A stretch of 63,584 bases of DNA, counting the filler, from Perkinsus olseni (lineage: Eukaryota), in the NCBI GenBank assembly GCA_013115125.1. It is 6 parts of 6 records of this genome, joined end to end, with 100 filler letters (N's around TTAATTAATTAA, not from the genome) between each part and the next. Parts side by side here need not be neighbours in the genome. Positions count along the whole stretch, not along the records: positions 11,837 to 23,568 come from JABANN010000818.1; 5 more parts are not named here. One strand, given 5' to 3'. Below the pieces are notes generated by a model, which worked only from the letters and a program-made list of their open reading frames with translations, was not told where the DNA came from and made no database searches. The first letter of the stretch is position 1. Each line of letters opens with the position of its first letter. Made by a program: the position numbers and the translations under genes. Positions 1 through 63,584 of the stretch are shown here, one piece after another.

Positions 1-67
1 ACCCGGGCATCGATCCCGGTGCCTCTCGCTTGCTAAGCGAGCGCTCTACCATTTGAGCTAGTCCCCC
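1..67 (-). tRNA. tRNA-Ala(AGC), 3' end cut by the window edge
   Basis: Reverse complement GGGGGACTAGCTCAAATGGTAGAGCGCTCGCTTAGCAAGCGAGAGGCACCGGGATCGATGCCCGGGT; anticodon arm CTCGC-TTAGCAA-GCGAG; identical to the full copy at 1479-1551. Confidence 0.95.
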
Positions 68-93
68 ACACACCAACCAACGCTTGTCCCCCT

Positions 94-231
94 GAGGAAA
101 GGTACGGCTGAGGCACCCCTCTACCCCCTGCCCAATGTTGGGTGTCGCAGAAAGGCACAGGCGAGTCCGACGCAATCCTACAGCATCAACATTGTTCAGG
201 GGGAGCGGGGCTTGCCTTGAACGCTTCCCTC
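94..231 (-). ncRNA. candidate structured RNA: ~140-nt hairpin between tRNA-Glu and tRNA-Ala (second copy 1578-1715)
   Basis: Nested stems GAGGGAAG/CUUUCCUC, AGGCA/UGCCU, CCCCCUG/CAGGGGG, CAAUGUUG/CAACAUUG and UGUAGGA/UUCUGCG; the G-U pairs form only on the minus (tRNA-sense) strand. Confidence 0.45.
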
Positions 232-274
232 GAGTGATCCCATCGCTACCCGACCCAGGATAAATGCTCTTACT

Positions 275-347
275 TTCCGATGCAGGGACTCGAACCCTGG
301 TCGCGTGGGTGAAAGCCACGAATCCTAACCAGCTAGACTACATCGGA
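275..347 (-). tRNA. tRNA-Glu(TTC)
   Basis: 73-nt cloverleaf TCCGATG...CATCGGA+A; anticodon arm CGTGG-CTTTCAC-CCACG; T-arm CAGGG-TTCGAGT-CCCTG. Confidence 0.95.
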
Positions 348-570
348 GTCTCTGGGTGGCTCGCAATATTCGCTCAGCTATGATGCTGCGGCGGGTTAGA
401 GCAGAGGGTTGCTGCAAGACCGTCTTGCCGAGACAGCTTCGCGCGTGATCTCCCTGCGTCATCAGTGGTCTCAGTACTCACCGTCACTCGTGCGGAACTC
501 AGTACTCGCTCCTAGCTCCGAATCTCTCGGGATTAACTCAAAAAACCGGACGCTCGGCAACAACGACTTC

Positions 571-701
571 CTCACACTCACGCTCACTCACTCACAGTCA
601 CGCTCACTCACTCACTCACAGTCACGCTCACTCGCACACAGTCACATTCGTTCACACACAGTCAAGCTCATTCACACACAGTCACGCTCGTTCACACACA
701 G
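571..701. repeat. CA-rich minisatellite, ~20-24-bp unit (CACAGTCACGCTCACTCACT-like)
   Basis: About six degenerate tandem copies. Confidence 0.8.
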
Positions 702-1432
702 CACTTCCGCACTCAAATCGTGCATTATTAGCATGTCGGACAATCATTCTACCGTTCGTCAGGGCCACTTCGAAGGATGTTCGACCACTCGCGGAAGGTC
801 TGGTATGATAGTAAAGGCATGACAACTTCGGCTACCACTCGTTCCACAAATTCAGGCGGCAGGTAGGGGTTACACGACACCACTCAAATGTTCCGTGTCA
901 CCACAGTCGGTCCATGCACGGCAGTACCCCGCAACGAAACGCGAACTTACGCGCAGGTAGAGTGGCGTGGTGACACAGAGAGCGAAAACAATAAAGAAAC
1001 ATGAACATACATATCTTTTTTATTTTGAGTGGTGTCACCAATCACCACTGCTCATGTCTCAAACAACCTGCACGTCGATTTCACTGAGATGCAGCTGGGC
1101 AAGAGTCAACCCTAGCGGTGACACTGAAGTTCAGTGTAACCGCCTATGCGACCAATTCATGCAATCATACCACTTTTCTCCCGCATATATCAAAGCATAT
1201 GTCCCCGTTATCTTCAGCTATATGTATCCGCCGACCATCTGAGCTATATAGGACGCTGCTTGCTCGGACGGGCCTGCTACGATTCGAGTGATGATCAAGG
1301 GTGCGCCCAAACTGGAATAACTATGGACTAGGCTTCCATGATGATCGGTCCATCCACGAATGGGTCACTTAACGCAGGTGCGCGCGGCAGCCACTCCCTG
1401 ATCGCTTTTATTACGTACTGTCTCTGAGAAAA

Positions 1433-1457
1433 TGACGCCCGCGGGAATCGAACCTGC
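1433..1457 (-). pseudogene. isolated 3' tRNA fragment (T-arm plus 3' acceptor strand)
   Basis: GCAGGTTCGATTCCCGCGGGCGTCA followed by TTTT; no D-arm or anticodon arm upstream. Confidence 0.6.
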
Positions 1458-1478
1458 CTCGAATATGGTGGACGAAAA

Positions 1479-1551
1479 TGGAGAACCCGGGCATCGATCC
1501 CGGTGCCTCTCGCTTGCTAAGCGAGCGCTCTACCATTTGAGCTAGTCCCCC
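1479..1551 (-). tRNA. tRNA-Ala(AGC)
   Basis: Complete 73-nt cloverleaf with G3:U70 acceptor pair and AGC anticodon, followed by a TTTT Pol III terminator on the minus strand. Confidence 0.96.
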
Positions 1552-1718
1552 ACACACCAACCAACGCTTGTCCCCCTGAGGAAAGGTACGGCTGAGGCAC
1601 CCCTCTACCCCCTGCCCAATGTTGGGTGTCGCAGAAAGGCACAGGCGAGTCCGACGCAATCCTACAGCATCAACATTGTTCAGGGGGAGCGGGGCTTGCC
1701 TTGAACGCTTCCCTCGAG
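1485..1718. repeat. exact 234-bp duplication of positions 1-234 (tRNA-Ala plus its 5' spacer)
   Basis: Identical at offset 1484; the copies diverge immediately after CCCTCGAG. Confidence 0.92.
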
Positions 1719-1875
1719 CAGACCGACCACCCGTGGACCGTCACATCATGGAAAACCCGACCCTCGCATGCCTAGTGCATGCACATACGCCATTCCAGAC
1801 AGACAATCTCGAGGGATCCTCCACCAATCTATCAAAACACGAGAGTAAGTTTCGATTTAAGGAAACATCTTGCGT

Positions 1876-4800
1876 TCACGCGGTTGAAGCGTGATAATTA
1901 TCCATCAATCGCATGAATACCATGCCATCCATCCCACTCCTTTGGCGTTCGATTCCCTGTGCTCTCCATGTACCTCAAGAATAATTCACTCCGATCGAAT
2001 TAGGCACTCGTCTTGAAAGGGCTACCTTAGGAGAGCGCTAGCCGGTCCAGTACCGGAGCCTGCCTGTGAAAGCATCGTAACAGCCCTCTCCCAGTCGCCC
2101 TCCACGAAGCACGAAAATCCGCGGCGGAAAGTGTCCGCGAAGGGCCCAGATATACCTGATGCAAGCCCCCGCGTGGACAACACAGCCCCGTCTAGTAGGC
2201 ACGTCTCTACAACTCCGAGTAAGGGCGATCAGCACCTTCCTCAAAAGTAGGAGACTACCCACCGCGTGTCTCAATCAGTGATGTGACGTCAACGTCGACG
2301 GTGGATAAGTACTCTGGGAACTCGTCAACGAATACATTGTCTTCCACTTCGGCGAGATCTTCGGGCTTGATTAAACTCCCCAACTGAGTAGCCGCCGGCG
2401 ATAGGTCACCCTGAGCCTGCCGAAGCTCACCTTGTAGGTAACTGGAGTCGACGGGAGTCGTCCCGGTGCTGCTGTAGTGGGAGCAAGCACCAATGCGTAG
2501 ATACCGTGAGGATCCACTTTGGATTCCCCTAGTCGGACATAATCGACGAGCATGAACCTTTCCTTAGTGCGGACCTGGAGTCGCGAGCGGCTTACGATAG
2601 TAATAGCCGGTTCAGAGTAATACCGATGCCATGAAATAGAGCTTGCTGCTGGTCAGGATTGGTGCCTAGCATTTGAGGACATGCCTGGCGCCCTCCAACG
2701 TACGACTTTACGTCGTAGACTTTGGTGAGATCCTGTAGGGCTAAAGTCCGTGTGATATCAGGCCCGAGATACGTAGCATCGATCTTAAAGTCGCTTCCGA
2801 CAGGCCCCTCTATCGCCCATCCCACATGGAATGCTATACCGACATCCACCTGATACAGAATATGCCCATGAGACCGACAGACTGGTTGTTATACTACCGC
2901 GGCTATTGTACTTTGTAAGCTCGTTAGGGCGAATGGAGCGTCTCCCTGAACGTTAGCCTTTCCCTCAACAAGGAAGCTCTCAAGGGACTTTCACCTTGAT
3001 AGCGCTAGTTTCTCTGAGTAATAATCGCTGGAGTTCAGCTATCATCTTCATGCCACAGAAAAGTGCTCTGTCTGCCGTCTTGGATCGCTTTAGGACCACT
3101 TCCTACGTCTCACTGCGAATACAAACTTTTAGTCTGCAGCTCACGCTCTTTAGCTCCTGCTTGAGTTGAGGGTCGTGCTGGCTTTCTAGCTTCCATACAA
3201 GCAGAAAGCCGTTATCAATATTCTGGTTAGAGACTCCACCCCTGAAGAAGGGTGGGACTACCCGTAAGTTTGGTTTATCGTCCTCGAGTGGTATCATGAT
3301 GGAGCTGCGAGGGGGGCACATGAGTAAACCGGATGTGTAACCCATACCAGCGGTTCGCACAGCCGTGAACGATGGTCGCAACCTTGTTCATTAAAACCGT
3401 AACATCCTGACCGAGCATGTCAGCAAGAGTGGCCAGTCGCCTCATTCCCACGTAGGCGAAGATACCTACAGGGAATACTTTAACACGAATAATCCTGTTA
3501 GTTCCTGCACCCTAACCTTACCAAATATGCACCTTCCCGGCATCATGATGTTGAGCTCACCATCGCCGCTATTCATACTCTTGTTCACAATTTCTGCACC
3601 AGCTCTCCCGAAGCCCACCTACGTTGGATAGCGAGTTTCTGTCTGATACTGTCAGATGTGCTGTGTACAAGCAATAGACGACAAGAAGCTTGTAAGAGGG
3701 CGGATAAAGACGTCAAACCTGGAGGAGCCTGCCGATCTTCAGTATGGTATTTTCCAACATTCTGGTCTCGAGCTGGGGTCTGCCACTAGAATCCTCATCC
3801 TCGAACTTTCTTGTAGGATGGGCTGTCATATTCAGAGCTTGTTTCTCATCACCTGGAAACTCTACGAATTAGTTCAAAGGCTATATTCAGGACTTCGCTT
3901 ACCACAACCACGAGGCTCTTCACTATCTTGAACCTAGGCACGACAGCGTCAACAGAGGAGAGACGTGCAGCTCACAGTTGTACATCTGGTCTACGAAGAG
4001 GATCCTCAGCCAGCTGCTTAATTATGTTCACCATTTTCTCGATCGGCGCAATGACCAATTTCTGAGTGTCGTTCTGGAACTGTATGCTCAAGGTTGCTGA
4101 AAGAGACGGAAGACGACCCAGATAGCCGGGTGCTCTCTCGAGCGCGACAGATGAGAGAGAAGTTCAGCCCTGATATGTTAGCCGAGGGCTTCCCTCGATA
4201 GAAGAATGTACCATGTTGCCCTCTTCAGCGAGCTGAACAGGTCCCCAACGATACGATATACTGTATACTCGTGTTGGACTTGGACACCAGATTCATTGCT
4301 TGCAATTGTTGACGACACTCTCCCCATTGAAATTTTGGCGCTACCAATCCGCCGCTACTTTGAAAAATAGAGAGGGTTGAGTTACCTAGGAGGATGCAAA
4401 CGAAGAGCGTGGACAGCATGTCTAAGGCATTTGATCTCTGCTGCAGCGATTTGGTCTCAAATCGAGCATAAGCTACAGCTTTGCCACATCCGAGCCTGCC
4501 ATACATCAGTGGATCAGCATCAGATGAACCTGATGTGATCACTTCAGGTCTCGATGGGTTTAATGATCGGAAGCCTATACATTCAATGGGGCTATAGCTA
4601 TAAGTAGACATCTCCTCGTCCCGGTATGGACAGTTGGCCGATGGGCGGACCCCTGCACAGCTTGCCGTCTGATTCCACACTCCAAGCTCAGACTCAATCG
4701 ATACTATCTGAGATACAGTGCAGAATACCAGCACGGCTCTTGTGCAGATTCACATCTTTCAGCCTTCCACCGTTGGTGTAGTCCGGAGCTCTAAGCCAGA

Positions 4801-6350
4801 GTAACTTATATGGCGGATCTCCCTCCCAGTAACTACGCAGTGAGAGACGAGCACACACTCTCACAAGTTGCAAGTCACAAGATACACGAACCAGCCAACC
4901 TGTGCGCGTTACCCCTCATGAGTTGGATAGTAACTGGCCCTGAAGCTCGATCTCGAATACATCCATAGCATGTTCTTCCATCCAGCCTCTCCTATCCAGG
5001 ATGACCCTGGCTGCTGTACCTTACCCGTCTACAATCATAGCGAGCAGCCAGCCCCATACACAACCATTCCATCGCAGCCGAAGGATGCATTCCTCGACGA
5101 CCCGTTGCAGCGGCTTCGACCGAACCAATAGATCTGGGATAATCCGGTATAGAAGGACTGGTCTGACATCAGGATGAAGCAGACATATTCGTGTATGCAC
5201 TCAAAGTGGTCACTCGTCTCTGAGCTTTGTAGGAGTGGAAGCATGAACAACATGAGCAAGACACCGATGATAACTCTACGGGTCGTCTGTTCCGAGAGTG
5301 CCCTGCCTAGTCTAGACGCCTCTATGCGCTTCAGTGCGGCCTGACATATTGACCATTGCATAAGAGACTACTAGTTCTGATGAAGTCAACTCTGCACAAC
5401 CTGTTTAGCGTTCTGCGCAGCTCTCGCCTGAGCTTTCAATTTCTCCTCTTGGTCGGCATCCTGTGCCTTGGACACCATACTGTACCTGAGTCGATGATGA
5501 TAAGCCCCTAGTCCAAACATTCTTGCCATTAATATCTGTCTTACAGCTTGACAATTCTTATAAGCCGGATGAGTCGGACCAAGCGTACAATCCGAGCGGT
5601 CCCTAAAGTCATCGTCTTCACGACTAGGAACAAGACTGCTCGAAACCCACGAGCTCTGTCCAATCCTCCCGTAGAAGTTGTCTCTGCACCCTCCGATGTT
5701 CCGTTCATTATATATGCAAGTGCAGACATAATCCAGGGGATATCCGGGATGATTGAGATGGCCGAGATCAAATCAAGTACCTTGAAACCTTGGGGCGTAG
5801 AGTGGGGATTGATGGCAAAGGATGGACGCATACGAAGAAGAATCCCCATTTGTAATCGTGCTTAGCCACAGTGTTTATCAGGAACTCGATAACAAACATG
5901 AAGAGAGCAACTGCCTGAGACGAACGACAAGGTGAATCGACGCAGCAGGGCGTTTCCGTGTCCTTACGAATAGAGCGTAGAATATATTGTCAGCATCCTT
6001 ATCGAAGAGAGCTACACGGATATTATCACCCCAGAGGGCAAATATTGTGAGCAGAGTCATCACAACAGTCATAAATTTCCCATCGACGAAAGCTTCAAGG
6101 CTCTTGGCAGTGTCAGCTCCTACTTGACCTGGTACCAGATAGCAACCATCTCGCTCAAAGTCGGCTACTCGTTGCCAGATTACCATTCTCTTCCTCCTGC
6201 TCCCCGCCGTTGTCATCTGCGGCGGCATTCAATCCGTCAACCCCTCCACCCAGCCTTCTCTTGGCCTCGGCAAATGCCTGCATTTATGTTGAAAGAACGC
6301 GCCAAAGGAACTTCCACCGCCCCCCTGTATAATTATCAGATGCATCATTC
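1876..6350 (-). CDS. alveolate voltage-sensor/ion-channel-adenylyl cyclase fusion (AC-alpha-like), multi-exon, catalytic motifs degenerate
   Basis: Exons give FMTVVMTLLTIFALWGDNIR, S4-like ARIVRLVRLIRLIRIVKL, SRLGRALSEQTTRRVIIGVL, NQNIDNGFLLVWK, FHVGWAIEGPVGSDFKIDATYLGP and C-terminal GFSCFVEGDWERA and PKEWDGW. Start is approximate. Confidence 0.88.
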
Positions 6351-6678
6351 TGGTCTCTGTTTGCAGTCAACTTGATCCCACGTGACACATTTCTGGGAAA
6401 TTGAGCATAATTGGCTCCACGAACGTGCGGTAGAGCGAGTGTAGCCCTATTAAAACATGATGCTTGAATCAAGCAGCTTGATATCTAGAGGATATAGGCA
6501 TCTGACACAGTAGAGTCTGGCAAATACTGTATTTCAACCCCCAGAAGCCACCAATTGACCACACCACACTCAACTTTTTCCTCATCCTTCGAGTGAAACT
6601 AGGAAAAGGTACTCATCGTATCTGTTTAACCGTGACCGCGTGGAAGTGACATATGCGGCAGAACCCCTAGATGGTCTC

Positions 6679-7530
6679 CTAACGACCATTAGGTGCATCG
6701 TCACCCAGCGAGAACCCAGGAGCGAAGGTAAATCCGCCTGAAGTCGAAGGCAGCTTGTGTCAAACCACACTACAGCAGCCATGTACTCAGATCCATTGGA
6801 GCTTCGGCGTCGGTCGATCCCCCATCATCGTCATCATCATCCGGGTGTGCAAGCTGCATCTCATTCAATGCATCGAACATCTTTTGAAGGGTCTCCTCTG
6901 GGTTACTCGGGACAAGGCGTATCTGACGACCTATACGGTAAGCGAAGACTGCATCGATGCGTCTAGCGTGGACCAGGCACCAGACTGTCTTATGGCATCA
7001 CCTCTGGTGGGTCGTCCATCTCATCGTCATCCTCCGATACCTCTGGCTCCAACTGCAAGTAGAGGCATGGCTCTGGGATCTCATCGCCTGGACAGAGAAC
7101 TTGGATAACTCGCATTAAGATTTTTTGTCGCATTCTCACAAAGCTCAGTGGCCGTAGCATGGAGTTGGATGCTCTTATACTCGATACCAAGGCCAACTGC
7201 TTCGTTCTCAGCCGAGAGCCAGACGAACCTCTTAGACGTCATCAAGATGACCTGCCGGCATCAGACACTATGCATGCCTCAAGCCTTAATTAGATGCAAA
7301 GTATGCCTTGCTCGCTAACCTACCCCAGTCCCCAGACACGCATCTCCAACGTAGCAGCGGACTTGAGGAAACTGATCGACACCAGCGTTGACATCGCACT
7401 GCAAGCAGAACAGTACCCTGTGCATGACATGCTCATCCACTTGCCAGCAGAGCTCTTCAGGCCCAGACCGTTCCGTGATGAACGAGGCGCCAGGCGAGTT
7501 GATATCGACGACGGTAGACGGGCTTACCAT
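6679..7530 (-). CDS. CLNS1A: methylosome subunit pICln (Voldacs domain), multi-exon
   Basis: CLGTG...VILMTSKRFVWL...GIEYKSIQLHAT, PCLYLQL, an acidic tract and LQKMFDALNEMQLAHPDDDDDD match ICln motifs. Confidence 0.8.
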
Positions 7531-7763
7531 CGAACTAATAGCTAAACGCATTAGTCGTACGTTCAGAACGCCGCCACCCGCAAGTATCAGGCCGATTCGT
7601 CACATCCAACACCGCACTTCTCGTTACAAAGGAAGCAAGAGGTCACCCAGGAGTCCCGAATAGAACCTCAGTAATGATACGGTTATGATGGTGTATTTAA
7701 TGGAATAACATCTGACAGTGCTGTAAAGTGTATGTACACGTCGTCAAGAATTCGGGCGCGAAC

Positions 7764-8424
7764 CTAGACTTGGAAATCGACTAGTTTGTCACGGAGGTCA
7801 TTTTGAAGCTTCCATCGGTTGGCTCCTTTATCCTCATCGGCACCGCTGGTATTGATGACATTAGTATCACCCTCCAGTAGTGACACGACGTCCCTCGATC
7901 CATTGAAATTGACATTAACGTCTCCTTTCAGCAGCGACACTACGTCGTCCGACACATCCTGAAATAAAAGTGGGTTATAACGCAGCTGAAGAAGAGCCAA
8001 TACTACTGGTTTGGCCGCATCATCATACGATGTCGCCTTCTGTTCAAGGGATACTCCCCGCGCTGGTAGTGCTGCTTCGACAAGCCTCTTCTTGAGGTAC
8101 CGATTCTCCTCCTCTAATCCAGCTATTCTCTGCTGGTAACCCACGCACAGATTTCCCGCAGTCAGTATGTGATACCTGACACAGAATACCGTAGGAGAGA
8201 ATAACGGCGGTCATACATTACATTGTGAACATGGTACACAATCCCATTATAAGGAATAAACTCCCTCCTAACTTCCTCTCACATTTTGACTGTCGGTATG
8301 CGTCAGATATTACCCCGAGATACCGGAGAACCTTCCAATAGAGAGTTCTCCAAACTCTATGAGTCTTACGCCGTAAAGATCGCCCCCGCTCAGCATCAGG
8401 GTCGGTTACAGGAAGAAGGTCCAT
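7764..8424 (-). CDS. hypothetical membrane/coiled-coil protein
   Basis: Two ORFs joinable by a short intron; one hydrophobic segment, then IAGLEEENRYLKKRL; internal duplication DVVSLL(K/E)GD.NV. Confidence 0.5.
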
Positions 8425-8538
8425 GAATCATGCAAGTGAAGAAAGCAAACTGAAGAAGCTTCTCACATGACGCCACCAACGACCATGTAACCCGGGCCAC
8501 CAGTAGCGTGTGCCATGAAACAAATTCTGCTCGAGCAG

Positions 8539-10580
8539 CTAATCCGTCCAATCATAGATATCATCAGGATGCTTCGCATACCTGAAATACCAGTAGTTTT
8601 GTTGAAAATACTCCAGATAATAGAGCACTATCATGAGAACAGAATGATTGGCAGTTTGCCTTATATGACCTGTAGTACGTCCCCGTAGGTGCTCCCATTA
8701 TGGAGTACGGCCTGCCATAGTTCTGCAACATCAACTGAAATGATGATCACATGTTTCAAGCATGATGAGTTCACGCGTCGTACCTTATCGTCAGCTTGGA
8801 TCGCTGGTGCATTCTTATTGGGCACTTCTTCTCCGGATCGTAAGGAAATGACCGAGGCGTCAGTGCTACTGCTACCAGACGAGATAACAGCGAATTCGAA
8901 GTCATCTGCCTGAATCATTGTGTTATTGAACAACATCGGAACCAGTAGCACAACGTGATGCAACTCACTCTCCAGTTCGCAGCGATCTTGTTGTTGTGTT
9001 TAAATCGGCTCATCATTTCACGATGGTGCGTGAAGTAATCGACCCCAGTACAGTCCTTTATGTAATCTACCACACTTTCCGCGTCGAACTGCCCAATGAG
9101 GTCTACCGTTGCCGAGGAATCCACAAGAGACTGCAGAACCTGGATGATGTCGATACGCGGCCGCCGTCATAGCTCACTCAAGTTGGTCTCACCTTTCTTA
9201 CGTATCGATATTCGAAGAAACGCAAGAAGTGGAAATGCTTATCCTCCGCGAGCAAACGCGCATGGAACGGCATAAGTGGGAGCAGCTGAGGGGCGAATGT
9301 CCTCTTGGGGTTCATGGATACCATGGACCTCGTCGATTACTATAAACTGAAGATGTATTTGCATTTGTGAAGGAGGGTAGTTAAAACCAGACATGCCATA
9401 GGTATCGATGAAGTACCTGAATGCACTCCTGCCTGTTGCTCTATTTACACATAAGATTGATCGGCACCCTGGGTCACGCATAATCTCATTGACGACTGAA
9501 GGACTGAAGAGCTTCTTGACGAAGTCGGGGTTTGATATAAATTGTGACATGGCGACATCCCTTGCAACTCGATAGAGGGACTGAAAGAGGTTGAGGGACT
9601 GGAGAGCGAGACTAGCCCAACCACGCTTCCGAAACTTGCCCACGCAAAGTTGCAGTTCCTCCGATCCCGTGAACGAGCATTCTTGGGATGAAAATAAGAT
9701 AATAGCGAGGAGAATTGACGCACCGATGTCATCGGAGCGAGCAAGAACGCGGGAAAACCACCAGCAATTCAACTGCGTCACAACTTCTGAGGACTCTGTG
9801 TATGTAACCGTATGATTAAGCCCTGAAGCGTATGAAGTTGCATGCTTATCTCGATCCAGTACTGCGGGAATTCCGGGTTGGTCTTACTCGCTGCCGTCGC
9901 TACTCACGAAACACACGCATCGAATTGAGTCCTACTACTACCTCCATGATATCAAGGCCTTCTCTTGGACGAGTCAGCAACCACCGCCAGTCGGGTAAGT
10001 AATGTTCGGTAGGTATAACATTCAGATGACATGGGCTAGACGCCAACAAATCATCATAGCATAGAAACGATGAGGACTGAATTTGGATCCCAAAGATCGT
10101 GATGCAGCCTGGTTACAGCAGGAGGACTCGATCACTCACTTGAGCCCGTATTGGTATCGTGAGAGGATACTTCGAAGTCTTCTCAACCCCCAACATGAAA
10201 CACATCATCACGTTATCGGTATATGACTTGGCTGTGTCTTTGATATCTCCCGAGCAACTATTACCTAAAATAACATCTAGGGGCAATCCTTCTAGAATGT
10301 GCTCCTTACAAACATCAAGAGTAAGTGCACATGCCTTGCCACAAGCTCTGCATATCTTGACCTCATTATGTAGCATAGCCTCAGCCTTGTGCTGAGATGC
10401 TGCTGATTTGAGAGACGCCAACAAATCGTCAGCCGTACCGGGGAACCTTGCGACTCCCAGCCATGCAACAGAGAGCTTCGTTCGACACCTCGAGCTACCT
10501 CGGGCCACACGTAGCGTCGTTCTGCCATGGTATAGCAGGCCAGCGGCCATGCTTGGCTCCTGCTAGATAGGATATACATG
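8539..10580 (-). CDS. conserved hypothetical protein with CxxC motif and HIT/DcpS-like motif, multi-exon
   Basis: KICRACGKACALTLDVC at the N-terminus; GFNYPPSQMQIHLQF resembles DcpS HYxPSYYHLHVH; GT-AG introns link the exons. Confidence 0.55.
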
Positions 10581-10749
10581 TACCATCACCACTAAGGTGA
10601 TGTTGGATCGCTGTTCGCATGCAAATAATACGGCGAGAAACATCACACGATAGGTCAGGCCATCATAATAAACCAAATACAAACTATAGATATACACGAA
10701 ACGGGGTTCAGCATCAGAAATGACATGAAACAGGCACAGTATCGACCGA

Positions 10750-11486
10750 TCAAGTAGATCTACTTCTCAAATATTGTATCTTCTCCGCTACTCTATCCAC
10801 GTTGTCATTTAATTCATCTTCAGCTAGATGGGTCCCTAGAACAAGCAGCAGCCAGTGAGAGCTGGAAGTCTACAATCACTATTATTGTAATTAACTTACC
10901 TATGCATCGTGTGGCGCAGGCCACAGCAGCTTCGTCACCCTTACTAACATCTTCCAATGCAACACACCTATTCACACACGTAACGAGGTTATTCAGTAGT
11001 AGATCATGCTCCACTTCAACGGCATCATTAACTGCGTGCATAGGGAGCTCACAACTGACACAGTATATTCCGAAAGCGATACCGATGGATCTGAGCAGCT
11101 CACGATTCAATACACTTCTCGATTTTGACGCATTCTTCCTCTGTCATTCGCCATGGGTCTCCACTCCTGACAGTGTCGAAGCACCTTGAGATGCCTAAAG
11201 GGGCGATTATAGGCACTTGAGGCGCCAAGGAATTACAACTTGATATCCCCTTCTGCAATGGCAAGGCTATTCGGCTTACGCGAGCTGTCATATCTTCTAT
11301 CCGACGTTCGGCGTCATTCAATACGGCCTATTAGGTTCTTGGAACGTATAGGCTAACGCTGCCGATCAGCCTTACCTCCTCATCGGTAGCGAATCCACAC
11401 GAGTCGCCGTCAAGGATGGCAAAGGCCTCCTGGCCAGATCCCTGAGTGGCCGACGATGTCGTCGAGGAACTCCACCAATAGTCCAT
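10750..11486 (-). CDS. FAM136A/DUF842-like twin-Cys helical protein
   Basis: Spliced peptide SRCFD...KIEKCIES-CELPMHAVNDAVE...LVTCVNRC...VACATRCI has the Cx3C pattern of the family. Confidence 0.6.
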
Positions 11487-11666
11487 AGCTAATCAAGCTG
11501 CCACTTGCAAACTTTTCTGCCGGACCTTCGAAACTGTTTTGATGCTGCAAGAAATCATTTCGAACTGTCACTCGCTGGAAGCCATACGATCCAGAAAGGA
11601 GAACCGCTGCACCGCTAAGATCATTCTTCACGTAAACTTCGAGATACCTCCTTTGAGACAACACGC

Positions 11667-11667
<1 letters not shown>

Positions 11668-11736
<69 letters not shown>
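11668..11736. repeat. (AAC)n microsatellite at contig end
   Basis: Perfect trinucleotide run up to the gap. Confidence 0.95.
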
Positions 11737-11836
11737 NNNNNNNNNNNNNNNNNNNNNNNNNNNNNNNNNNNNNNNNNNNNTTAATTAATTAANNNNNNNN
11801 NNNNNNNNNNNNNNNNNNNNNNNNNNNNNNNNNNNN
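11737..11836. other. artificial contig linker (N-TTAATTAATTAA-N); also at 23569-23668, 35399-35498, 47228-47327 and 59024-59123
   Basis: Identical 100-nt spacers with a six-frame stop motif; enclosed contigs are 11732, 11730, 11729 and 11696 bp. Confidence 0.97.
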
Positions 11837-12187
11837 TGCAGGGCTCTGCCACGACTTACAATAAGTACCCCACTTCGAGTCCTTGCAACCGTCGATACCA
11901 TTGCAAACACCCTCGCATGTAGTCACCGGATATTCAGCACATTGGACAGGCTCCAATACCGAGTCGTCACAATCGGTAGCGTCGCTTCCGGGCTGATAGC
12001 ACTTCGATTCACCCTTGTGGTAGAGGCCAAAGCAGAGCCCGTTGTCTTTACAGTATGACTGATCACAGCCAGCGGTCTGAGTGCACATCTCCTCGCAGTA
12101 GTCACCGGTAGGCATGGTGTCTTCCGAAACTGAGGTACCGAAGCCGACAACAACCTCGAAGATCACTGCAGCAAGAGCGACGCGCAT
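11837..12187 (-). CDS. secreted cysteine-rich repeat protein, truncated by the gap
   Basis: Signal peptide MRVALAAVIFEVVVG, then a repeated C-x3-C...GC...(S/T)YCK module (CFGLY follows in the complete first copy). Confidence 0.75.
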
Positions 12188-13569
12188 AGGAGATGCCGGA
12201 AAGAATACAAGAAACTGCGGAGTCAAACTCGAAATTCTTGATTGAAATTCAAACTGATATCTCACAATCTATCACATTGACAGAGCCACCAAGTGAAGCA
12301 CTAGCCAGACCACGCTAGACTAGCTTGCATGACTTCATTCACACAGTGTTTCACAAAGCACGTCTCTCGCAAACGATCGACAGATGGTACACAACAAGCT
12401 TATTGAGTATTCATGCCCTCAATGGATTGCACAGATCGAATCGAACCTAAGTCGTGGTCTACGACTCGTAGAGATGCTACCAGCTCTCAGTCACTACTTC
12501 ATCGATGAATTCAGCACGGGATGGTAGATCGAATGCAGGAGGAGGCTACATAAGTGGCACTGGCTACAAAAAGATGGTATGTCACAACAGTACATTAACT
12601 CAATTTCATTTCGTTGTTGCTTTCATTGCAATGATGACTCACGACTACGCGCGCTCCGTTACCCTTGAGTGGTTGCAGAGTTGTGCAACCCACTTTCCGA
12701 GCATCTTCGAGCCGCAACTCGAGTGAATAGTGGAGATGAATTCGACAGTAGTAAGTCTCATGAAACACGACGCAACGGAGTCCCAATCGAGCTTCATTGC
12801 GATCATGGTCGCACCGACATCATACTTATCGAAAATTGAGTTCAGCACGTCAAATAACGAGCATGCAGCCGCCCATCACTTGAGTGGCTGAAGCTATTTA
12901 AGGGCTGAGTAACTGGCCGAAGGGGATGAATCACCTGCATGGGTAGGCAACCCCAAGCATTGACTTTGCTTCGGGTTCAGCATTGACATTGACTTGCTTG
13001 GTTTCTCAAGCATTGACCCCCCTCCGTGCTCTGCACTAGGATGACTCAGCAAAAAATGCTCGTAGTATTTTTCTTCCATACGCCGGTGATGATTCAGAGC
13101 CGTCATGAATAGCACTTTCATCAAGTGGAACCGTTTGACAGCACCATAATTCGCGCTTCCCATGAGGGCGTTCTGGAGTCTCTCACCATCTCATAGCTGA
13201 TGTTGATCTTTGTATTGACCAACAAAGGTTGCCTCAAGACGGTGATTAGAAGCATACACGTAAGAGGAACAAATCAACCTCATTCAGATACGAGCGATAC
13301 ACAGTTCGTCGATGGTGTTGAAATACTGATAAGATTAGCTCGAAAAAAGATCACACACAAATAATAATGAGACTCGTGGCTAACTACGTGGCGATGGTAA
13401 CAAGCAAATCAACTTCATTTCCCCACTACACCACCCTATCATGGAATCCACAACAACGCAATGTCAGTGCGGAACTGCATACATGCGTGGTGAATTCGTT
13501 AAGAGTCTGGAATCATTCAACAAACACCCGTAGAACAAACAATCATACAAGCACCGTAAAGTCCGGGGT

Positions 13570-16500
13570 TCACGGTGTGGCTGCAAGAAAAGGTTGCCGA
13601 AGCAATCCAGAGCAAGTGGCTCGTTCCGAAGGCTCATACTTCAGGCACGCGGAAAGAAACTCAATGAGCTGAGGAGATGCACTTTCGGGAGAGGGAACTG
13701 TTTTCGAGCTGAGGATCTTGTAGATGGCCATAACCGGATTCTCAAGTTTCCCTGGCATAGAGCACTGAGACAGCAAGCAGCTCTCCCTACCCCATGGATG
13801 AGTTCCTGTGGCCATTTCAATGACTACGATACCGAAGCTCCAAATATCTGCTGAAATTGAGTAGCCCTTACTGTCCTGAGCGAATCAAGTAGCAAACATG
13901 GATTTGCAACGATCTACAGATGTAGACGAACTCACCCCGGCGGAGATGACCTCGGGGGCCATCCAAGGGATCGAGCCAGAGAGCTGTGTCATAACAACGC
14001 CTACGAGCGAGAATGTCAATGATGGTAACACACTCGGAGTCCTACTTGAACCGATCTGGCGACTCGAACCGAAATCGCCGAGCTTGACAGTACCGTAGGC
14101 ATCAAGCAGCAAATTGTCACACTTGAGATCACGATGAGAGACCTAAATGATTCTGTTCATTCAGACTTGCTCCGAAAAATCTTACGGATCTCTTGTGAAG
14201 ATACTCCAAGCCAGAGAGGATCTGCACCGAGTAGCTGGCTATCTGAGGCTCTTCAAAGGAGCCGAAATCACTGAGGGCCGATTTTACGCTACCGCCCGAC
14301 ATGTATTCGGTGAAGACCTGCAAATGATGCGAGGTGATGGCGAAGCGATAGAATGGTCCATTACAAGAAGCCGCCCCATGGTGCACCGATGCTGGAGGAG
14401 TCTTTGATGCATAGCTGGGTCCCGCGGCAAAGGATCCCATTCAACGTTTGGAGGTATGAACTCGTGGCCGATATATCTGTCCAAACGGTTGTCTGCAGCG
14501 AGGCTGAGCTGGTCTCATAGACGCCCCACCGGATGATGTTCGGATGCTCCAACTGTTGCAAGATGTCCATCTCATTGGCCAACTGCTTGGCTGCAACTTC
14601 ACTCGCCTTGTCGCCGTCCTCGTACGAGACAACCTTGACGGCTATGAACTCGCCTGCAGAGACCATTCTGGGCTAAGGATGTAGAAAGGGAGGTCACCAG
14701 TTTGTTTGCACTTGGCCTTGAAGACATCACCGAAACTGCCGCTACCAATCAGGTTGCCAAAATCAACATCCGCCGATGCCAACGCTGAACGAGGTTAACG
14801 GGAATACGTTACATCACGGACGAAAAGCTTACTTTCAGGGAGAGGAGTATGAGCCTCAATGAAACATGCTGCCTGAAAGAAATCTACTAGAGCTTTGACG
14901 GTGGCTAGTGGAGAGCCCAACCCTGCTATTCCGCCTAGGCCTGGAGGATGATGATGATCCTGGTTCAATCAGTGAACCCCTAGCATCGATGAGATCACAG
15001 CAAGCAGCACACTACCAAGCCTACCTTCTCGGGCGGGGAAAAGACTCGGACTTCGCAGGGCTCCCGCTGACTGTAGCAGCAGCGCAACCATTCGATTCGC
15101 CATTATTGGCCTCGCTAGCGATCACGGGACTCTTGGACGTGGTAGATACCTCAGCCGTGGGGTCAGCAACTTCATCACCATTCAAATCGTCCGTGACGAT
15201 AAGCCGCATCTGCGATGAGGATAATGCATAACGAGAAGTAGTATGCTGTACATTGCCGTTGGCCACGGAATCGGTTAGTCGTTGTAGAGCACCCGGTACA
15301 CGGCGACGAGGAGGTACGGGCTTGGAGAACAGGCTCGGGTTCCTTGACCCAAGCGATGTTGTGCCACCTAAGAAAACCAAACGAATGCAGCACTTCAAAA
15401 GAGAGGGAATTGAACAATGAGATTTGAGGTTGAACGAAAGACCCTTCATCCTGCCAACCTGTGAAGCTCCTGGTTCGCCCGAGGGGGAAGAGCTGGCCAT
15501 CTTCATCATCTCCGGGGAAATCCGCAGCCGATGAAGACGCCGAGAAACATCGAGAGCGGTTCTGAAAGAGGGACGAGTGAACAGAAGAATGCGTCGGGTG
15601 AGCGGGTCATCGACCATTTTCACCATCAGCTTACATATTCGGTGTAAGACCTATTCCGCGTGCCTCCGACCCAGGACGCTCGTCTTTGGCCATCAGGACC
15701 TGATTGGGTTCCTGTTTCACTCGCTATACCAACCATCACTTACTTATAGGTGGTCTCACGCCTAAATATGCTGAACGACTGAGAGATCCTCGACGGCTAC
15801 AACCTCTACTGCCACTGGTGGAGCATGCACCAGCACTGTTGACGCGTTGGGGTGGACCAGGCATGCTAGAGGCCATCACGTGGCCCACTGCTTCGGCCGC
15901 CTCGAACTGATCGAGGCGAGCAACGTAGTTCGAAAGCACCCACCACCGCACGGATGATTACAAAATCTTGCAGAGTTACACCGCGACCAGGACCTAATCG
16001 TTCACCCTCAGTCACACTCTTCATCATCGAACCCACTATTTGTTGGAAAGAAAAGAAAACCGGAAACTCAACCTGAAACGAGTATCACCCAGCGACACTG
16101 GCGGCTCTCCCACCACTGTGCTGAGGGATTCTGATCCGGTCGGGGATGGTACCTGAGAGCCATCAATTCGGTGGATAGATGGGGTAGTTGCTGAAGCTAT
16201 TACAGTCTTGTTCTTCCCGCACGACGACGCAGACGTGCGATCGTTGTTCAGGTCGTGAAGGAATGGGGGAGGGGATCTACTGAATAGCTGAGCACGAGTA
16301 CGAGGGACCAATAGATTAGCCTACTTAGTCGGGGATGATGATGATGAGGGTGAAGGTGAAGTAGATGACGACGACGTTGTCGAACTCCTTGAAGGATGCG
16401 AACCTCCGACGTCACCCGGATGGGGTATCGCAGGAGGAGATATCTGATAAATATTAAACAGGATGTACGTCTGAGTGGACCCTGTAATGGCTCACTTGTC

Positions 16501-17126
16501 CAAAAAGGAGAGACGGTCGTCGACCATCAATAAGAGTTGGCGATGTCAATCTGGGTCGAGGCCTACCGCGTGTAAGGCTCAACATCTGAAGCGGAAACAG
16601 TGATCAACAACAAGCTCTACAAGAGGCTCCAGCTGTGGATCCTACAGTTTCGCCATTCTTCAGAGGCGATTCAGGCCGACTCGCCGGAACTGGTTTAGAC
16701 CCACCGGACGGATCTGAAGATGGGGAAAATCGATTGAAGCGAGAGATGAATTTCTCACCTGGTAGGTCAAAATTTGTTACCAAATCTTTCCCACTAGGAG
16801 TATCACCAGCATTGGTTGAAGGAGTACCTGGTTCAACTTCTGAACGGATCGCGGACACTAGGCGACGGTCGTTACTCACCAGCACTGCGATCCGCAAAAT
16901 GGGGGGTGCCAGACTTGGCGTCCTCGGTGGATGCATAGGTGGTCTCCTCATAAGGGAAGCTGCCAGGGAGTGATTCAACAACCTTATAGGGCTTATTCAA
17001 GCTTGATGATTCAGCCGTTTCGGACACATTAGTGGGCGAGACAGCAACCATTATCTGACAACAAGGCGATAGTGCTACAAAGGGCAGCGGAGAACTGAGT
17101 GTTTCAGGGGGAAAGAAAGAAGACAA
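13570..17126 (-). CDS. STE11/MAP3K-like Ser/Thr kinase with long low-complexity N-terminus, multi-exon
   Basis: [59 protein letters not shown] and EMATGTHPW lie in 13570-14790; linkage of the upstream exons is less certain. Confidence 0.88.
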
Positions 17127-18009
17127 AGATTGTGTCGGGGATCATGCGCTGGTGCTAGCAGACCCAGCTTACTTTTAATTGATGTACAAGTGTTGATAGA
17201 AATTGTCGAAATCAAACGCCGTGAGTTGGATGTCTTCCGTTGGGGAGTCCGAAAACCTCCTTCAAGCGCAAACTTCAATCACGACTTCAAGCAGAGGGGG
17301 CAGTGGGCCTCGGCCTGGACAGCACCGACTTCGCAGTAGTAGAAACCAATAGAACTTCTGGTAGGCAAGAGCTCAAGCAAGATCAATACGATTGAGGGGA
17401 TCCGCAAGATTCACTTCGTGATGGGATTGTCCACAAGCGGGAACGAGGGCTTCTGCTGCCACGATTAAATCGAAGGCTGAGGACCAACTAAGCATGGAGG
17501 CACTTACAATCTGGTTCCGTGAAACCCTTGGGCCAAGGAATGATACATTTCCTCACCCTGAGGGCCAGTATTCTTTCACGTCCACATGTGGGGCGCGTGA
17601 CGCTAGGAGTAGCTATCGCCATATCGAACAGTGAACGCGAGAACCCCTCTTACGCCAGTTCAATCCGCGGGTCCGGGAACGGCTCAAAAAGCCGCGCGAA
17701 CTACGATTAACTTCTAGGAAAAGACCTAACCGTCTCGTCGGTTCGTCCGAAGAGTTAACTCGCACGCAACACTCCAATCAGAAAGGATGTTCACTGAAGA
17801 ACTTTGAAGTAGAGCCGTAAACGAGATCCTCTCGATGCTACAATGGCTGGCAACTCTGTCTTCATGTCCAGTCGACTGCGGAACAACAGTGCCTGAGGTC
17901 AAGCCACAATGCATTACAGAATGCACGCCACATCTGTCGGTGCGGAAAGGACGGCAAACTCAGAAAAACGGAGTCGGCAAACTCATCTTGCCAGAGGAAT
18001 ACTGTGCTC

Positions 18010-18591
18010 GGAATAATTTGAAACTGTCGGTAAATATCTGAATCGTCAGTCAGACTGCACGAAAATTGAGTAAACCTGGCAAGTTGCGTTGGGGTCGGCT
18101 TGCCCTTGGATGAGAGCTCGGCCTTGGGTAACTGCCTGGCCTTGGTAGGCAGCCTTCGCTTGGATAACAGTTCGGGTTTTTGGTTGCCCTGTCGGGTTTC
18201 GGGTGGGGTTTCGGGCTTCCCTTTCTCCGCTCTCACCCGCAGTCATTTATTTTTTCTTAAGGCTGGCGGTTGAAGTTCGACTTGCAGTTGGGGTTTAACT
18301 CATTGTTAGGGTTCCTCTCGGGGTTCAGTTTTACAGTAAAACTTTTACTTGGGGGAAAATCCAGTTAGCACTCACTTAGTAAGCTCTACTTCAAAAATTG
18401 AAGATCAAGTCACTTCCTGCGTTCCGATAGATAGAAGCCCGACAAAACTCGTCGAGGTCATTTCAAACTTCGAAGCTCAAAGTTTGAAGTTCAAACTGCC
18501 TTGGACGCAGCTGCTCTTCTGTACAACAAGTGCAGTTTTCATGCAATCTTACTGACGATTCAGATATTTACTGATACTTTCAGTCAGAGCC
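18010..18591. mobile_element. non-autonomous Mutator-like DNA transposon (MITE), 582 bp
   Basis: Imperfect ~50-bp TIRs (18019-18068 and 18533-18582, core GTAAATATCTGAATCGTCAGT); GG...CC termini; perfect 10-bp TSD TACTGTGCTC at 18000-18009 and 18592-18601. Confidence 0.85.
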
Positions 18592-20123
18592 TACTGTGCT
18601 CTCTGAAGGACTCCTCATTTAGAAAACCGCTCAACGGAGAGACACCAAAAAACTCTCCGAGGACACACTAGAAAAGCCGGGGACTTTAAGCCGTGTGCTT
18701 TGTTATGGAGCTTTATGAAATACACGCAATCAAACTAGTTTCATCGGTCGCAGTCGGCTAAACATTTCAATTCCGCAGAATATCGGGCGTGCGCGAATCA
18801 AACAGCGCAGAATCGCACTCGGTGCGCGGCTTTCCAAAGGTAGCGGAAAGTCGCGTGCGCCCAGACTAGGCGCAAACCTTGGACTAGTTGAAACGACTAG
18901 ATTTCTGAAACGGTCCGGTTGAACTACTCGCCTGATTAGTATTAGAAGTTAGATCGAAGTTGGTTCACAGTTGGTCCGTTGGTTCAACGTTCGTTGGTTC
19001 CACTAGTCGGTCGGAGAGAACTACTAGTGTTCCTACGGTGGACTACTTATTGTCTGCAATAGACTTAGTACTAGTGACTATTTGAGGTGATTACTAGTCA
19101 TTTGAGCCACTACTCTTAGGACCTAGGCTACTATCGCTCAACGTATGACTTCCGATTGTGATGCTCGGATTGAGTTCCACTAGTGATCGGTTGGCATTCG
19201 AGACTAGTGATTTGGTGGCTTGTTCCGGATTCGGTTCTCTCGCGGATCCATCTCGGCAGCGCTTGCGACACAGCACTACTCCTCTCTCACTACTCTACCG
19301 TCGCTGCCTGCCGACCCGCGCATTCTACCGGGATATGATGCCTACTGCCGACTACTTCTATGCTCCACTACCGAGTTATGACTGGTCTTCTATGGGTCCT
19401 CTCTGTTACCACGAGCCCGAGCTTGATCACCTTATGCCTGTGCTAACTACCAGCTCCAAGAAGGCCACATCAACTACGTCAACTCAACTTCATCCTCGGT
19501 GCATGGACATCCACTACAAGTCGGCCTGACTCCCTGTGTGGTCTACAGTCATGTGCACTAGCTACGCACTACGACTGTAGTCACAGACGACACGGTGGAC
19601 ATGATGGCGGGGAAACCTGCCGTGTAGTCCACTACTCCACTACAACCACGATACGGTGTCCTTCTGAGCGCTCAGGAGGCATCACGGAGTCAGGGGCATT
19701 CATATCCTACTACGCCAATTATGAGCCTACCTTACACCCACTACTAGAGTATGACTGACGGGTCTGCTCTTGTCATTATTACTACTACGACCTTATCGCG
19801 AAGGGTTGTGACAGGTCATCTAGCAGAAGAAGTATTGAGGAAGCCTGAACTACTCGCAGACTGCTAGACTCGCGCCTACTTGTCCTACTACTACGAGTCT
19901 GGTTGCAACACAGGTTTCCAACTGTTCTTGACGACAGTGGGCTACCCTCAGCATTCTTGCTCAGGAGACTGACCACTACGACTTGGGAGGTATAGTGACA
20001 CCTCTATTATCAACAAGACGTGAGCACTATGACACCATCCTGCACTACCTGCCTTCAACGGTGATGTCACACTGCCAGGTGGAGGTGACTAGCCGTTGGT
20101 AGAAGGATATTTATGACCTCTAC

Positions 20124-20819
20124 TACTCGGAGGCGCTTGGTGTTGCGCCTGTTCTTGGTTTTGACTCTGGGTACTATGTCATCTATATCACGTCAAGTTC
20201 TGCTGCACTAGTAGCGTCCCAGACCTTGGTATTGGCTGTGGACGTAGTTCTTGGTTTTGACACTAGTGCGGCTGTGGTTTTACTTCTCTGCACCATCTAA
20301 CTAGTCACGTCCGAGTCCTTGGTGATTGGCAGCGGACGTTCGTCCTTGGTTTTTGGCGACTAGTCTGATGGCTCTTAACGCCTTACTAGTCACGCTCTCG
20401 TCCTTGGTTTTGGCTACGAGCGTTAGTCCTTGGTTTTGGCGACTAGTCTGGTGACTACTGATATCTCTTCAGTTACATTCCCGTCCTTGGTTATTTGGCT
20501 TTGAGCGAGAGTGCTTGGGTTTGGCTACTAACTAGATATCAGGCATCGGTACAACACCATTCTACTACTGATGTACTTCCTCGACTATCGGTGACGTTTC
20601 CGTTCTTGGTATTTGATAGCGAACGTTAGTTCTTGGTTTTGACTACCGGTATGTTGGGCTTCGACTAGGCTATGTGATGGGACGCTACATCGTGGTCGAG
20701 ATATCTGATTTATCTTGATGGTCCTACTACGAATCCACGACACCCCCACTAGCCTTTCGGAGATATACTCTTGGCCTTGGTTTTTGGCCTGGCCCAGTTC
20801 TTGGTAATTGACAGAGGCC
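20124..20819 (+). ncRNA. array of seven double-hairpin RNA motifs with CUUGG(U) loops
   Basis: Each unit has a closing stem and two hairpins; stem sequences differ between units but stay paired while the loop sequence is conserved. Confidence 0.75.
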
Positions 20820-21255
20820 CCCAGTTCACTATACTATTCACAGTCCACTATGTTATACTATATGGTACCATTTATGTTCATATTCACTATCACTTGGCTG
20901 ACTATTTCGAGAAGAGAAGTGACAGCTGAGATGATTTAGCATTAAGTTGATGTAGATAACCACTATTGTTTGAGGTCTGGCACGTGAAGTTTCCACTAGT
21001 GACTAATCAATTAATCACATTCACAACAAGCCAGGTACTAAGGGTACGTAAACACTGGGGAGAGCCCAGGTGGCAGTCAATGCCTACCCTTGGGTCACTA
21101 GTGAGCTATCTGTTGCTGGCCCTCACTAGTGATTCCGAAAACTTTCGGAGACGTCGCCGGTTACTAGCGCCCGAGGCAAAGGGACCTTCGCTACGCCAAT
21201 AGGTGAACTCCCACTACGACGGCCAGGTTATTAATTTTATGTTCAGCACAGCGAA

Positions 21256-21559
21256 AACCTGACTAGAAGTGGTACTAGTCAGTTGTTGCAGCCTCTGCGA
21301 ACTTGTTCGCACACTGCAATACTACCGAGGTTGTGAATCTGGCTCGTAGCCGGCGCTACTAGTCAGTCACTATCAGTGAAGGCCCTTTCCCGATCTGATA
21401 GTGCTGATGAGCTTGCAAATCTGTTTAGTAGCCGGCGCTACTAGACAGTCATGGTTGGATTACCAACTATGCTGTTGAGCTTGCAAATCTAACTTGTGGT
21501 TTCACTACTTGTTAGTCACTACTTGGCCGGACCCATGCCTGTAGTGCTATTTAAAATCT
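21256..21559 (+). ncRNA. array of four structured units, each ending in AATCT, upstream of the gag ATG
   Basis: Short hairpin, then a YAG-T-[stem]-CTR bulged hairpin; TCAG/CTGA versus ACAG/CTGT compensatory change. Confidence 0.65.
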
Positions 21560-21709
21560 GGTGAGTGCGTAAAACCACGATCCAGTCACCTGCGGACTAG
21601 GCCTTGGTCTTATCCCTGGTGCTACTACTTTCTATGGTTTCTCTACCATCTCCTTGTTGCGTAAAGGGATTGCAGAACGACCTTATCAGCGACTTCCTGT
21701 GTCTACACT

Positions 21710-23503
21710 ATGGACTACTCTCGTCACGCTGACCCCCAGAACAATCCCAACCTTCGCCTTGGAGATGGTTTGACCCCACTACAAGGCGGACTACAGGAGC
21801 AGCAAGGTGAACAACGCCCGCCACCTGCTGGTGGCGACCCTACTATTGACGACGTTGTTGTTCACCCCCCACTAGTCCTTCCCACTAATGCTACTAGTGG
21901 AAGGCAACCGCCTACTCTCCGCACTACCGAGGACGACGCCGATGGCAGCCGAACTAGTCGTGGTCTACCTCCTCCACTACGCCAACCTAATCTGTCTGCT
22001 GCCCAACACCACTCAGTTCCTCAGGGACTACACATCGAGAACGTTGGGGGGAATCCTACATCGGTGCCTCCACTAAGGATTAACGCTCCTGCTCCATTAC
22101 ATGGTGTCGTGCCTACTACACGCGGTGATGGTGATATGGCTTTGGCTGACGAGTGGCCGAGGAACATATACCAACGTGGCCAACATCCGGTGCCCACTGA
22201 TCACCGAGCTCAGCTACTACCACCACCTCCACCGCACTATGGACCACCACACTACATACAATCGGATATCAACAACGGCTACCGTGCATCTAATGCCCCT
22301 CAGCCTTCTCCATCATACTATGTGCCTGGACGCCCACTACAGCATCCATCTGACCAAGTTCATCATCAACCCCACGGGCAACAATACTACTATCCTGTGG
22401 AGTATGAACTGAGCAATAACTATCCGAGATCCCCTTCCAGGGAGCCCACTAAGCATCAACCATACCAACGTGGCCAACCTCAACTACTCCAGGATCATGC
22501 CAACTACATGTATCCACAGCCTGGTGTACCCCCACATCACGCTGAAGGCTATCCCCCGGTTGGACCACTACAACCTGCAGTGTCCCCAAGCCCCTTCTAC
22601 GTTCCGCGTAAGAGGGGAATGGCCCACTACGGTTGGTGCGAGGGATGCAGCAACTACGCTTGTTCTGCCCCCGTCTCCATCAAGGACTACGACTCGGCGG
22701 AGCGTGTGGTCGATAGTCTTAAGCCTAGGACTATCTTCAAGGGTTGTGAAGACAACCGCTCCGGTACTAGTTTCATTGAAACTATGTACACGGAAACGGA
22801 AGGTCATCCAGATGTCGTACGATATTTGTGGCTTAAGCGCTACACTACTTCGTACGTGTGGAGTGTCCTGACTGATGGGATACAACCTCCCACTAGGTGC
22901 CACCGTTCTTACGCCCGCCAACTACAACAACTACTTGAACGGCTGAGGTATCACTACGACACTCTCGGCCATGTTCAACGCACTAGTGATGATCTGGCCC
23001 ACTGTGTTCAAGAAGGTGGTACCGTCTACAAGTTCATATAGAGATTGGAGACTATGGCCTCTGAACTATATGCTCTCGGCTCCCCTGTTCCATATCGTGA
23101 TCTCAAACTAAGACTCCACAAGGGTCTGAGATCTATGCTACTACGACAGAGACTAGACGTGGACCTCATGAACGACGACATGTCTTTTGAGCAGTTCAGA
23201 GACCGTGTCTTACTCCATCACAAGCAGCTGACCAACTACTATGGCGTCGATTATGAGACTAAGGATGCGACTAAGTCTTCGGCTCCTTATTATCCCAAGG
23301 GTCAAGGTCGGCCTAATCAGTTTAGACCTAGGGACTCATCGATCGAGTCCCGTGGTAGACGGGTTTCCCACACTGACTACACACCGAGGAGCTCGACTAG
23401 TCCTCAGAGGTCTCGCCCACAACAAGCTCGATCTGTCAACTTTGTCGACGGAGACGAGCTCTATGACGATGACTACTCGATACAACATCTACTAGCCATC
23501 TAG
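21710..23503 (+). CDS. retrotransposon Gag-like protein interrupted by one in-frame TAG at 23039-23041
   Basis: Pro/Gln/His-rich N-terminus, then LAHCVQEGGTVYKFI*RLETMASEL...RLHKGLRSMLLRQRL, resembling the retrotransposon gag capsid pattern; both ORFs share one frame. Confidence 0.7.
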
Positions 23504-24625
23504 CCACACTCGCAGCAAAGCCGCTAGACGTGCGATCTCGAGTTAGACATTCATTGTGTTGCGATGCANNNNNNNNNNNNNNNNNNNNNNNNNNNNNNNN
23601 NNNNNNNNNNNNTTAATTAATTAANNNNNNNNNNNNNNNNNNNNNNNNNNNNNNNNNNNNNNNNNNNNGTCTGTCACTGCGCAAGTGGTGGTCAGACAAG
23701 AGAGCCAGCCTGGGCACTTCTGTCAAGGACTTCTTTTACTGTGCTTCACACGCTCGTCTGTGGATCCGCGGAGAAGTCACGACAGCTAGCAGTGCCGTTG
23801 TATTCGGAAGAGCCCCAACCCCAGCCTATCTCCATAGTGTGGAGTAGTCGACTCGCCAGAGTGTGACTGTGGGGCGCCAGCAGGGAACACTAGGCACTAC
23901 CTCCTCTCCTGTCCGCTCTTAGAGCAGGTTAGGAAGAGGGTTAAGGGTGGTGTCCCCTACCATTTATATAAACTAATTGTTGATTTGAAGCGACGCAAGT
24001 CCTTCAATCAACTCTGTTCGGCCCTCATGCAGTATCTCGATGCTCGCAGGGGCTTATTGTAGTGCCGGGCAGGCACTTTTTTTTCCGCCTCTGTTTCGTA
24101 CGAGGCTCACCATTGAGTATTTGCTATCACAAAGGAAATAAAAAAATAAATAGCAGCAGCTGGAGCAAGCGTCGGAGGACTGGCGACTGGGACGGTGACC
24201 GCGAGGATGGAGGAAGATGCAGATGAAGTCGGTCGAAGCCTTAGAGCAGGAAGACGTGATGGCTAATTCATGTATTGCTTGTTATTAAGGAACGTTTCAA
24301 TCTGGAGGGAGGCAGAGTTGCCCAGCCCCCCGGGTAAGGTGGGCTCTTGCCATCTTGCCTTTCTTCGAGCGGTTCGGTATATTTCCGCTACTATTTTGTT
24401 ATTTCCCAAGGTAGACGGGACTGCGACCGGAGGCTGTCAGGGTCGGGTGGAAGGTGTTGATGAGAACGACTGTAGTTTTCTGTTTCTATTAGACGATCGA
24501 GTCCTTTCCCGCGCGCCACGAAGTTGAATCGATACTAGCCTACTACTGCAGAGCCGCAATGCTCTGCTACTGCGTCTACGGACTGTGGGTAAGCGGCCAC
24601 GGAGAAGGGAGATCTCCTACTACGA

Positions 24626-24626
24626 G

Positions 24627-24680
<54 letters not shown>
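24626..24680. repeat. (TTG)n microsatellite
   Basis: Perfect trinucleotide run. Confidence 0.95.
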
Positions 24681-24685
<5 letters not shown>

Positions 24686-24722
24686 ACCTGTATTTCTTTT
24701 TCCATCAACACCGCGCTTTCTA

Positions 24723-25404
24723 ATGACCGTCTTTCTCCTCTATGCCTTGTCCTTGGTGTCGACTCTAAGCAGCTCGGGGGTGATGGCTCTGAAGGCAACC
24801 TCACTGGTACGGGAACAAGGAGGACGGACATGCATAGTTGCATTTGGCCATTAATCTTAGGTCGCCCCTAGGAAGGTTCCGACCCGCAAGACAGCTCTGG
24901 GTACCTCGGAGGAGAATGAAACGATCTGCACGATCAGGTATGTGGGTGTGAGCGAGAAGCCCTACACCCTTCACATCATGCATCTTCCCTCTTCGGAAGA
25001 GTACAACGAAGAAGAGCTCTTCGGGATCAGAGCCACTTTCACCGCCAATAACGGCCGCAAGGCGATGCTTTCCTACGCGTGAGAGCCATCTGCTCGTTTG
25101 AAGATTTTGTTGAAGTAATTTTGGTATCAGATCTAGCGGCAGTGAATATCAGATGGTGATGTCCTCTGGGAAGAAGGGAAGGGTCGTTGGGGAGACTGGC
25201 GAGAAAGAGAAAGTTCACTCGAAAGTGGGAGACGTGAATCCTTTCTACCACCTCCTGGGTGCCTTACGCGACGACTTCGAATCGACCCAGTGCGAAGGCA
25301 TGGCTGACTACATCGAGGAGCACCCAGCGGATGATTATGAGTCAGGGATGGCGTGGGTCGTTGAGTATTTAAAGAAAATATCCTGGCCTGCTTTCTTCAT
25401 GTAG
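24723..25404 (+). CDS. small secreted protein, paralog A (spliced)
   Basis: Signal-like MTVFLLYALSLVSTLSSSGVMALKAT; last exon GDVNPFYHLLG...CEGMADYIE...YESG. Confidence 0.65.
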
Positions 25405-25792
25405 AGCCTTTCATACTCATGAAAGTATATCGCTCGAAGAGGAAACTACTTTATCCATGTTGATGGTGTTGTTTGTCAAGCTTAACGACAGCTTCTCGTT
25501 GAGTACCCCAAAACATTCTGGCAAGATTCTACATGCTCATTAATGGTGATGATCTTGTCATTGCTCATGGATCCTCCGTCACTCTTCCCAAAGGTAAGCG
25601 AGCTGGCGTCTCGGTTGGAAGCGGCTTGTCCAGCGGACCCGACTCACGCCGCGTCGTGGCTAGTTGTGGCTCGGGAGGGGGATCGTCCGAGTGGCAGTGA
25701 GCTGATGGAGGGGATTATGAGCGAAATAGAACGACTGTGAATAATTCGCGCACGATTATGGTGAGCTCGAACGAATGTATTGATTAAAATCT

Positions 25793-25880
25793 TTTTCCTA
25801 AGGAGAAAGTATATTTTCTAAGGAAGAAATCTCGCTCGCCCTCGACATTTTTCTAAGGAGCCTTTGCACTTTTCTAAGGA
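25793..25880 (+). promoter_or_regulatory. four copies of TTTT(C)CTAAGGA upstream of paralog B
   Basis: Repeats are seen directly; a regulatory role is inferred from position only. Confidence 0.4.
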
Positions 25881-26144
25881 CGCTTCCCGGGCGTAACTCC
25901 CACCTCTTACACACCGCAGCCTTCGGGTTTTTGGTGAAGGTCGGCCGAAGGGCGACCTGAGTCGGGTTTCGGGTTCACGGGGGTTACGGTCGGTACTCCA
26001 CTAGGTCTTGGTTTTTTTTTCAACGCCTACTAGCCGAAGTAACCACTGTCCCTTTCGGGGTCCACTAGTTAGCAGTTTCATCCCTCTTCCCTCTACCAGC
26101 CCATCCTCTTACACTCTACGACCTTCCCACAGTCTTATTTCGTA

Positions 26145-26971
26145 ATGATGATGAACTCCTTCTTGCCGCTGGTCTTGGTTTTGAACTCGAGCGTGATGGC
26201 GTTGAAGACCACCCTCTCGAGAGTAGGGCCCATGACGTGACATCGTGTGGCTGCTGATCCCCCCTCAGGCCTCGGCTGCCACCGCCCAGCGCAGGATTGA
26301 CGCTTTCGAGCCTGATCCGTGGTCGCACCTATGCACTACCAACTACTTCACCGCTGGCAAGCCTTACGAGGTCTCGATCGGCAGCTCGACAGACCCTCGC
26401 TACGGAGGGAAGGATAACTTCTTTTACATCGCGACAGAGGTTCCGAATAAGGACGGAAATATCAGCCTTTCTTACAGGTAGCATCATCATGTGTAGGTGG
26501 AAAAATTAATCCACATCTCGGTCGACGTTCGTCGTGAAAGCCGCTAGCTTTGCGATTGGAGAGCAGCTAATCGTCTTGTGAGATGAACACTTATGATCGT
26601 TTACCATCAGGGATGATTCGAGGATCTCTACGCCCTTTTTTATGCTGAGTGACTTGTCTTTGAGTTTTTTCAGCTGTTTCGGCGATGGTACGTGTAACCT
26701 TCGAATCGGGCCGGGAGGAGTGAAAGATGATGGCCTCGATGAGACAGCTGGCAAGGAGGAGCTACACGCCTTGCTTGGCGACATCAACCCTTTCGACCAC
26801 CTCTTGGGGGACATGAAGGTCAAGTTCAACGCCACTGATTGCGAAGGCATGGCTGATTATATCGAAAACACCCCTGCTGAGGGTTACGAATCCGGCAAGG
26901 AGTGGTTGCCCAAATTTGTTCTAGAGCGGTCGAGCAAATGGCGAACTGCCATGCTAGTAGAGCAGAAGTAG
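26145..26971 (+). CDS. small secreted protein, paralog B (spliced)
   Basis: MMMNSFLPLVLVLNSSVMALKTT; last exon GDINPFDHLLG...CEGMADYIE...YESG, homologous to paralog A. Confidence 0.65.
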
Positions 26972-28854
26972 AGGCTGTGCTGGTGTGCTCATGATGATGT
27001 TGTGGATGTGTTCATTACGACTTGTTGTTAAGTGAGGGCATGGACGGTTGGCACACGAGTTGTGGAAAAGTTGGTATGGTGGCTGGGGAGATTGTTGATG
27101 CGGCCCACTGGAGAGGTCGATTAAAATCAATTTCCGAAGGAGGAGGTACCTCTCTTGAGGGCAGTCGTCGTTGGCGTGTGTGGAAGGGCAAGAGAGCCTT
27201 GGCACCTAGTTATGGCGCCTCGTCATTACACCCTCCAAGTTGCTGGTAGCTCGACAGCTTACGGCCTCATCTCGGGAGTCTCTGGTTGTTGATAAGCGGG
27301 AGAGATCCCTCCCTCAGGAGAGATACTCTTCCCTCAGGCTCTCACAGTTGGGCGAAGACATCCGTACAATTGATGCTGGGTAGTGAAATATTCATCAAGC
27401 CAGTCCACCTCCTCAGACCGCAGTAATCATCTTTAGCATTGTAAGGCGAGCGGCACGGCGGCTTCTGAGGGGAGGAGTCACCGCTCGAGAGGCTCATCGC
27501 TGGGTGTCATCTATTGGGACCGCAAGAGGTGTATGCATAGTTGGTTGGTTACGGATGGTGTGGTATCGAACTTCCTGCGTGAATCTCAGTTTACCGGGAC
27601 TTGAGGAAAGCGAAAAGCATTTTTCGTCTCATATTTCTCCTCATTTTTGGCGAAGGATTCTTCTGCTCTTCCAGGTGGATTTCTCGATGATTCGTTTGGA
27701 CGTGGGAGATGGAACGATTTTAGAGAGGTGAAGGGCCGGTATTTCCGTCAGCGAGAGCGAAGCTTCTCCTTCGTACGGGCCCGAGAAGCGCCTCTGGGTG
27801 TCCATCCGGGAATCCGTCGTGCAGAAACGAAGGGTCGTTAAGAGGGACGTGCAAAGAGTATTACAGAATTGGTGAGGACGTCCCGAAGGCTGCTCATGAG
27901 AGAAAATGGTTTAATATCAATAATAGCGATACTCGCGTAGTAATCGCCCCGTGAAAGATTTACAAGGTGGAATCGGGTAGATGCAATTATCCTTATCACA
28001 CAGGCCTGAGTCAGTCTTGTAAATACGCCGTTCTGTGCAATCTCATTGGTAGAGGGGCGCCTAATGATCATCTTGTGATGATGCATTATGTTGTTGATGG
28101 TGATCACTTGTTCTTGGGCCTTTGACTGAAGGGCATACCACGGCTATCAACCATTAAGAGACTCCATGGCTGTGCTCTCCTCCTTCAACCATCCCCTCCA
28201 ATCGTTCTTCCATGATATCTTCTGCTGAGCACGGAGACAGGGGTGGTCGATACTGGACTTGTAGCCTCTCGGACGCAGCAGCATCAGCAGCAGCAGCAGG
28301 TTGAGCAGCGAAAGTTCTTGCGCTTCCGATAGAGTAGAATGAACTTCATCGAATGTAAGTAAAACACCGCTGTTCAAGGCTGGGAGAGCACCGTTATACA
28401 AGCTGCGGTGAGGCGGTCGATCGAGGGACTCCCTCGGAGGGAGGTGCTCTTCGTTCTCTGGTGGCGATGACGTCGGCTGCCCGGGTCAGTGTTGTTAGTG
28501 CAGTAATTGGGACATGGGTCTCTCGAGCAAACAGCAACTCAGCGGTGACCAGGTAGGAAGACAGCGGGTGTGAAGGGCGGATCCTGTCGGCGGATGGTCA
28601 CTTCTCGAGCAAACGAGGCAACCCTCGGGCTAGCTGAATCATGTAACATAGAGCTCATCCTTGGTATCACATCGGCTTTAGTCTGAGCCATCGAGGACGT
28701 TGGACTTGCGTCTCGTTCTTACAACGAGGGAGGGAACAGAGAGATGCCGCACGGTCGCTCTGCAGGGGGGCAGACCGTTCGCTCTCGGCGACTGATACCG
28801 AAAGCCAGCCCCGTGATTTGGTGGAGTTTTGGTAGTTGTCGTTCACTTTTCGAT

Positions 28855-30130
28855 ATGTTCACTCGGTCGACAGTCGCCTTCAATTGGCACTATAAGTATT
28901 GGCAAAGGCAAACTGCGGGGTACCTGCGGACATGTAGTCAAGGGGAGGGTCTCTTATTCCCTTATTGAAATTAATCATCGCCGGAAAGATTATGATCGTG
29001 GATTGCTGTCACGGAGGGGAGAGTAAACTAGTCGAGGGCGGCGCTGTTGGTGATACAACATTTTTTTCCGGAAAATTCGAGAGCGAAGGTGATTTCTGGT
29101 AGATCCGGTCGTGAATTTTCCGCCGTTTAGTTTACTGAACCTTGCTGTCTTGCCCCGGGAAGTGCGGTGCCTCGTTCGTGTTGAGTAGCCGAAGGACTGC
29201 CACTCCCAAGTGTGTCACCACTGGCTCGTCACGGAAGGACGTGCCGAATTTTCTGAGTTCACTGGCCTCCGTGAAAAGTGAAAAGTGTTCCTCATTTGCT
29301 TCGTTGTTGCTGAGGTAGTAACTTGCTGTGGCTTCATAGCTGCAACTCAGAGTTGGTGAATCGTGAGGGAGTTGGCGAATCTTAGGTTGATGCTTGTCAG
29401 ATATGAAAAATAAGATGCCTGGTAATGAGATGATTGGCTTTGTTGTGAACGACAAGCATCCCAAAAGTGTTCGAGTATTCTGCGATCGATTCATGCACGT
29501 CATGCGCTACAAGAAAACTTTCCGCTATACAAAGAAGGTAGTGAAGAGAGGTATCTTAGGTTGATCCTAGCTTAAAGCAGAGACCGAAGATACGCTTGTC
29601 TAGGTGTGGGCGCATGACGAGAACTCAGAGTGTCGGCTTGGTGACATCGTGCAGGTCCAGCCGTTGGGGTACAGAATGGGGCCAATGAAAACGTAAGTGG
29701 TCGAGTTGTTACTTTCGCTTGTGGGTGTATTTCCGCGTTCAGTGTTAACAGGCGATAGTCGGCTGTTTTCGGAGGGCACCCGTTACAGCTCTCGCGAGCC
29801 GGGAGGTCCAAACTTAGTGTCACTATTGCTGCCAACCGTTGAGAAATAGCAAGATAGCAAGAAGCACACAGATCTGACTCAACGACGATGAGTTTCTCTA
29901 ATAATACTGGGACGATATTCTGTCTCACTTTCTTTGCCGTGCGTAATGGCAGCCAAGAAGTATCTTGGGGAATCTTTGCTGAATTGAAGTGGCGTGCTGC
30001 TGTTCTCTTCAGGTACGTAGTGAGAACCATACTGCATCAGGAGCCTCGTGATGCTGCTGATAAGTCGTGTCTTCGAGGGAGCGACGCCAGGAATCTTGTG
30101 GTCGCTCATGGTGAGGATGAACAGCAAAAG
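28855..30130 (+). CDS. MRPS17: mitochondrial (bacterial-type) ribosomal protein uS17, multi-exon; missed by the ORF track
   Basis: Exons give [57 protein letters not shown] and YVVRTIL; first exon MFTRSTVAF (presequence-like) is inferred. Confidence 0.85.
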
Positions 30131-31124
30131 TAAGTCCCTGTGTAAAGCTTTTTCTGCTGTCTTTGCCCTGCTCAGTTTCGATAATGTTGATCCAGCGGAG
30201 AGCAAGGAACCGAAGCAGGCATGAGAGAGTTTCTGTTGATTCATGTGGCGTTGCGCGGCAGCCCAACCCTTGGCGGGAATCTTCTACATCTTCTGTGTTT
30301 GACTAGGGTCAACCTAAGATGCTCGCGGCTTCTTGGACGGTTTGCTGGCGATGATGATAGACAACTGGGCATAACCATAACCAGTCCATTCTTGGAGGTC
30401 ATGGTACCATATTAAGGTTTTCCCAATAGTTTCCAAAAAATTTGGTATGATTTTATGATAGTTTTCGTAAGATGAATATTCATTTTCGCCCCTATCTACT
30501 TGAGACTATCAGCTCGTTGAATTGCAGGAAATTAATCCCGTCCAACTTGGTCGTTTTTCTCATGAGTAATGCCCCCTCCCAGTCCCCTTCCAATCCGACG
30601 ATAAAGGTTCGTATAAGCGACGTCACTGCAGCGGGCGAGGGCCTGGCACAAGTTGTCATCTATCATGTAGGGAAGAATTCATGTTAGATCGCAGCACTCG
30701 ATGCGTGAGGGTTAATAGTAAACCCCGGCAGCCTGGCTAGTTAGACTGTCGCCACTCATCTGCTTAGTTCTCGTGGCACGGGTCTGGGCCTTGCCATCTG
30801 AAATCCAGTCTCGGAATCATTATCGTCCACTCGGTTGAACCCCAGGGGTACTGAGCGAGACAAAAAAGCTTCTTTCGGTAAATTCGAAAAAAGATTTTTC
30901 TGGTCAGGTAGATTCAACCGTCCTCAGAGATGGCGAGGTGCAGGATTTCCACCTAATGCGGAAATTCCCCGATTTCTTGTGGCTTCGAGAGACCCTTGTC
31001 AGAGGCTTCGCGGATCGGATAGTCCCGCCACTGCCCGGGCGGAGGGTATCCGTATCGGGTTGGCTTCCTGCTTGATAGTCGACTGCAGGTGGTGTCTTCA
31101 TTCGCGGCGTCCGAGGTCGAGGGC

Positions 31125-32337
31125 ATGAGGCTGCTGCTCGAAATCTTCCTTCTCCGATTGGCCGCCGATGAGGGCTTCTCGGCTTATCTGCCGTTTTCGA
31201 TATTTTTGACTTACTCTTGGGAGAACCTGTGTGAGTAGGTAGGGATGATGGGGCGGGGCGGGGAAGAGGTTTCTGTCAGGTTTAAAGCGGCGTATGGGAG
31301 TACCACACCAATCACAACGTATGCTGAGGACGCTGATACCCCCCTTCGCGGTCTGCTCGAATCAGTTGTTGGGAGCTTCAGGAGAGGGGCGAACAGAGCC
31401 TGGCTCAGTCTTGGGTAAGGGTTTGGCGTTGACGCTATGAGAGAGGCACTACCAGGTTGCGAGCGGCGGACGAGGATGGTACGGGGGAGGAGGGAACCTC
31501 CTTCGCAGAGGTTGATCTGGCGGGGGAAGTGACCGATCTGGAAGGAAGGGTACGCTCTGCTCCGCGAGAAGGACGACTCTTGTTGTTGCTGCAGGTAGCT
31601 GGCTTGGCGTCATCGTGGAGGAGCATCCGAGCGTGTCTTCGGCGGTACGGCGATGCTCTGGACGAGCTAGGGCGTGAGGGTCGAGGTGGTGTCCTCGAGG
31701 GACTGCTGGTGTGGTCAGGGCAGTCGGAGGTCCACTCTGAGGGGTTGAAGGCTGCGTCTAGGAGGATACGGATGGCGGATGCTGCGGATGCTAACCTGTT
31801 AGAGTATCGTGTTAATGATCTCAGAATGTGAGGAGGGGTCTGGTGATTTTTGCTTCGCTCCGCTTGCGAGAGTTGCGGAAGGCAGCAGTAGTGTCACGGA
31901 GACAATCCCTTCAGATGGAGTTCGGACTGGATTGTATCGACGCTTCGAAACGTCGCGGATGCATTCTGAAGTAGCGATGGTGACTCGTCAGGTACTTGCA
32001 GGTTTGCCTGGCTACCCTGTCCCGGCAGGCCTGTATGGCATCGGATCTTCGCCTGGCGGAGGCAGCATCGAGGGAGCAGACGAGGGAGTTGACACGCATG
32101 GTGGATCGCTTAAACGAGGTCAGTGGCGGGCCACCCTGCGAGGTCAGCAGGGGTAACCTTTCGACGGTTGTAGAAGACTGCTGGCAGGCTGAAGATGAGG
32201 GGGAAGTATCGGAGTTGATCGAGGGTATCAGGAAGGTGGATCGGTCTCTGAGAGATGCCCAATCGCGGATACAGGACAAGAGGGAGGCGATGGAACGAGC
32301 TACTCAGTCACTGAGGTGGGAGGGCTGTCGGGGCTAG
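31125..32337 (+). CDS. hypothetical coiled-coil protein, spliced
   Basis: Consecutive + strand exons with GT-AG borders; ELIEGIRKVDRSLRDAQSRIQ heptads. Confidence 0.45.
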
Positions 32338-35300
32338 TGGGAAGTCGAACCCTTTCTTCGATCGGCATTGTGTACTCGTCCGATGGTTTTATGCTACATC
32401 CCCGTTGTCAATGATTTTTATCTCGTAATAGGCCTGTCGCTCCGTTTTCTCGACCTTGCTGATGGCATAGTACTGTAGCCTCTGTAGCGGTAGTCTCCCA
32501 GAGTGGAACACCGTCTGGGCCTCCAAGGGCTTCGACTCTTCATTCGTAAATCGTAGAATGGGAGATCACGCCAGGGGGGTTCACCTGTACCGGTGCGCTC
32601 GGCTCCAGGGGTGGGAGGAGGAGGAGTCACTGATCGAGTCTTCGCGCATTTATTGATCATTGCAAAGGAGCCCTCTCAATGACGAGACCGTACCGCGGTG
32701 TGTTGGCTCTGGTAGGGACGAACTCCCGGGCTTCCTTCAAGAGCGACTTGACGAGTGTCGAAGATTTGAGGAAGAGATGGTACGTGCAAGGCCCTATTTA
32801 AGCGGGTACCCGTTGTCTTCAGGTAGACATTCAGCGGAGGGTCGGGGGTTTCCTCGCCTTCCCGTCCGAGGGCTGCCCTGACGAAGCAACATGAGTTTCT
32901 GTCTCGCATCTGCTTGCGTTGGGGGGGGGGGGGCGAATGGCACGACATTAGCACCCGTGGATGTTTTTCGATGCCGCCGCCGCCGCCGCCGTCGCCCTCG
33001 TCCTCGGAGCCGCGTGAAGATGATGCTGAGCGGAATACAGAATCAAGGTAGGCAGGGGCACATGCCTTGAGGGCTTATCATTCCCTCAGGCGTTCACCCT
33101 TCCCCTCCAACTTGGGGAAGGGCCTCGGCCCCAAAACGATACTGCGACGTAACCGCCCAGAGGAGCCTGCCGCGGGCCCGTCGTCGCAGATCACCAGAAT
33201 CAAACACCGATCGCAGCGGGAGGCTGCCAGTACGACCGCAGTGCTATCGCGAAGAGTATCTTTCTGCTCAGGCGAGGTGTCGGAGGAGCGGTCCATACCC
33301 AGCCAGAGTGCCTCGATAGTAGAAGGGGACGAGTCATCGTCCGCAGCAGCAGCGGCCATCCCCCCAAGGTGACGGAGGTGTTGATGGAGTTGCGTCGACT
33401 GTTGGCTTAGTGCCCCACCGCCTTCTATGGAGACACCCTCGCAGCAGCAGCAGCCTCCGACTCTGCATCAGGCGGCTAGGGCGAGCGATGTCTTTCATAT
33501 TGCCGAAGTTACTTACCCCGGGGGGCCGGCGAGACATGGCAAAGGATCTGGGTCGATCAACAGGCGAGGGGACTCCCCTAGTGTAAGGCTCGCGGCGATT
33601 TGGGCAAAGTTTGGTATGCTCCTATGGCAGGTTGAATTCAAGTTCACGTCTCCGATCGACAAAGTGTTGACGAAGAATCGGAACTATCTAGTTGTCACCG
33701 CGCTGAGTCTTCACTCGGGGGCCGGCAAAAGTGGGTGACATCGCCGGGAGTGGGTCATGGACAGCACTAGTAGGTACGGTACTGAACCATCTTAGTGGTC
33801 CGACCAATACTCGAATGCCGACTTACGAGTACCCCCATGGTAGACCACGCTCGGCTACGGGGAAGAGGACTGGGAGAGGAGTAGATGCATGGCTCACGCT
33901 GGATCGGATCATTGTACGGATGAGGGTGTTTTTGTCGGGAAAGTTCACTTTGTGGTGCCGAAGTGCGAAGACTCACGCGAGGGGATCATCGTCGATCTAT
34001 CGTTCTCATGACTCTTCGCCTCCTGCATCGACCACGCCGGGTGGAGCGTGACCAAGACGGGAGGGGCTCACAGGCACAGAGGTCTGGCCTCAGGTTCTGG
34101 ATCCTGTCGGTATCAGCTTGCTCTCCTCACAAAGAGATACTGCGGCCAGTAATGGGACTGGTAGAGAGCGTCGAGGAGGCCATCACTCTGACCATGATAC
34201 CGCCCAGAATGCGATAGTCCGATGGCTGCTCAGCGTCGTCGATGTGGTCATCGCTGTTGTGTGCTCGTCGAAGGAGGTACCGATCTGTCTCAACCATGCG
34301 ACTGGATCAACCATGCTCGTCTCAGCTCGCGAAGTTGGAAGAAATAATCTCCGCCAATTCGCCGTGTGAGGACGGCGGCCGTGCGCCTCAAATTTTGCCG
34401 GTGTAAGGCTTCGACCTCGGATACTCCTCCTGACGGTATTCGACGGGTGATGGCACTCCATCAGGCTCAACTTTGCCATCCCTCAAACGCACGATTCAGC
34501 GTCCTTCGACGGCCCCTGCGTACCCTTCATCATCACGCCCGAAGATGAGAAATCGGAGGCTGCGTATGACAATGGCAGGCGACTTATAGTGAGCACAGGC
34601 TCCACCACGGAGATGTTCTCTAGCGTCATGGCCTCAGTCTTACCCGGGGCTGAATGACGTCCTCCACACAACACCGCTGTCCCTTGACGTGTCCTTCATG
34701 CTGAGAGATGCTGTTCGAGCGAAGGCCATCAGCGGAGCGACGCGCCACAGCACCGAGATTGAATGGTGGACGACATCTTCGGTGAAGTAACGATGATGAT
34801 GTTTTCTTCTTTACGGAAGGTTGTTACTCCGTCAGGTGGAGAGAGTCCCTGGCGGCTCGGCAGAGTACTGAAGTAGAGGATGTTAGAAGCACAACTATTA
34901 AACGGGATGATGACGCTAATCTCGCGAAGGCTTGATCAGCGCGTTACGGAGTTTCTTACAAAATCGTTAGGGCTTGGGTTGTCAATAATTGGGGGACAGA
35001 AGGGTTGTGTTCCGTTCATCCGGCACTGGCACTTGAGCCTGAACAGGTTGTTCCAAGATTTTCCTTTGATTCGTCTCTTGAATAGATTGGCGGTTATTTC
35101 TGAACGTGTTCTCGAAGGCATCGCCAGACCAGGTGTACAGTTGATGGGGTATTATTGTCATCAAGTTTACAGCGCGCCACTTGAACCTGGGGAGTATCTT
35201 GCTTGATCACGTTTCGAAACGAAAGGGGAAGATACATCTCTAGCGCAGCAGACTAATTCTCAAGAATTTGACCAAGTGTTGCAAAAGCTGTGTTGGTGGT

Positions 35301-35498
35301 TCAAGTGACGGGACATGCCGCACTACATAAAACGCGCGGACCTTCGCCCGCCTCGATCGGCAAAACCGTGGGAGAGTGATCGGAGGTCGGAGCGATACNN
35401 NNNNNNNNNNNNNNNNNNNNNNNNNNNNNNNNNNNNNNNNNNTTAATTAATTAANNNNNNNNNNNNNNNNNNNNNNNNNNNNNNNNNNNNNNNNNNNN

Positions 35499-35720
35499 TG
35501 CTAGGAGTAGTAGACGTGGTCGTCGTCGTTGTCGTGCTCGTAGTGGTGCTAGGAGTAGTAGACGTGGTCGTCGTCGTTGTCGTGCTCGTAGTGGTGCTAG
35601 GAGTAGTAGACGTGGTCGTGGTCGTTGTCGTGCTCGTAGTGGTGCTAGGAGAAGTAGACGTGGTCGTGGTCGTTGTCGTGCTCATAGTGGTGCTAGGAGT
35701 AGTAGACGTTGTCGTGGTCG
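35499..35720. repeat. 48-bp coding minisatellite
   Basis: More than four tandem copies of TGCTAGGAGTAGTAGACGTGGTCGTCGTCGTTGTCGTGCTCGTAGTGG. Confidence 0.92.
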
Positions 35721-36678
35721 CGTGAGAGCACCAACTATCATCCCACTCCACGAATCTATTAGCACCCCTACTGTAATCCCATACGATAAGATCGCAGGAG
35801 AATCCTCTCAGGGCACCAGTACCACCATTGGTAATTTGATTCATACGGGAACCAGCACCGCAGCCACCAACAACAAGCTCGGACTTACCGTACGGTGAAT
35901 CCAACTTCCTCCTATAAACAGAGTCACTATGGTCTCTATAGAAGATATACTCGTCCAGGACCTCGATACCGAATTCACCAGTGGGACCAAAGTTATATTC
36001 GAAGTTTCGGTGACTCGACCCGATGTCCCAACTGATCACACTGTTGTACTTGCCACCTGTCTGAACAATATACAAAGTCTTGCCAAGCTTTCTGATAGCA
36101 GCAGGCTCATCAAGCTCCTTCGACCCGTGGCCTTGACCATAGATAACGACATCACTTTTCCAGCCCCAGCCGCCCTTCACGAAAGAATAGATCTTATCAT
36201 TCGCAGAGTCACTGGCATACAAGACCTTTTCCGAATCGTCGTAATACAAACCAGCCCATCTTTGACGATGAGAGCTACTTTGCACCACTTCAATGATACC
36301 ACGACCACTTGTACTGTAGAGGCCAATCTTGTCATCAACGATAGCGAATATACCGGACCCATCGGCCTTAACAGCTATTGAGTCAGCCTTGTCGCGAAGT
36401 AGATCAGTGCGATCCGAACCATCAGCAGTAACCTTCCACAGCTCATACCTCCTAGAGCTCCAGTCCTTGCCGGATATATACCAGTTCCGGGCGCCATCGA
36501 AGTCATAGTCGATCATATCAACACCGTCTCTAGGAAGGAACTCAGGCCCCATCGTAGCACGATTGTAGACTTTCTCAGCCTCGTTGTCCTTACACCACTG
36601 GGAAGGCGGATGAGCAACTACACCACTCATCAACCCGCTAATAAATATGGAGAAGATAACGGAGTTCGACGCGACCAT
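35499..36678 (-). CDS. secreted beta-propeller (NHL/SMP-30-like) protein with Thr/Ser/Pro mucin tail; truncated by the gap
   Basis: Intronless ORF with signal peptide, propeller-like GLYYDDSEKVLYASDSANDKIY, then (TTTTTTTSTTPSTTTS)n. Confidence 0.75.
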
Positions 36679-37302
36679 AGCTTCTGAGTGAATGAAAGGC
36701 TGAAAAACAGAACTCAGCAGTAAAACCGACGCCGTCGGAGTCGATTGAACAGAAGTCTCGATAACTTCATCACGTTTGACTCTAGTTTGACCGATGGTTG
36801 CATAATGAACTAGCGCTACTGAAAATGAACTAGCGCTAGTGTCTTCCTAGAGACAATGCCTGTTGTGTAGATGATGGTCGGAGATAGCAAACAGAGTGCC
36901 ACTTAGTGATGGCTTTACAATACGAGTAGTCCTTCGCGTATGGGGTGAGTTGATTATGTTCGACTTGACCATAAGCGACCCTGCTTCCAAAGAGTTGCTC
37001 GATAGACAATCTCTTCGCCAATCAGATTGCTATGATTCGGTAGTCGGTTATCACCATCAAAGTAACTATGCTGTGCAGAGTGGCAGTAGTCCGACCAGCC
37101 TGCCCCTTTGGTTCGCTTTCGTTCGTGTCGCAGGCATTCGTCATCTACTCGCGGTGGTACGCGGCCGGGACTCATCCAAACTCAAGACGTTCCGTATATG
37201 ATTCGTAGAGACACTCGGGAACGAAGCTATCGGGACCAAGGAACCAGTAGGAAAGGGTAGAAGTCGGATCGAAAAAGGAAGAACAGATCTAAAGGTAGTC
37301 GA

Positions 37303-39385
37303 TTATAGCAGATGGCTCTTCTCGAGGTGTCTGAACTTGCGGTACACGGCAACACCAACGCTGATGATTGCCAGGAGACAAACAACGGCCAACCACACTG
37401 AGCAGAGACAAATTGATACAGACGACAGATGCTGCTTCTTACGAAGAGTGTTTCCGGAGCTCTCTAATTCATCCTTCATCTTCTGCGCTCTCCGCTCAAC
37501 CTCCGCCAGTGACGACGACCCCGGATTCGAGTGCTGAGGGTTACAGTGATACGATGGTGGACTTCGCACACATGACTCACCATGCTCGCCAGTCCTTGCT
37601 CTAGCATATCGAGATCGTGCTTCCTACCGCGACTCGAGTCTGCAGCCTGAACGCAAGCGAGATGGGCCTCACCAACGATTCTCATTCAGAGAAGCAGCCT
37701 TCGTTACCTCACGAGAGATCTCCATCAATTCTTGTTTCATATTCCGGAACTGCTCGGCCATATCATCATTACCACTGACCTCAACGTCTCTCTGTAGGCG
37801 GTCTAGGGTCTGCTTCAAGGCTCTAGCTCGCACCTGGCCACCACGGTAAATCAGTCCACTCGGAGTTGCGTCTGGCTAAGACTCACCTCCAACTCTTTCA
37901 TCCCTTGCTCAGTTCTCCAACGCATCGGCTCGAGCTCCGTGATAACCCTATACGCGGTTAGCTTCAAGTCGTTCAGAGAAGATATCAGAGAATCCTTCGA
38001 ACCTACAGCACGGGAGAACGTTAGTCCGCGAGGCCACTTGAGACACTCACTATCAACAGCCTTCTCCCCAATGGGGTCTGGACGGGACTCCACTTCGGAC
38101 GGCTCGGGAGCGGTCTCAGCGTCTTCACCCCTGCAAGAATACGAGGATTATTCCAAATGAATCGAGAGTGCAGAACATACTTCTGGCTGAGATCATGGTT
38201 GAAGACATGGAGACTGTCAAGGGCCACGTAGTCCACCAAATTGATAATCTGTCCGCCAACTGGCGCGACCAACGACGTAATACCGATGTATCTGAGTAAG
38301 CACTGGATGCTGTCTCGAGATGAGAGATGACTCCCTACCCGTTGGGGCGGATTCGGAACTTAGGGTCGGTGACTTGATAATTGATTAACAGTGTCCAGGG
38401 ATCGGTATCCTGATTGCAAGTTGATAACCGACACGAAGCTTACGCCACAGCAGGGCTCACCGAGAATCGTCCCTGTACGGTGACCGACTCTGGCTGCACT
38501 CTAACCTGGACGGTCAGCCTACGGTTCCTGTAGTCCCAGAAGGAGCCATAACCTGCGGGAGTTTCGTATTCAAACTTGACCTAGCGAGCGACATTACCAG
38601 TGGGGAGATCCACTTGACGATTGTAGACCAAAGTGCCGTCGTTCATGGCGAGGGATGCGCTTGGCTGGAGGTCCATCCGGCCGTCAACGAAACGGTTATT
38701 AGGGAAGAATATCGCCATACCATTGAAGTTGCTTTTATAGCCCATCAAGCCGAAACCTGCGCAATGACACAGCTCAGCGATCCATTCGAAGCGTAGAGCA
38801 GGCTTGGGGTGCTCTGTGAGTGGCATCGCCTTACCAGCATTCTCGAGGATGGCCGTGCAACGATCCTTGCAATGTAGCGCTTCCCTCGGGTACTGGGTCT
38901 TGGGATCGTCGTACACATACCAGAAGGCGAAACCCTAAAATAACTAAGTTCCGCGGAGGCGAGAGAGGGTGGAGCCATCACCTGCTCGTGCTTGGGATCA
39001 GATCCATCCGGAGGGTTCTTCAAGTCGAGTGTGAACGTTGCCTCGAAGTTATCAGTACGCAATGGAGACCTGAATGGCAGTGAGCCGAGCGAGTTCGGCA
39101 GCAGCCGCGATCGTACTTGTGCCACAGTGCACCAAATTTATCGGCCGTCCTTGGCGTGAGCACTATGTGGTTGTTCTCGGGGATGCAGGTACCCATGGAC
39201 TCCCAACGCTGATTGAACACTGCTGGGTCCAGGGCCTGCGAAACAACAATACGACAACGACCTCAACTACTCAGAGCCCTTACTTGAGTAAAGGAGTGCG
39301 ACTCGAGCTGGACCTGTCCATAAACGACATCAGCGAGAAGGAGTAGGAGCGGAGGGGCAGCTAGCAGCTGCTTCGGATTGAGCAT
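37303..39385 (-). CDS. ERGIC-53/VIP36-like L-type lectin cargo receptor, multi-exon
   Basis: Signal peptide MLNPKQLLAAPPLLLLLA; VLTPRTADKFGALWH, FEATF, GFAFWY, GYKSNFNGMAIFF and AMNDGT; coiled-coil stalk, one TM helix and tail RKFRHLEKSHLL. Confidence 0.8.
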
Positions 39386-39513
39386 ACGGATGACAAGATG
39401 TAAAAACTGAGAGACTCAACCGGATGATTGAGGGCACTCAAACTCGAACATCGAAGGACTCACCGGGAACATCAGCACACCGATCTACCGCTCATGCCAC
39501 AAATAAAAGCACA

Positions 39514-42231
39514 CTACTGTGTACCACGACGATGACCTCTTCTTGCGGGAGTCTGTGCCGCGAGACCATTGCCCTCCGTAGGAACACCGGATTCGGTCCG
39601 ATCGTGCAACAAGAAGACTTTGGTAGCCTTGGCGCTTTCCAAAAGGGGCCTCAACACTCCTGCTATGACTTTCTGAAGATCTTGTGTGAGGACAGAAGGA
39701 GCCCCAGCCGCTTGGGAGTTCTCAATGGAGACGTAGGAGGCTAACAGGCTTATGGTCTCCGCCACAGCAGCACTGTCCTGCCCATCCGCGAGGCACCTTC
39801 GGAGGGCACCCAATCTACTACGGTATTGTCGGCCGGTATGCTCTGCTCTCGGATCGGCCGAACGCTGCAGAGAATTAGCGTGCCCTTCGAGGCCTAGCGT
39901 TATCAAGGCCTCAACCACGAACTCGGAGATCGCCGAGCTGTTGCCACCGCCCTCCGCTGGTGATAGCGTCGCCCGTCGCATCCCTACCTCCATAGAAAAG
40001 TCGATAAAGCCAACATATGCTGGGCCATCATCTGCCATGAAGCTCCAGCTGATATCAGACCCAGCAGCCACAACACAGGCTGTGTGTCGCAGTAGACCAG
40101 TGTAGTCGCCATCAGCGTTCATGAACGCAATGGCCGCTTCCTCTATGGAATTCACTTGGTGGCCCGAGAAACTCCCCAGCTTCTTTTCCCAGCCTTCCAT
40201 CAACGCCTGAATGAGCCTCGAGTCTAATTCACTCTGAACAATTGGACTTTTGTACTGACTCGGCCTCCTAACACACTCCTGAACCACCCAGACATCAGCG
40301 TCCTTGATCGCGGCCACTACTTGATCGGCTACATCATCCGAGAAAAGGTCGTAAGTTAACTTGAGGGCGGCAGCAGACTCGGACCGCCTCACCCCGAAGC
40401 TCCTAGTATCGTGCTTGTACTTGCTGCGACGACGCAGGAGCTGGCGGAAGTAGAGCATTATCCGAAACTCCGAGAAGGGCGTCTTGCCCAGCAGGGCATG
40501 GACCAGCGTACAGCATGTGCTACAGCAGCCGGACACGGGAGCGGCAGCGGCGCTGAACCGTGAGCTGGAGGCCACCTTCGGAGTCCGCCAGTGTATCAGA
40601 CTTCGTACCAGCTGCAAGGACCTCTCCATGATGACTGATGGGACACCGTGCTGCCGACGCATGAAGGCCATGACGTACAAGCTGACAGATCTAGGACAGT
40701 CACCGATGGTACTGAGCTGGGCAGCGAGGGAGTCGTAGAGCCGAGCAATGACAGTGTGCAGTTCGCTGTGGCTCAAGAGGGTCTCTCGGACAGGATCCGT
40801 GGATTTCGAACTCGGGGCGTTCAACAGGGAGAAGTCGATTAACCTCACGAAGTCGCTGCGGAAAAGCTCGTCCGCTTCGAAGTCCTCAGCCTGGACCGCC
40901 CCTCGATCACTCGAAGCCTCAGACATAGAGCAGCTAGACGCCGTCGGAGAGGATGTCTCTGAGTCACTCCGATCCGTGAGAGACTCCACTTGAACCGAGA
41001 AATCTTTCGCACTAGGGACGGTAGTCTGCACGGCTGCCTCAATCGAGTTATGGTCAATGGTCTGCACCTCGACTGCGCAGCTTGGCGGACAGACAATCTG
41101 CACCGCTCGGTCACTCCCATCCGGGCAAGTCATAATATCCCTCGCAGGAACCCCTGAGAATGTCAGCTCACCGCCCTCGACAGAGGCATGGGCGGCGATA
41201 ACCCTGAGGGCTCCTATAAGCTCGCGAGGTACAGCTGGCGTCACGGAGCTCGGGAAGAAGCAGGGGTCGACCGCGGATTCCAGCAGCAGTTTGGCCAACG
41301 CACAGCACCACTCCTCCTTCTGCGGACAGGCCGCAACCTCTGTCGATACACAGGCATCCTGGCACTCCTTCTGTAGTCCTCCTTTGACCTTGCCCTTCAA
41401 GACGTCGTTAGCAACACGTAGCCGAGCCGCTTCGTCACCATACTCCGCCAAACGGCTGCGCAGTTCCGCTTCGACAACCTTCGCCCGGAGTGCCACGGCT
41501 GTCATCGATTCTGCCCGCTCCTTTGCTGCCGCAACTTCCTTCAACAAGGCATCTACTCTTTCCCGCGCTCTATGTCGCTCAGCACGCAGCTCATTGACAG
41601 CGGTGCAGAGCTGAGCACTCATACCGTGCCGTAAGACCTTAATCATCTCCCAGAGCACTTGACCACGCTCTCGACATTCTCGACCCAGATCTGAGATACA
41701 TAACAAATCTAATGGCAAGTCCTTCCAAAGCAGGCCTACCTTCAGCCAGAGCAGTCAGAGACGGAATAATGGAGAATACAGCTCGTTGACACCGTCCGAG
41801 CCGGTCGATCGACGAGACGGCGGAGCTCTCAGATGCAATACTTTGCATACTGTACTCAATCTGGGTTAGGAAGTGCAGTGCCTGAAAAGACGGTATAATG
41901 AAGGGCACGAAACTGGAGCTCCAGATTACTCTCTCGCGAGCACCCTCGTACGGTATGGTCATTGTCTCCAACTCGCACCAGCCTTCAGCGTGATTGCCCA
42001 GCAAATCATTAACATTCTTTCGTTTGATACCACCGTACCGTAGAGGGGGCTCCAGTCGCTCAACTGCCTGTAGACGGAAGCGCATAAGCAAAGTATTCGG
42101 CCTGCCAGATACTTAGCCTACTGTCGAGCTCCCCCAGCACCTCATCGGAGCGTTCGGGACATCAGGCTCCGGACTGGCATCCAGAGCTCGAAGAACGGCA
42201 CAAGTGACGTTGCTGCTGCTGCGGACTACCA
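39514..42231 (-). CDS. large hypothetical coiled-coil protein
   Basis: 734-aa ORF plus upstream exons; N-terminal heptads; AFMRRQHGVPSVIMERSLQLVRSL is a loosely TSNAXIP1-like helical motif. Confidence 0.6.
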
Positions 42232-42587
42232 TCGTCTCACAAGGACCGCTACTGCGCCGAGGCATGCATTGACAAGAATGATGAATGCTCTAATGGCGAG
42301 ATGAAAGGAAGCACAACAGAGCCCAAATCGTACGCAACATCCCAAGTGATTGTAGGGGCCTTCCGCAAATTAGAAGGCAAAAAGTGGAGTTACCGAAAAA
42401 GAAACAGATTGGATACACCTTGTAGAGCTTGGGACCACTGACTGGCGCCTAATGGCCTGAGTATGATGATGATGGAGGTATGCAGGGAAGCACAGTACTC
42501 CACTGCTGTCTCTACTACTGCTGCTCCTCGTGATGACGGAAGGGCGAGATGAATGCTGTTAGCATCGCCGAGAAAAAATAGCCTCTG

Positions 42588-45500
42588 TTAGTAGTAGTAG
42601 TTGTTAGATGACGTCAAAACTCTCAGGAGTAGTCGTTCGAGAGTTACGGCTTTTAGTGATGGCGACGCTGCTGTTGAGGGCCTCGATGCCTCCCTTGCCT
42701 TGAGTGCGGTAATGAGTTGTAGTTCGTAAGGTCGATCGGGAGGACTCCGGACTGAGCAGATGGAGACAGCTGAGTAAACTCGAGCGCTTAGTAGAGAGCG
42801 CCCACGTGATGCAGTGGGAGACGAGAGCCCGGTACTACCTCCATGCCGTTGTTCCAGGATACAGCCATCGTACCTGCAGCTGGGTTGACGCTGTCCAGCT
42901 GCAGGATTGTCCCGACCGGTGGAGCGCCTGGCCTCATGGACTGTGCCACTACCATCTGAAATCACACAATGTTGAGATAACGCAGCTAAAATAATCCTCA
43001 AAGGACACGCACCAGTTGTTGATCCATCTGCTGCTGCTGGCCTCCCCTGTTCACAGGAAGCATCCCGCCCCGCTGGGCTTCGAGCTTGGCCGCCAACTCA
43101 CTCATGGCCGATCTCGGACGACTGCAAAACATTTAGATATGCGGCTGAGCGGCGACTCAACTAGAGCGCCTCACCTTGCCTGACCAGACATTGCCGCGGC
43201 CTTCGCCTGCGGTTGCTGCTGCTGTTGCTGTTGAGCCTGCTGCGCTCTCGGGCTGTTGAAAACGCTCGTTGGTACCCATCCGGGCTGTGGCTGAGCTCTG
43301 AGGAACGAAGCAGCAATACTGGGTAACAAGGATGAGGACAGGCGACTCACGTGCGGACGTTCATCGCCCATGCCCACAGTCCATCGGGAGATACGGACTT
43401 CACCATCATCACATCCCCAGTATCAACACGCAATTGGTTGGGGTCAGTAGGGTGCCAGAAACACCGTGCGACATGCCTGAGGGGAGACAGCTGAGCACCG
43501 AGGAAGCACCACCCTGCATTCTTACTGCGAGTTAGCTGCCAACTGGGGTCCGCCACTTCCCGCTGTCTGCTGCTGCTGCTGTTGCTTCTGTACCGCCTCT
43601 AGTAGCCGTGCTTGCTGCTGAAGCAGCTGCTGCTGCTGCTGCTGCTGCTGTTGTGAGTCCACCGCAGGAGTTGCGGCCGCCTTCGCTTTGGGGGCGGCAG
43701 AAGCGGACTTCCCAGGCGATGCTGTGGTCCCAGGTGCACTCGATGATACCGCTGGGGAACTCTTGGCCGCTGCTACTGTCTTCATGTGAGCTATCATGGA
43801 CCCGATTGAGGTCACTGTGCGGCAGCGCACCGGGTACCTGGACGGGGGCGATACCAAAAATTCACCGCATCAATGCAACACTACATGAAGGGCTCATTGC
43901 GAGCTATGATCTGACCCGCACGCTGTTGAGAGTCAGCATCGGTGCCCGTCTGCAGCATCAGCACATCCACTTTCCTCATGCTCCCGATCTAACAGTCACA
44001 TGAGCCTTCCTACTACCACTACCAGCGATCCACCAGTACTACCAAAGCGGCTGAGACCCCTCTGAGGAGCGACTCACAGAAGAGAACGCCGACCACAGCA
44101 TTCCCTTCTCCCGCGGCCTTCGCTTTAGTTTGCTCAATAGCGCTCACAAATTGATCGGAGGTAGCCGCGGACTCCGGTGGTGTGTCGGGGCTACGAAAGA
44201 AGACCCCAATGATGGTGTTGCAACGAACCTACCCTCTACCCTTACCCGAGGTCCCGTTCGTCCGCTTTGATAGGCACCAACTGCCACTGGTTGAGGACCT
44301 ACTTGCAGTAGATGCGCCCATTCACAAGGACACGCCGCCCTTCTTACATTCCCAATCTCCTCTGTAGACATCTGGTCCTCAACACTAGCACTAGTAGCCA
44401 AATTTTTCAAAGCGACAAGATCCGATATCAAAAATATCTTCGGAGCGAGGCTACTAGGGGTAGGTCGGGGCGTTGATGCGGCCGGAGCAGCGGTAGCCAC
44501 CTCGGGTTTCTGGGCGGTAGGTGCCGGAGCCGGGGTTTGAACCTGCGGGCATCGTAATGCCATACGCAAGAAGTACCCCAAGTATCTTACCTGTGGTGCC
44601 TTTGCCGCGGGCATCCTCACTGCCGTTGATGCCTTGGGTGCAGCTGGCCTGGGCGCTGAAGCCGCGGGCTTGAATTCAGGTGCATCGGCCCGCAAATGAG
44701 AAGCACCTTACAAGGAGCCCTTACTCAACCCTGAAGCCCCAACCAACTCACTCGGTTGCTGTGGCTGTTGCTGACCATCCCTTGGCGACGCAGTAGCTGA
44801 CCCCCCTCCTTGCTTCCTCTGTTTAATCTCATAGGACACAAGCCGGGGCTTCAGATCGAACATGGTCTCAACCTCACCGTTGCTGACGAGCTCGTCAATG
44901 ACGGAGGACTCTGTAGGGTTAGAAGCTCCCCAGAGCGACGCAGCAACTCAGACCTCACCCTTCTCGGCCTTCTCTGTCGCAGCCTTATTGCGCTCGATCA
45001 TGTCTTGCAGCGACATCTGTATCGGTCGGCCACCACGAACCAGCTCCGTGCCTTCCGGGCAACCGAAGACGTGAAGTCCCTGAGGAGAACCGATGGTCAC
45101 GAGGCTGGCGTCACGAAGTGAATCACACAACTCTACCATAGGTGCACGATTCTGATGGGGTAACATGTTATCAACAAAACCCTGGGTCTTGGCATCCGAC
45201 ACATCCCCAACCTTCAAAAGGAATTGGCCTGAAAGAAGCAGCTGCTGCGGCCTTTCAATGGCGATCGATTTGTTCAATAGTGGCCAAGGCGACACCCACA
45301 GTACCGGTGAGAGGCTTCCCTTGAAAGATCTTCCGGAACATGCGAGCTAATCCTTCTGATAGAAAATTGATAAAAGCATAGCCTGAACCACGACGAAAAT
45401 AACGACTACGCAAGACGACAGGGGTCCCTACCCTTGGTTTTCACGCCCGGTTGGGACGGTGGTGTCCTCTCGTGGGGCATGAAGAGGAAGTCATAGGCAC

Positions 45501-45968
45501 CTGAGACATGATAAAGGTCGACAGTAGCACCAGCAGTAGTAGTGGTGACGCTACCCTTAAAGCCCTCCTGATTTATAATAGCTATGAGATCCAACGACCC
45601 GAGGTCATTAGGAACATTCCGGAGCATCACTGTGGTACGTCTGGGAGCTGACGAAGCAACGAACAACATAGTACTGCGGCGAGCCAGGTGGGGCACTAGA
45701 CTTACCTGCTGCAGCCGGAGCGGCCAATAGCTGTCTTCCTCCTCCAAGCCTCATCTCGCCCCCTAGCTGTGCGCCTTTCGTAGTGCCTGTGATAAGACCG
45801 TACGTGGTGACACAGCACGAGGGCAGTATCACCACCGAACATCCTGAACAGAGCATCAGTTCCTCCTCCATCTGTTGTTGAGTGACCAGAGTCCATTTGA
45901 GAACCTGCTGCCGTAGTAGTGGAGGCCGAAACTGGTCTTGAGACGTTCTCTCGTGGGTTGGACATGGC
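42588..45968 (-). CDS. Mei2-like RRM protein with PAM2 motif and Gln/Ala-rich C-terminus, multi-exon
   Basis: RTTVMLRNVPN, YDFLFMP, GYAFINF and AKTQG (Mei2 RRM); LRADAPEFKP (PAM2); single-gene linkage inferred from splice sites. Confidence 0.75.
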
Positions 45969-46284
45969 AGCAGATAAAAGGACTTGCAACAGATGATCAT
46001 ACACCTTCGCGGTGGACGATTAAGCTCGGGCGAACAACGCGCGATAGCTGACGGTTTAACTCGTGGTAAAACGGTCACAACAGGAACGATATGGTGTAGA
46101 CTGGGCATTCTTCTCGGTAGGGCTTCTCGACGGCAGCCGCCAGTGGCGATTTGTCCGTCGAGCCAGCGGGAGGAGGAATTGAGCCTTGAGGTTCTCCCAA
46201 GGTTTAAATTACCGTCCCTCAAATTCCTGTAGGGTGGCATGTAGATCATGCTTGCAGCTGAGCCTACCACACCGTTAACCTTGC

Positions 46285-47015
46285 ATGACCCTCGGCCCCT
46301 ACAATGGCACCGATATAATCCGCAATCCCTTTCTGATACTACTCATAGGCGCTTGCATCGTGACCCTCACTCTGCTGGGTAAGATGGCCCTGACGGCTCC
46401 CCCCGGTCACTACTGGCGAGGGGCCATCATCCCTCAAACCCTGGGCTGCCTGTGCTGTCTACTTCTATGGTTCGTCTTTGACGGCTCGGACGTCTTCGTA
46501 CCGATCATATTCGCCGTACCCACGAGTGGCCCAGTTCTCGCGGCTTTATTGGTATGGTGGGAGAAGAAGTCCGAGGCAGATAAGGCCAAGGCCTTAGTGG
46601 ACGCTGCTGCCGAGGTGGTCGATAAGGTGGCTGTTGCTTCCGAGCCTACTTCCACTCATTTCGACAGCAACCTCAGTACCATGCAACCCGAGTATCATCT
46701 AAACTCCGCACCCGAGGTACGTTGAGTAATTGCCTTCTGCCCGTTAACGTTATTTAGGTTATTGACCGATTGACGGCCTCGTCGAGGCTTGGAGGACTTG
46801 TGCAAACTGCGCACTCCCCTTCGACCCCCGTCATCCTATTGCCGAGGTTATCTACGACCAGGACCATCGACTCTGAGGAGGGCGACCTAGAGAGCGGTTA
46901 CGTCACTCCTCGAGATTATAGGGTGACCCAGTGCAAGCCCATTCCTGCGCCAAGCCCACCCGCATGGTACTCTTTCAGATACGTACCTATCCGCCCTTCC
47001 TCCCAATTGAGTTGA
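46285..47015 (+). CDS. hypothetical membrane protein (probably a downstream part of a spliced gene)
   Basis: 146-aa ORF with three hydrophobic segments and a plausible following exon. Confidence 0.45.
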
Positions 47016-48319
47016 GGACTCTCGCAGCCGCTTCGTGCGTCTGACCCACCCTTGTTTCCATGTTCACTACTGTCATCTGCAGAACCCGTCTAGGGCTTCA
47101 AGCCGAGCATTTCTGGCGCACTAGCGCTTCTTTCTTTCAGTATAAAGGCAGCGTTGTCACAGTGTGATGACTACGTGCAACTTGCAAGACTCTGACGGTT
47201 TCAAGATACCGTCTCTGCACCACTGACNNNNNNNNNNNNNNNNNNNNNNNNNNNNNNNNNNNNNNNNNNNNTTAATTAATTAANNNNNNNNNNNNNNNNN
47301 NNNNNNNNNNNNNNNNNNNNNNNNNNNACAGATTTCAAGATCGGACCATTACCCGGAGCCCTATAGGTTACAGAGATGTTGATATGTTTGAGTTCTCGAA
47401 CCCATGATTGATTCTGGTCGAGTTGTAGCGTCTCAGTTGACTGCCTTCTCACTACAGTTGATATGTTTGATATCTGTAGGAATTGCTTTGTATTCACCGC
47501 ACGCGCGTCACATGGTGCGTCAATTGGTCGAATTGGGCTGAGAACTCTGCGGCAGAGTCTCAGCCGGTCGAGAACTTCAACCTGGAGTTATGAAGGGCAC
47601 TCAAGCCGAGGTGACACAGGCAATTACTGAACTTCACCGCAGTGGAGGTTGTGTCCCACGCATTGAGTGGGTCGATCGACCCCGCTATTTCAAGGCTGTG
47701 TGAGCCTCACACTGCGAGGCTTTGCAAAATTTGCTATGCAAATCCTTTCCTTCCAACGTTGTGATGAATGTTGCTGGAAACTTAATTTGAGTCACGGGAC
47801 CTTGAGAGTGACAGATTCAAGTTGAATCATTCAACTCTCTGGCCAGGCCAGACTTGCCCTGGAGCCGTCTCAGACGAACCGTCTGTATGTTCGGGAGCTG
47901 CTTCCACCGTTAGCTTCATTGAGTGGAGAAAAAATTCTGGGGTTGCGTATTCTTCAGAGAAATTTCCTCTTGCAGTGTTACCTCTCCCAATAATATGGTA
48001 CGATTGAACATCAATTCAGAGACAGGAAATGACAATTACGCGGTAATAGTTGGTGAGATCTTCATAAAACATGATCGATAGGTCGGGTAGGCGAGTCGAC
48101 CATGAACAGTCTGACATCCCGCAAACCATCGTAGAATAGTAATTCCAGTTCGTAACTGAAATATTACTGTGAGGACTGTGCTCGACTTCTTGTACTTTGG
48201 TCCAAAGTTGCTTGTTAATTGAACTTTTGGTGAAGTCGAGAACGCTTTGAGGCTTATGGCTTTGTTTCGGCGGAAAACGGCGATAGCGAGAGCTCGGTGC
48301 CCCTTGGGGTTTGGGAGAA

Positions 48320-51300
48320 ATGATCCTTTATGATTTCCAAAAGCGGGCTTCGTGTTTGGAATCACAATACTTAGCAGGAAGATGTGAGTTGTATGCGCCG
48401 ATCTTACTCACGCTTCAGTTTCAAGTCATCACCGACCTGAAGCTACGTGCTCGGCGGCAACCATCAGGGGCAACAGTGCTCATATTGGCTGCTACTGATT
48501 GTGATGGAGTTTGCGGAGCTGCAATACTCTCTGTAGTATAGGATACGGATGAGCATCGCATTCGCGGCTGTTCTACTCAGTCACTGCTCACACGAGAAGG
48601 TGTGAAGTTTGCTGTGGAGCCCATCAGCCATATGCTCGAGGCGAGAGCGGCTATCTTTGATATCGCTAGAGCCCGCATGGGACAGGCAGAAGCCACAAGG
48701 CATAGGGATGTTCGAAGTGTATTCGGGGCTGACGGCGTATTGTAGTACAGAAGAAGGCGGACTATACCCTAGTCCTGTGCCCAATCTTTAACGTATCAGT
48801 TCAAACTATATGGTCTAACTTGGGGAGTGTCGCATAAGTGTGACTATCGACATAGTACGGTCAAGTATAAAGGCCGCTTGTGCCCCGTGCAGTCGCACGT
48901 GGAGGAAATAATCATCTCTGCTACTTTTGGCCTGATGTAATTTTTGTCGTTTCTGTCATAACCAATAGTCTTCAGAGCAGATAGCCCTTTCCGATAGTCC
49001 TTACCTTCAGATTGTGATGATTGGGTGCGGCTGTCTCGAGGATTTGGATGGAATTTTGGAGGAGAGTGGGCTCCCTGGAAGTGGAGGCAATGCTGATGAT
49101 TTGGTCATCTACGTTTTTGACTCACATAGGTCGGGTCAAGGGCTCTTGTCCTTGCAGGTTAGGGTAGTAGCCTTTATAGTGAGCTATCTGGATGGATCTG
49201 CCCGCAGCATTAGAGTCAGCATGTAGGGCATTGGAGTACCGGGGAATAATCCGGGATTATTAATCCCTCGGGGATTCTTGTTCTGTTGGGGTATGCGATT
49301 CGAAAAGACTGGATAATTGGTCTTATGGGTCCACGTGGGACTGGCGATGACTGCTCGTTCGCTTGGGTGTGGATGATCTTGATTTGAACTCTAGCCTAGA
49401 ACTCCGACTATCCCCAGGTTCAGGGCAGATCATTAGTTGTCCCCTCGTGGAATGCCTCAGGCCGATCCATCTGAGCAACATATACGAGAAACAAAATCGT
49501 GTCATCGTTATTGACGATGATCAAGATGGGTGAGTCGAACTCAATGACATCTCTGCTCGCTGCGAGGTGGATAGCATGAGACGTGCGGCATGTCACATGC
49601 CGTTCACCGATTTCGATCAGACTAGCTCGGCGCATCTGCCTACTTAGCTGACTAGCTTGCCTTGTGGAGGCACACTGGTGGGAATCCTGCTTTTTCCCGC
49701 GCTCTGTTAGATCTCGCCGATCTCCAGTAGGCTTACTCCATGCACTGCGCATGATGCCGCGAACACTCGCATAAGATAACCTTCTAATGCTCTCAATTCC
49801 CGTCATCTGTGTATCAGCTGGATGTGTCAGGCTCGGGGATACCGGTATACCACCCGAACCTGATGACGACGAAGAAGGTGAAGTGGTCATTATCTCAAGT
49901 GAATTAGCTCAGAACTACAAACGCGATGCCCGCTAGGCGCACTACAAAGAGCGATCCGTTTGTTGACGTTGACAGGCTAGCATTTTAGCGCGGTGATGTG
50001 GTGTTGGAGCTCAGATGCGGAGATCGTATTGGGATCTGACAGATCGACTGGTGGATCTCCCGGCCGACGAGAGCTATTGACAGAGGACTCTGACGACGAA
50101 GATGAGCATAGGTCCGAAACTCGTTCGGATGGAGGCAAGCTACCGAAGAGCCTCTGTGATTGACCATGGGGAACCTTTCATGTTCAGAGCGAGCTGGGAA
50201 GCCACCTCGGGCTAGGACGGGGACCACCCCAGGGGCGAAACAACGCCGAATTGAGATCGGTCTTCAGAGAGAGGCTATGAAGGAAGTGTAAGGGAGCACT
50301 CCAAAATTGAATCGCTCTTTCTAGAACGTAGACCGGTTGCCCCCCTCCCCAATTGTTCGTTAAGGCGCCCGTTCAATGTACCAGGTATTATTATGGGCAT
50401 TATAAAACAACTCCTGCATCCATCATTCTGTAAGATGTACTCCGCGAGTTTTGGGGCTTGCCCGCAGTTCCCCCAAATAGGTATCGAATAGCTGCAGAGC
50501 ACCAATACCGTGGGTTGTCGAATCTGTGGGCAGCCTGTGTTGCCCTTGCAGGAAACTTAGGTGAATGACGACATACTTGTTTATGCATAGCGGATAATAT
50601 TTGGGGAGCAGATTCGGGATCTATGACCGATGCTCGTCATCGGGAGATGAGTTACCAAATTTGCCGGCAGGTAGGCAGCCTACCACAGGTTGAAAGTGGT
50701 TTGTGTTATTTCGACGGGTATTCCTCTGTTTCCACAATGGGCTGACCTTGGATCGGACCGGTGGCATCCACCCAAGACACAGGGACTGAAGGCGACAGAC
50801 CGGGTCTACTTCCACTGTTGTTATCGGAATACGACTAGAGGTTTCAGACGGGGAAAATGCATGCATTCAACCAAGCACGTTCTGTTGCACACACCTCGTT
50901 ACTAATGGCTATGAGGACCGTCCCAATTCGTGACGATCTACTAGTACCTCTGCTCTGGCTTGCCTCTAGAGTCTCTTTCATTCTAGCGAGCATGTCCTGT
51001 CCAAGCTCATCCCGTCGTTCTTAGTTCTGCCAACATTTCGACAATACACATGGAGACGTTCGACCACCGCAGTCGCCGAGGTGAGCCTGCGTGGGGGTCT
51101 GAAAAGAGCACAGGCGTTCGTTTATCGGTTTACAACCGGTGGAGTACCGAGTGTAAGTGAATTTGAAGGACACCTCGTGCATAGTATCCATGTAGTCTGA
51201 TTGGTAAAATCATCTTACATAAAGGTTCCCCTTTCAGTGCGACGGGCGACGGCGAAGCTCGTCTAACTCCCCACCTTCTGGCCAAGGGAGGGGATGGAAG

Positions 51301-53383
51301 TATTAGCTTGGAGTATAGCGAGGAGTAAGTCACCTTCCGATGTGAATGTCATGTGCTGTCGTCGATAATTATGTTGTTAATCTTATTTCTTCCAATATCT
51401 GCGGCGAATATCGTCTCTGCTTGTAGTTGCTTTACCGTCGTCTTGTGCACATAGTCTTGGGATGGCCACCATCGTTCTGACAGTCTCTTACTTCTTCAGT
51501 CTCCGATTGCTTCTCTATCGCCATTGCTCACTATTGGAAGCATTCATGCATACACCGTACACCTATGCGGTTGCCGGATTGCACTGCGTAGGTTGGTTGT
51601 GGTGCAAATCGCACTAAGTATCTTGAAGTTTTCAGGCGAGTGGTAAACGAGATGTACTGCAATATTTCGCAGAATCTGGACTGCAGCGCGACAGCTATAA
51701 CCAAGTGTATATTTCTATCCCAGTACGGCTTCTCCCGTTGATCATCACGTGATGCGTATTGTTCTTCTACCTCAGTTGCCCATGCGACTTAATTTGATGG
51801 AGAAACTCAAGTGGGCCAAGTGAAACAAAGCGATCATGATTGACCTTTTTACGTGTTAGGAAATACGGTAACTGCCGTGGCCTGTTCGAGATGACACACT
51901 ATGACTTCTTGAGAAGAGATAACTCAGCTGCGATTCAAGATGGAGGTGATACTGCTTCCGACACTTTGGGTCTGTATCGATGTCATCTTGGGGTTCCTCG
52001 GCCGAGGGTTTCCAAAAAACCGAAGGGGACATCCGCCAGAAACGACTGAGTAGCCTTGCTTTGGGTTGATTTTCAAGGCGCCTCTTGCTGAGCGGTGAAG
52101 GTCACGAGCTCCATATTGCGGCACCGAACGCTCTTGAGAAGAGCCTCCTCTCAGGGCCATCGGCAGCCGGTCAAGTTGATCATCTCAACCTGAGTGAAAT
52201 ATCCGCCTCAGATATGGCAGTTCTTGTGTCCTCCGTGCTTGAAGCAGGAGCGTCACCGATGGGTGTGATCGCACCGGCACTCTCTGGCACTATTATTATT
52301 ATTATTATTATGTTCCTTTCTTCAGTTGACAATGAGGAGAACGAAGGTGTGCGGACAAGCTCCCAATGTCGCAGGGCGTTCTTCGATGCACTTGACATTA
52401 TCCAGAAGTGAGTAATTCGAGTGTATATCGTTTCGAAAGTGGCACTTTCAAAGTGCCATCATTGATGACGGGCCAACTTGATTTCAGCAACAATCGTGGT
52501 GGGGTTCGAACTGCCTTATTGCGCGGGCTCAACATGCTCCGTCAAGTCGTAGCTCAGGTGGGTGCATTGCTGTTCTGGGTTGGAACCTGTGTTAGTTGAC
52601 CTCGTTACCCTCGTTTAGTGGCCAAGTATCTGCTCACGTCAGGCTAAGTACATACGAGATCGCAAGATGTATAATACCTTATGCGGAGAGAATGGAAGTT
52701 TTAGGATCACTGTTCTACACGGCGTGGTCAACTCTGTCATTTAGTGAGCAAAATGTTTTTCTTCTGCTGAATTCCGTGTCGTTGTCATCAGTTCCGCAGG
52801 AGTCCTGCGTCGCTTAGCGCTATTCGTGCTCCAAATAATTCATCACAAATGCTCGTCCCGGGAGGCTGGCAGGAGCCCTCTGCCTTACATCATCTGCTGT
52901 CGGATACCCTCAGGGAATTATCTCTGTGTTGGAGTGGTAGGCCCATCGCGAGTTTGAGGAAGGTCCGCTGGGTTTCGCTTCAGATGCCCACCAGCGTATC
53001 AGAGGGAACCAGAGACAGGAGGTAAGAACCCTATGTCACGATCTAAACAAGTGTAGTATCTCCGTATCGCCACATTCAGCTCCTTCGCCACACATTTTGA
53101 CGATGCAAGTACTGAAAGCGGAGCGATGATAGAATTCAGGGCATTCGACAATTCCGTGGTGGAAGTGGAAGGAAAGGATTTCGAGGTACACATATCGCGT
53201 TACATATCGATCATGGCCTTGGTGATTAGAAATGGCGAAGTGCTCTTTACCGCCAGGCCGAAGATCTCGGGGACCATGGCGATGGGCTCGATGACGGTGG
53301 TGCTTGCTGGTGGGCGGCACGGCATATACACTGATCGTTTCTCATCAGATTCTTCCGGCGAGAGTGATGGTTCGGAGATCTAA
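48320..53383 (+). CDS. CDC45: cell division control protein 45, many exons
   Basis: VLILAATDCDGVCGAAILS, MIGCGCLEDL, IYVFDSHR-PIHLSNIY, SASDMAVLVSSVLE, AFFDALD and FDNSVVEV appear in the expected order. Confidence 0.85.
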
Positions 53384-54574
53384 ACTTTGGGACTGTCGTT
53401 AACCTACTGGCATGAACCGGTCTCAAAGCTCAGCATAGCGGGGATTTCACGTAGCCGATCCAGTTGGTGCATGTTAACGGACCCTGATCAGTCTTGATAT
53501 TTGCATAAGTATGGAACGGCTCCCGCCGCTCAGTGAGCCATCGGTTTGTCAACTGATTGCATCGCGCCAATTCGCAGTCTGAATTTCACGCCCAAGAATT
53601 AATTCAGCCCCATGTTGAGTATGGTATTGATCCTCGACTCAATGATATAGCTCGGGGTTGGCTCGATCCTTTTAGGAAATTGCTTGTTGTTCATCATTCG
53701 GCCATCATGATGTATGGGCGACGCAACCGTATGGGGCCGGTGAAAACACAGTGGAAGAATATGGCCCTTGTAAGAATAATGAGCTGTCCAACGTTGTGAG
53801 ATCTTTGGTCCTGGCAGTCGAACCGCGACACCTTCAAGGCGCATGATCTGCCTCAATACGATCGGTTCCCGGTGGAGGCAGCAACTTGCTGACAGCAAGT
53901 GCTCCCCATGTGCCACATGCTCCGGTTTTCCAGGCAGTTCCGCAACAAGGGTGAGGGGCACACTGGAGAATTCCATCCCTGCTCAGCTCAGTAACAGACG
54001 GGAGTCCCGTCTGTTGCTTAGTCCCGTCCCGTCACGGGACTTTCTGGTTTTTGTTTCAGCTGCGCGAACAGCTGCGTATGCTGCGCGGATGTTGGTGTTG
54101 GGGAGGACAAGCATAAGGCAAATGACTCTCAGCTTCAAAATGTCATATCGAAGGATGGGGAGCTGTACAGACCGCTGAAGTCCTTTCGGATGTGAGGTAC
54201 TATGGGCCATCAGTGATGGCGCATCACTGGTAGGCACTTAGTACTGGATTCAATAGCAGCATTCTCCGCGGAATAGACTGTCGTCCATTTTGGATCGTAT
54301 GTCTGATTCTGTAGGTGCTCACCTCCTTTCGTAGGGACTCGCTCGCTCGATACCGTTGTGATAGGATACTCTAGCGAGATACCTTATGCCGGCACTGCTC
54401 GAAATAGATTTGAAATGCCGATATTTCTGACATCTCAGAATGAAGATATCAGGGATTATATCGCTATCCCACACAATTCTGGATATCAGTAGATTCTCAA
54501 GCGAGGCTCCTTGTGTTCTAGTAAGTTGATTCTGTAAATGACACTCGGGAGAGGGATGCAGTTCATTTGTTATC

Positions 54575-56900
54575 ATGCCTTCCACCAAGAGGGGGAAGAA
54601 ACCTAGAAGCTGGCATACAGATAAAGGGAATGCGAAGCGTAAACTTGATGTGCTCATCGACTACACGAAAGCCAAGATTCAGAAATTAGAGCGCGATATA
54701 GCTGAGGAGTTGCCAGGAGGGATGTGTGTGGCTCTGCTCGAGCGGTGGTGCTTACTCATCAGCCAGAGTGGCATCCTTCAAGGGCCCTACGGCTTGTGGA
54801 TTCGAAGGTCCGATATCTCAACGGCTGCAGCGGCTGCAAAGAAGTTATCCCCGGAGCATTGGAGCTGGTTCCAGACGAACGGCGTGATGTGCTCGTCTAG
54901 CAAGGCGAGAGATAGAGCAGATACCAGGAATAATGCGATTGAGTCTGCCATGGTCGACGAGGTAACAAAGATTCTTTATCTACGAATTGTCTCGGTCTCG
55001 ACTCCTTCAATCGTTCTTCAGGAAAAGAGTCGGACGAGTTCGCTGCCGGTGTCAACGCGAACTGATGTGGAGCACAGAAGAAAGAGAATGGAGGCAGTGG
55101 AATCAACGCTTAAGGATCTGCTTGCCGAGCAGGAATATCGAGACGGTCAGTTGGATCCAGTCCCACAAGTAAGCTTCGACCGCTCGGCGTGGCCGCTGAC
55201 TATCACGGATAGGCAATTCTTCCACCGAATCCACTCGAAGGCGCGCCGGCCGCAGGACCCACTGTCGAGGAGGTGAAGCGCACAGCCATCCTACACCCCC
55301 TCAAATCTTCGTTGCCAGGCTATCGAGGGAGGAGGTTCTGCTTGCTGCTTGCCGGCGAATGGTGCTGATTCCTACTCTGATCATATCGCAACTGATGCCC
55401 TGAAGATCAATCCACATGTCGACTCGGAGCAATCCAGCAGCAGCCTGGCTCACGAGGTCGAGGCGGGATACTTATTTGCCACAGCACCCCTATCGCCCGT
55501 TTCTGTGCTCGATTATTCTCCGTCTCGCCGTCTGTCTATTTACGGGAGGTCAGACTTTTCGTGGTAGGTGCTCGACCGAGAATGCAGTGATGGCTTCCCA
55601 ACCATCTGCAGTTTACACTTCCCCACTTACTACAGGACTGTATTATACCAATTCAAGAAGCACTATCAATTTATAGCCGGCAGTTGGCGTAGACAGCACA
55701 ACTCCTTTCAGACTAGATGAGGCTCTATCGCTGTTCCGAAAACGTAATCGGACGCCGTATTACTTACTGCTCAGAGCAATTGTTGAGCGAAAGAGTAGGA
55801 AGCGATTCACCGAGGTAGGCCAACTCTCGAACCGATCGGTTCAGTGCTGCAGTGGGTATGACTCATACCGTATGAGAGAGGTGTTTCAGGGCCGACTTCT
55901 CCAAGTCGTCTTCGCAGCGAAAGGACTTCTTGACCTTGGATGGATAGAAGAGAAGTGCACCATGAACTCGAAAGGAGCTAGCTCGCTCAGGCAGCTTGTG
56001 GTGATACAGAAGGATCCCTCCGGTGAGAGGTTGAAACGCGTCAGGAGATTCAGCGTGATGACAGGCTTGGCGGTGGCTGAGCGAGGCAGTTCAGAGGAGG
56101 CTTTGAAGAGAGTGGCAATTGTGGAAGGCAAGCTGAAGCAACTCCTGACTACACGAGTAGGTGCCAAGAGACGCTCGGCAAGCGCATGGGTGAGTTTTGC
56201 TGATGTTTCACACTTCTCAGGTAGGGCCTCGTCGCCGGACAAAGGAATTCGTCTCCGACCTTCCAAGTCAAATACCCCAGGTAACCCAAGAAACCGATCG
56301 CATTGGATGCTCACCACGCCACGTAGGCTCAATTGCCACCCAACCCTTTCGAGACCCTAAGCTCGTCTCGCACGGACCACGCTGACATTGTTCCCGAAGT
56401 GCCATCCTCGGCTTTGAACATCAACCAACCAACTACCACGTCCGTCTCCATCGCCGTTCCGACATCAGACGAGAATGCCGAGGAGGACGCCTCGACAGTC
56501 GAAGAAGAACAGGTCACAGGGGAAATTTCTGTTCAAGGTGAGAGGGTTTTCGCCGATGTTTCACTGATCTCGGCACCTGACCAGCAGTTGAATATCGCTG
56601 AGTTGAACTAGTGCGTTGGCAGGACTCCCGCTCGCTGGAGTGCTCGACGCAGAGGAAAGGCTCAGGAGGGCAGCAGTTGTTCAGAGGGCGCTCGACGATC
56701 TCCGGAATGCGCAGGTAGGAGCTTCGCAGCCTCCCACTGGTAGGCTGTGAGGCGCGTCACACTTCTCAGGGGCGGTCAGTAAAAGATCCTAAGGAATCTG
56801 CCGAGCGTCAGGTGGATACGGCTCAACAGGTGGGTTAGAAGGACGATCTGAGTAAGCTTGATTACTCATCAACCTATTCTAGGTTTCGGACGCCGCTCCC
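54575..56900 (+). CDS. hypothetical exons, probably the N-terminal part of the downstream SET-domain gene
   Basis: Series of + ORFs with GT-AG borders; the SET ORF starts directly after a CAG acceptor. Confidence 0.4.
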
Positions 56901-56978
56901 GGGCTCGAGCTAGACAGGAGTCCACCGAGACTTGAAGCTCACAACCTGTCTACTAACTTCCCGAAATGCCCGGCTCAG

Positions 56979-57842
56979 TTGGTTCTCGTCGAAGGACTCT
57001 CGGCCACTCATCTAATCATGGCGGAATGTGGGTCTCTGAGCACTGAGGATGGAGTGCACTGGGGAGTGTGGTGGCCGTCATCACACAAATGCTTAGTGGT
57101 GGAACGCTCTGAGGATCAATGTAGAGTGATTTTCGAGTGGCGAGGAACACGAACCCACAGAAGCCTGTGGGCGTCCGCGTGCAAGAGGTTTGGCGCGCTG
57201 GTGAAGCCGGGTGAACGTGGCGATCTGGCTGCAGCCGAGTGCAGAGAATTGAGAAGGGCCATGCGAGATGAGACGGCTTCGACGTCTAGGTCTGTGCTAC
57301 CACTGTGGGGTAGTCGCACCCGCCAAACTGTAATGAGCCTGCCACCTAGTCCCCTAGATCGTATCCATCGGCCTTTTCTAGAAGCTATGGGGCTTCGAGT
57401 AGTGCGTCATGAAGTCTGTGGTCGGGTTCTTGTGGCCTCTCGGGTGTTCGAGCAAGGGGAGTGTATCATCTTCTCAAAAATTTCGAAGTACTGGGTTACC
57501 AGAGCAGGAGTACCTGAGGAATTTCTCCGCCGTGATCACCCAGAAGACTCCTACTTACTGATGGCAACAGCCGGCAGTGACCGCCTATCGGTGTACTACA
57601 ACTCTGAATTTGATTTGGCGGACCCGGTCGGCAGCGGAGACTTGTGGTATTTGGTGAATCACTCTGATCGCCCTAACACTCGGTTTCATGGCCTGAGAGA
57701 TGGTGTCGCTGTGAGGGCGATCAGGGAGATCTCGCGAGGGGAGCCGATCACTTGGCGGTACCCGTTGGAGTACTTCGGCGATGACGAATCCGTGGTTTCT
57801 TTACCAAGAGTCATAAACGTGAGGGATGTTTCTTTCCCCTAG
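56979..57842 (+). CDS. SET-domain protein (terminal exon)
   Basis: GRVLVASRVFEQGECI, YLVNHSDRPN and AIREISRGEPITWRY are SET motifs. Confidence 0.88.
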   Translation: MVLVEGLSATHLIMAECGSLSTEDGVHWGVWWPSSHKCLVVERSEDQCRVIFEWRGTRTHRSLWASACKRFGALVKPGERGDLAAAECRELRRAMRDETASTSRSVLPLWGSRTRQTVMSLPPSPLDRIHRPFLEAMGLRVVRHEVCGRVLVASRVFEQGECIIFSKISKYWVTRAGVPEEFLRRDHPEDSYLLMATAGSDRLSVYYNSEFDLADPVGSGDLWYLVNHSDRPNTRFHGLRDGVAVRAIREISRGEPITWRYPLEYFGDDESVVSLPRVINVRDVSFP

Positions 57843-58058
57843 TCGGATTCAATCATTGCCCATTGTGTCCGGATTCAATCATCGCCCAGCCCCGTCCGGA
57901 GTGGACCGTCCACTGTTGACGGGAGCTACGCGATACTAGATCTGGTCGCTATTTGGGCGATCATACTCACGCTTCTGCACGTCTTTTTCCTCGACCATGT
58001 ACAGTTGTGTTTCACGGTTTTGGAGATGGGTACATGATTAGCGTAGAGAATTACGCTC

Positions 58059-58430
58059 ATGACAGTTCTGATCCTCGATTCTCAGTTCAGTGATGTTAAA
58101 CATCACTGGAACCAGGACCTGGTTACCAGGTTGATTCCTCTCAATAAAACATGTACGGCTGATGAAGACAGCATCGACTGGATCGTCACGGACATGCCGT
58201 TTGGGAACTGTAGAGAGCCCAAGAAGGCGGACGTGTCTCGCGTACTCCACGCCGTGAGTGTTGTTTTGAAGCCTGAGACTGGTCGCTGTGAACAGTTCAC
58301 AGTGAACTACTCAGCAGAGGCTACAAGCGGCTCGATGCAGCAGCTGCAGGAGTGGATGGTAATGAATATGGAACATTGTTATATTTACATCAACTACCAC
58401 CGCTACCATCGCCGCTTTCGGCAACCATAA
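58059..58430 (+). CDS. fragment of an amino-methyltransferase of the UPF0020/THUMPD/Trm11 type
   Basis: DSIDWIVTDMPFG (motif IV-like), then VLKPETGRC; no SAM-binding motif I seen. Confidence 0.5.
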   Translation: MTVLILDSQFSDVKHHWNQDLVTRLIPLNKTCTADEDSIDWIVTDMPFGNCREPKKADVSRVLHAVSVVLKPETGRCEQFTVNYSAEATSGSMQQLQEWMVMNMEHCYIYINYHRYHRRFRQP

Positions 58431-58629
58431 TCGTCTTGGGTTGTTAGTTATCAGCGGGAGGGGATGGGGTGTACGTGCGGATTCTAGGGAAAAACTGGTG
58501 TGAACGCCCCTGGTGCAATGCTTCTCAATCATGCTCGCCTTGTGTTGGCCGCCATCTCGGAGAAACACAGGGAACTTCCAGTCGTTGCTCTTGTAGTTCG
58601 CTTCATATGTAATCATACCAGACTCACGG

Positions 58630-59023
58630 ATGGTCATAGATCTCACAACGCCAGACAAGTCTTCGAACAGTGAAAGTGGGGATCCAGCCTCGCATACACG
58701 GCCTGAAGTTGGTGAGTCAGATACCACGGTGCCACGTCGTCCGAAGAATTATGTCCGCGAGCTCGAAGCGAAGTTCCCCGATGAGAGCAGCGCTAGAAAA
58801 GCAATGGAAGAATTCGCGGGCTGTTCTATGCGATCGAAGGGCGGCGAATATTGCATCAAAGGAGGCGCTCGCATACGAAGATATGTTTGTACTTTCGCCA
58901 ACAAGAGAGGCTGGACGTCGTGTGACTTCGCGGCGAGAACGGTACAGAGTCCTCGAAGCGGCCGGTTCACGGTGGAGGCGGTGAGCGCTCCCCATCTGCC
59001 ACACACTCGGCTGTTCCAGGCAT
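58630..59023 (+). CDS. WRKY/GCM1 (FAR1-like) zinc finger, typical of MULE transposase N-termini; truncated by the gap
   Basis: RRYVCTF...SCDFAARTV...FTVEAVSAPHLPH gives C-C-H-H spacing. Confidence 0.55.
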
Positions 59024-59123
59024 NNNNNNNNNNNNNNNNNNNNNNNNNNNNNNNNNNNNNNNNNNNNTTAATTAATTAANNNNNNNNNNNNNNNNNNNNN
59101 NNNNNNNNNNNNNNNNNNNNNNN

Positions 59124-62100
59124 ATAGTAATTATAGTGTTAATATATAGTTTAAATAATATAATATATCCATAATATACTGATTACTATCTCCATGCTGC
59201 CGCTATAATATAAATAGGTTATATACATATTGCAAGGTATACTATTAACTATATCTATAATACCATATATTAAGGATTAGTAAATATTAATAAAATATAT
59301 ATCATATATACCCATGTGCATAGGTTTATTAATTATATTACTATATCTATATTATATTAGCACATGGGGTATTATTAAATATATATTAATAACATATAGT
59401 TAGATTATCTCTATAGTATATATATAGCCATTAGGTATAAATATCTATCATATGGTTAATATACATATATATCTGTATATTATTATCATGAATATATAAT
59501 GTATTATCTATATTCTATTAAATAAGTATATATTTTTATCTATTAATAACCTCTATATAATATTATAATAACTACTATTAATAAAGATCTGTATTTATAT
59601 ATATATTTAACCATATATTTATTGGTATAATAATATACCTTATACTCTATAGATATACTATTAGTGATATTTATATATATATAATTAAGGATATTATACT
59701 CACTATTAATATTTATATCTAATATTTTGGTATTACTTATATACACCTTATTATACCAACTAGTAATCTTATTTAATGATATTATATTACTATGGAGACT
59801 ATTATTAACTAGTATTTATTAGGTATTATTTTATACTAACTACTATATTATATCATTATACTATATATTATCTCCATAGACTTACATGTTATTATACTCT
59901 ATAGGGATGAAATTATATTATATACTACTATTTTATTAATACACAACATCATTTATACCCAATATTAGGTATTATTAAATATATTATAGATTTATATATA
60001 ACTTATTATATTATCTTATATTTATATTATATTATATATGTATGGTAATTATGGCTATCTTTATATTATATTAAGTATATCTATATTATATATCTTATAA
60101 ATATATGTACTATCTATATGGTATAATATTAATAAAGATATAATATTAAATAAAGGTATATGGTATAATTATAATATTAATAACCCATACATTATTATAT
60201 ATAGATTTATAGTTAATAGTTTAATAAGTTAATATTATATATATATGTATTATTACTATATTATAAATATCTTATGTTAATATCCATGTAATACTATATT
60301 ATAATAAATAATATCAGAGTGCCTATATAAATATAATATTATGATAGTATATAAAGTATTAAATAATAATAAACCAATATATATTATATCATCTAGAGGA
60401 CCATGTATATTATATTCTATTATTATATATATTACTAACTAGTATTAATATTAATCATAATAGATATATACCCTCTTTTAACCCTATAGATTTATACTAT
60501 CATATATACTTAGTTAGATATAAATATTACTATATATACACTATAGATTTATAATAGATTACCTATTAATATTAGATTATTTATATATATACATTGAGGA
60601 TATCTTATAATATGGAGATTAGCCCCTGGTTATAAATATAGATATAATATGGTATATAATATAATATAGTGCCCAATGCTATAATAAATTAATATATATA
60701 AATAGTGCATTGGGCTATAAATATAAATATAATATATATTAGTAAATAATAGTATTAATATGAATATTTATAAAGAAGTATATATTAGAATATTATATGT
60801 AATATAAATGAAAGTATAATAAATATTAGTATAATATATATAAGAATTATTTCTATTAATAATAAATAGATTATCATATTATAAGCTATCTTAATATATA
60901 ATTATTATATAATTACGGTATTGATATATTATGACATAGAGATATTTATTAATAGAGAATATAGATATATGAATATAATAAATATATAGTAATATCGGGT
61001 ATAAATATAATATAACGATATCTAATAGTAACCGTATTTATAACGATCATGATATTGTAGTTTACCATAGATATATATAATATTGATTAAATTATTAATA
61101 GTGTTATATTGTTATTTATCATATGATATTATATACAATACTATGATATTATATAAGATTAAATATGGTATAAATCTAGTTATAATATTAGTATATTTAT
61201 TATTATAAAGAGGGCCTAGTATTAAATATATATATTACAATATAAATATCTAGGGTATAATATATGTATTATAACTATGGAGATATGATATGGTATAATA
61301 TATTCTAGTAATATATATATAATAAGTTAACCATATAATAATAGATAGTCTATATTAGATTATAATAAATATACATAGATATCCATGGGTCATTAACATA
61401 TTAAAGTATATATTCTTATTATAATATAGACCCATGGTATAAATATATATAATTCTATCATTATAATTAGTATAAGTTAACATATAATCTATAGTATATC
61501 CCAGGTATATATAATATTGTATGGTGGGGTAATATCATAATATAATATAATAGATTAAAGATACATATATAATATATTAGAATTAGATAGGTAATATAAT
61601 ATCCTTATTGATAGTGCCCTGTAATATATTATCATACTAATAATAATGTCCATATCTATATAATTATAATTAAGGCATTATATTATTATCTATCGATATT
61701 AACGAGTTTATGATATTATTTCAATCTATTATATTTTATTATAAATTATATTAATAATGGTATATATTAATATCTATCAATATCATACCTTAGTAAATAC
61801 CACAATATAGTATATGTTATAATATGATCTATAATATGCATAAACTATATAATTATAATATTATCATATATGTACTGTGATCATTAGTTATTATTTATAT
61901 TATTATATTTATTTATATTAGATCACAGTACTTTATATCCATATATAATATAATACCCTACTTTATGGCCCTCTATCTATAAATATAGGATATATAATAT
62001 AATTACTTTATGCACCTCATCCATATAATTATTAATAAATTATGAGGTGCTATATGATATGATAATAATATTTATATTAATAGATTACTGATAAATATAT

Positions 62101-63584
62101 ATAATTATATATAGTGTTGGTTATCATAAAATAATATATATTAGGTATATTTACCTATAGTAATAAATCTATAATATAATAAATAGGCATATTAAATTAC
62201 ATATAATCAATAAGTATACCATTATATATATAAATATAATATGATAGATAAAGGTAGGTATATATAGTTAATATAATATATTATTGGGATATATATCTTT
62301 ATTAATCTAGTTAGTAATACTATATATATAATTACTTTATATTACTTTATATTTATAATAGATATTACTTTATACTAACTATTATATACTAACTATTAAT
62401 ATATGTATATAAATAGTATCTAATATATAATTAAGGTTTTATCTATCTATAATATATAGTTATACTTAATTAATAATATAATATTTATTATTAGTTTATC
62501 TATGGGGTTTATATTACTATTTATACTATGGAGTGTATATTATTATAAGTTAATGATATATTTAATAGTTAGTTTATGATATCTTTAATAGGACCTAGTA
62601 TTACTTAATATATATTTATAGATAATTAACTATCTCTTTAGATTACCTTTATATAATATATATTATTAAATATTACCTTAATATCATAATATGGAATTTA
62701 ACACCTTAAATATATAGATGGATAAAATATAATAATAACGACTATAATAAGATATAATATATTTACTAATCTATGGTTATTCCTATTACTATATCAATAT
62801 TATGGGGTTTATATGATAATTATATAATATTAAGTATATATTAATAAGGGGATTAATAATGTAATATATATATAAATAACTATACTTTACTATAAATATA
62901 TATATACCAGCCATACACTATTATTATATTATATTAACTTATCAATAATGGCTGGTATTAACATATCATAACATAATATTATTCTATAGGATATCTATTA
63001 TAAATATCTTAACTATATTAATCTAATACAATACCTAATATATATATATATAAACCATTATATAGTAATATTATATTATAGGTCTCCATAGTATATACTA
63101 TAGTTAATAATGTAATAATATGGTAATAATACAATAAAATAGATATATTTATAATTATATGCCCTATAGATATTGATATGGTAAGTTAATATATAATAAT
63201 AAATACATATACTAGATATCTTAATATTAGGGTATATATATTATAATATAATAAAGTCCTTAACATATATATTACCTTATATTGATATACTAATACTTTA
63301 TATTGATATTAATATAATAATTATATATAGATATAGTTAATAGTATACCTTAATAATAATATAGTAATTATGTAATATTAGGTATTAGATGGGCATTTAT
63401 ATATATAATACTATACCTTTAGATAAACTATTATAATATTATTAAATTATTAGTAAAAGATAAGATATATGGCATATAAATATAAATAGTTTTAATTAAA
63501 TATATAAAGTATAATACCCTATAAATTACTTATTATTATATACTGTATACCATAATATTAGATATTAAATTATATAGGTATTTA
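59124..63584. other. extremely AT-rich contig, probable mitochondrial DNA
   Basis: Roughly 80% A+T by eye versus about 50% elsewhere; no long ORF; many short GC-rich inverted repeats. No cox1, cox3, cob or rRNA fragment could be recognised. Confidence 0.7.

What the first reader, a model, noticed from the sequence alone, without database searches (positions are those of the whole stretch)
20124..20819. Array of seven covarying double-hairpin RNA motifs with CUUGG(U) loops in a retroelement leader
Seen: units at about 20124-20173, 20202-20272, 20293-20371, 20385-20447, 20458-20542, 20586-20651 and 20768-20819. Closing stems differ in sequence but pair: TACTCGGA/TCTGGGTA, GCTGCACTAGT/ACTAGTGCGGC, ACTAGTC/GACTAGT, CTGATATCT/AGATATCAG, TATCGGTG/TACCGGTA. 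The first hairpin also covaries: GGCGC/GCGCC, GCGTCC/GGACGT, ACGTCCG/CGGACGT, ACGCTC/GAGCGT. All 14 loops keep CTTGG followed by a T-rich stretch. G-U pairs favour the + (gag-sense) RNA. Units 5 and 7 are weaker. Inference: this is selection on RNA structure, giving a multivalent scaffold rather than a drifting satellite. Hypotheses: a Gag packaging or dimerisation signal with exposed GG loops, or loops whose UGGU pairs with tRNA ACCA-3' ends as in T-box antiterminators and the RNase P L15 loop. I do not recognise it as a described RNA family.
Basis: partly seen in the sequence, partly recalled or inferred. Interest (0 to 1): 0.9.

Follow-up and report, generated by a model that had tools for sequence, protein, structure and literature searches.

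The report
Covarying hairpin array in Perkinsus retroelement
Seven tandem hairpin-forming units, each carrying the same short GG-containing motif twice, lie in the non-coding part of a retrotransposon of the shellfish parasite Perkinsus; their paired arms have changed together, which points to a protein-binding RNA signal whose role is still untested.

Summary
Seven diverged tandem units lie at 20121-20826 on the + strand. They carry 14 of 14 CTTGG cores. Each unit is closed by an inverted repeat that differs between units yet pairs. Cognate arms pair far better than swapped arms, and 9 of 18 modelled pairs show changes on both sides.

The picture needs three corrections:
- The "second hairpin" has only 2-3 base pairs and is thermodynamically marginal. 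A unit is better read as one long imperfect hairpin with the motif in its apical loop and a second copy in a 3'-side internal loop.
- Evidence for the + strand is weak.
- The array is probably not a leader. A unique purine run (20909-20919), a multi-copy TG...CA block (20920-21451) and a TGG (21452) lie between the array and gag. This reads as polypurine tract, LTR and primer site. The array would then sit in the 3' untranslated region of an upstream tandem copy.

The element is BEL/Pao-like; relatives come from Perkinsus species. No Rfam family matches, and I could fetch no other copies.

Best reading: a multivalent protein-binding RNA platform, most likely for Gag zinc knuckles. This is inferred. 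Binding and transcription were not shown here.

The parts
20124..20173 (+). Unit 1. An outer stem of 7-8 bp with 2 G.U pairs encloses a 6-bp hairpin with loop TTGGTGTT. The second motif copy is closed by 2 bp.
   Evidence: 41.7 bits
20202..20272 (+). Unit 2. An 11-bp outer stem (GCTGCACTAGT/ACTAGTGCGGC) encloses a 9-bp bulged inner hairpin. The first motif is in the apical loop and the second in the 3'-side loop.
   Evidence: (76 bits)
20293..20371 (+). Unit 3. An extension CCATC/GATGG flanks the ACTAGTC/GACTAGT stem, which encloses the ACGTCCG/CGGACGT hairpin. It has two motif copies.
   Evidence: (73.3 bits)
20379..20455 (+). Unit 4. An extension CGCC/GGTG flanks the ACTAGTC/GACTAGT stem, which encloses the ACGCTC/GAGCGT hairpin. 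It has two motif copies.
   Evidence: (81.7 bits)
20458..20542 (+). Unit 5. Its inner stems have decayed, with A.A and A.C mismatches. A perfect 9-bp outer stem, CTGATATCT/AGATATCAG, lies further out. The second core is CTTGGG.
   Evidence: 65.1 bits
20580..20658 (+). Unit 6. An extension CTCGAC/GTTGGG flanks the TATCGGTG/TACCGGTA stem, which encloses the ACGTTT/GAACGT hairpin. It has 5 G.U pairs, and the fold collapses on the - strand.
   Evidence: (77 bits)
20757..20826 (+). Unit 7 (weak). It has a GGCC/GGCC hairpin with loop TTGGTTTTT, a second motif copy, and no clear closing stem.
   Evidence: 40.3 bits
20909..20919 (+). Purine run GAGAAGAGAAG, a candidate polypurine tract. It is the only purine run of 10 nt or more in 18500-21720.
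20920..21451 (+). Candidate LTR. It starts TGAC and ends GTCA. In another sample of the same organism its depth is 6-10 times the flanks, with many diverged contigs.
   Evidence: This is an inference: no second LTR copy is in the window.
21452..21470 (+). TGGTTGGATTACCAAC..., directly after the candidate LTR. It is a candidate primer-binding site, with no tRNA identified.
21710..23503 (+). Gag-like ORF of a BEL/Pao-type LTR retrotransposon. It has an in-frame stop at 23039-23041. The segment ends at 23568, before the zinc knuckles and pol.
18734..20123 (+). Upstream non-coding stretch with the element's composition (rich in ACTAGT and in + strand ACTAC). It contains GTTGGTTC repeats (18958-18995) and three ACTAGT-stem hairpins (19001-19209).

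Best explanation
The array is a real, seven-unit, diverged tandem repeat in the untranslated part of a BEL/Pao-type LTR retrotransposon of Perkinsus.

Structure. On the + (gag-sense) strand each unit folds into one long imperfect hairpin made of an outer extension, an outer stem and an inner stem. The hairpin shows one copy of the motif RGUYCUUGGUNUUGRC in an 8-10-nt apical loop closed by C-G. A second copy sits in a 3'-side internal loop that can form a 2-3-bp mini-hairpin. The arms have co-evolved within units while the motif stayed fixed, so the fold, not the arm sequence, was kept.

Position. The array most likely lies about 90 nt upstream of a polypurine tract and an LTR. That places it in the 3' untranslated region of an upstream, 5'-truncated tandem copy that shares its LTR with the gag-bearing copy (about 60%). 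A long leader (about 25%) or U3 (about 15%) are the other options.

Inferred mechanism. On the full-length genomic RNA the 14 exposed UUGG(U) motifs form a multivalent platform for a protein that reads unpaired G flanked by U. The most likely protein is the three-CCHC-knuckle nucleocapsid part of the element's own Gag, which would mark the RNA for packaging.

Shown: the repeat, the stems, the co-variation, the element type.
Inferred: the strand, the transcript, the position in the element, the binding partner and the function.
For: Repeat and motif.

Unit-specific pairing.
- Outer arms: the cognate duplex energies sum to -102.3 kcal/mol against a permutation mean of -62.1. Only 2 of 5040 permutations are as good, and 0 of 1854 derangements.
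- Inner arms: -54.5 against -35.4. Only 7 of 5040 permutations are as good, and 0 of 1854 derangements.

Pair counts on the MAFFT alignment of all 7 units.
- 82.4% of cells are paired, against 27-40% when the partners are slid.
- 9 of 18 pairs have changes on both sides, against 1-3 when slid.
- 0 of 500 shuffles reach the observed values.

RNAalifold on 4 of the 7 units predicts the same fold de novo: 22 pairs, 9 with compensatory changes.

In the predicted ensemble the GG of the 14 cores is 0.49 unpaired, against 0.09 for the 27 other GG.

Strand.
- Summed unit MFE is -174 on the + strand against -145.5 on the - strand, and units 1 and 6 lose the outer stem on the - strand.
- All 14 motifs and gag are on the + strand.

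Allele in run X7. By my reading against the pairs, 8 of the 19 listed substitutions hit paired positions. Six keep pairing on the + strand (4 G.U to Watson-Crick, 2 Watson-Crick to G.U) and two break it.

Element type.
- The gag is 56-67% identical to Perkinsus proteins.
- Two relatives are 1466 and 1580 aa and carry zf-CCHC, RVP and Peptidase_A17.
- Three CCHC knuckles are visible in P0004.

NC knuckles bind exposed guanosines, and MoMuLV NC binds UCUG (passages of PMC7599994).

Position in the element.
Against: - Single locus. No other copy or species could be fetched, so all co-variation comes from 7 paralogous units, a few events, and a structure derived from the same sequences.
- RNAalifold on all 7 units gives 0 pairs.
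- + strand folding energy is ordinary: z -0.83 for 751 nt and unit z from -3.9 to +0.8. The - strand z-scores are stronger: -4.09 and -4.2 to +0.8.
- Second-motif hairpins are marginal.
- The cores of units 5 and 7 are predicted to be paired.
- ACTAGT is a palindrome and is enriched through the whole element: 25 of the window's 36 copies lie in 18734-23401. The outer stems of units 2-4 could therefore be a by-product.
- The X7 allele differs as much inside the array (about 3%) as beside it (about 2.3%), and one change hits the core (20607, TTGG to TCGG). There is thus no sign of present constraint at this locus.
- The gag of this copy carries a stop.
- Transcription is not shown.
- The G.U excess (about 10 against 4) is not significant, and the stretch is T/G-rich.
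Confidence: 0.4

Rival explanations
1. The array is an RNA element read by a host factor, not by Gag. [quoted passage not shown] Repeated structured units would show a duplicated motif to a cellular RNA-binding protein and so promote expression of the full-length RNA.
For: - Same structural evidence as above.
- Position just upstream of a candidate polypurine tract and LTR. I recall this as the place of the MPMV CTE. A title in the reference list of PMC4338338 places an RSV CTE in the 3' UTR.
- Nxf1 binds two internal-loop regions of the MPMV CTE, and that paper suggests the element was duplicated in the virus (PMC4338338 passages).
- MusD has a structured transport element (PMC3362945 passages).
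- Here too one of the two motif copies per unit lies in an internal loop.
Against: - No sequence or Rfam similarity to any known element, with 0 matches at E up to 5.
- A single gag-pol transcript has less need to escape splicing control.
- No host factor is known in Perkinsus.
- The position in the element is itself an inference.
Confidence: 0.2
2. The array is a functionless hypervariable minisatellite of the retroelement's untranslated region. Units would arise and change number by aberrant strand transfer or template switching during reverse transcription or replication. Such events copy one arm from the other and so mimic compensatory change. The abundant ACTAGT palindrome would supply ready-made 'stems'.
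For: - Tandem repeats of variable sequence and monomer length are common in the 3' UTRs of Tat/Ogre LTR retrotransposons. [quoted passage not shown]
- Contigs of another sample join unit pieces directly to 20970 (joints 20141>20627, 20646>20970, 20340>20970). This suggests copies with fewer units, but the joint sides are only 20-24 nt.
- The X7 allele shows no present constraint.
- Units 5 and 7 have decayed.
- ACTAGT is enriched throughout the element.
- + strand energy z-scores are ordinary.
Against: - The 13-17-nt motif is kept in 14 of 14 places while the arms diverge.
- Co-variation also occurs in non-palindromic helices: the inner stems, the outer stems of units 1 and 6, and three different outer extensions.
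- About 10 G.U pairs are tolerated in the helices. A copying mechanism does not create them.
- Unit 5 gained a new perfect 9-bp closing stem after its old one decayed.
- The motif GG is selectively unpaired in the ensemble.
Confidence: 0.2
3. The array works at the DNA level, as tandem binding sites for a transcription or chromatin factor (enhancer, promoter or insulator). This would hold if the array belongs to U3 of a long LTR or to a 5' UTR. I recall the Su(Hw) site array in the gypsy 5' UTR and the promoter monomers of mouse L1 as examples.
For: - There are 14 same-orientation copies of a 13-17-bp motif within 700 bp.
- The array lies upstream of gag and next to a multi-copy LTR-like block.
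- A second short palindromic word (ACTAGT, often CACTAGTG) is also enriched, as protein sites would be.
Against: - A DNA site array gives no reason for unit-specific, co-varying inverted repeats around the sites.
- The purine run followed by TG puts the array outside the LTR.
- No matching factor is known.
Confidence: 0.1
4. The loops capture tRNA 3' ends. UGGU (or UGGUU) in the loops would pair with the (A)ACCA-3' end of the primer tRNA. This would work like the T-box bulge, or like the 3'-located half of the bipartite Ty3 primer site (both recalled). It would concentrate the primer or bridge the genome ends.
For: - 13 of 14 cores have TGGT and 8 of 14 have TGGTT.
- The candidate primer site after the LTR begins TGGTTGG, so the same tRNA end could pair with 5 nt of 8 loops.
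- The loops are 8-10 nt and are predicted to be open.
Against: - Only 4-5 bp of pairing.
- No tRNA matching the candidate primer site was found among the 2 tRNA genes in the window: best 11-12 of 18 matches, and the tRNA-Ala probe in that script was offset by one base.
- No T-box or other Rfam match.
- No precedent for 14 such sites.
Confidence: 0.05

Closest known systems
Gammaretroviral packaging region: GACG hairpin-pair motif (SL-C/SL-D) and NC sites with exposed G (Konings 1992, seen in a reference list; PMC7599994 passages)
   Same: Both are retroelement untranslated RNA with a pair of motif-bearing hairpins. The loop motif is kept while the stems vary. Zinc-knuckle NC proteins read unpaired G in a pyrimidine context (UCUG there, YCUUGG here).
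   Different: That region has one pair, not seven. Its loops are GACG tetraloops that kiss, against 8-10-nt UUGGU loops here. It lies in the 5' leader after the primer site, while this array probably lies upstream of an LTR. No binding or packaging data exist here, and there is no sequence similarity.
Constitutive transport element of MPMV/RSV and transport elements of IAP and MusD (PMC4338338 and PMC3362945 passages; positions partly recalled)
   Same: Both are structured RNA in the 3' untranslated part of a retroelement, and both show a duplicated motif, partly in internal loops.
   Different: The sequence is unrelated and no Rfam hit was found. This is seven tandem units against one element. 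No export factor is known here, and the function is untested.
Hypervariable tandem repeats in the 3' UTR of Tat/Ogre plant LTR retrotransposons (PMC7004042 passages)
   Same: Both are a tandem array between the coding part and the 3' LTR of an LTR retrotransposon. Copy number seems to differ between copies.
   Different: The passages I read report no conserved loop motif and no co-varying stems. The superfamily (BEL/Pao against Ty3/gypsy) and the host (alveolate against plant) also differ.
Arrays of stem-loops with a fixed loop motif in other RNAs: alphavirus packaging signal with GGG loops, Xist A-repeat (both recalled, not checked here)
   Same: Both have several tandem hairpins that each show the same short G-containing motif for multivalent protein binding.
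   Different: The molecules and hosts are unrelated. This is an analogy only.
Su(Hw) binding-site array in the gypsy 5' UTR (recalled)
   Same: Both are a tandem array of one short motif in the untranslated region of an LTR retrotransposon.
   Different: That array acts as DNA and has no co-varying inverted repeats.

Membership tests
BEL/Pao LTR retrotransposon (context of the array) | Gag-Pol with CCHC knuckle(s), an aspartic protease and the Pao-type domain (Pfam Peptidase_A17) | tested here: met
   The window gag is 56-57% identical to P0004 and P0005. Both score zf-CCHC, RVP and Peptidase_A17; Peptidase_A17 is above its cut-off in both, and RVP is above its cut-off in P0004 only. The window's own copy ends before these domains.
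BEL/Pao LTR retrotransposon (context of the array) | Two LTRs, a primer site after the 5' LTR, a polypurine tract before the 3' LTR, and a target-site duplication | tested here: inconclusive
   One candidate LTR (20920-21451) has TG..CA ends, a purine run before it and TGG after it, and is multi-copy. The segment ends at 23568, so there is no second LTR and no duplication to check.
Any described RNA family (Rfam 15) | Match to a covariance model | tested here: not met
   At gathering thresholds only tRNAs match, elsewhere in the window. There are 0 matches at E up to 5 in 18600-21720 on both strands.
Retroviral 5' leader packaging signal (Psi) | Lies between the primer-binding site and gag on the genomic RNA | tested here: not met
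   The array ends 90 nt before a purine run and a candidate LTR. The candidate primer site (21452) and the 260-nt leader lie after the array. This rests on the inferred LTR.
Retroviral 5' leader packaging signal (Psi) | Specific binding by Gag/NC and a requirement for packaging | not testable with these tools
   No assay was possible. The only support is the general rule that NC knuckles bind exposed G (PMC7599994 passages).
Constitutive transport element / RTE / MTE | Family-specific sequence and structure | tested here: not met
   No Rfam match at E up to 5. I did not check whether Rfam holds a model for these elements.
Constitutive transport element / RTE / MTE | Position in the 3' untranslated region before the 3' LTR | tested here: inconclusive
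   A candidate polypurine tract and LTR lie directly downstream. No pol remnant is found upstream.
T-box-like tRNA 3'-end binding | A UGGN bulge pairing with NCCA, within the T-box architecture | tested here: not met
   UGGU is present in 13 of 14 loops. There is no T-box or other Rfam match and no specifier or antiterminator context.
Hypervariable 3' UTR tandem repeats of LTR retrotransposons | Tandem sub-repeats downstream of gag-pol and upstream of the 3' LTR, varying between copies | tested here: inconclusive
   The tandem array is met. An LTR downstream is likely. Variation in number is suggested only by short-sided joints. No coding region is seen upstream.
Spliced-leader relic arrays of Perkinsus and dinoflagellates | Copies of the 21-22-nt SL exon | tested here: not met
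   The SL sequence from PMC3101222 has 0 matches at up to 3 mismatches, as a 21-mer and as a 15-mer. Only CTTGG is shared.

The most novel reading that the evidence does not exclude
The array is a new class of retroelement cis-acting RNA. It would be a seven-fold scaffold of co-varying long hairpins that shows 14 exposed UUGG(U) motifs and sits beside the polypurine tract at the 3' end of the genomic RNA of a perkinsid BEL/Pao element. It would be read multivalently by the three-knuckle Gag to select the genome. That would be a 3'-located, repeat-built packaging signal, possibly with loops that also hold the ACCA end of the primer tRNA.
Probability: 0.25. Interest if true: 0.7.

Novelty: new variant of a known kind. 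Interest (0 to 1): 0.5.

Why it matters
- Cis-acting RNA signals of BEL/Pao elements, and of any perkinsid or dinoflagellate-lineage retroelement, appear undescribed. My two Perkinsus full-text searches and the passages I read gave only counts of retrovirus-like polyproteins and reports of virus-like particles (PMC2868825).
- A repeat-built hairpin scaffold with a fixed GG motif would be an easy handle for asking how such elements pick their genomic RNA.
- It would also add a case where tandem repeats in a retroelement UTR, usually taken as junk that seeds satellites, are under structural constraint.
- For annotation, the finding shows that this contig carries a polypurine tract, LTR and primer-site junction, and therefore probably a tandem or rearranged element pair.

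Tried and rejected
- Whole genome. None is held for this window, so other copies could not be searched.
- Earlier findings of this scan. Nothing relevant by place, by sequence (twice) or by words.
- Related loci by gag alignment. In metagenome contigs 214 pattern matches gave 0 confirmed loci. In viral contigs 93 gave 0 confirmed.
- DNA pattern of two motif copies in metagenome contigs. On inspection they are simple tandem repeats or an unrelated repeat end, and none has the unit architecture.
- Expression. No RNA holder is listed. Two runs only guessed to be RNA hold identical contigs over 20192-20528 (337 nt) and 20389-20583 (195 nt). The RNA label is a guess and DNA may be present, so transcription, strand and ends remain untested.
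- Spliced-leader relic idea. Rejected.
- Primer-site match to the window's tRNA-Glu and tRNA-Ala. Best 11-12 of 18, so no match; the Ala coordinates used were one base off.
- Upstream LTR copy. Sensitive blastn of 18500-20120 against 20820-21720 found nothing better than E 0.22. The self-comparison of the window shows no LTR pair.
- Coding potential upstream. ORFs in 16604-19758 have no Pfam family above its cut-off. ORF 19149-19529 has 0 relatives among 1.84 billion representatives. tblastn with four relatives hits only gag.
- RNAalifold on all seven units. 0 pairs.
- One script call gave no answer and was rerun in simpler form.
- I made no structure prediction and no complex prediction. They would not bear on an RNA question.
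- Supplementary files of papers were not opened.
Full report
CONTEXT. The window is not one stretch of a chromosome. It is six segments joined by N44-TTAATTAATTAA-N44 spacers. The finding lies in segment 2 (11837-23568). No whole genome is held for the window.

The ORF downstream of the finding (ATG 21710, + strand) is a gag.
- Its conserved part is 67% identical to a Perkinsus olseni protein.
- It is 56-57% identical to a 1466-aa P. marinus protein and a 1580-aa P. chesapeaki protein.
- Those two proteins score zf-CCHC, RVP and the Pao-type Peptidase_A17 domain.
- P0004 shows three CCHC knuckles right after the part that matches the window.

So the organism is a Perkinsus and the element is a BEL/Pao-like LTR retrotransposon. 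The window copy has an in-frame stop at 23039-23041 where relatives have R or K. The segment ends at 23568, before the knuckles and pol. Upstream, on the - strand, lies an intron-split protein kinase gene (13570-14672).

OBSERVATION. The array is real.
- Thirteen of the window's 38 CTTGGT lie in 20136-20805, all on the + strand. With one CTTGGG there are 14 cores.
- The longer motif is hit 19 times at up to 1 mismatch, against 2.3 expected; 10 of these hits are in the array.
- The seven units align with 20 invariant columns.
- TRF sees the youngest part as a period of 85.
- A covariance model of the units finds exactly these seven places (40-82 bits) and nothing else in the window; the next hit scores 11.5 bits.
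It reads about RGTYCTTGGTNTTGRC, by my reading.

STRUCTURE. Each unit is best described as one long imperfect hairpin.
- An outer stem of 7-11 bp is lengthened in units 3, 4 and 6 by a further 4-6 bp, each of different sequence.
- An inner stem of 6-9 bp follows, then a small internal loop, a 2-bp apex and an 8-10-nt loop holding the first motif copy.
- The second copy lies on the 3' side between the inner and outer stems.
- All 14 cores are closed by at least two Watson-Crick pairs (5 TC..GA, 7 CC..GG, 2 GC..GC). There is no T..G or C..A combination.
- On their own the seven second-motif hairpins are not stable: flank-shuffle z is +1.15, -0.54, -0.76, +0.69, +0.70, +0.12 and -0.84. The first-motif hairpins give -2.32, -3.16, -1.50, -1.02, +1.10, -1.55 and -1.29.
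- 'Double hairpin' therefore overstates the second element.

CO-VARIATION. Under neutral drift from one ancestral unit, the 5' arm of a unit should pair no better with its own 3' arm than with another unit's. It pairs far better.
- Outer arms: -102.3 kcal/mol summed over cognate pairs against a mean of -62.1 over all permutations. Only 2 of 5040 permutations are as good, and 0 of 1854 derangements.
- Inner arms: -54.5 against -35.4, with 7 of 5040 as good and 0 of 1854 derangements.
- On the MAFFT alignment of all seven units, with the structure I supplied, 82.4% of cells pair against 27-40% when partners are slid. Nine of 18 pairs have changes on both sides against 1-3 when slid. No shuffle out of 500 reaches the observed values.
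- RNAalifold on units 2, 3, 4 and 6 with flanks (4 of 7; I dropped units 1, 5 and 7, which MAFFT aligns poorly) predicts the same fold unaided: 22 pairs, 9 compensatory.

Against this:
- RNAalifold on all seven units predicts nothing.
- The structure was derived from the same sequences.
- The number of independent events is small.
- ACTAGT, the core of the outer stems of units 2-4, is a palindrome that is enriched over the whole element.
- The non-palindromic helices still co-vary: the inner stems, the outer stems of units 1 and 6, and the three extensions.
- Unit 5 lost its ancestral stems but has a new perfect 9-bp closing stem further out.

In the predicted ensemble of the whole stretch, the GG of the 14 cores is unpaired with mean probability 0.49. 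The 27 other GG give 0.09. Units 5 and 7 are the exceptions.

STRAND. The + strand gives the lower summed unit energy (-174 against -145.5). Units 1 and 6 lose their outer stems on the - strand. By my count, the main helices hold about 10 G.T and about 4 A.C positions.

This is only a lean.
- The stretch is T- and G-rich (T 241, G 176, C 161, A 118).
- Shuffle z-scores are stronger on the - strand: 751 nt gives -4.09 against -0.83. Units give -3.5, -4.2, -2.5, -3.6, -2.9, -0.6 and +0.8 on the - strand against -2.0, -3.9, -0.9, -1.2, -2.1, +0.2 and +0.8 on the + strand.
- The motif orientation and gag are both +.

POSITION IN THE ELEMENT. The composition changes sharply near 18.7-18.85 kb.
- ACTAGT has 0 copies in 11837-18733 and 25 in 18734-23401.
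- + strand ACTAC has 0-3 copies per kb before 18837 and 8-18 per bin after.

So the array lies inside element-type sequence. Between the array and gag, the signals read in order as follows.
- The only purine run of 10 nt or more in 18500-21720 is GAGAAGAGAAG at 20909-20919.
- It is followed at once by TGAC.
- The block that starts there ends ...GTCA at 21451 and is followed by TGG.
- In a DNA run of the same organism from another sample (X7), bins 20937-21424 have summed depth 585-1080 against about 100-250 beside them, with many diverged contigs: 34 differences over 243 nt, 46 over 248 and 50 over 250.

This is the signature of polypurine tract, LTR and primer site. There is no target duplication around the block (AGAAG against TGGTT), so it is not a solo LTR dropped into a leader.

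The simplest reading is two tandem copies sharing one LTR. [quoted passage not shown] I put this at about 60%, a long leader at about 25% and U3 of a very long LTR at about 15%.

Weak points:
- No second LTR is in the window.
- No tRNA matches the candidate primer site.
- No pol remnant is found upstream.

OTHER COPIES AND THE ALLELE. Run X7 carries this locus at about 97% identity. The table lists 19 substitutions and 3 indels in 20124-20819; 95 rows of the whole table were not shown. By my reading, 8 of the 19 hit paired positions.
- Six keep pairing on the + strand: 20206 and 20317 go from C-G to U.G; 20380 and 20583 from G.U to A-U; 20588 and 20599 from U.G to C-G.
- Two break it: 20237 and 20339 go from A-U to A.C.
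- One substitution changes a core (20607).
- Divergence inside the array (about 3%) equals that beside it (about 2.3%).

So this dead copy shows no present constraint, and any selection acted in the active lineage. Three joints in X7 link unit pieces straight to 20970. A 30-nt loose end before 20117 still resembles the window. This suggests paralogous copies with fewer units next to the same LTR-like block. The joint sides are only 20-24 nt, so this is a hint, not a finding.

MECHANISM. The following is inferred.
- A fixed, exposed, U-flanked GG motif shown 14 times on a scaffold whose stems are free to change is what a multivalent protein-binding RNA looks like.
- The element's own Gag relatives carry three CCHC knuckles.
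- Retroviral knuckles bind unpaired guanosines, and MoMuLV NC binds UCUG (PMC7599994 passages).
- The motif YCUUGG offers pyrimidine-pyrimidine-pyrimidine-G.

I therefore rank Gag recognition and packaging first (0.4 for the whole best explanation). The rivals rank as follows.
- A host-factor element of the CTE, RTE or MTE kind is second (0.2). The position next to the polypurine tract and the internal-loop copy fit it.
- A functionless hypervariable UTR minisatellite shaped by template switching is third (0.2). It has a good precedent in Ogre/Tat elements.
- A DNA-level site array (0.1) and capture of tRNA 3' ends (0.05) follow.
- A link to the Perkinsus spliced leader, which shares CTTGG, was tested and rejected.

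COMPARISON AND NOVELTY. No Rfam family matches. Searches of metagenome and viral contigs gave nothing related.

The closest known things are analogies, not relatives:
- the GACG hairpin pair and NC sites of gammaretroviral leaders;
- the CTE with its duplicated loops;
- the tandem repeats of plant LTR-retrotransposon 3' UTRs.

The new part is the combination: a tandem array in a BEL/Pao element of an alveolate whose units are co-varying hairpins around a fixed motif. I rate it a new variant of a known kind.

Interest is 0.5. The pattern is clean and worth a genome-wide follow-up. It rests on one decayed locus and seven paralogous units, with no proof of transcription and no functional data.

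Noticed in passing
window 11737-11836, 23569-23668, 35399-35498, 47228-47327, 59024-59123: The window is six separate segments joined by N44-TTAATTAATTAA-N44 spacers. Features must not be read across these joins. The gag ORF is cut by the end of segment 2.
   Followed up: yes
window 18734-23401: The palindrome ACTAGT has 25 of its 36 window copies here, and none in 11837-18733. It often occurs as CACTAGTG. Pairs 21-28 nt apart form short hairpins at 19001-19029, 19069-19099, 19178-19209, 21096-21131 and 21870-21899, the last inside gag. Its role is unknown.
   Followed up: partly
window 18837-23568: The word ACTAC is strongly enriched on the + strand only: 8-18 per bin against 0-3 per kb upstream, and 0-2 on the - strand. 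The enrichment runs through both non-coding and gag sequence, so it is a strand-specific compositional mark of the element.
   Followed up: no
window 18958-18995: About 3.7 tandem copies of GTTGGTTCAC lie just before the first ACTAGT hairpin. The TTGGT word of the array therefore also occurs unpaired upstream.
   Followed up: no
window 21347-21492: A roughly 80-nt tandem duplication sits at the end of the candidate LTR. Both copies share GTAGCCGGCGCTACTAGNCAGTCA and GAGCTTGCAAATCT. Contigs of run X7 skip 62 or 81 nt here, so the copy number varies.
   Followed up: partly
window 23039-23041: There is an in-frame stop in gag (YKFI*RLETMASEL) where three Perkinsus relatives read R or K. This copy is probably dead.
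   Followed up: yes
window 13570-14672 (- strand): An intron-split protein kinase gene gives Pkinase hits in three ORF pieces. It marks host DNA upstream of the element.
   Followed up: partly
window 1-1718: A tRNA-Ala gene is repeated at a spacing of 1484 bp within a 234-nt block that is 100% identical. A tRNA-Glu gene lies between the two copies.
   Followed up: no
window 59124-63584: The last segment is very AT-rich (GC 0.16-0.34) and has internal direct and inverted repeats of about 230-270 nt at 67-70% identity. It may be organellar or a satellite.
   Followed up: no
window 11666-11736 and 24626-24682: A (CAA)n microsatellite lies at the end of segment 1, and its complement lies in segment 3.
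   Followed up: no

What the first reader, a model, noticed from the sequence alone, without database searches (positions are those of the whole stretch)
21256..21559. Second, different array of four structured units just upstream of the gag start
Seen: units at about 21256-21340, 21341-21422, 21423-21490 and 21491-21559, ending TTGTGAATCT, TTGCAAATCT, TTGCAAATCT and TTAAAATCT. Each has a small hairpin (GTAGC-CGGC-GCTAC in two units), then a hairpin with a bulged T: AG-T-TGTTGCAG/CTGCAATA-CT, TCAG-T-CACTATCAG/CTGATAGTG-CTGA, ACAG-T-CATGGTTGG/CCAACTATG-CTGT, TAG-T-CACTAC/GTAGTG-CTA. Closing stems are AACCT/AGGTT, GGCTC/GAGCT and GTTTA/TGAGC. Inference: 150 nt from the ATG and behind a long leader with many upstream AUGs, this could be an IRES-like or protein-binding module.
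Basis: partly seen in the sequence, partly recalled or inferred. Interest (0 to 1): 0.75.

Follow-up and report, generated by a model that had tools for sequence, protein, structure and literature searches.

The report
Hairpin repeat array in retrotransposon leader
Just upstream of the coat-protein gene of a jumping gene in the shellfish parasite Perkinsus lie four tandem copies of a small RNA hairpin module whose stems differ between copies but always stay paired, which points to a working RNA signal, probably a handle by which the element's own RNA is recognised.

Summary
21256-21559 is a head-to-tail array of four diverged units (85, 82, 68, 69 nt) in the leader of a broken, Perkinsus-specific BEL/Pao-like LTR retrotransposon, 150 nt before the gag ATG. 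Each unit has a long hairpin with one bulged T. All 32 of 32 upper-stem and 13 of 13 lower-stem positions pair. Eight of 9 upper-stem positions differ between units with pairing kept, while the flanks of units 2 and 3 are 21/22 and 18/19 identical.

The array folds far better than shuffles (z -5.1). G.U pairs mildly favour the sense strand. Contigs of another isolate carry at least five variants of this leader, one lacking exactly unit 3.

The only consensus splice donor in the 2.9-kb leader starts two bases after the array. Rfam, hammerhead, spliced-leader and tRNA readings failed.

Best reading (0.4): a multivalent sense-RNA signal of the full-length RNA, probably a Gag-binding packaging platform. 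An IRES is untested. The small hairpins and closing stems are weak in context.

A separate oddity is an even, sense-strand ACTA motif across the whole element, 11-fold enriched.

Earlier scan notes hold no look-alike.

The parts
18837..23500 (+). Fragment of a defective BEL/Pao-like LTR retrotransposon: long leader (with or without the LTR) plus gag. It is cut off at 23500 by an unrelated high-copy repeat and the contig end.
   Evidence: The left edge comes from contig record 13 of run X19, which matches 18837-19323 exactly and then diverges, and from the abrupt start of ACTA enrichment. gag homology ends at 23500. The LTR end and primer-binding site were not located.
21256..21340 (+). Unit 1. 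First hairpin CTGACTAG/CTAGTCAG (21259-21282). Long hairpin upper stem 21284-21291 / 21314-21321, with bulged T at 21283.
   Evidence: Pair probabilities 0.99 and 0.91.
21341..21422 (+). Unit 2. Small hairpin 21346-21359. Long hairpin lower stem 21363-21366 / 21404-21407, bulged T 21367, upper stem 21368-21376 / 21395-21403. Tail GAGCTTGCAAATCT.
   Evidence: Long hairpin pair probability 0.99, small hairpin 0.01.
21423..21490 (+). Unit 3. Small hairpin 21428-21441. Long hairpin lower stem 21445-21448 / 21472-21475, bulged T 21449, upper stem 21450-21458 / 21463-21471, loop ATTA. It is missing exactly in one diverged copy.
   Evidence: Run X7 record 24 joins 21422 to 21504 through 12 letters that match the head of unit 4 (table 5c).
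21491..21559 (+). Unit 4, the most diverged. Weak first hairpin 21496-21508. Long hairpin lower stem 21513-21515 / 21547-21549, bulged T 21516, upper stem 21517-21522 / 21541-21546.
   Evidence: Not favoured in the context fold (0.00-0.16).
21561..21675 (+). Putative 115-nt intron, or the 3' end of an outron. GTGAGT donor at 21561; pyrimidine tract and TTGCAG acceptor at 21670-21675. The 34 nt that follow, up to the ATG, hold no ATG.
   Evidence: Sequence only. It is the only GT[AG]AGT in 18837-21712 and the only YYNYAG in 21561-21712. No read evidence for or against.
21710..23500 (+). gag ORF with an in-frame TAG at 23039-23041, aligned to R in both homologues. Only residues from about 296 on are conserved.
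20990..21255 (+). Structured leader segment upstream of the array, holding two copies of the 10-nt palindrome TCACTAGTGA (21095-21104, 21123-21132) that pair with each other in the MFE fold.
   Evidence: z -2.05; z -3.1 and -2.2 for windows starting at 21000 and 21075.
20207..20530 (+). The other ('first') tandem array of the leader, period about 85-93 nt, not notably structured.
   Evidence: Windows starting at 20175-20400 give z -1.4 to +0.6.

Best explanation
The stretch is a tandem array of four old, diverged copies of a 68-85-nt RNA module in the 5' leader of a Perkinsus-specific BEL/Pao-like LTR retrotransposon. This particular copy is defective.

The module acts in the sense-strand RNA. 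It consists of a conserved head (..ACUAG-N-CAGU), a long hairpin with one bulged U whose stem sequence is free but must pair, and a conserved single-stranded tail (UGAGCUUGCAAAUCU).

I propose that the array is a cis-acting signal of the full-length (genomic) RNA. Most likely it is a multivalent binding platform for the element's own Gag, whose intact relatives carry three CCHC zinc knuckles. In that role it would mark the RNA for dimerisation and packaging, as the multi-hairpin Psi region does between primer-binding site and gag in retroviruses.

The array ends one base before a consensus 5' splice site, and a strong acceptor lies 34 nt before the gag AUG. RNA processed at that acceptor by the host spliced leader would lose the array and all upstream AUGs and serve as messenger. 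Unprocessed or cis-spliced RNA would keep the array.

Shown: the array, its pairing, covariation between units, conservation and unit-number variation in other copies, gag identity, and the splice-like signals.

Inferred: that it acts as RNA, that Gag is the ligand, and the division of labour between RNA forms.
For: (1) Pairing is far beyond chance: 32 of 32 and 13 of 13 stem cells pair, and the anchored-stem null gives 8-288 of 100000. The array has z -5.1.

(2) Covariation between units: 8 of 9 upper-stem positions vary with pairing kept. Between units 2 and 3 all 5 changed pairs changed on both sides, and 4 of them are transition pairs reachable through G.U. Their flanks are 21/22 and 18/19 identical while the stem arms are only 4/9 and 4/9 identical.

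(3) Strand: G.U pairs occur on the sense strand with no A.C in the listed helices. The sense strand folds 8.7 kcal/mol better than the antisense strand.

(4) Other copies in run X7 (same organism label, another sample): at least five different contigs overlap the array, with depths 254, 158, 154, 134 and 21. Two of them are about 80% identical over 21168/21174-21415/21423. One aligns up to 21567 and resumes only at 22595, which is exactly where the conserved gag core begins. The leader is therefore alignable where the first 295 gag codons are not. Summed depth is 568-871 in the bins 20976-21533, against 134-183 in the bins 21534-23021.

(5) Unit number varies. Record 24 lacks exactly unit 3. 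Its 12 bridging letters differ from the head of unit 4 at two places, one of which turns the G.U of the weak hairpin into A-U. Another contig skips 62 nt (21408-21469).

(6) Position and ligand. The array lies 150 nt before gag. Homologues P0003 and P0004 each carry three C-X2-C-X4-H-X4-C knuckles straight after the point where this copy breaks off.

(7) The only GT[AG]AGT of the 2.87-kb leader is at 21561, and the only YYNYAG before the ATG is at 21670-21675. The leader holds 36 ATGs.
Against: No binding, packaging or transcript data exist.

The primer-binding site and LTR end were not found, so 'between PBS and gag' is assumed.

Covariation rests on four paralogous units of one copy. The per-site table of differences from other copies was cut off before the array, so no cross-copy covariation test was possible beyond one substitution.

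Stems that differ much more than their flanks could also mean that hairpins were replaced as blocks by a templated process rather than by stepwise compensatory change.

Both strands fold well (z -5.1 against -4.4), and the strand call rests on a handful of G.U pairs.

The loops share no motif. Unit 4, the small hairpins and the closing stems are not favoured in the context fold.

Other parts of the element are as structured or more so: gag 22640-23040 has z -6.0. The array is therefore not unique in the RNA.
Confidence: 0.4

Rival explanations
1. Translation control. The structured array lets ribosomes reach the gag AUG despite a long leader with many upstream AUGs, either as an IRES or as the stable structure of a ribosome shunt, as in the pararetrovirus leaders I recall.
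For: There are 36 ATGs in the 2.87-kb leader, 7 of them after 21054. Strong local structure ends 150 nt before the ATG.
Against: The transcription start is unknown, so the real leader may be short. The host caps mRNAs by spliced-leader addition (PMC3101222 and PMC2868825, passages). A good acceptor 34 nt before the ATG would remove every upstream AUG. Four AUGs lie inside the array itself. Neither repetition of a module nor unit-number variation is expected of an IRES.
Confidence: 0.12
2. A DNA-level regulatory repeat. The units would be tandem binding sites for a transcription factor, enhancer or insulator protein in the proviral DNA, as reported for the 5'-UTR repeats of Drosophila ZAM and discussed for Tirant. 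The palindromes would then be incidental or be dimer binding sites.
For: 5'-UTR tandem repeats with variable number are known in LTR retroelements: ZAM 2.3 x 307 bp, Tirant 2-6 x 102 bp (PMC5408687, passages). Here the head and tail of the unit are sequence-conserved and the unit number varies. Both strands fold about equally.
Against: A sequence-specific DNA binder does not explain why the arms change in step. The palindromes differ in sequence at 8 of 9 positions yet never lose pairing, and they include G.T, which is tolerated in RNA but is a mismatch in a DNA cruciform.
Confidence: 0.15
3. A splicing device. The array is the 3' end of a non-coding first exon, and its AAAUCUG|GUGAGU end works like a built-in leader exon. 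Cis-splicing to the acceptor at 21675 would compete with spliced-leader trans-splicing, keeping the 5' end that reverse transcription needs. The AAUCUGG tails would act as Sm-like sites, as in the Perkinsus SL exon.
For: The donor lies two bases after the array and is the only one in the leader. AATCT occurs 5 times in the element, 4 of them at unit ends. AATCTGG ends units 1 and 4. The candidate Sm site of the Perkinsus SL lies in the exon and reads AUCUGG / AUUCUGG (PMC3101222, passages). Earlier notes of this scan describe another Perkinsus LTR element with the SL built in before gag (e1-7243590, unchecked).
Against: No SL within 3 mismatches is present anywhere in the window. The 9-mer and 7-mer matches to the SL at 21337 and 21345 are no more than the roughly 23 such 8-mers per strand seen across the window. 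Only 2 of 4 tails read AUCUGG. No read evidence for the intron was shown.
Confidence: 0.13
4. No function. The array would be a by-product of template switching during reverse transcription, which is thought to make hypervariable tandem repeats in retroelement UTRs, with hairpins created by snap-back copying.
For: Tandem repeats that vary in monomer and number are common in UTRs of plant Tat/Ogre elements and are ascribed to abnormal strand transfers (PMC7004042, passages). A second, unstructured array lies 700 nt upstream. Unit number varies. Stems differ more than flanks.
Against: The leader with units 1-2 is alignable at about 80% in variants whose adjacent gag N-terminus is not. All stems remain intact in a copy that is otherwise decayed, with an in-frame stop and a truncation. 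The imperfections in the stems are G.U only.
Confidence: 0.15

Closest known systems
5'-UTR tandem repeats of Drosophila LTR retroelements ZAM and Tirant (PMC5408687, passages read)
   Same: Head-to-tail repeats between the 5' LTR region and gag of an LTR retroelement. The number of units differs between copies. The role is partly unclear.
   Different: Those units are 102-307 bp and are discussed as DNA-level regulators of transcription or integration. No covarying hairpins are described in the passages I read. Here the units are 68-85 nt, each is built round a hairpin that covaries, and the host is an alveolate protist.
Retroviral and LTR-retrotransposon packaging/dimerisation leader (Psi, e.g. 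MLV and HIV-1 multi-hairpin leaders; recalled knowledge, not from a call)
   Same: Several hairpins just upstream of gag, next to the major splice donor, in an element whose Gag has CCHC zinc knuckles.
   Different: Psi regions are not tandem repeats of one module. Here the PBS was not located and no binding or packaging data exist. Membership is functional and could not be tested.
Hypervariable 3'-UTR tandem repeats of plant Tat/Ogre LTR retrotransposons (PMC7004042, passages read)
   Same: Tandem repeats inside a retroelement UTR with variable monomers and numbers, probably made during replication.
   Different: They lie in the 3' UTR, in plants, and are regarded as structurally unconstrained and a source of satellites. 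Here the array is in the 5' leader and its helices are preserved.
Perkinsus spliced-leader RNA (PmaSL1/PmaSL2; PMC3101222, passages read)
   Same: A short exon with an AUCUGG-type candidate Sm site followed by a GU donor. AAUCUG|GUGAGU ends the array.
   Different: The 21/22-nt SL itself is absent. Only 2 of 4 units end in AUCUGG. The units are three to four times longer than the SL.
Hammerhead ribozyme repeats of retrozymes and Penelope-like elements (recalled knowledge)
   Same: Tandem small structured RNAs tied to retroelements. Unit 2 has GUC, then a hairpin, then CUGAUGA in the right order.
   Different: CUGAUGA occurs in 1 of 4 units. There is no GAAA box and no helix III, and there is an extra base between helix I and the core. 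No Rfam hammerhead hit appears even at E 10. Not a member.

Membership tests
BEL/Pao (Semotivirus-like) LTR retrotransposon (the element that carries the array) | gag-pol polyprotein with Pao-type aspartic peptidase (Pfam PF05380), RT, RNase H and integrase | tested here: inconclusive
   This copy holds only gag, with no Pfam hit. Its gag core is 56-57% identical over 326-383 aligned residues to P0003 and P0004, which carry PF05380, and in P0003 also PF00077. The pol of this copy lies beyond the contig end.
BEL/Pao (Semotivirus-like) LTR retrotransposon (the element that carries the array) | Long terminal repeats, primer-binding site and polypurine tract | tested here: inconclusive
   Only the left part is in the contig. 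No second LTR is in the window. No PBS matched the two tRNAs of the window (7-8 mismatches of 18).
Retroelement UTR tandem repeats (ZAM/Tirant type) | Head-to-tail units in the untranslated region next to gag, with unit number varying between copies | tested here: met
   Four units lie at 21256-21559. Run X7 contigs lack unit 3 or skip 62 nt.
Packaging / dimerisation signal (Psi) | Bound by Gag/NC and needed for encapsidation of the genomic RNA | not testable with these tools
   Only circumstantial: the position before gag, the hairpins, and CCHC knuckles in homologues.
IRES | Cap-independent internal initiation in a bicistronic test | not testable with these tools
   No computation can show it, and no Rfam IRES family matched.
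Hammerhead ribozyme | Core CUGAUGA ... GAAA ... UH cleavage site joined by three helices | tested here: not met
   CUGAUGA occurs only in unit 2. Unit 3 has CUGUUGA. There is no GAAA after a helix II. No Rfam hit at E up to 10.
Any Rfam 15 family | Score at or above the family's gathering threshold | tested here: not met
   0 matches at E up to 1 in the contig. In 21000-21720 there were only Flavi_TBFV_SL6 at 19.1 bits (threshold 38.3) and mir-921 at 18.1 bits (threshold 80).
Spliced leader or relict spliced leader | The 21/22-nt SL sequence (PmaSL1/2) | tested here: not met
   0 matches within 3 mismatches in the window. Only 9-nt and 7-nt pieces match, at chance frequency.
tRNA or tRNA-like | Cloverleaf found by ARAGORN | tested here: not met
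   The only tRNAs in the window are at 275-347 and 1478-1552.

The most novel reading that the evidence does not exclude
The array is the high-affinity core of an element-wide RNA recognition code. The whole sense strand of this retrotransposon, coding and non-coding alike, carries an evenly spaced ACUA motif: one per 36 nt, 11-fold enriched, placed in all three frames against its own codon usage. The four hairpin modules, each holding 2-3 ACUA, would nucleate a dedicated RNA-binding protein, either the element's Gag or a host factor. That protein would then coat or mark the full-length RNA, setting it apart from host RNA or shielding it from spliced-leader trans-splicing at internal acceptors. 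This would be a new way for a retroelement to live in a trans-splicing host.
Probability: 0.15. Interest if true: 0.8.

Novelty: new variant of a known kind. Interest (0 to 1): 0.5.

Why it matters
Little is in print on how retroelements of perkinsids and dinoflagellates handle their RNA in a host that replaces mRNA 5' ends by trans-splicing. My searches found only passing mentions of Perkinsus retroelements.

A repeated hairpin module that covaries gives a concrete, small RNA target for binding and packaging tests in a genetically tractable parasite of commercial shellfish. It sits against a splice donor just before gag, in a Perkinsus-restricted element family.

The element-wide ACUA motif, if general, could be a marker for finding and classifying these elements. 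It could also point to an unknown RNA-binding activity.

If the array proves to be only a by-product of reverse transcription, it is still a clear case of UTR tandem repeats outside animals and plants.

Tried and rejected
(1) Own genome: none is held, so copies could not be collected from the assembly.

(2) Relatives of the gag core were sought in metagenome, viral and prokaryote genome contigs. There were 329, 73 and 33 pattern matches, and none was confirmed.

(3) A 17-mer from the small hairpin was scanned in metagenome contigs and gave 11 loci. All are chance matches of 17-28 nt. Two were read in full (L001, L011) and are copia-type RT coding sequence.

(4) Sequencing runs: no RNA holder is listed. 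Runs X12 and X19 are only guessed to be RNA. Their small contigs over 21064-21309 (identical) and 21088-21415 (83% identical) cannot show transcription, starts, ends or strand. Parts without cover in X11, X12 and X19 mean nothing.

The table of differing letters was cut before the array (418 rows not shown), as were 10 joints and 337 pieces.

(5) RNAalifold on a MAFFT alignment of the four units failed for the long hairpin, because unit 4 was misaligned. I counted pairs by coordinates instead.

(6) The hammerhead, HDV-like, tRNA-like, miRNA and SL-relict readings were rejected. The stems of 9+4 bp are short for a Dicer substrate; that judgement rests on my own knowledge.

(7) Long-range partner of the conserved tail: the best is 11 of 14 pairs including G.U, which is chance level.

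(8) PBS search: no convincing site.

(10) Earlier scan notes hold nothing near, no look-alike by sequence and nothing by words.

Full report
Setting. The window is not one locus. It is six unplaced contigs of falling length (about 11.7 kb each, the last 4.5 kb) joined by linkers of 44 N, TTAATTAATTAA and 44 N. The finding lies in the second contig, 11837-23568. No whole genome is held.

The organism is a Perkinsus. The window's own gag protein has its best relative in a P. olseni entry. All 10 family representatives that I looked up, of 27 found among 1.84 billion representatives, are from P. olseni, P. marinus or P. chesapeaki. Earlier notes of this scan also call the genome P. olseni. Perkinsus adds a 21/22-nt spliced leader to mRNAs (PMC3101222 and PMC2868825, passages read).

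The element. The ORF 21710-23041 (443 aa) has no Pfam hit. Read on through an in-frame TAG (23039-23041) to 23500, it is 56% identical over 383 aligned residues to residues 157-523 of a 1466-aa P. marinus protein. It is 57% identical over 326 residues to a 1580-aa P. chesapeaki protein. Both carry the Pao-type peptidase domain PF05380.

The TAG aligns with arginine in both. Only the part from residue 296 (22595) on is conserved. In the relatives three CCHC zinc knuckles follow directly after the motif HLLAI, which is where this copy breaks off.

At 23500 an unrelated high-copy repeat begins, and the contig ends at 23568. So this is the gag of a BEL/Pao-like LTR retrotransposon, in a defective and truncated copy.

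Its left edge is at about 18837. A contig of run X19 matches 18837-19323 exactly and differs on both sides, and a striking motif bias starts there. I could not place the LTR end or the primer-binding site.

The observation.
- The four units are 85, 82, 68 and 69 nt long.
- A conserved head (GCTACTAGWCAGTCA, up to 3 mismatches) occurs at 21271, 21355, 21437 and 21504.
- A conserved tail (GAGCTTGCAAATCT) occurs at 21327, 21409 and 21477.
- Neither occurs elsewhere in the element.

Each unit has a long hairpin made of a lower stem (..AG/CT..), one bulged T and an upper stem of 8, 9, 9 and 6 pairs.
- All 32 of 32 upper and 13 of 13 lower cells are standard pairs.
- Sliding the partner strand by 1-3 columns leaves 6-20 of 32.
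- Shuffling each interior gives an anchored stem of the observed length in 17, 8, 24 and 288 of 100000 trials.

The array folds at -121.4 kcal/mol, z -5.1. In a rough scan of 18000-23474 (30 shuffles per window), four consecutive windows over the array have z -2.1 to -4.9. The leader from 19650 to 21000 lies between -1.6 and +2.2.

Covariation and strand. Counted from the bulge, 8 of 9 upper-stem positions show two or three pair types among the units, and none is broken.

Units 2 and 3 are the clearest case.
- Their heads are 21/22 identical and their tails 18/19.
- Their stem arms are only 4/9 and 4/9 identical.
- All five changed pairs changed on both sides: C-G to U-A twice, A-U to G-C twice, and U-A to G.U.
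- Unit 4 keeps the first six pairs of unit 2 with one double change (U-A to C-G).

The imperfections are G.U on the sense strand, in units 1 and 3 and in the weak first hairpin of unit 4. There is no A.C. The sense strand folds 8.7 kcal/mol better than the antisense strand (z -5.1 against -4.4). This favours a sense-strand RNA, but the strand evidence is thin.

What is weak. In a partition-function fold of 20950-21760 the long hairpins of units 1-3 and the first hairpin of unit 1 are robust (0.89-0.99). The small GUAGC hairpins (0.01, 0.10), the first hairpin of unit 4 (0.16), both stems of unit 4 (0.00) and all three closing stems (0.00) lose to other pairings.

Other copies. I laid contigs of four runs on 18000-23568 at 80% likeness. 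In X7 (same organism label, other sample) 213 contigs were laid, in all divergence classes.

At least five different contigs overlap the array, with depths 254, 158, 154, 134 and 21.
- Records 23 and 24 are about 80% identical over 21168/21174 to 21415/21423.
- Record 25 is 97.6% identical from 21370 to 23500.
- The contig of depth 158 skips 62 nt (21408-21469) and runs on to 21567. It resumes only at 22595, which is exactly the first conserved gag codon.
- Record 24 joins 21422 to 21504 through 12 letters that are the head of unit 4 with two changes. It therefore lacks exactly unit 3. One of its changes turns the G.U of the weak unit-4 hairpin into A-U.

Summed depth is 568-871 over 20976-21533 against 134-183 over 21534-23021. 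This reflects several diverged variants being alignable in the leader but not in the gag N-terminus. So the leader with the array is among the best-kept nucleotide stretches of the family, and the unit number varies.

The table of single differences was cut off before the array. A cross-copy covariation test was therefore not possible.

Surroundings.
- The only GT[AG]AGT in the 2.87-kb leader is GTGAGT at 21561, two bases after the last unit (CTG|GTGAGT).
- The only YYNYAG before the ATG is TTGCAG at 21670-21675, behind a pyrimidine tract.
- The 34 nt from there to the ATG hold no ATG, whereas the leader holds 36.
- Upstream, 20990-21255 is also structured and holds two copies of the palindrome TCACTAGTGA that pair with each other.

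A second feature of the whole element. ACTA occurs 131 times on the sense strand of 18837-23500. That is 11 times the density in the other contigs of the window (50,855 nt of them, excluding the AT-rich last one). Its complement occurs 37 times, 24 of them inside the palindrome ACTAGT.
- Spacing is more even than random: mean 36, coefficient of variation 0.66, largest gap 106.
- In gag it falls in all three frames (17, 16, 17).
- It exceeds what the ORF's own codon usage gives: 50 against 26.8 +/- 3.2, with a maximum of 36 in 2000 synonymous shuffles.
- Leu is CTA in 21 of 49 codons and Thr is ACT in 23 of 32.
- Each unit of the array holds 2-3 of these motifs, and the stems of units 2 and 4 pair CACTA with TAGTG.

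I have no tested explanation. It looks like selection on the RNA for a dispersed binding motif.

What it is not.
- No Rfam family matched.
- It is not a hammerhead. CUGAUGA occurs in unit 2 only, and there is no GAAA and no helix III.
- It is not a spliced leader or a relict of one.
- It is not a tRNA.
- It is not coding: no ORF of 70 aa or more covers it in either strand.

Mechanism. A module with a sequence-conserved head and tail, and a helix that only has to pair, is what a protein-recognised RNA element looks like. Four such modules stand in a row just before gag and next to the leader's splice donor, in an element whose Gag has zinc knuckles. That is most like a packaging or dimerisation region built by repetition.

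I put 0.4 on this. The rivals are:
- a DNA-level regulatory repeat (0.15);
- a functionless product of template switching (0.15);
- a splicing device that keeps the leader in a trans-splicing host (0.13);
- translation control (0.12).

The general statement, that this is a selected sense-RNA structure, I hold at about 0.65.

Comparison and novelty. Tandem repeats in retroelement UTRs with variable unit number are known: ZAM and Tirant (PMC5408687, passages) and plant Tat/Ogre elements (PMC7004042, passages). Multi-hairpin leaders before gag are textbook for retroviruses (recalled).

I did not find an array of one covarying hairpin module described, nor one in a protist BEL/Pao-like element. 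My searches found nothing on Perkinsus retroelement leaders. These were four word searches of an open-access library, not proof of absence. I rate it a new variant of a known kind.

Noticed in passing
window 18837-23500, + strand: Element-wide sense-strand ACTA motif (context C-N-ACTA-[C/G]-T). There are 131 copies, 11-fold enriched, evenly spaced (mean 36 nt, largest gap 106). It falls in all three frames of gag and is far above synonymous-codon shuffles (50 against 26.8 +/- 3.2). Unexplained.
   Followed up: partly
window 22640-23040, + strand: The conserved gag core is very strongly structured as RNA (-147.1 kcal/mol, z -6.0, 0 of 100 shuffles), with several clean 6-10-bp hairpins. It is more structured than the array itself.
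   Followed up: partly
window 21561-21675: Consensus 5' splice site GTGAGT two bases after the array, and a pyrimidine tract plus TTGCAG acceptor 34 nt before the gag ATG. This is a possible leader intron or spliced-leader addition site. No read evidence was seen.
   Followed up: partly
window 21095-21104 and 21123-21132: Two copies of the perfect 10-nt palindrome TCACTAGTGA, 28 nt apart (start to start), in the structured leader upstream of the array. They are candidates for a dimerisation site.
   Followed up: no
window 11737-11836, 23569-23668, 35399-35498, 47228-47327, 59024-59123: The window is a chain of six unplaced contigs in order of falling length, joined by N44-TTAATTAATTAA-N44 linkers. 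Features must not be read across these joints.
   Followed up: yes
window 23500-23566: A short repeat at the contig end is held by all four runs laid (summed depth 4775 in X19). It continues in them with the same unseen sequence. It interrupts the gag at the HLLAI motif and probably broke the assembly.
   Followed up: partly
window 19335-20948: One X7 contig skips 1614 nt here (short side, 22 nt), and the X19 contig that matches 18837-19323 diverges after 19323. The leader seems to have a variable middle module, which includes the first tandem array at 20207-20530.
   Followed up: partly
window 59124-63584: The last contig has 16% G+C, unlike the roughly 50% of the others. It may be organellar or a different kind of repeat.
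   Followed up: no
window 1-234 and 1485-1718; 275-347; 1478-1552: A 234-nt direct repeat at 100% identity, 1484 nt apart, lies beside tRNA-Glu(TTC) and tRNA-Ala(AGC) genes on the minus strand.
   Followed up: no
window 23838-24062, + strand: A short ORF with a C-x-C ... H-x4-C motif (CDCGAPAGNTRHYLLSC) at the start of the third contig. To my recollection it resembles the C-terminal end of some non-LTR retrotransposon ORF2 proteins. It has no Pfam hit.
   Followed up: no
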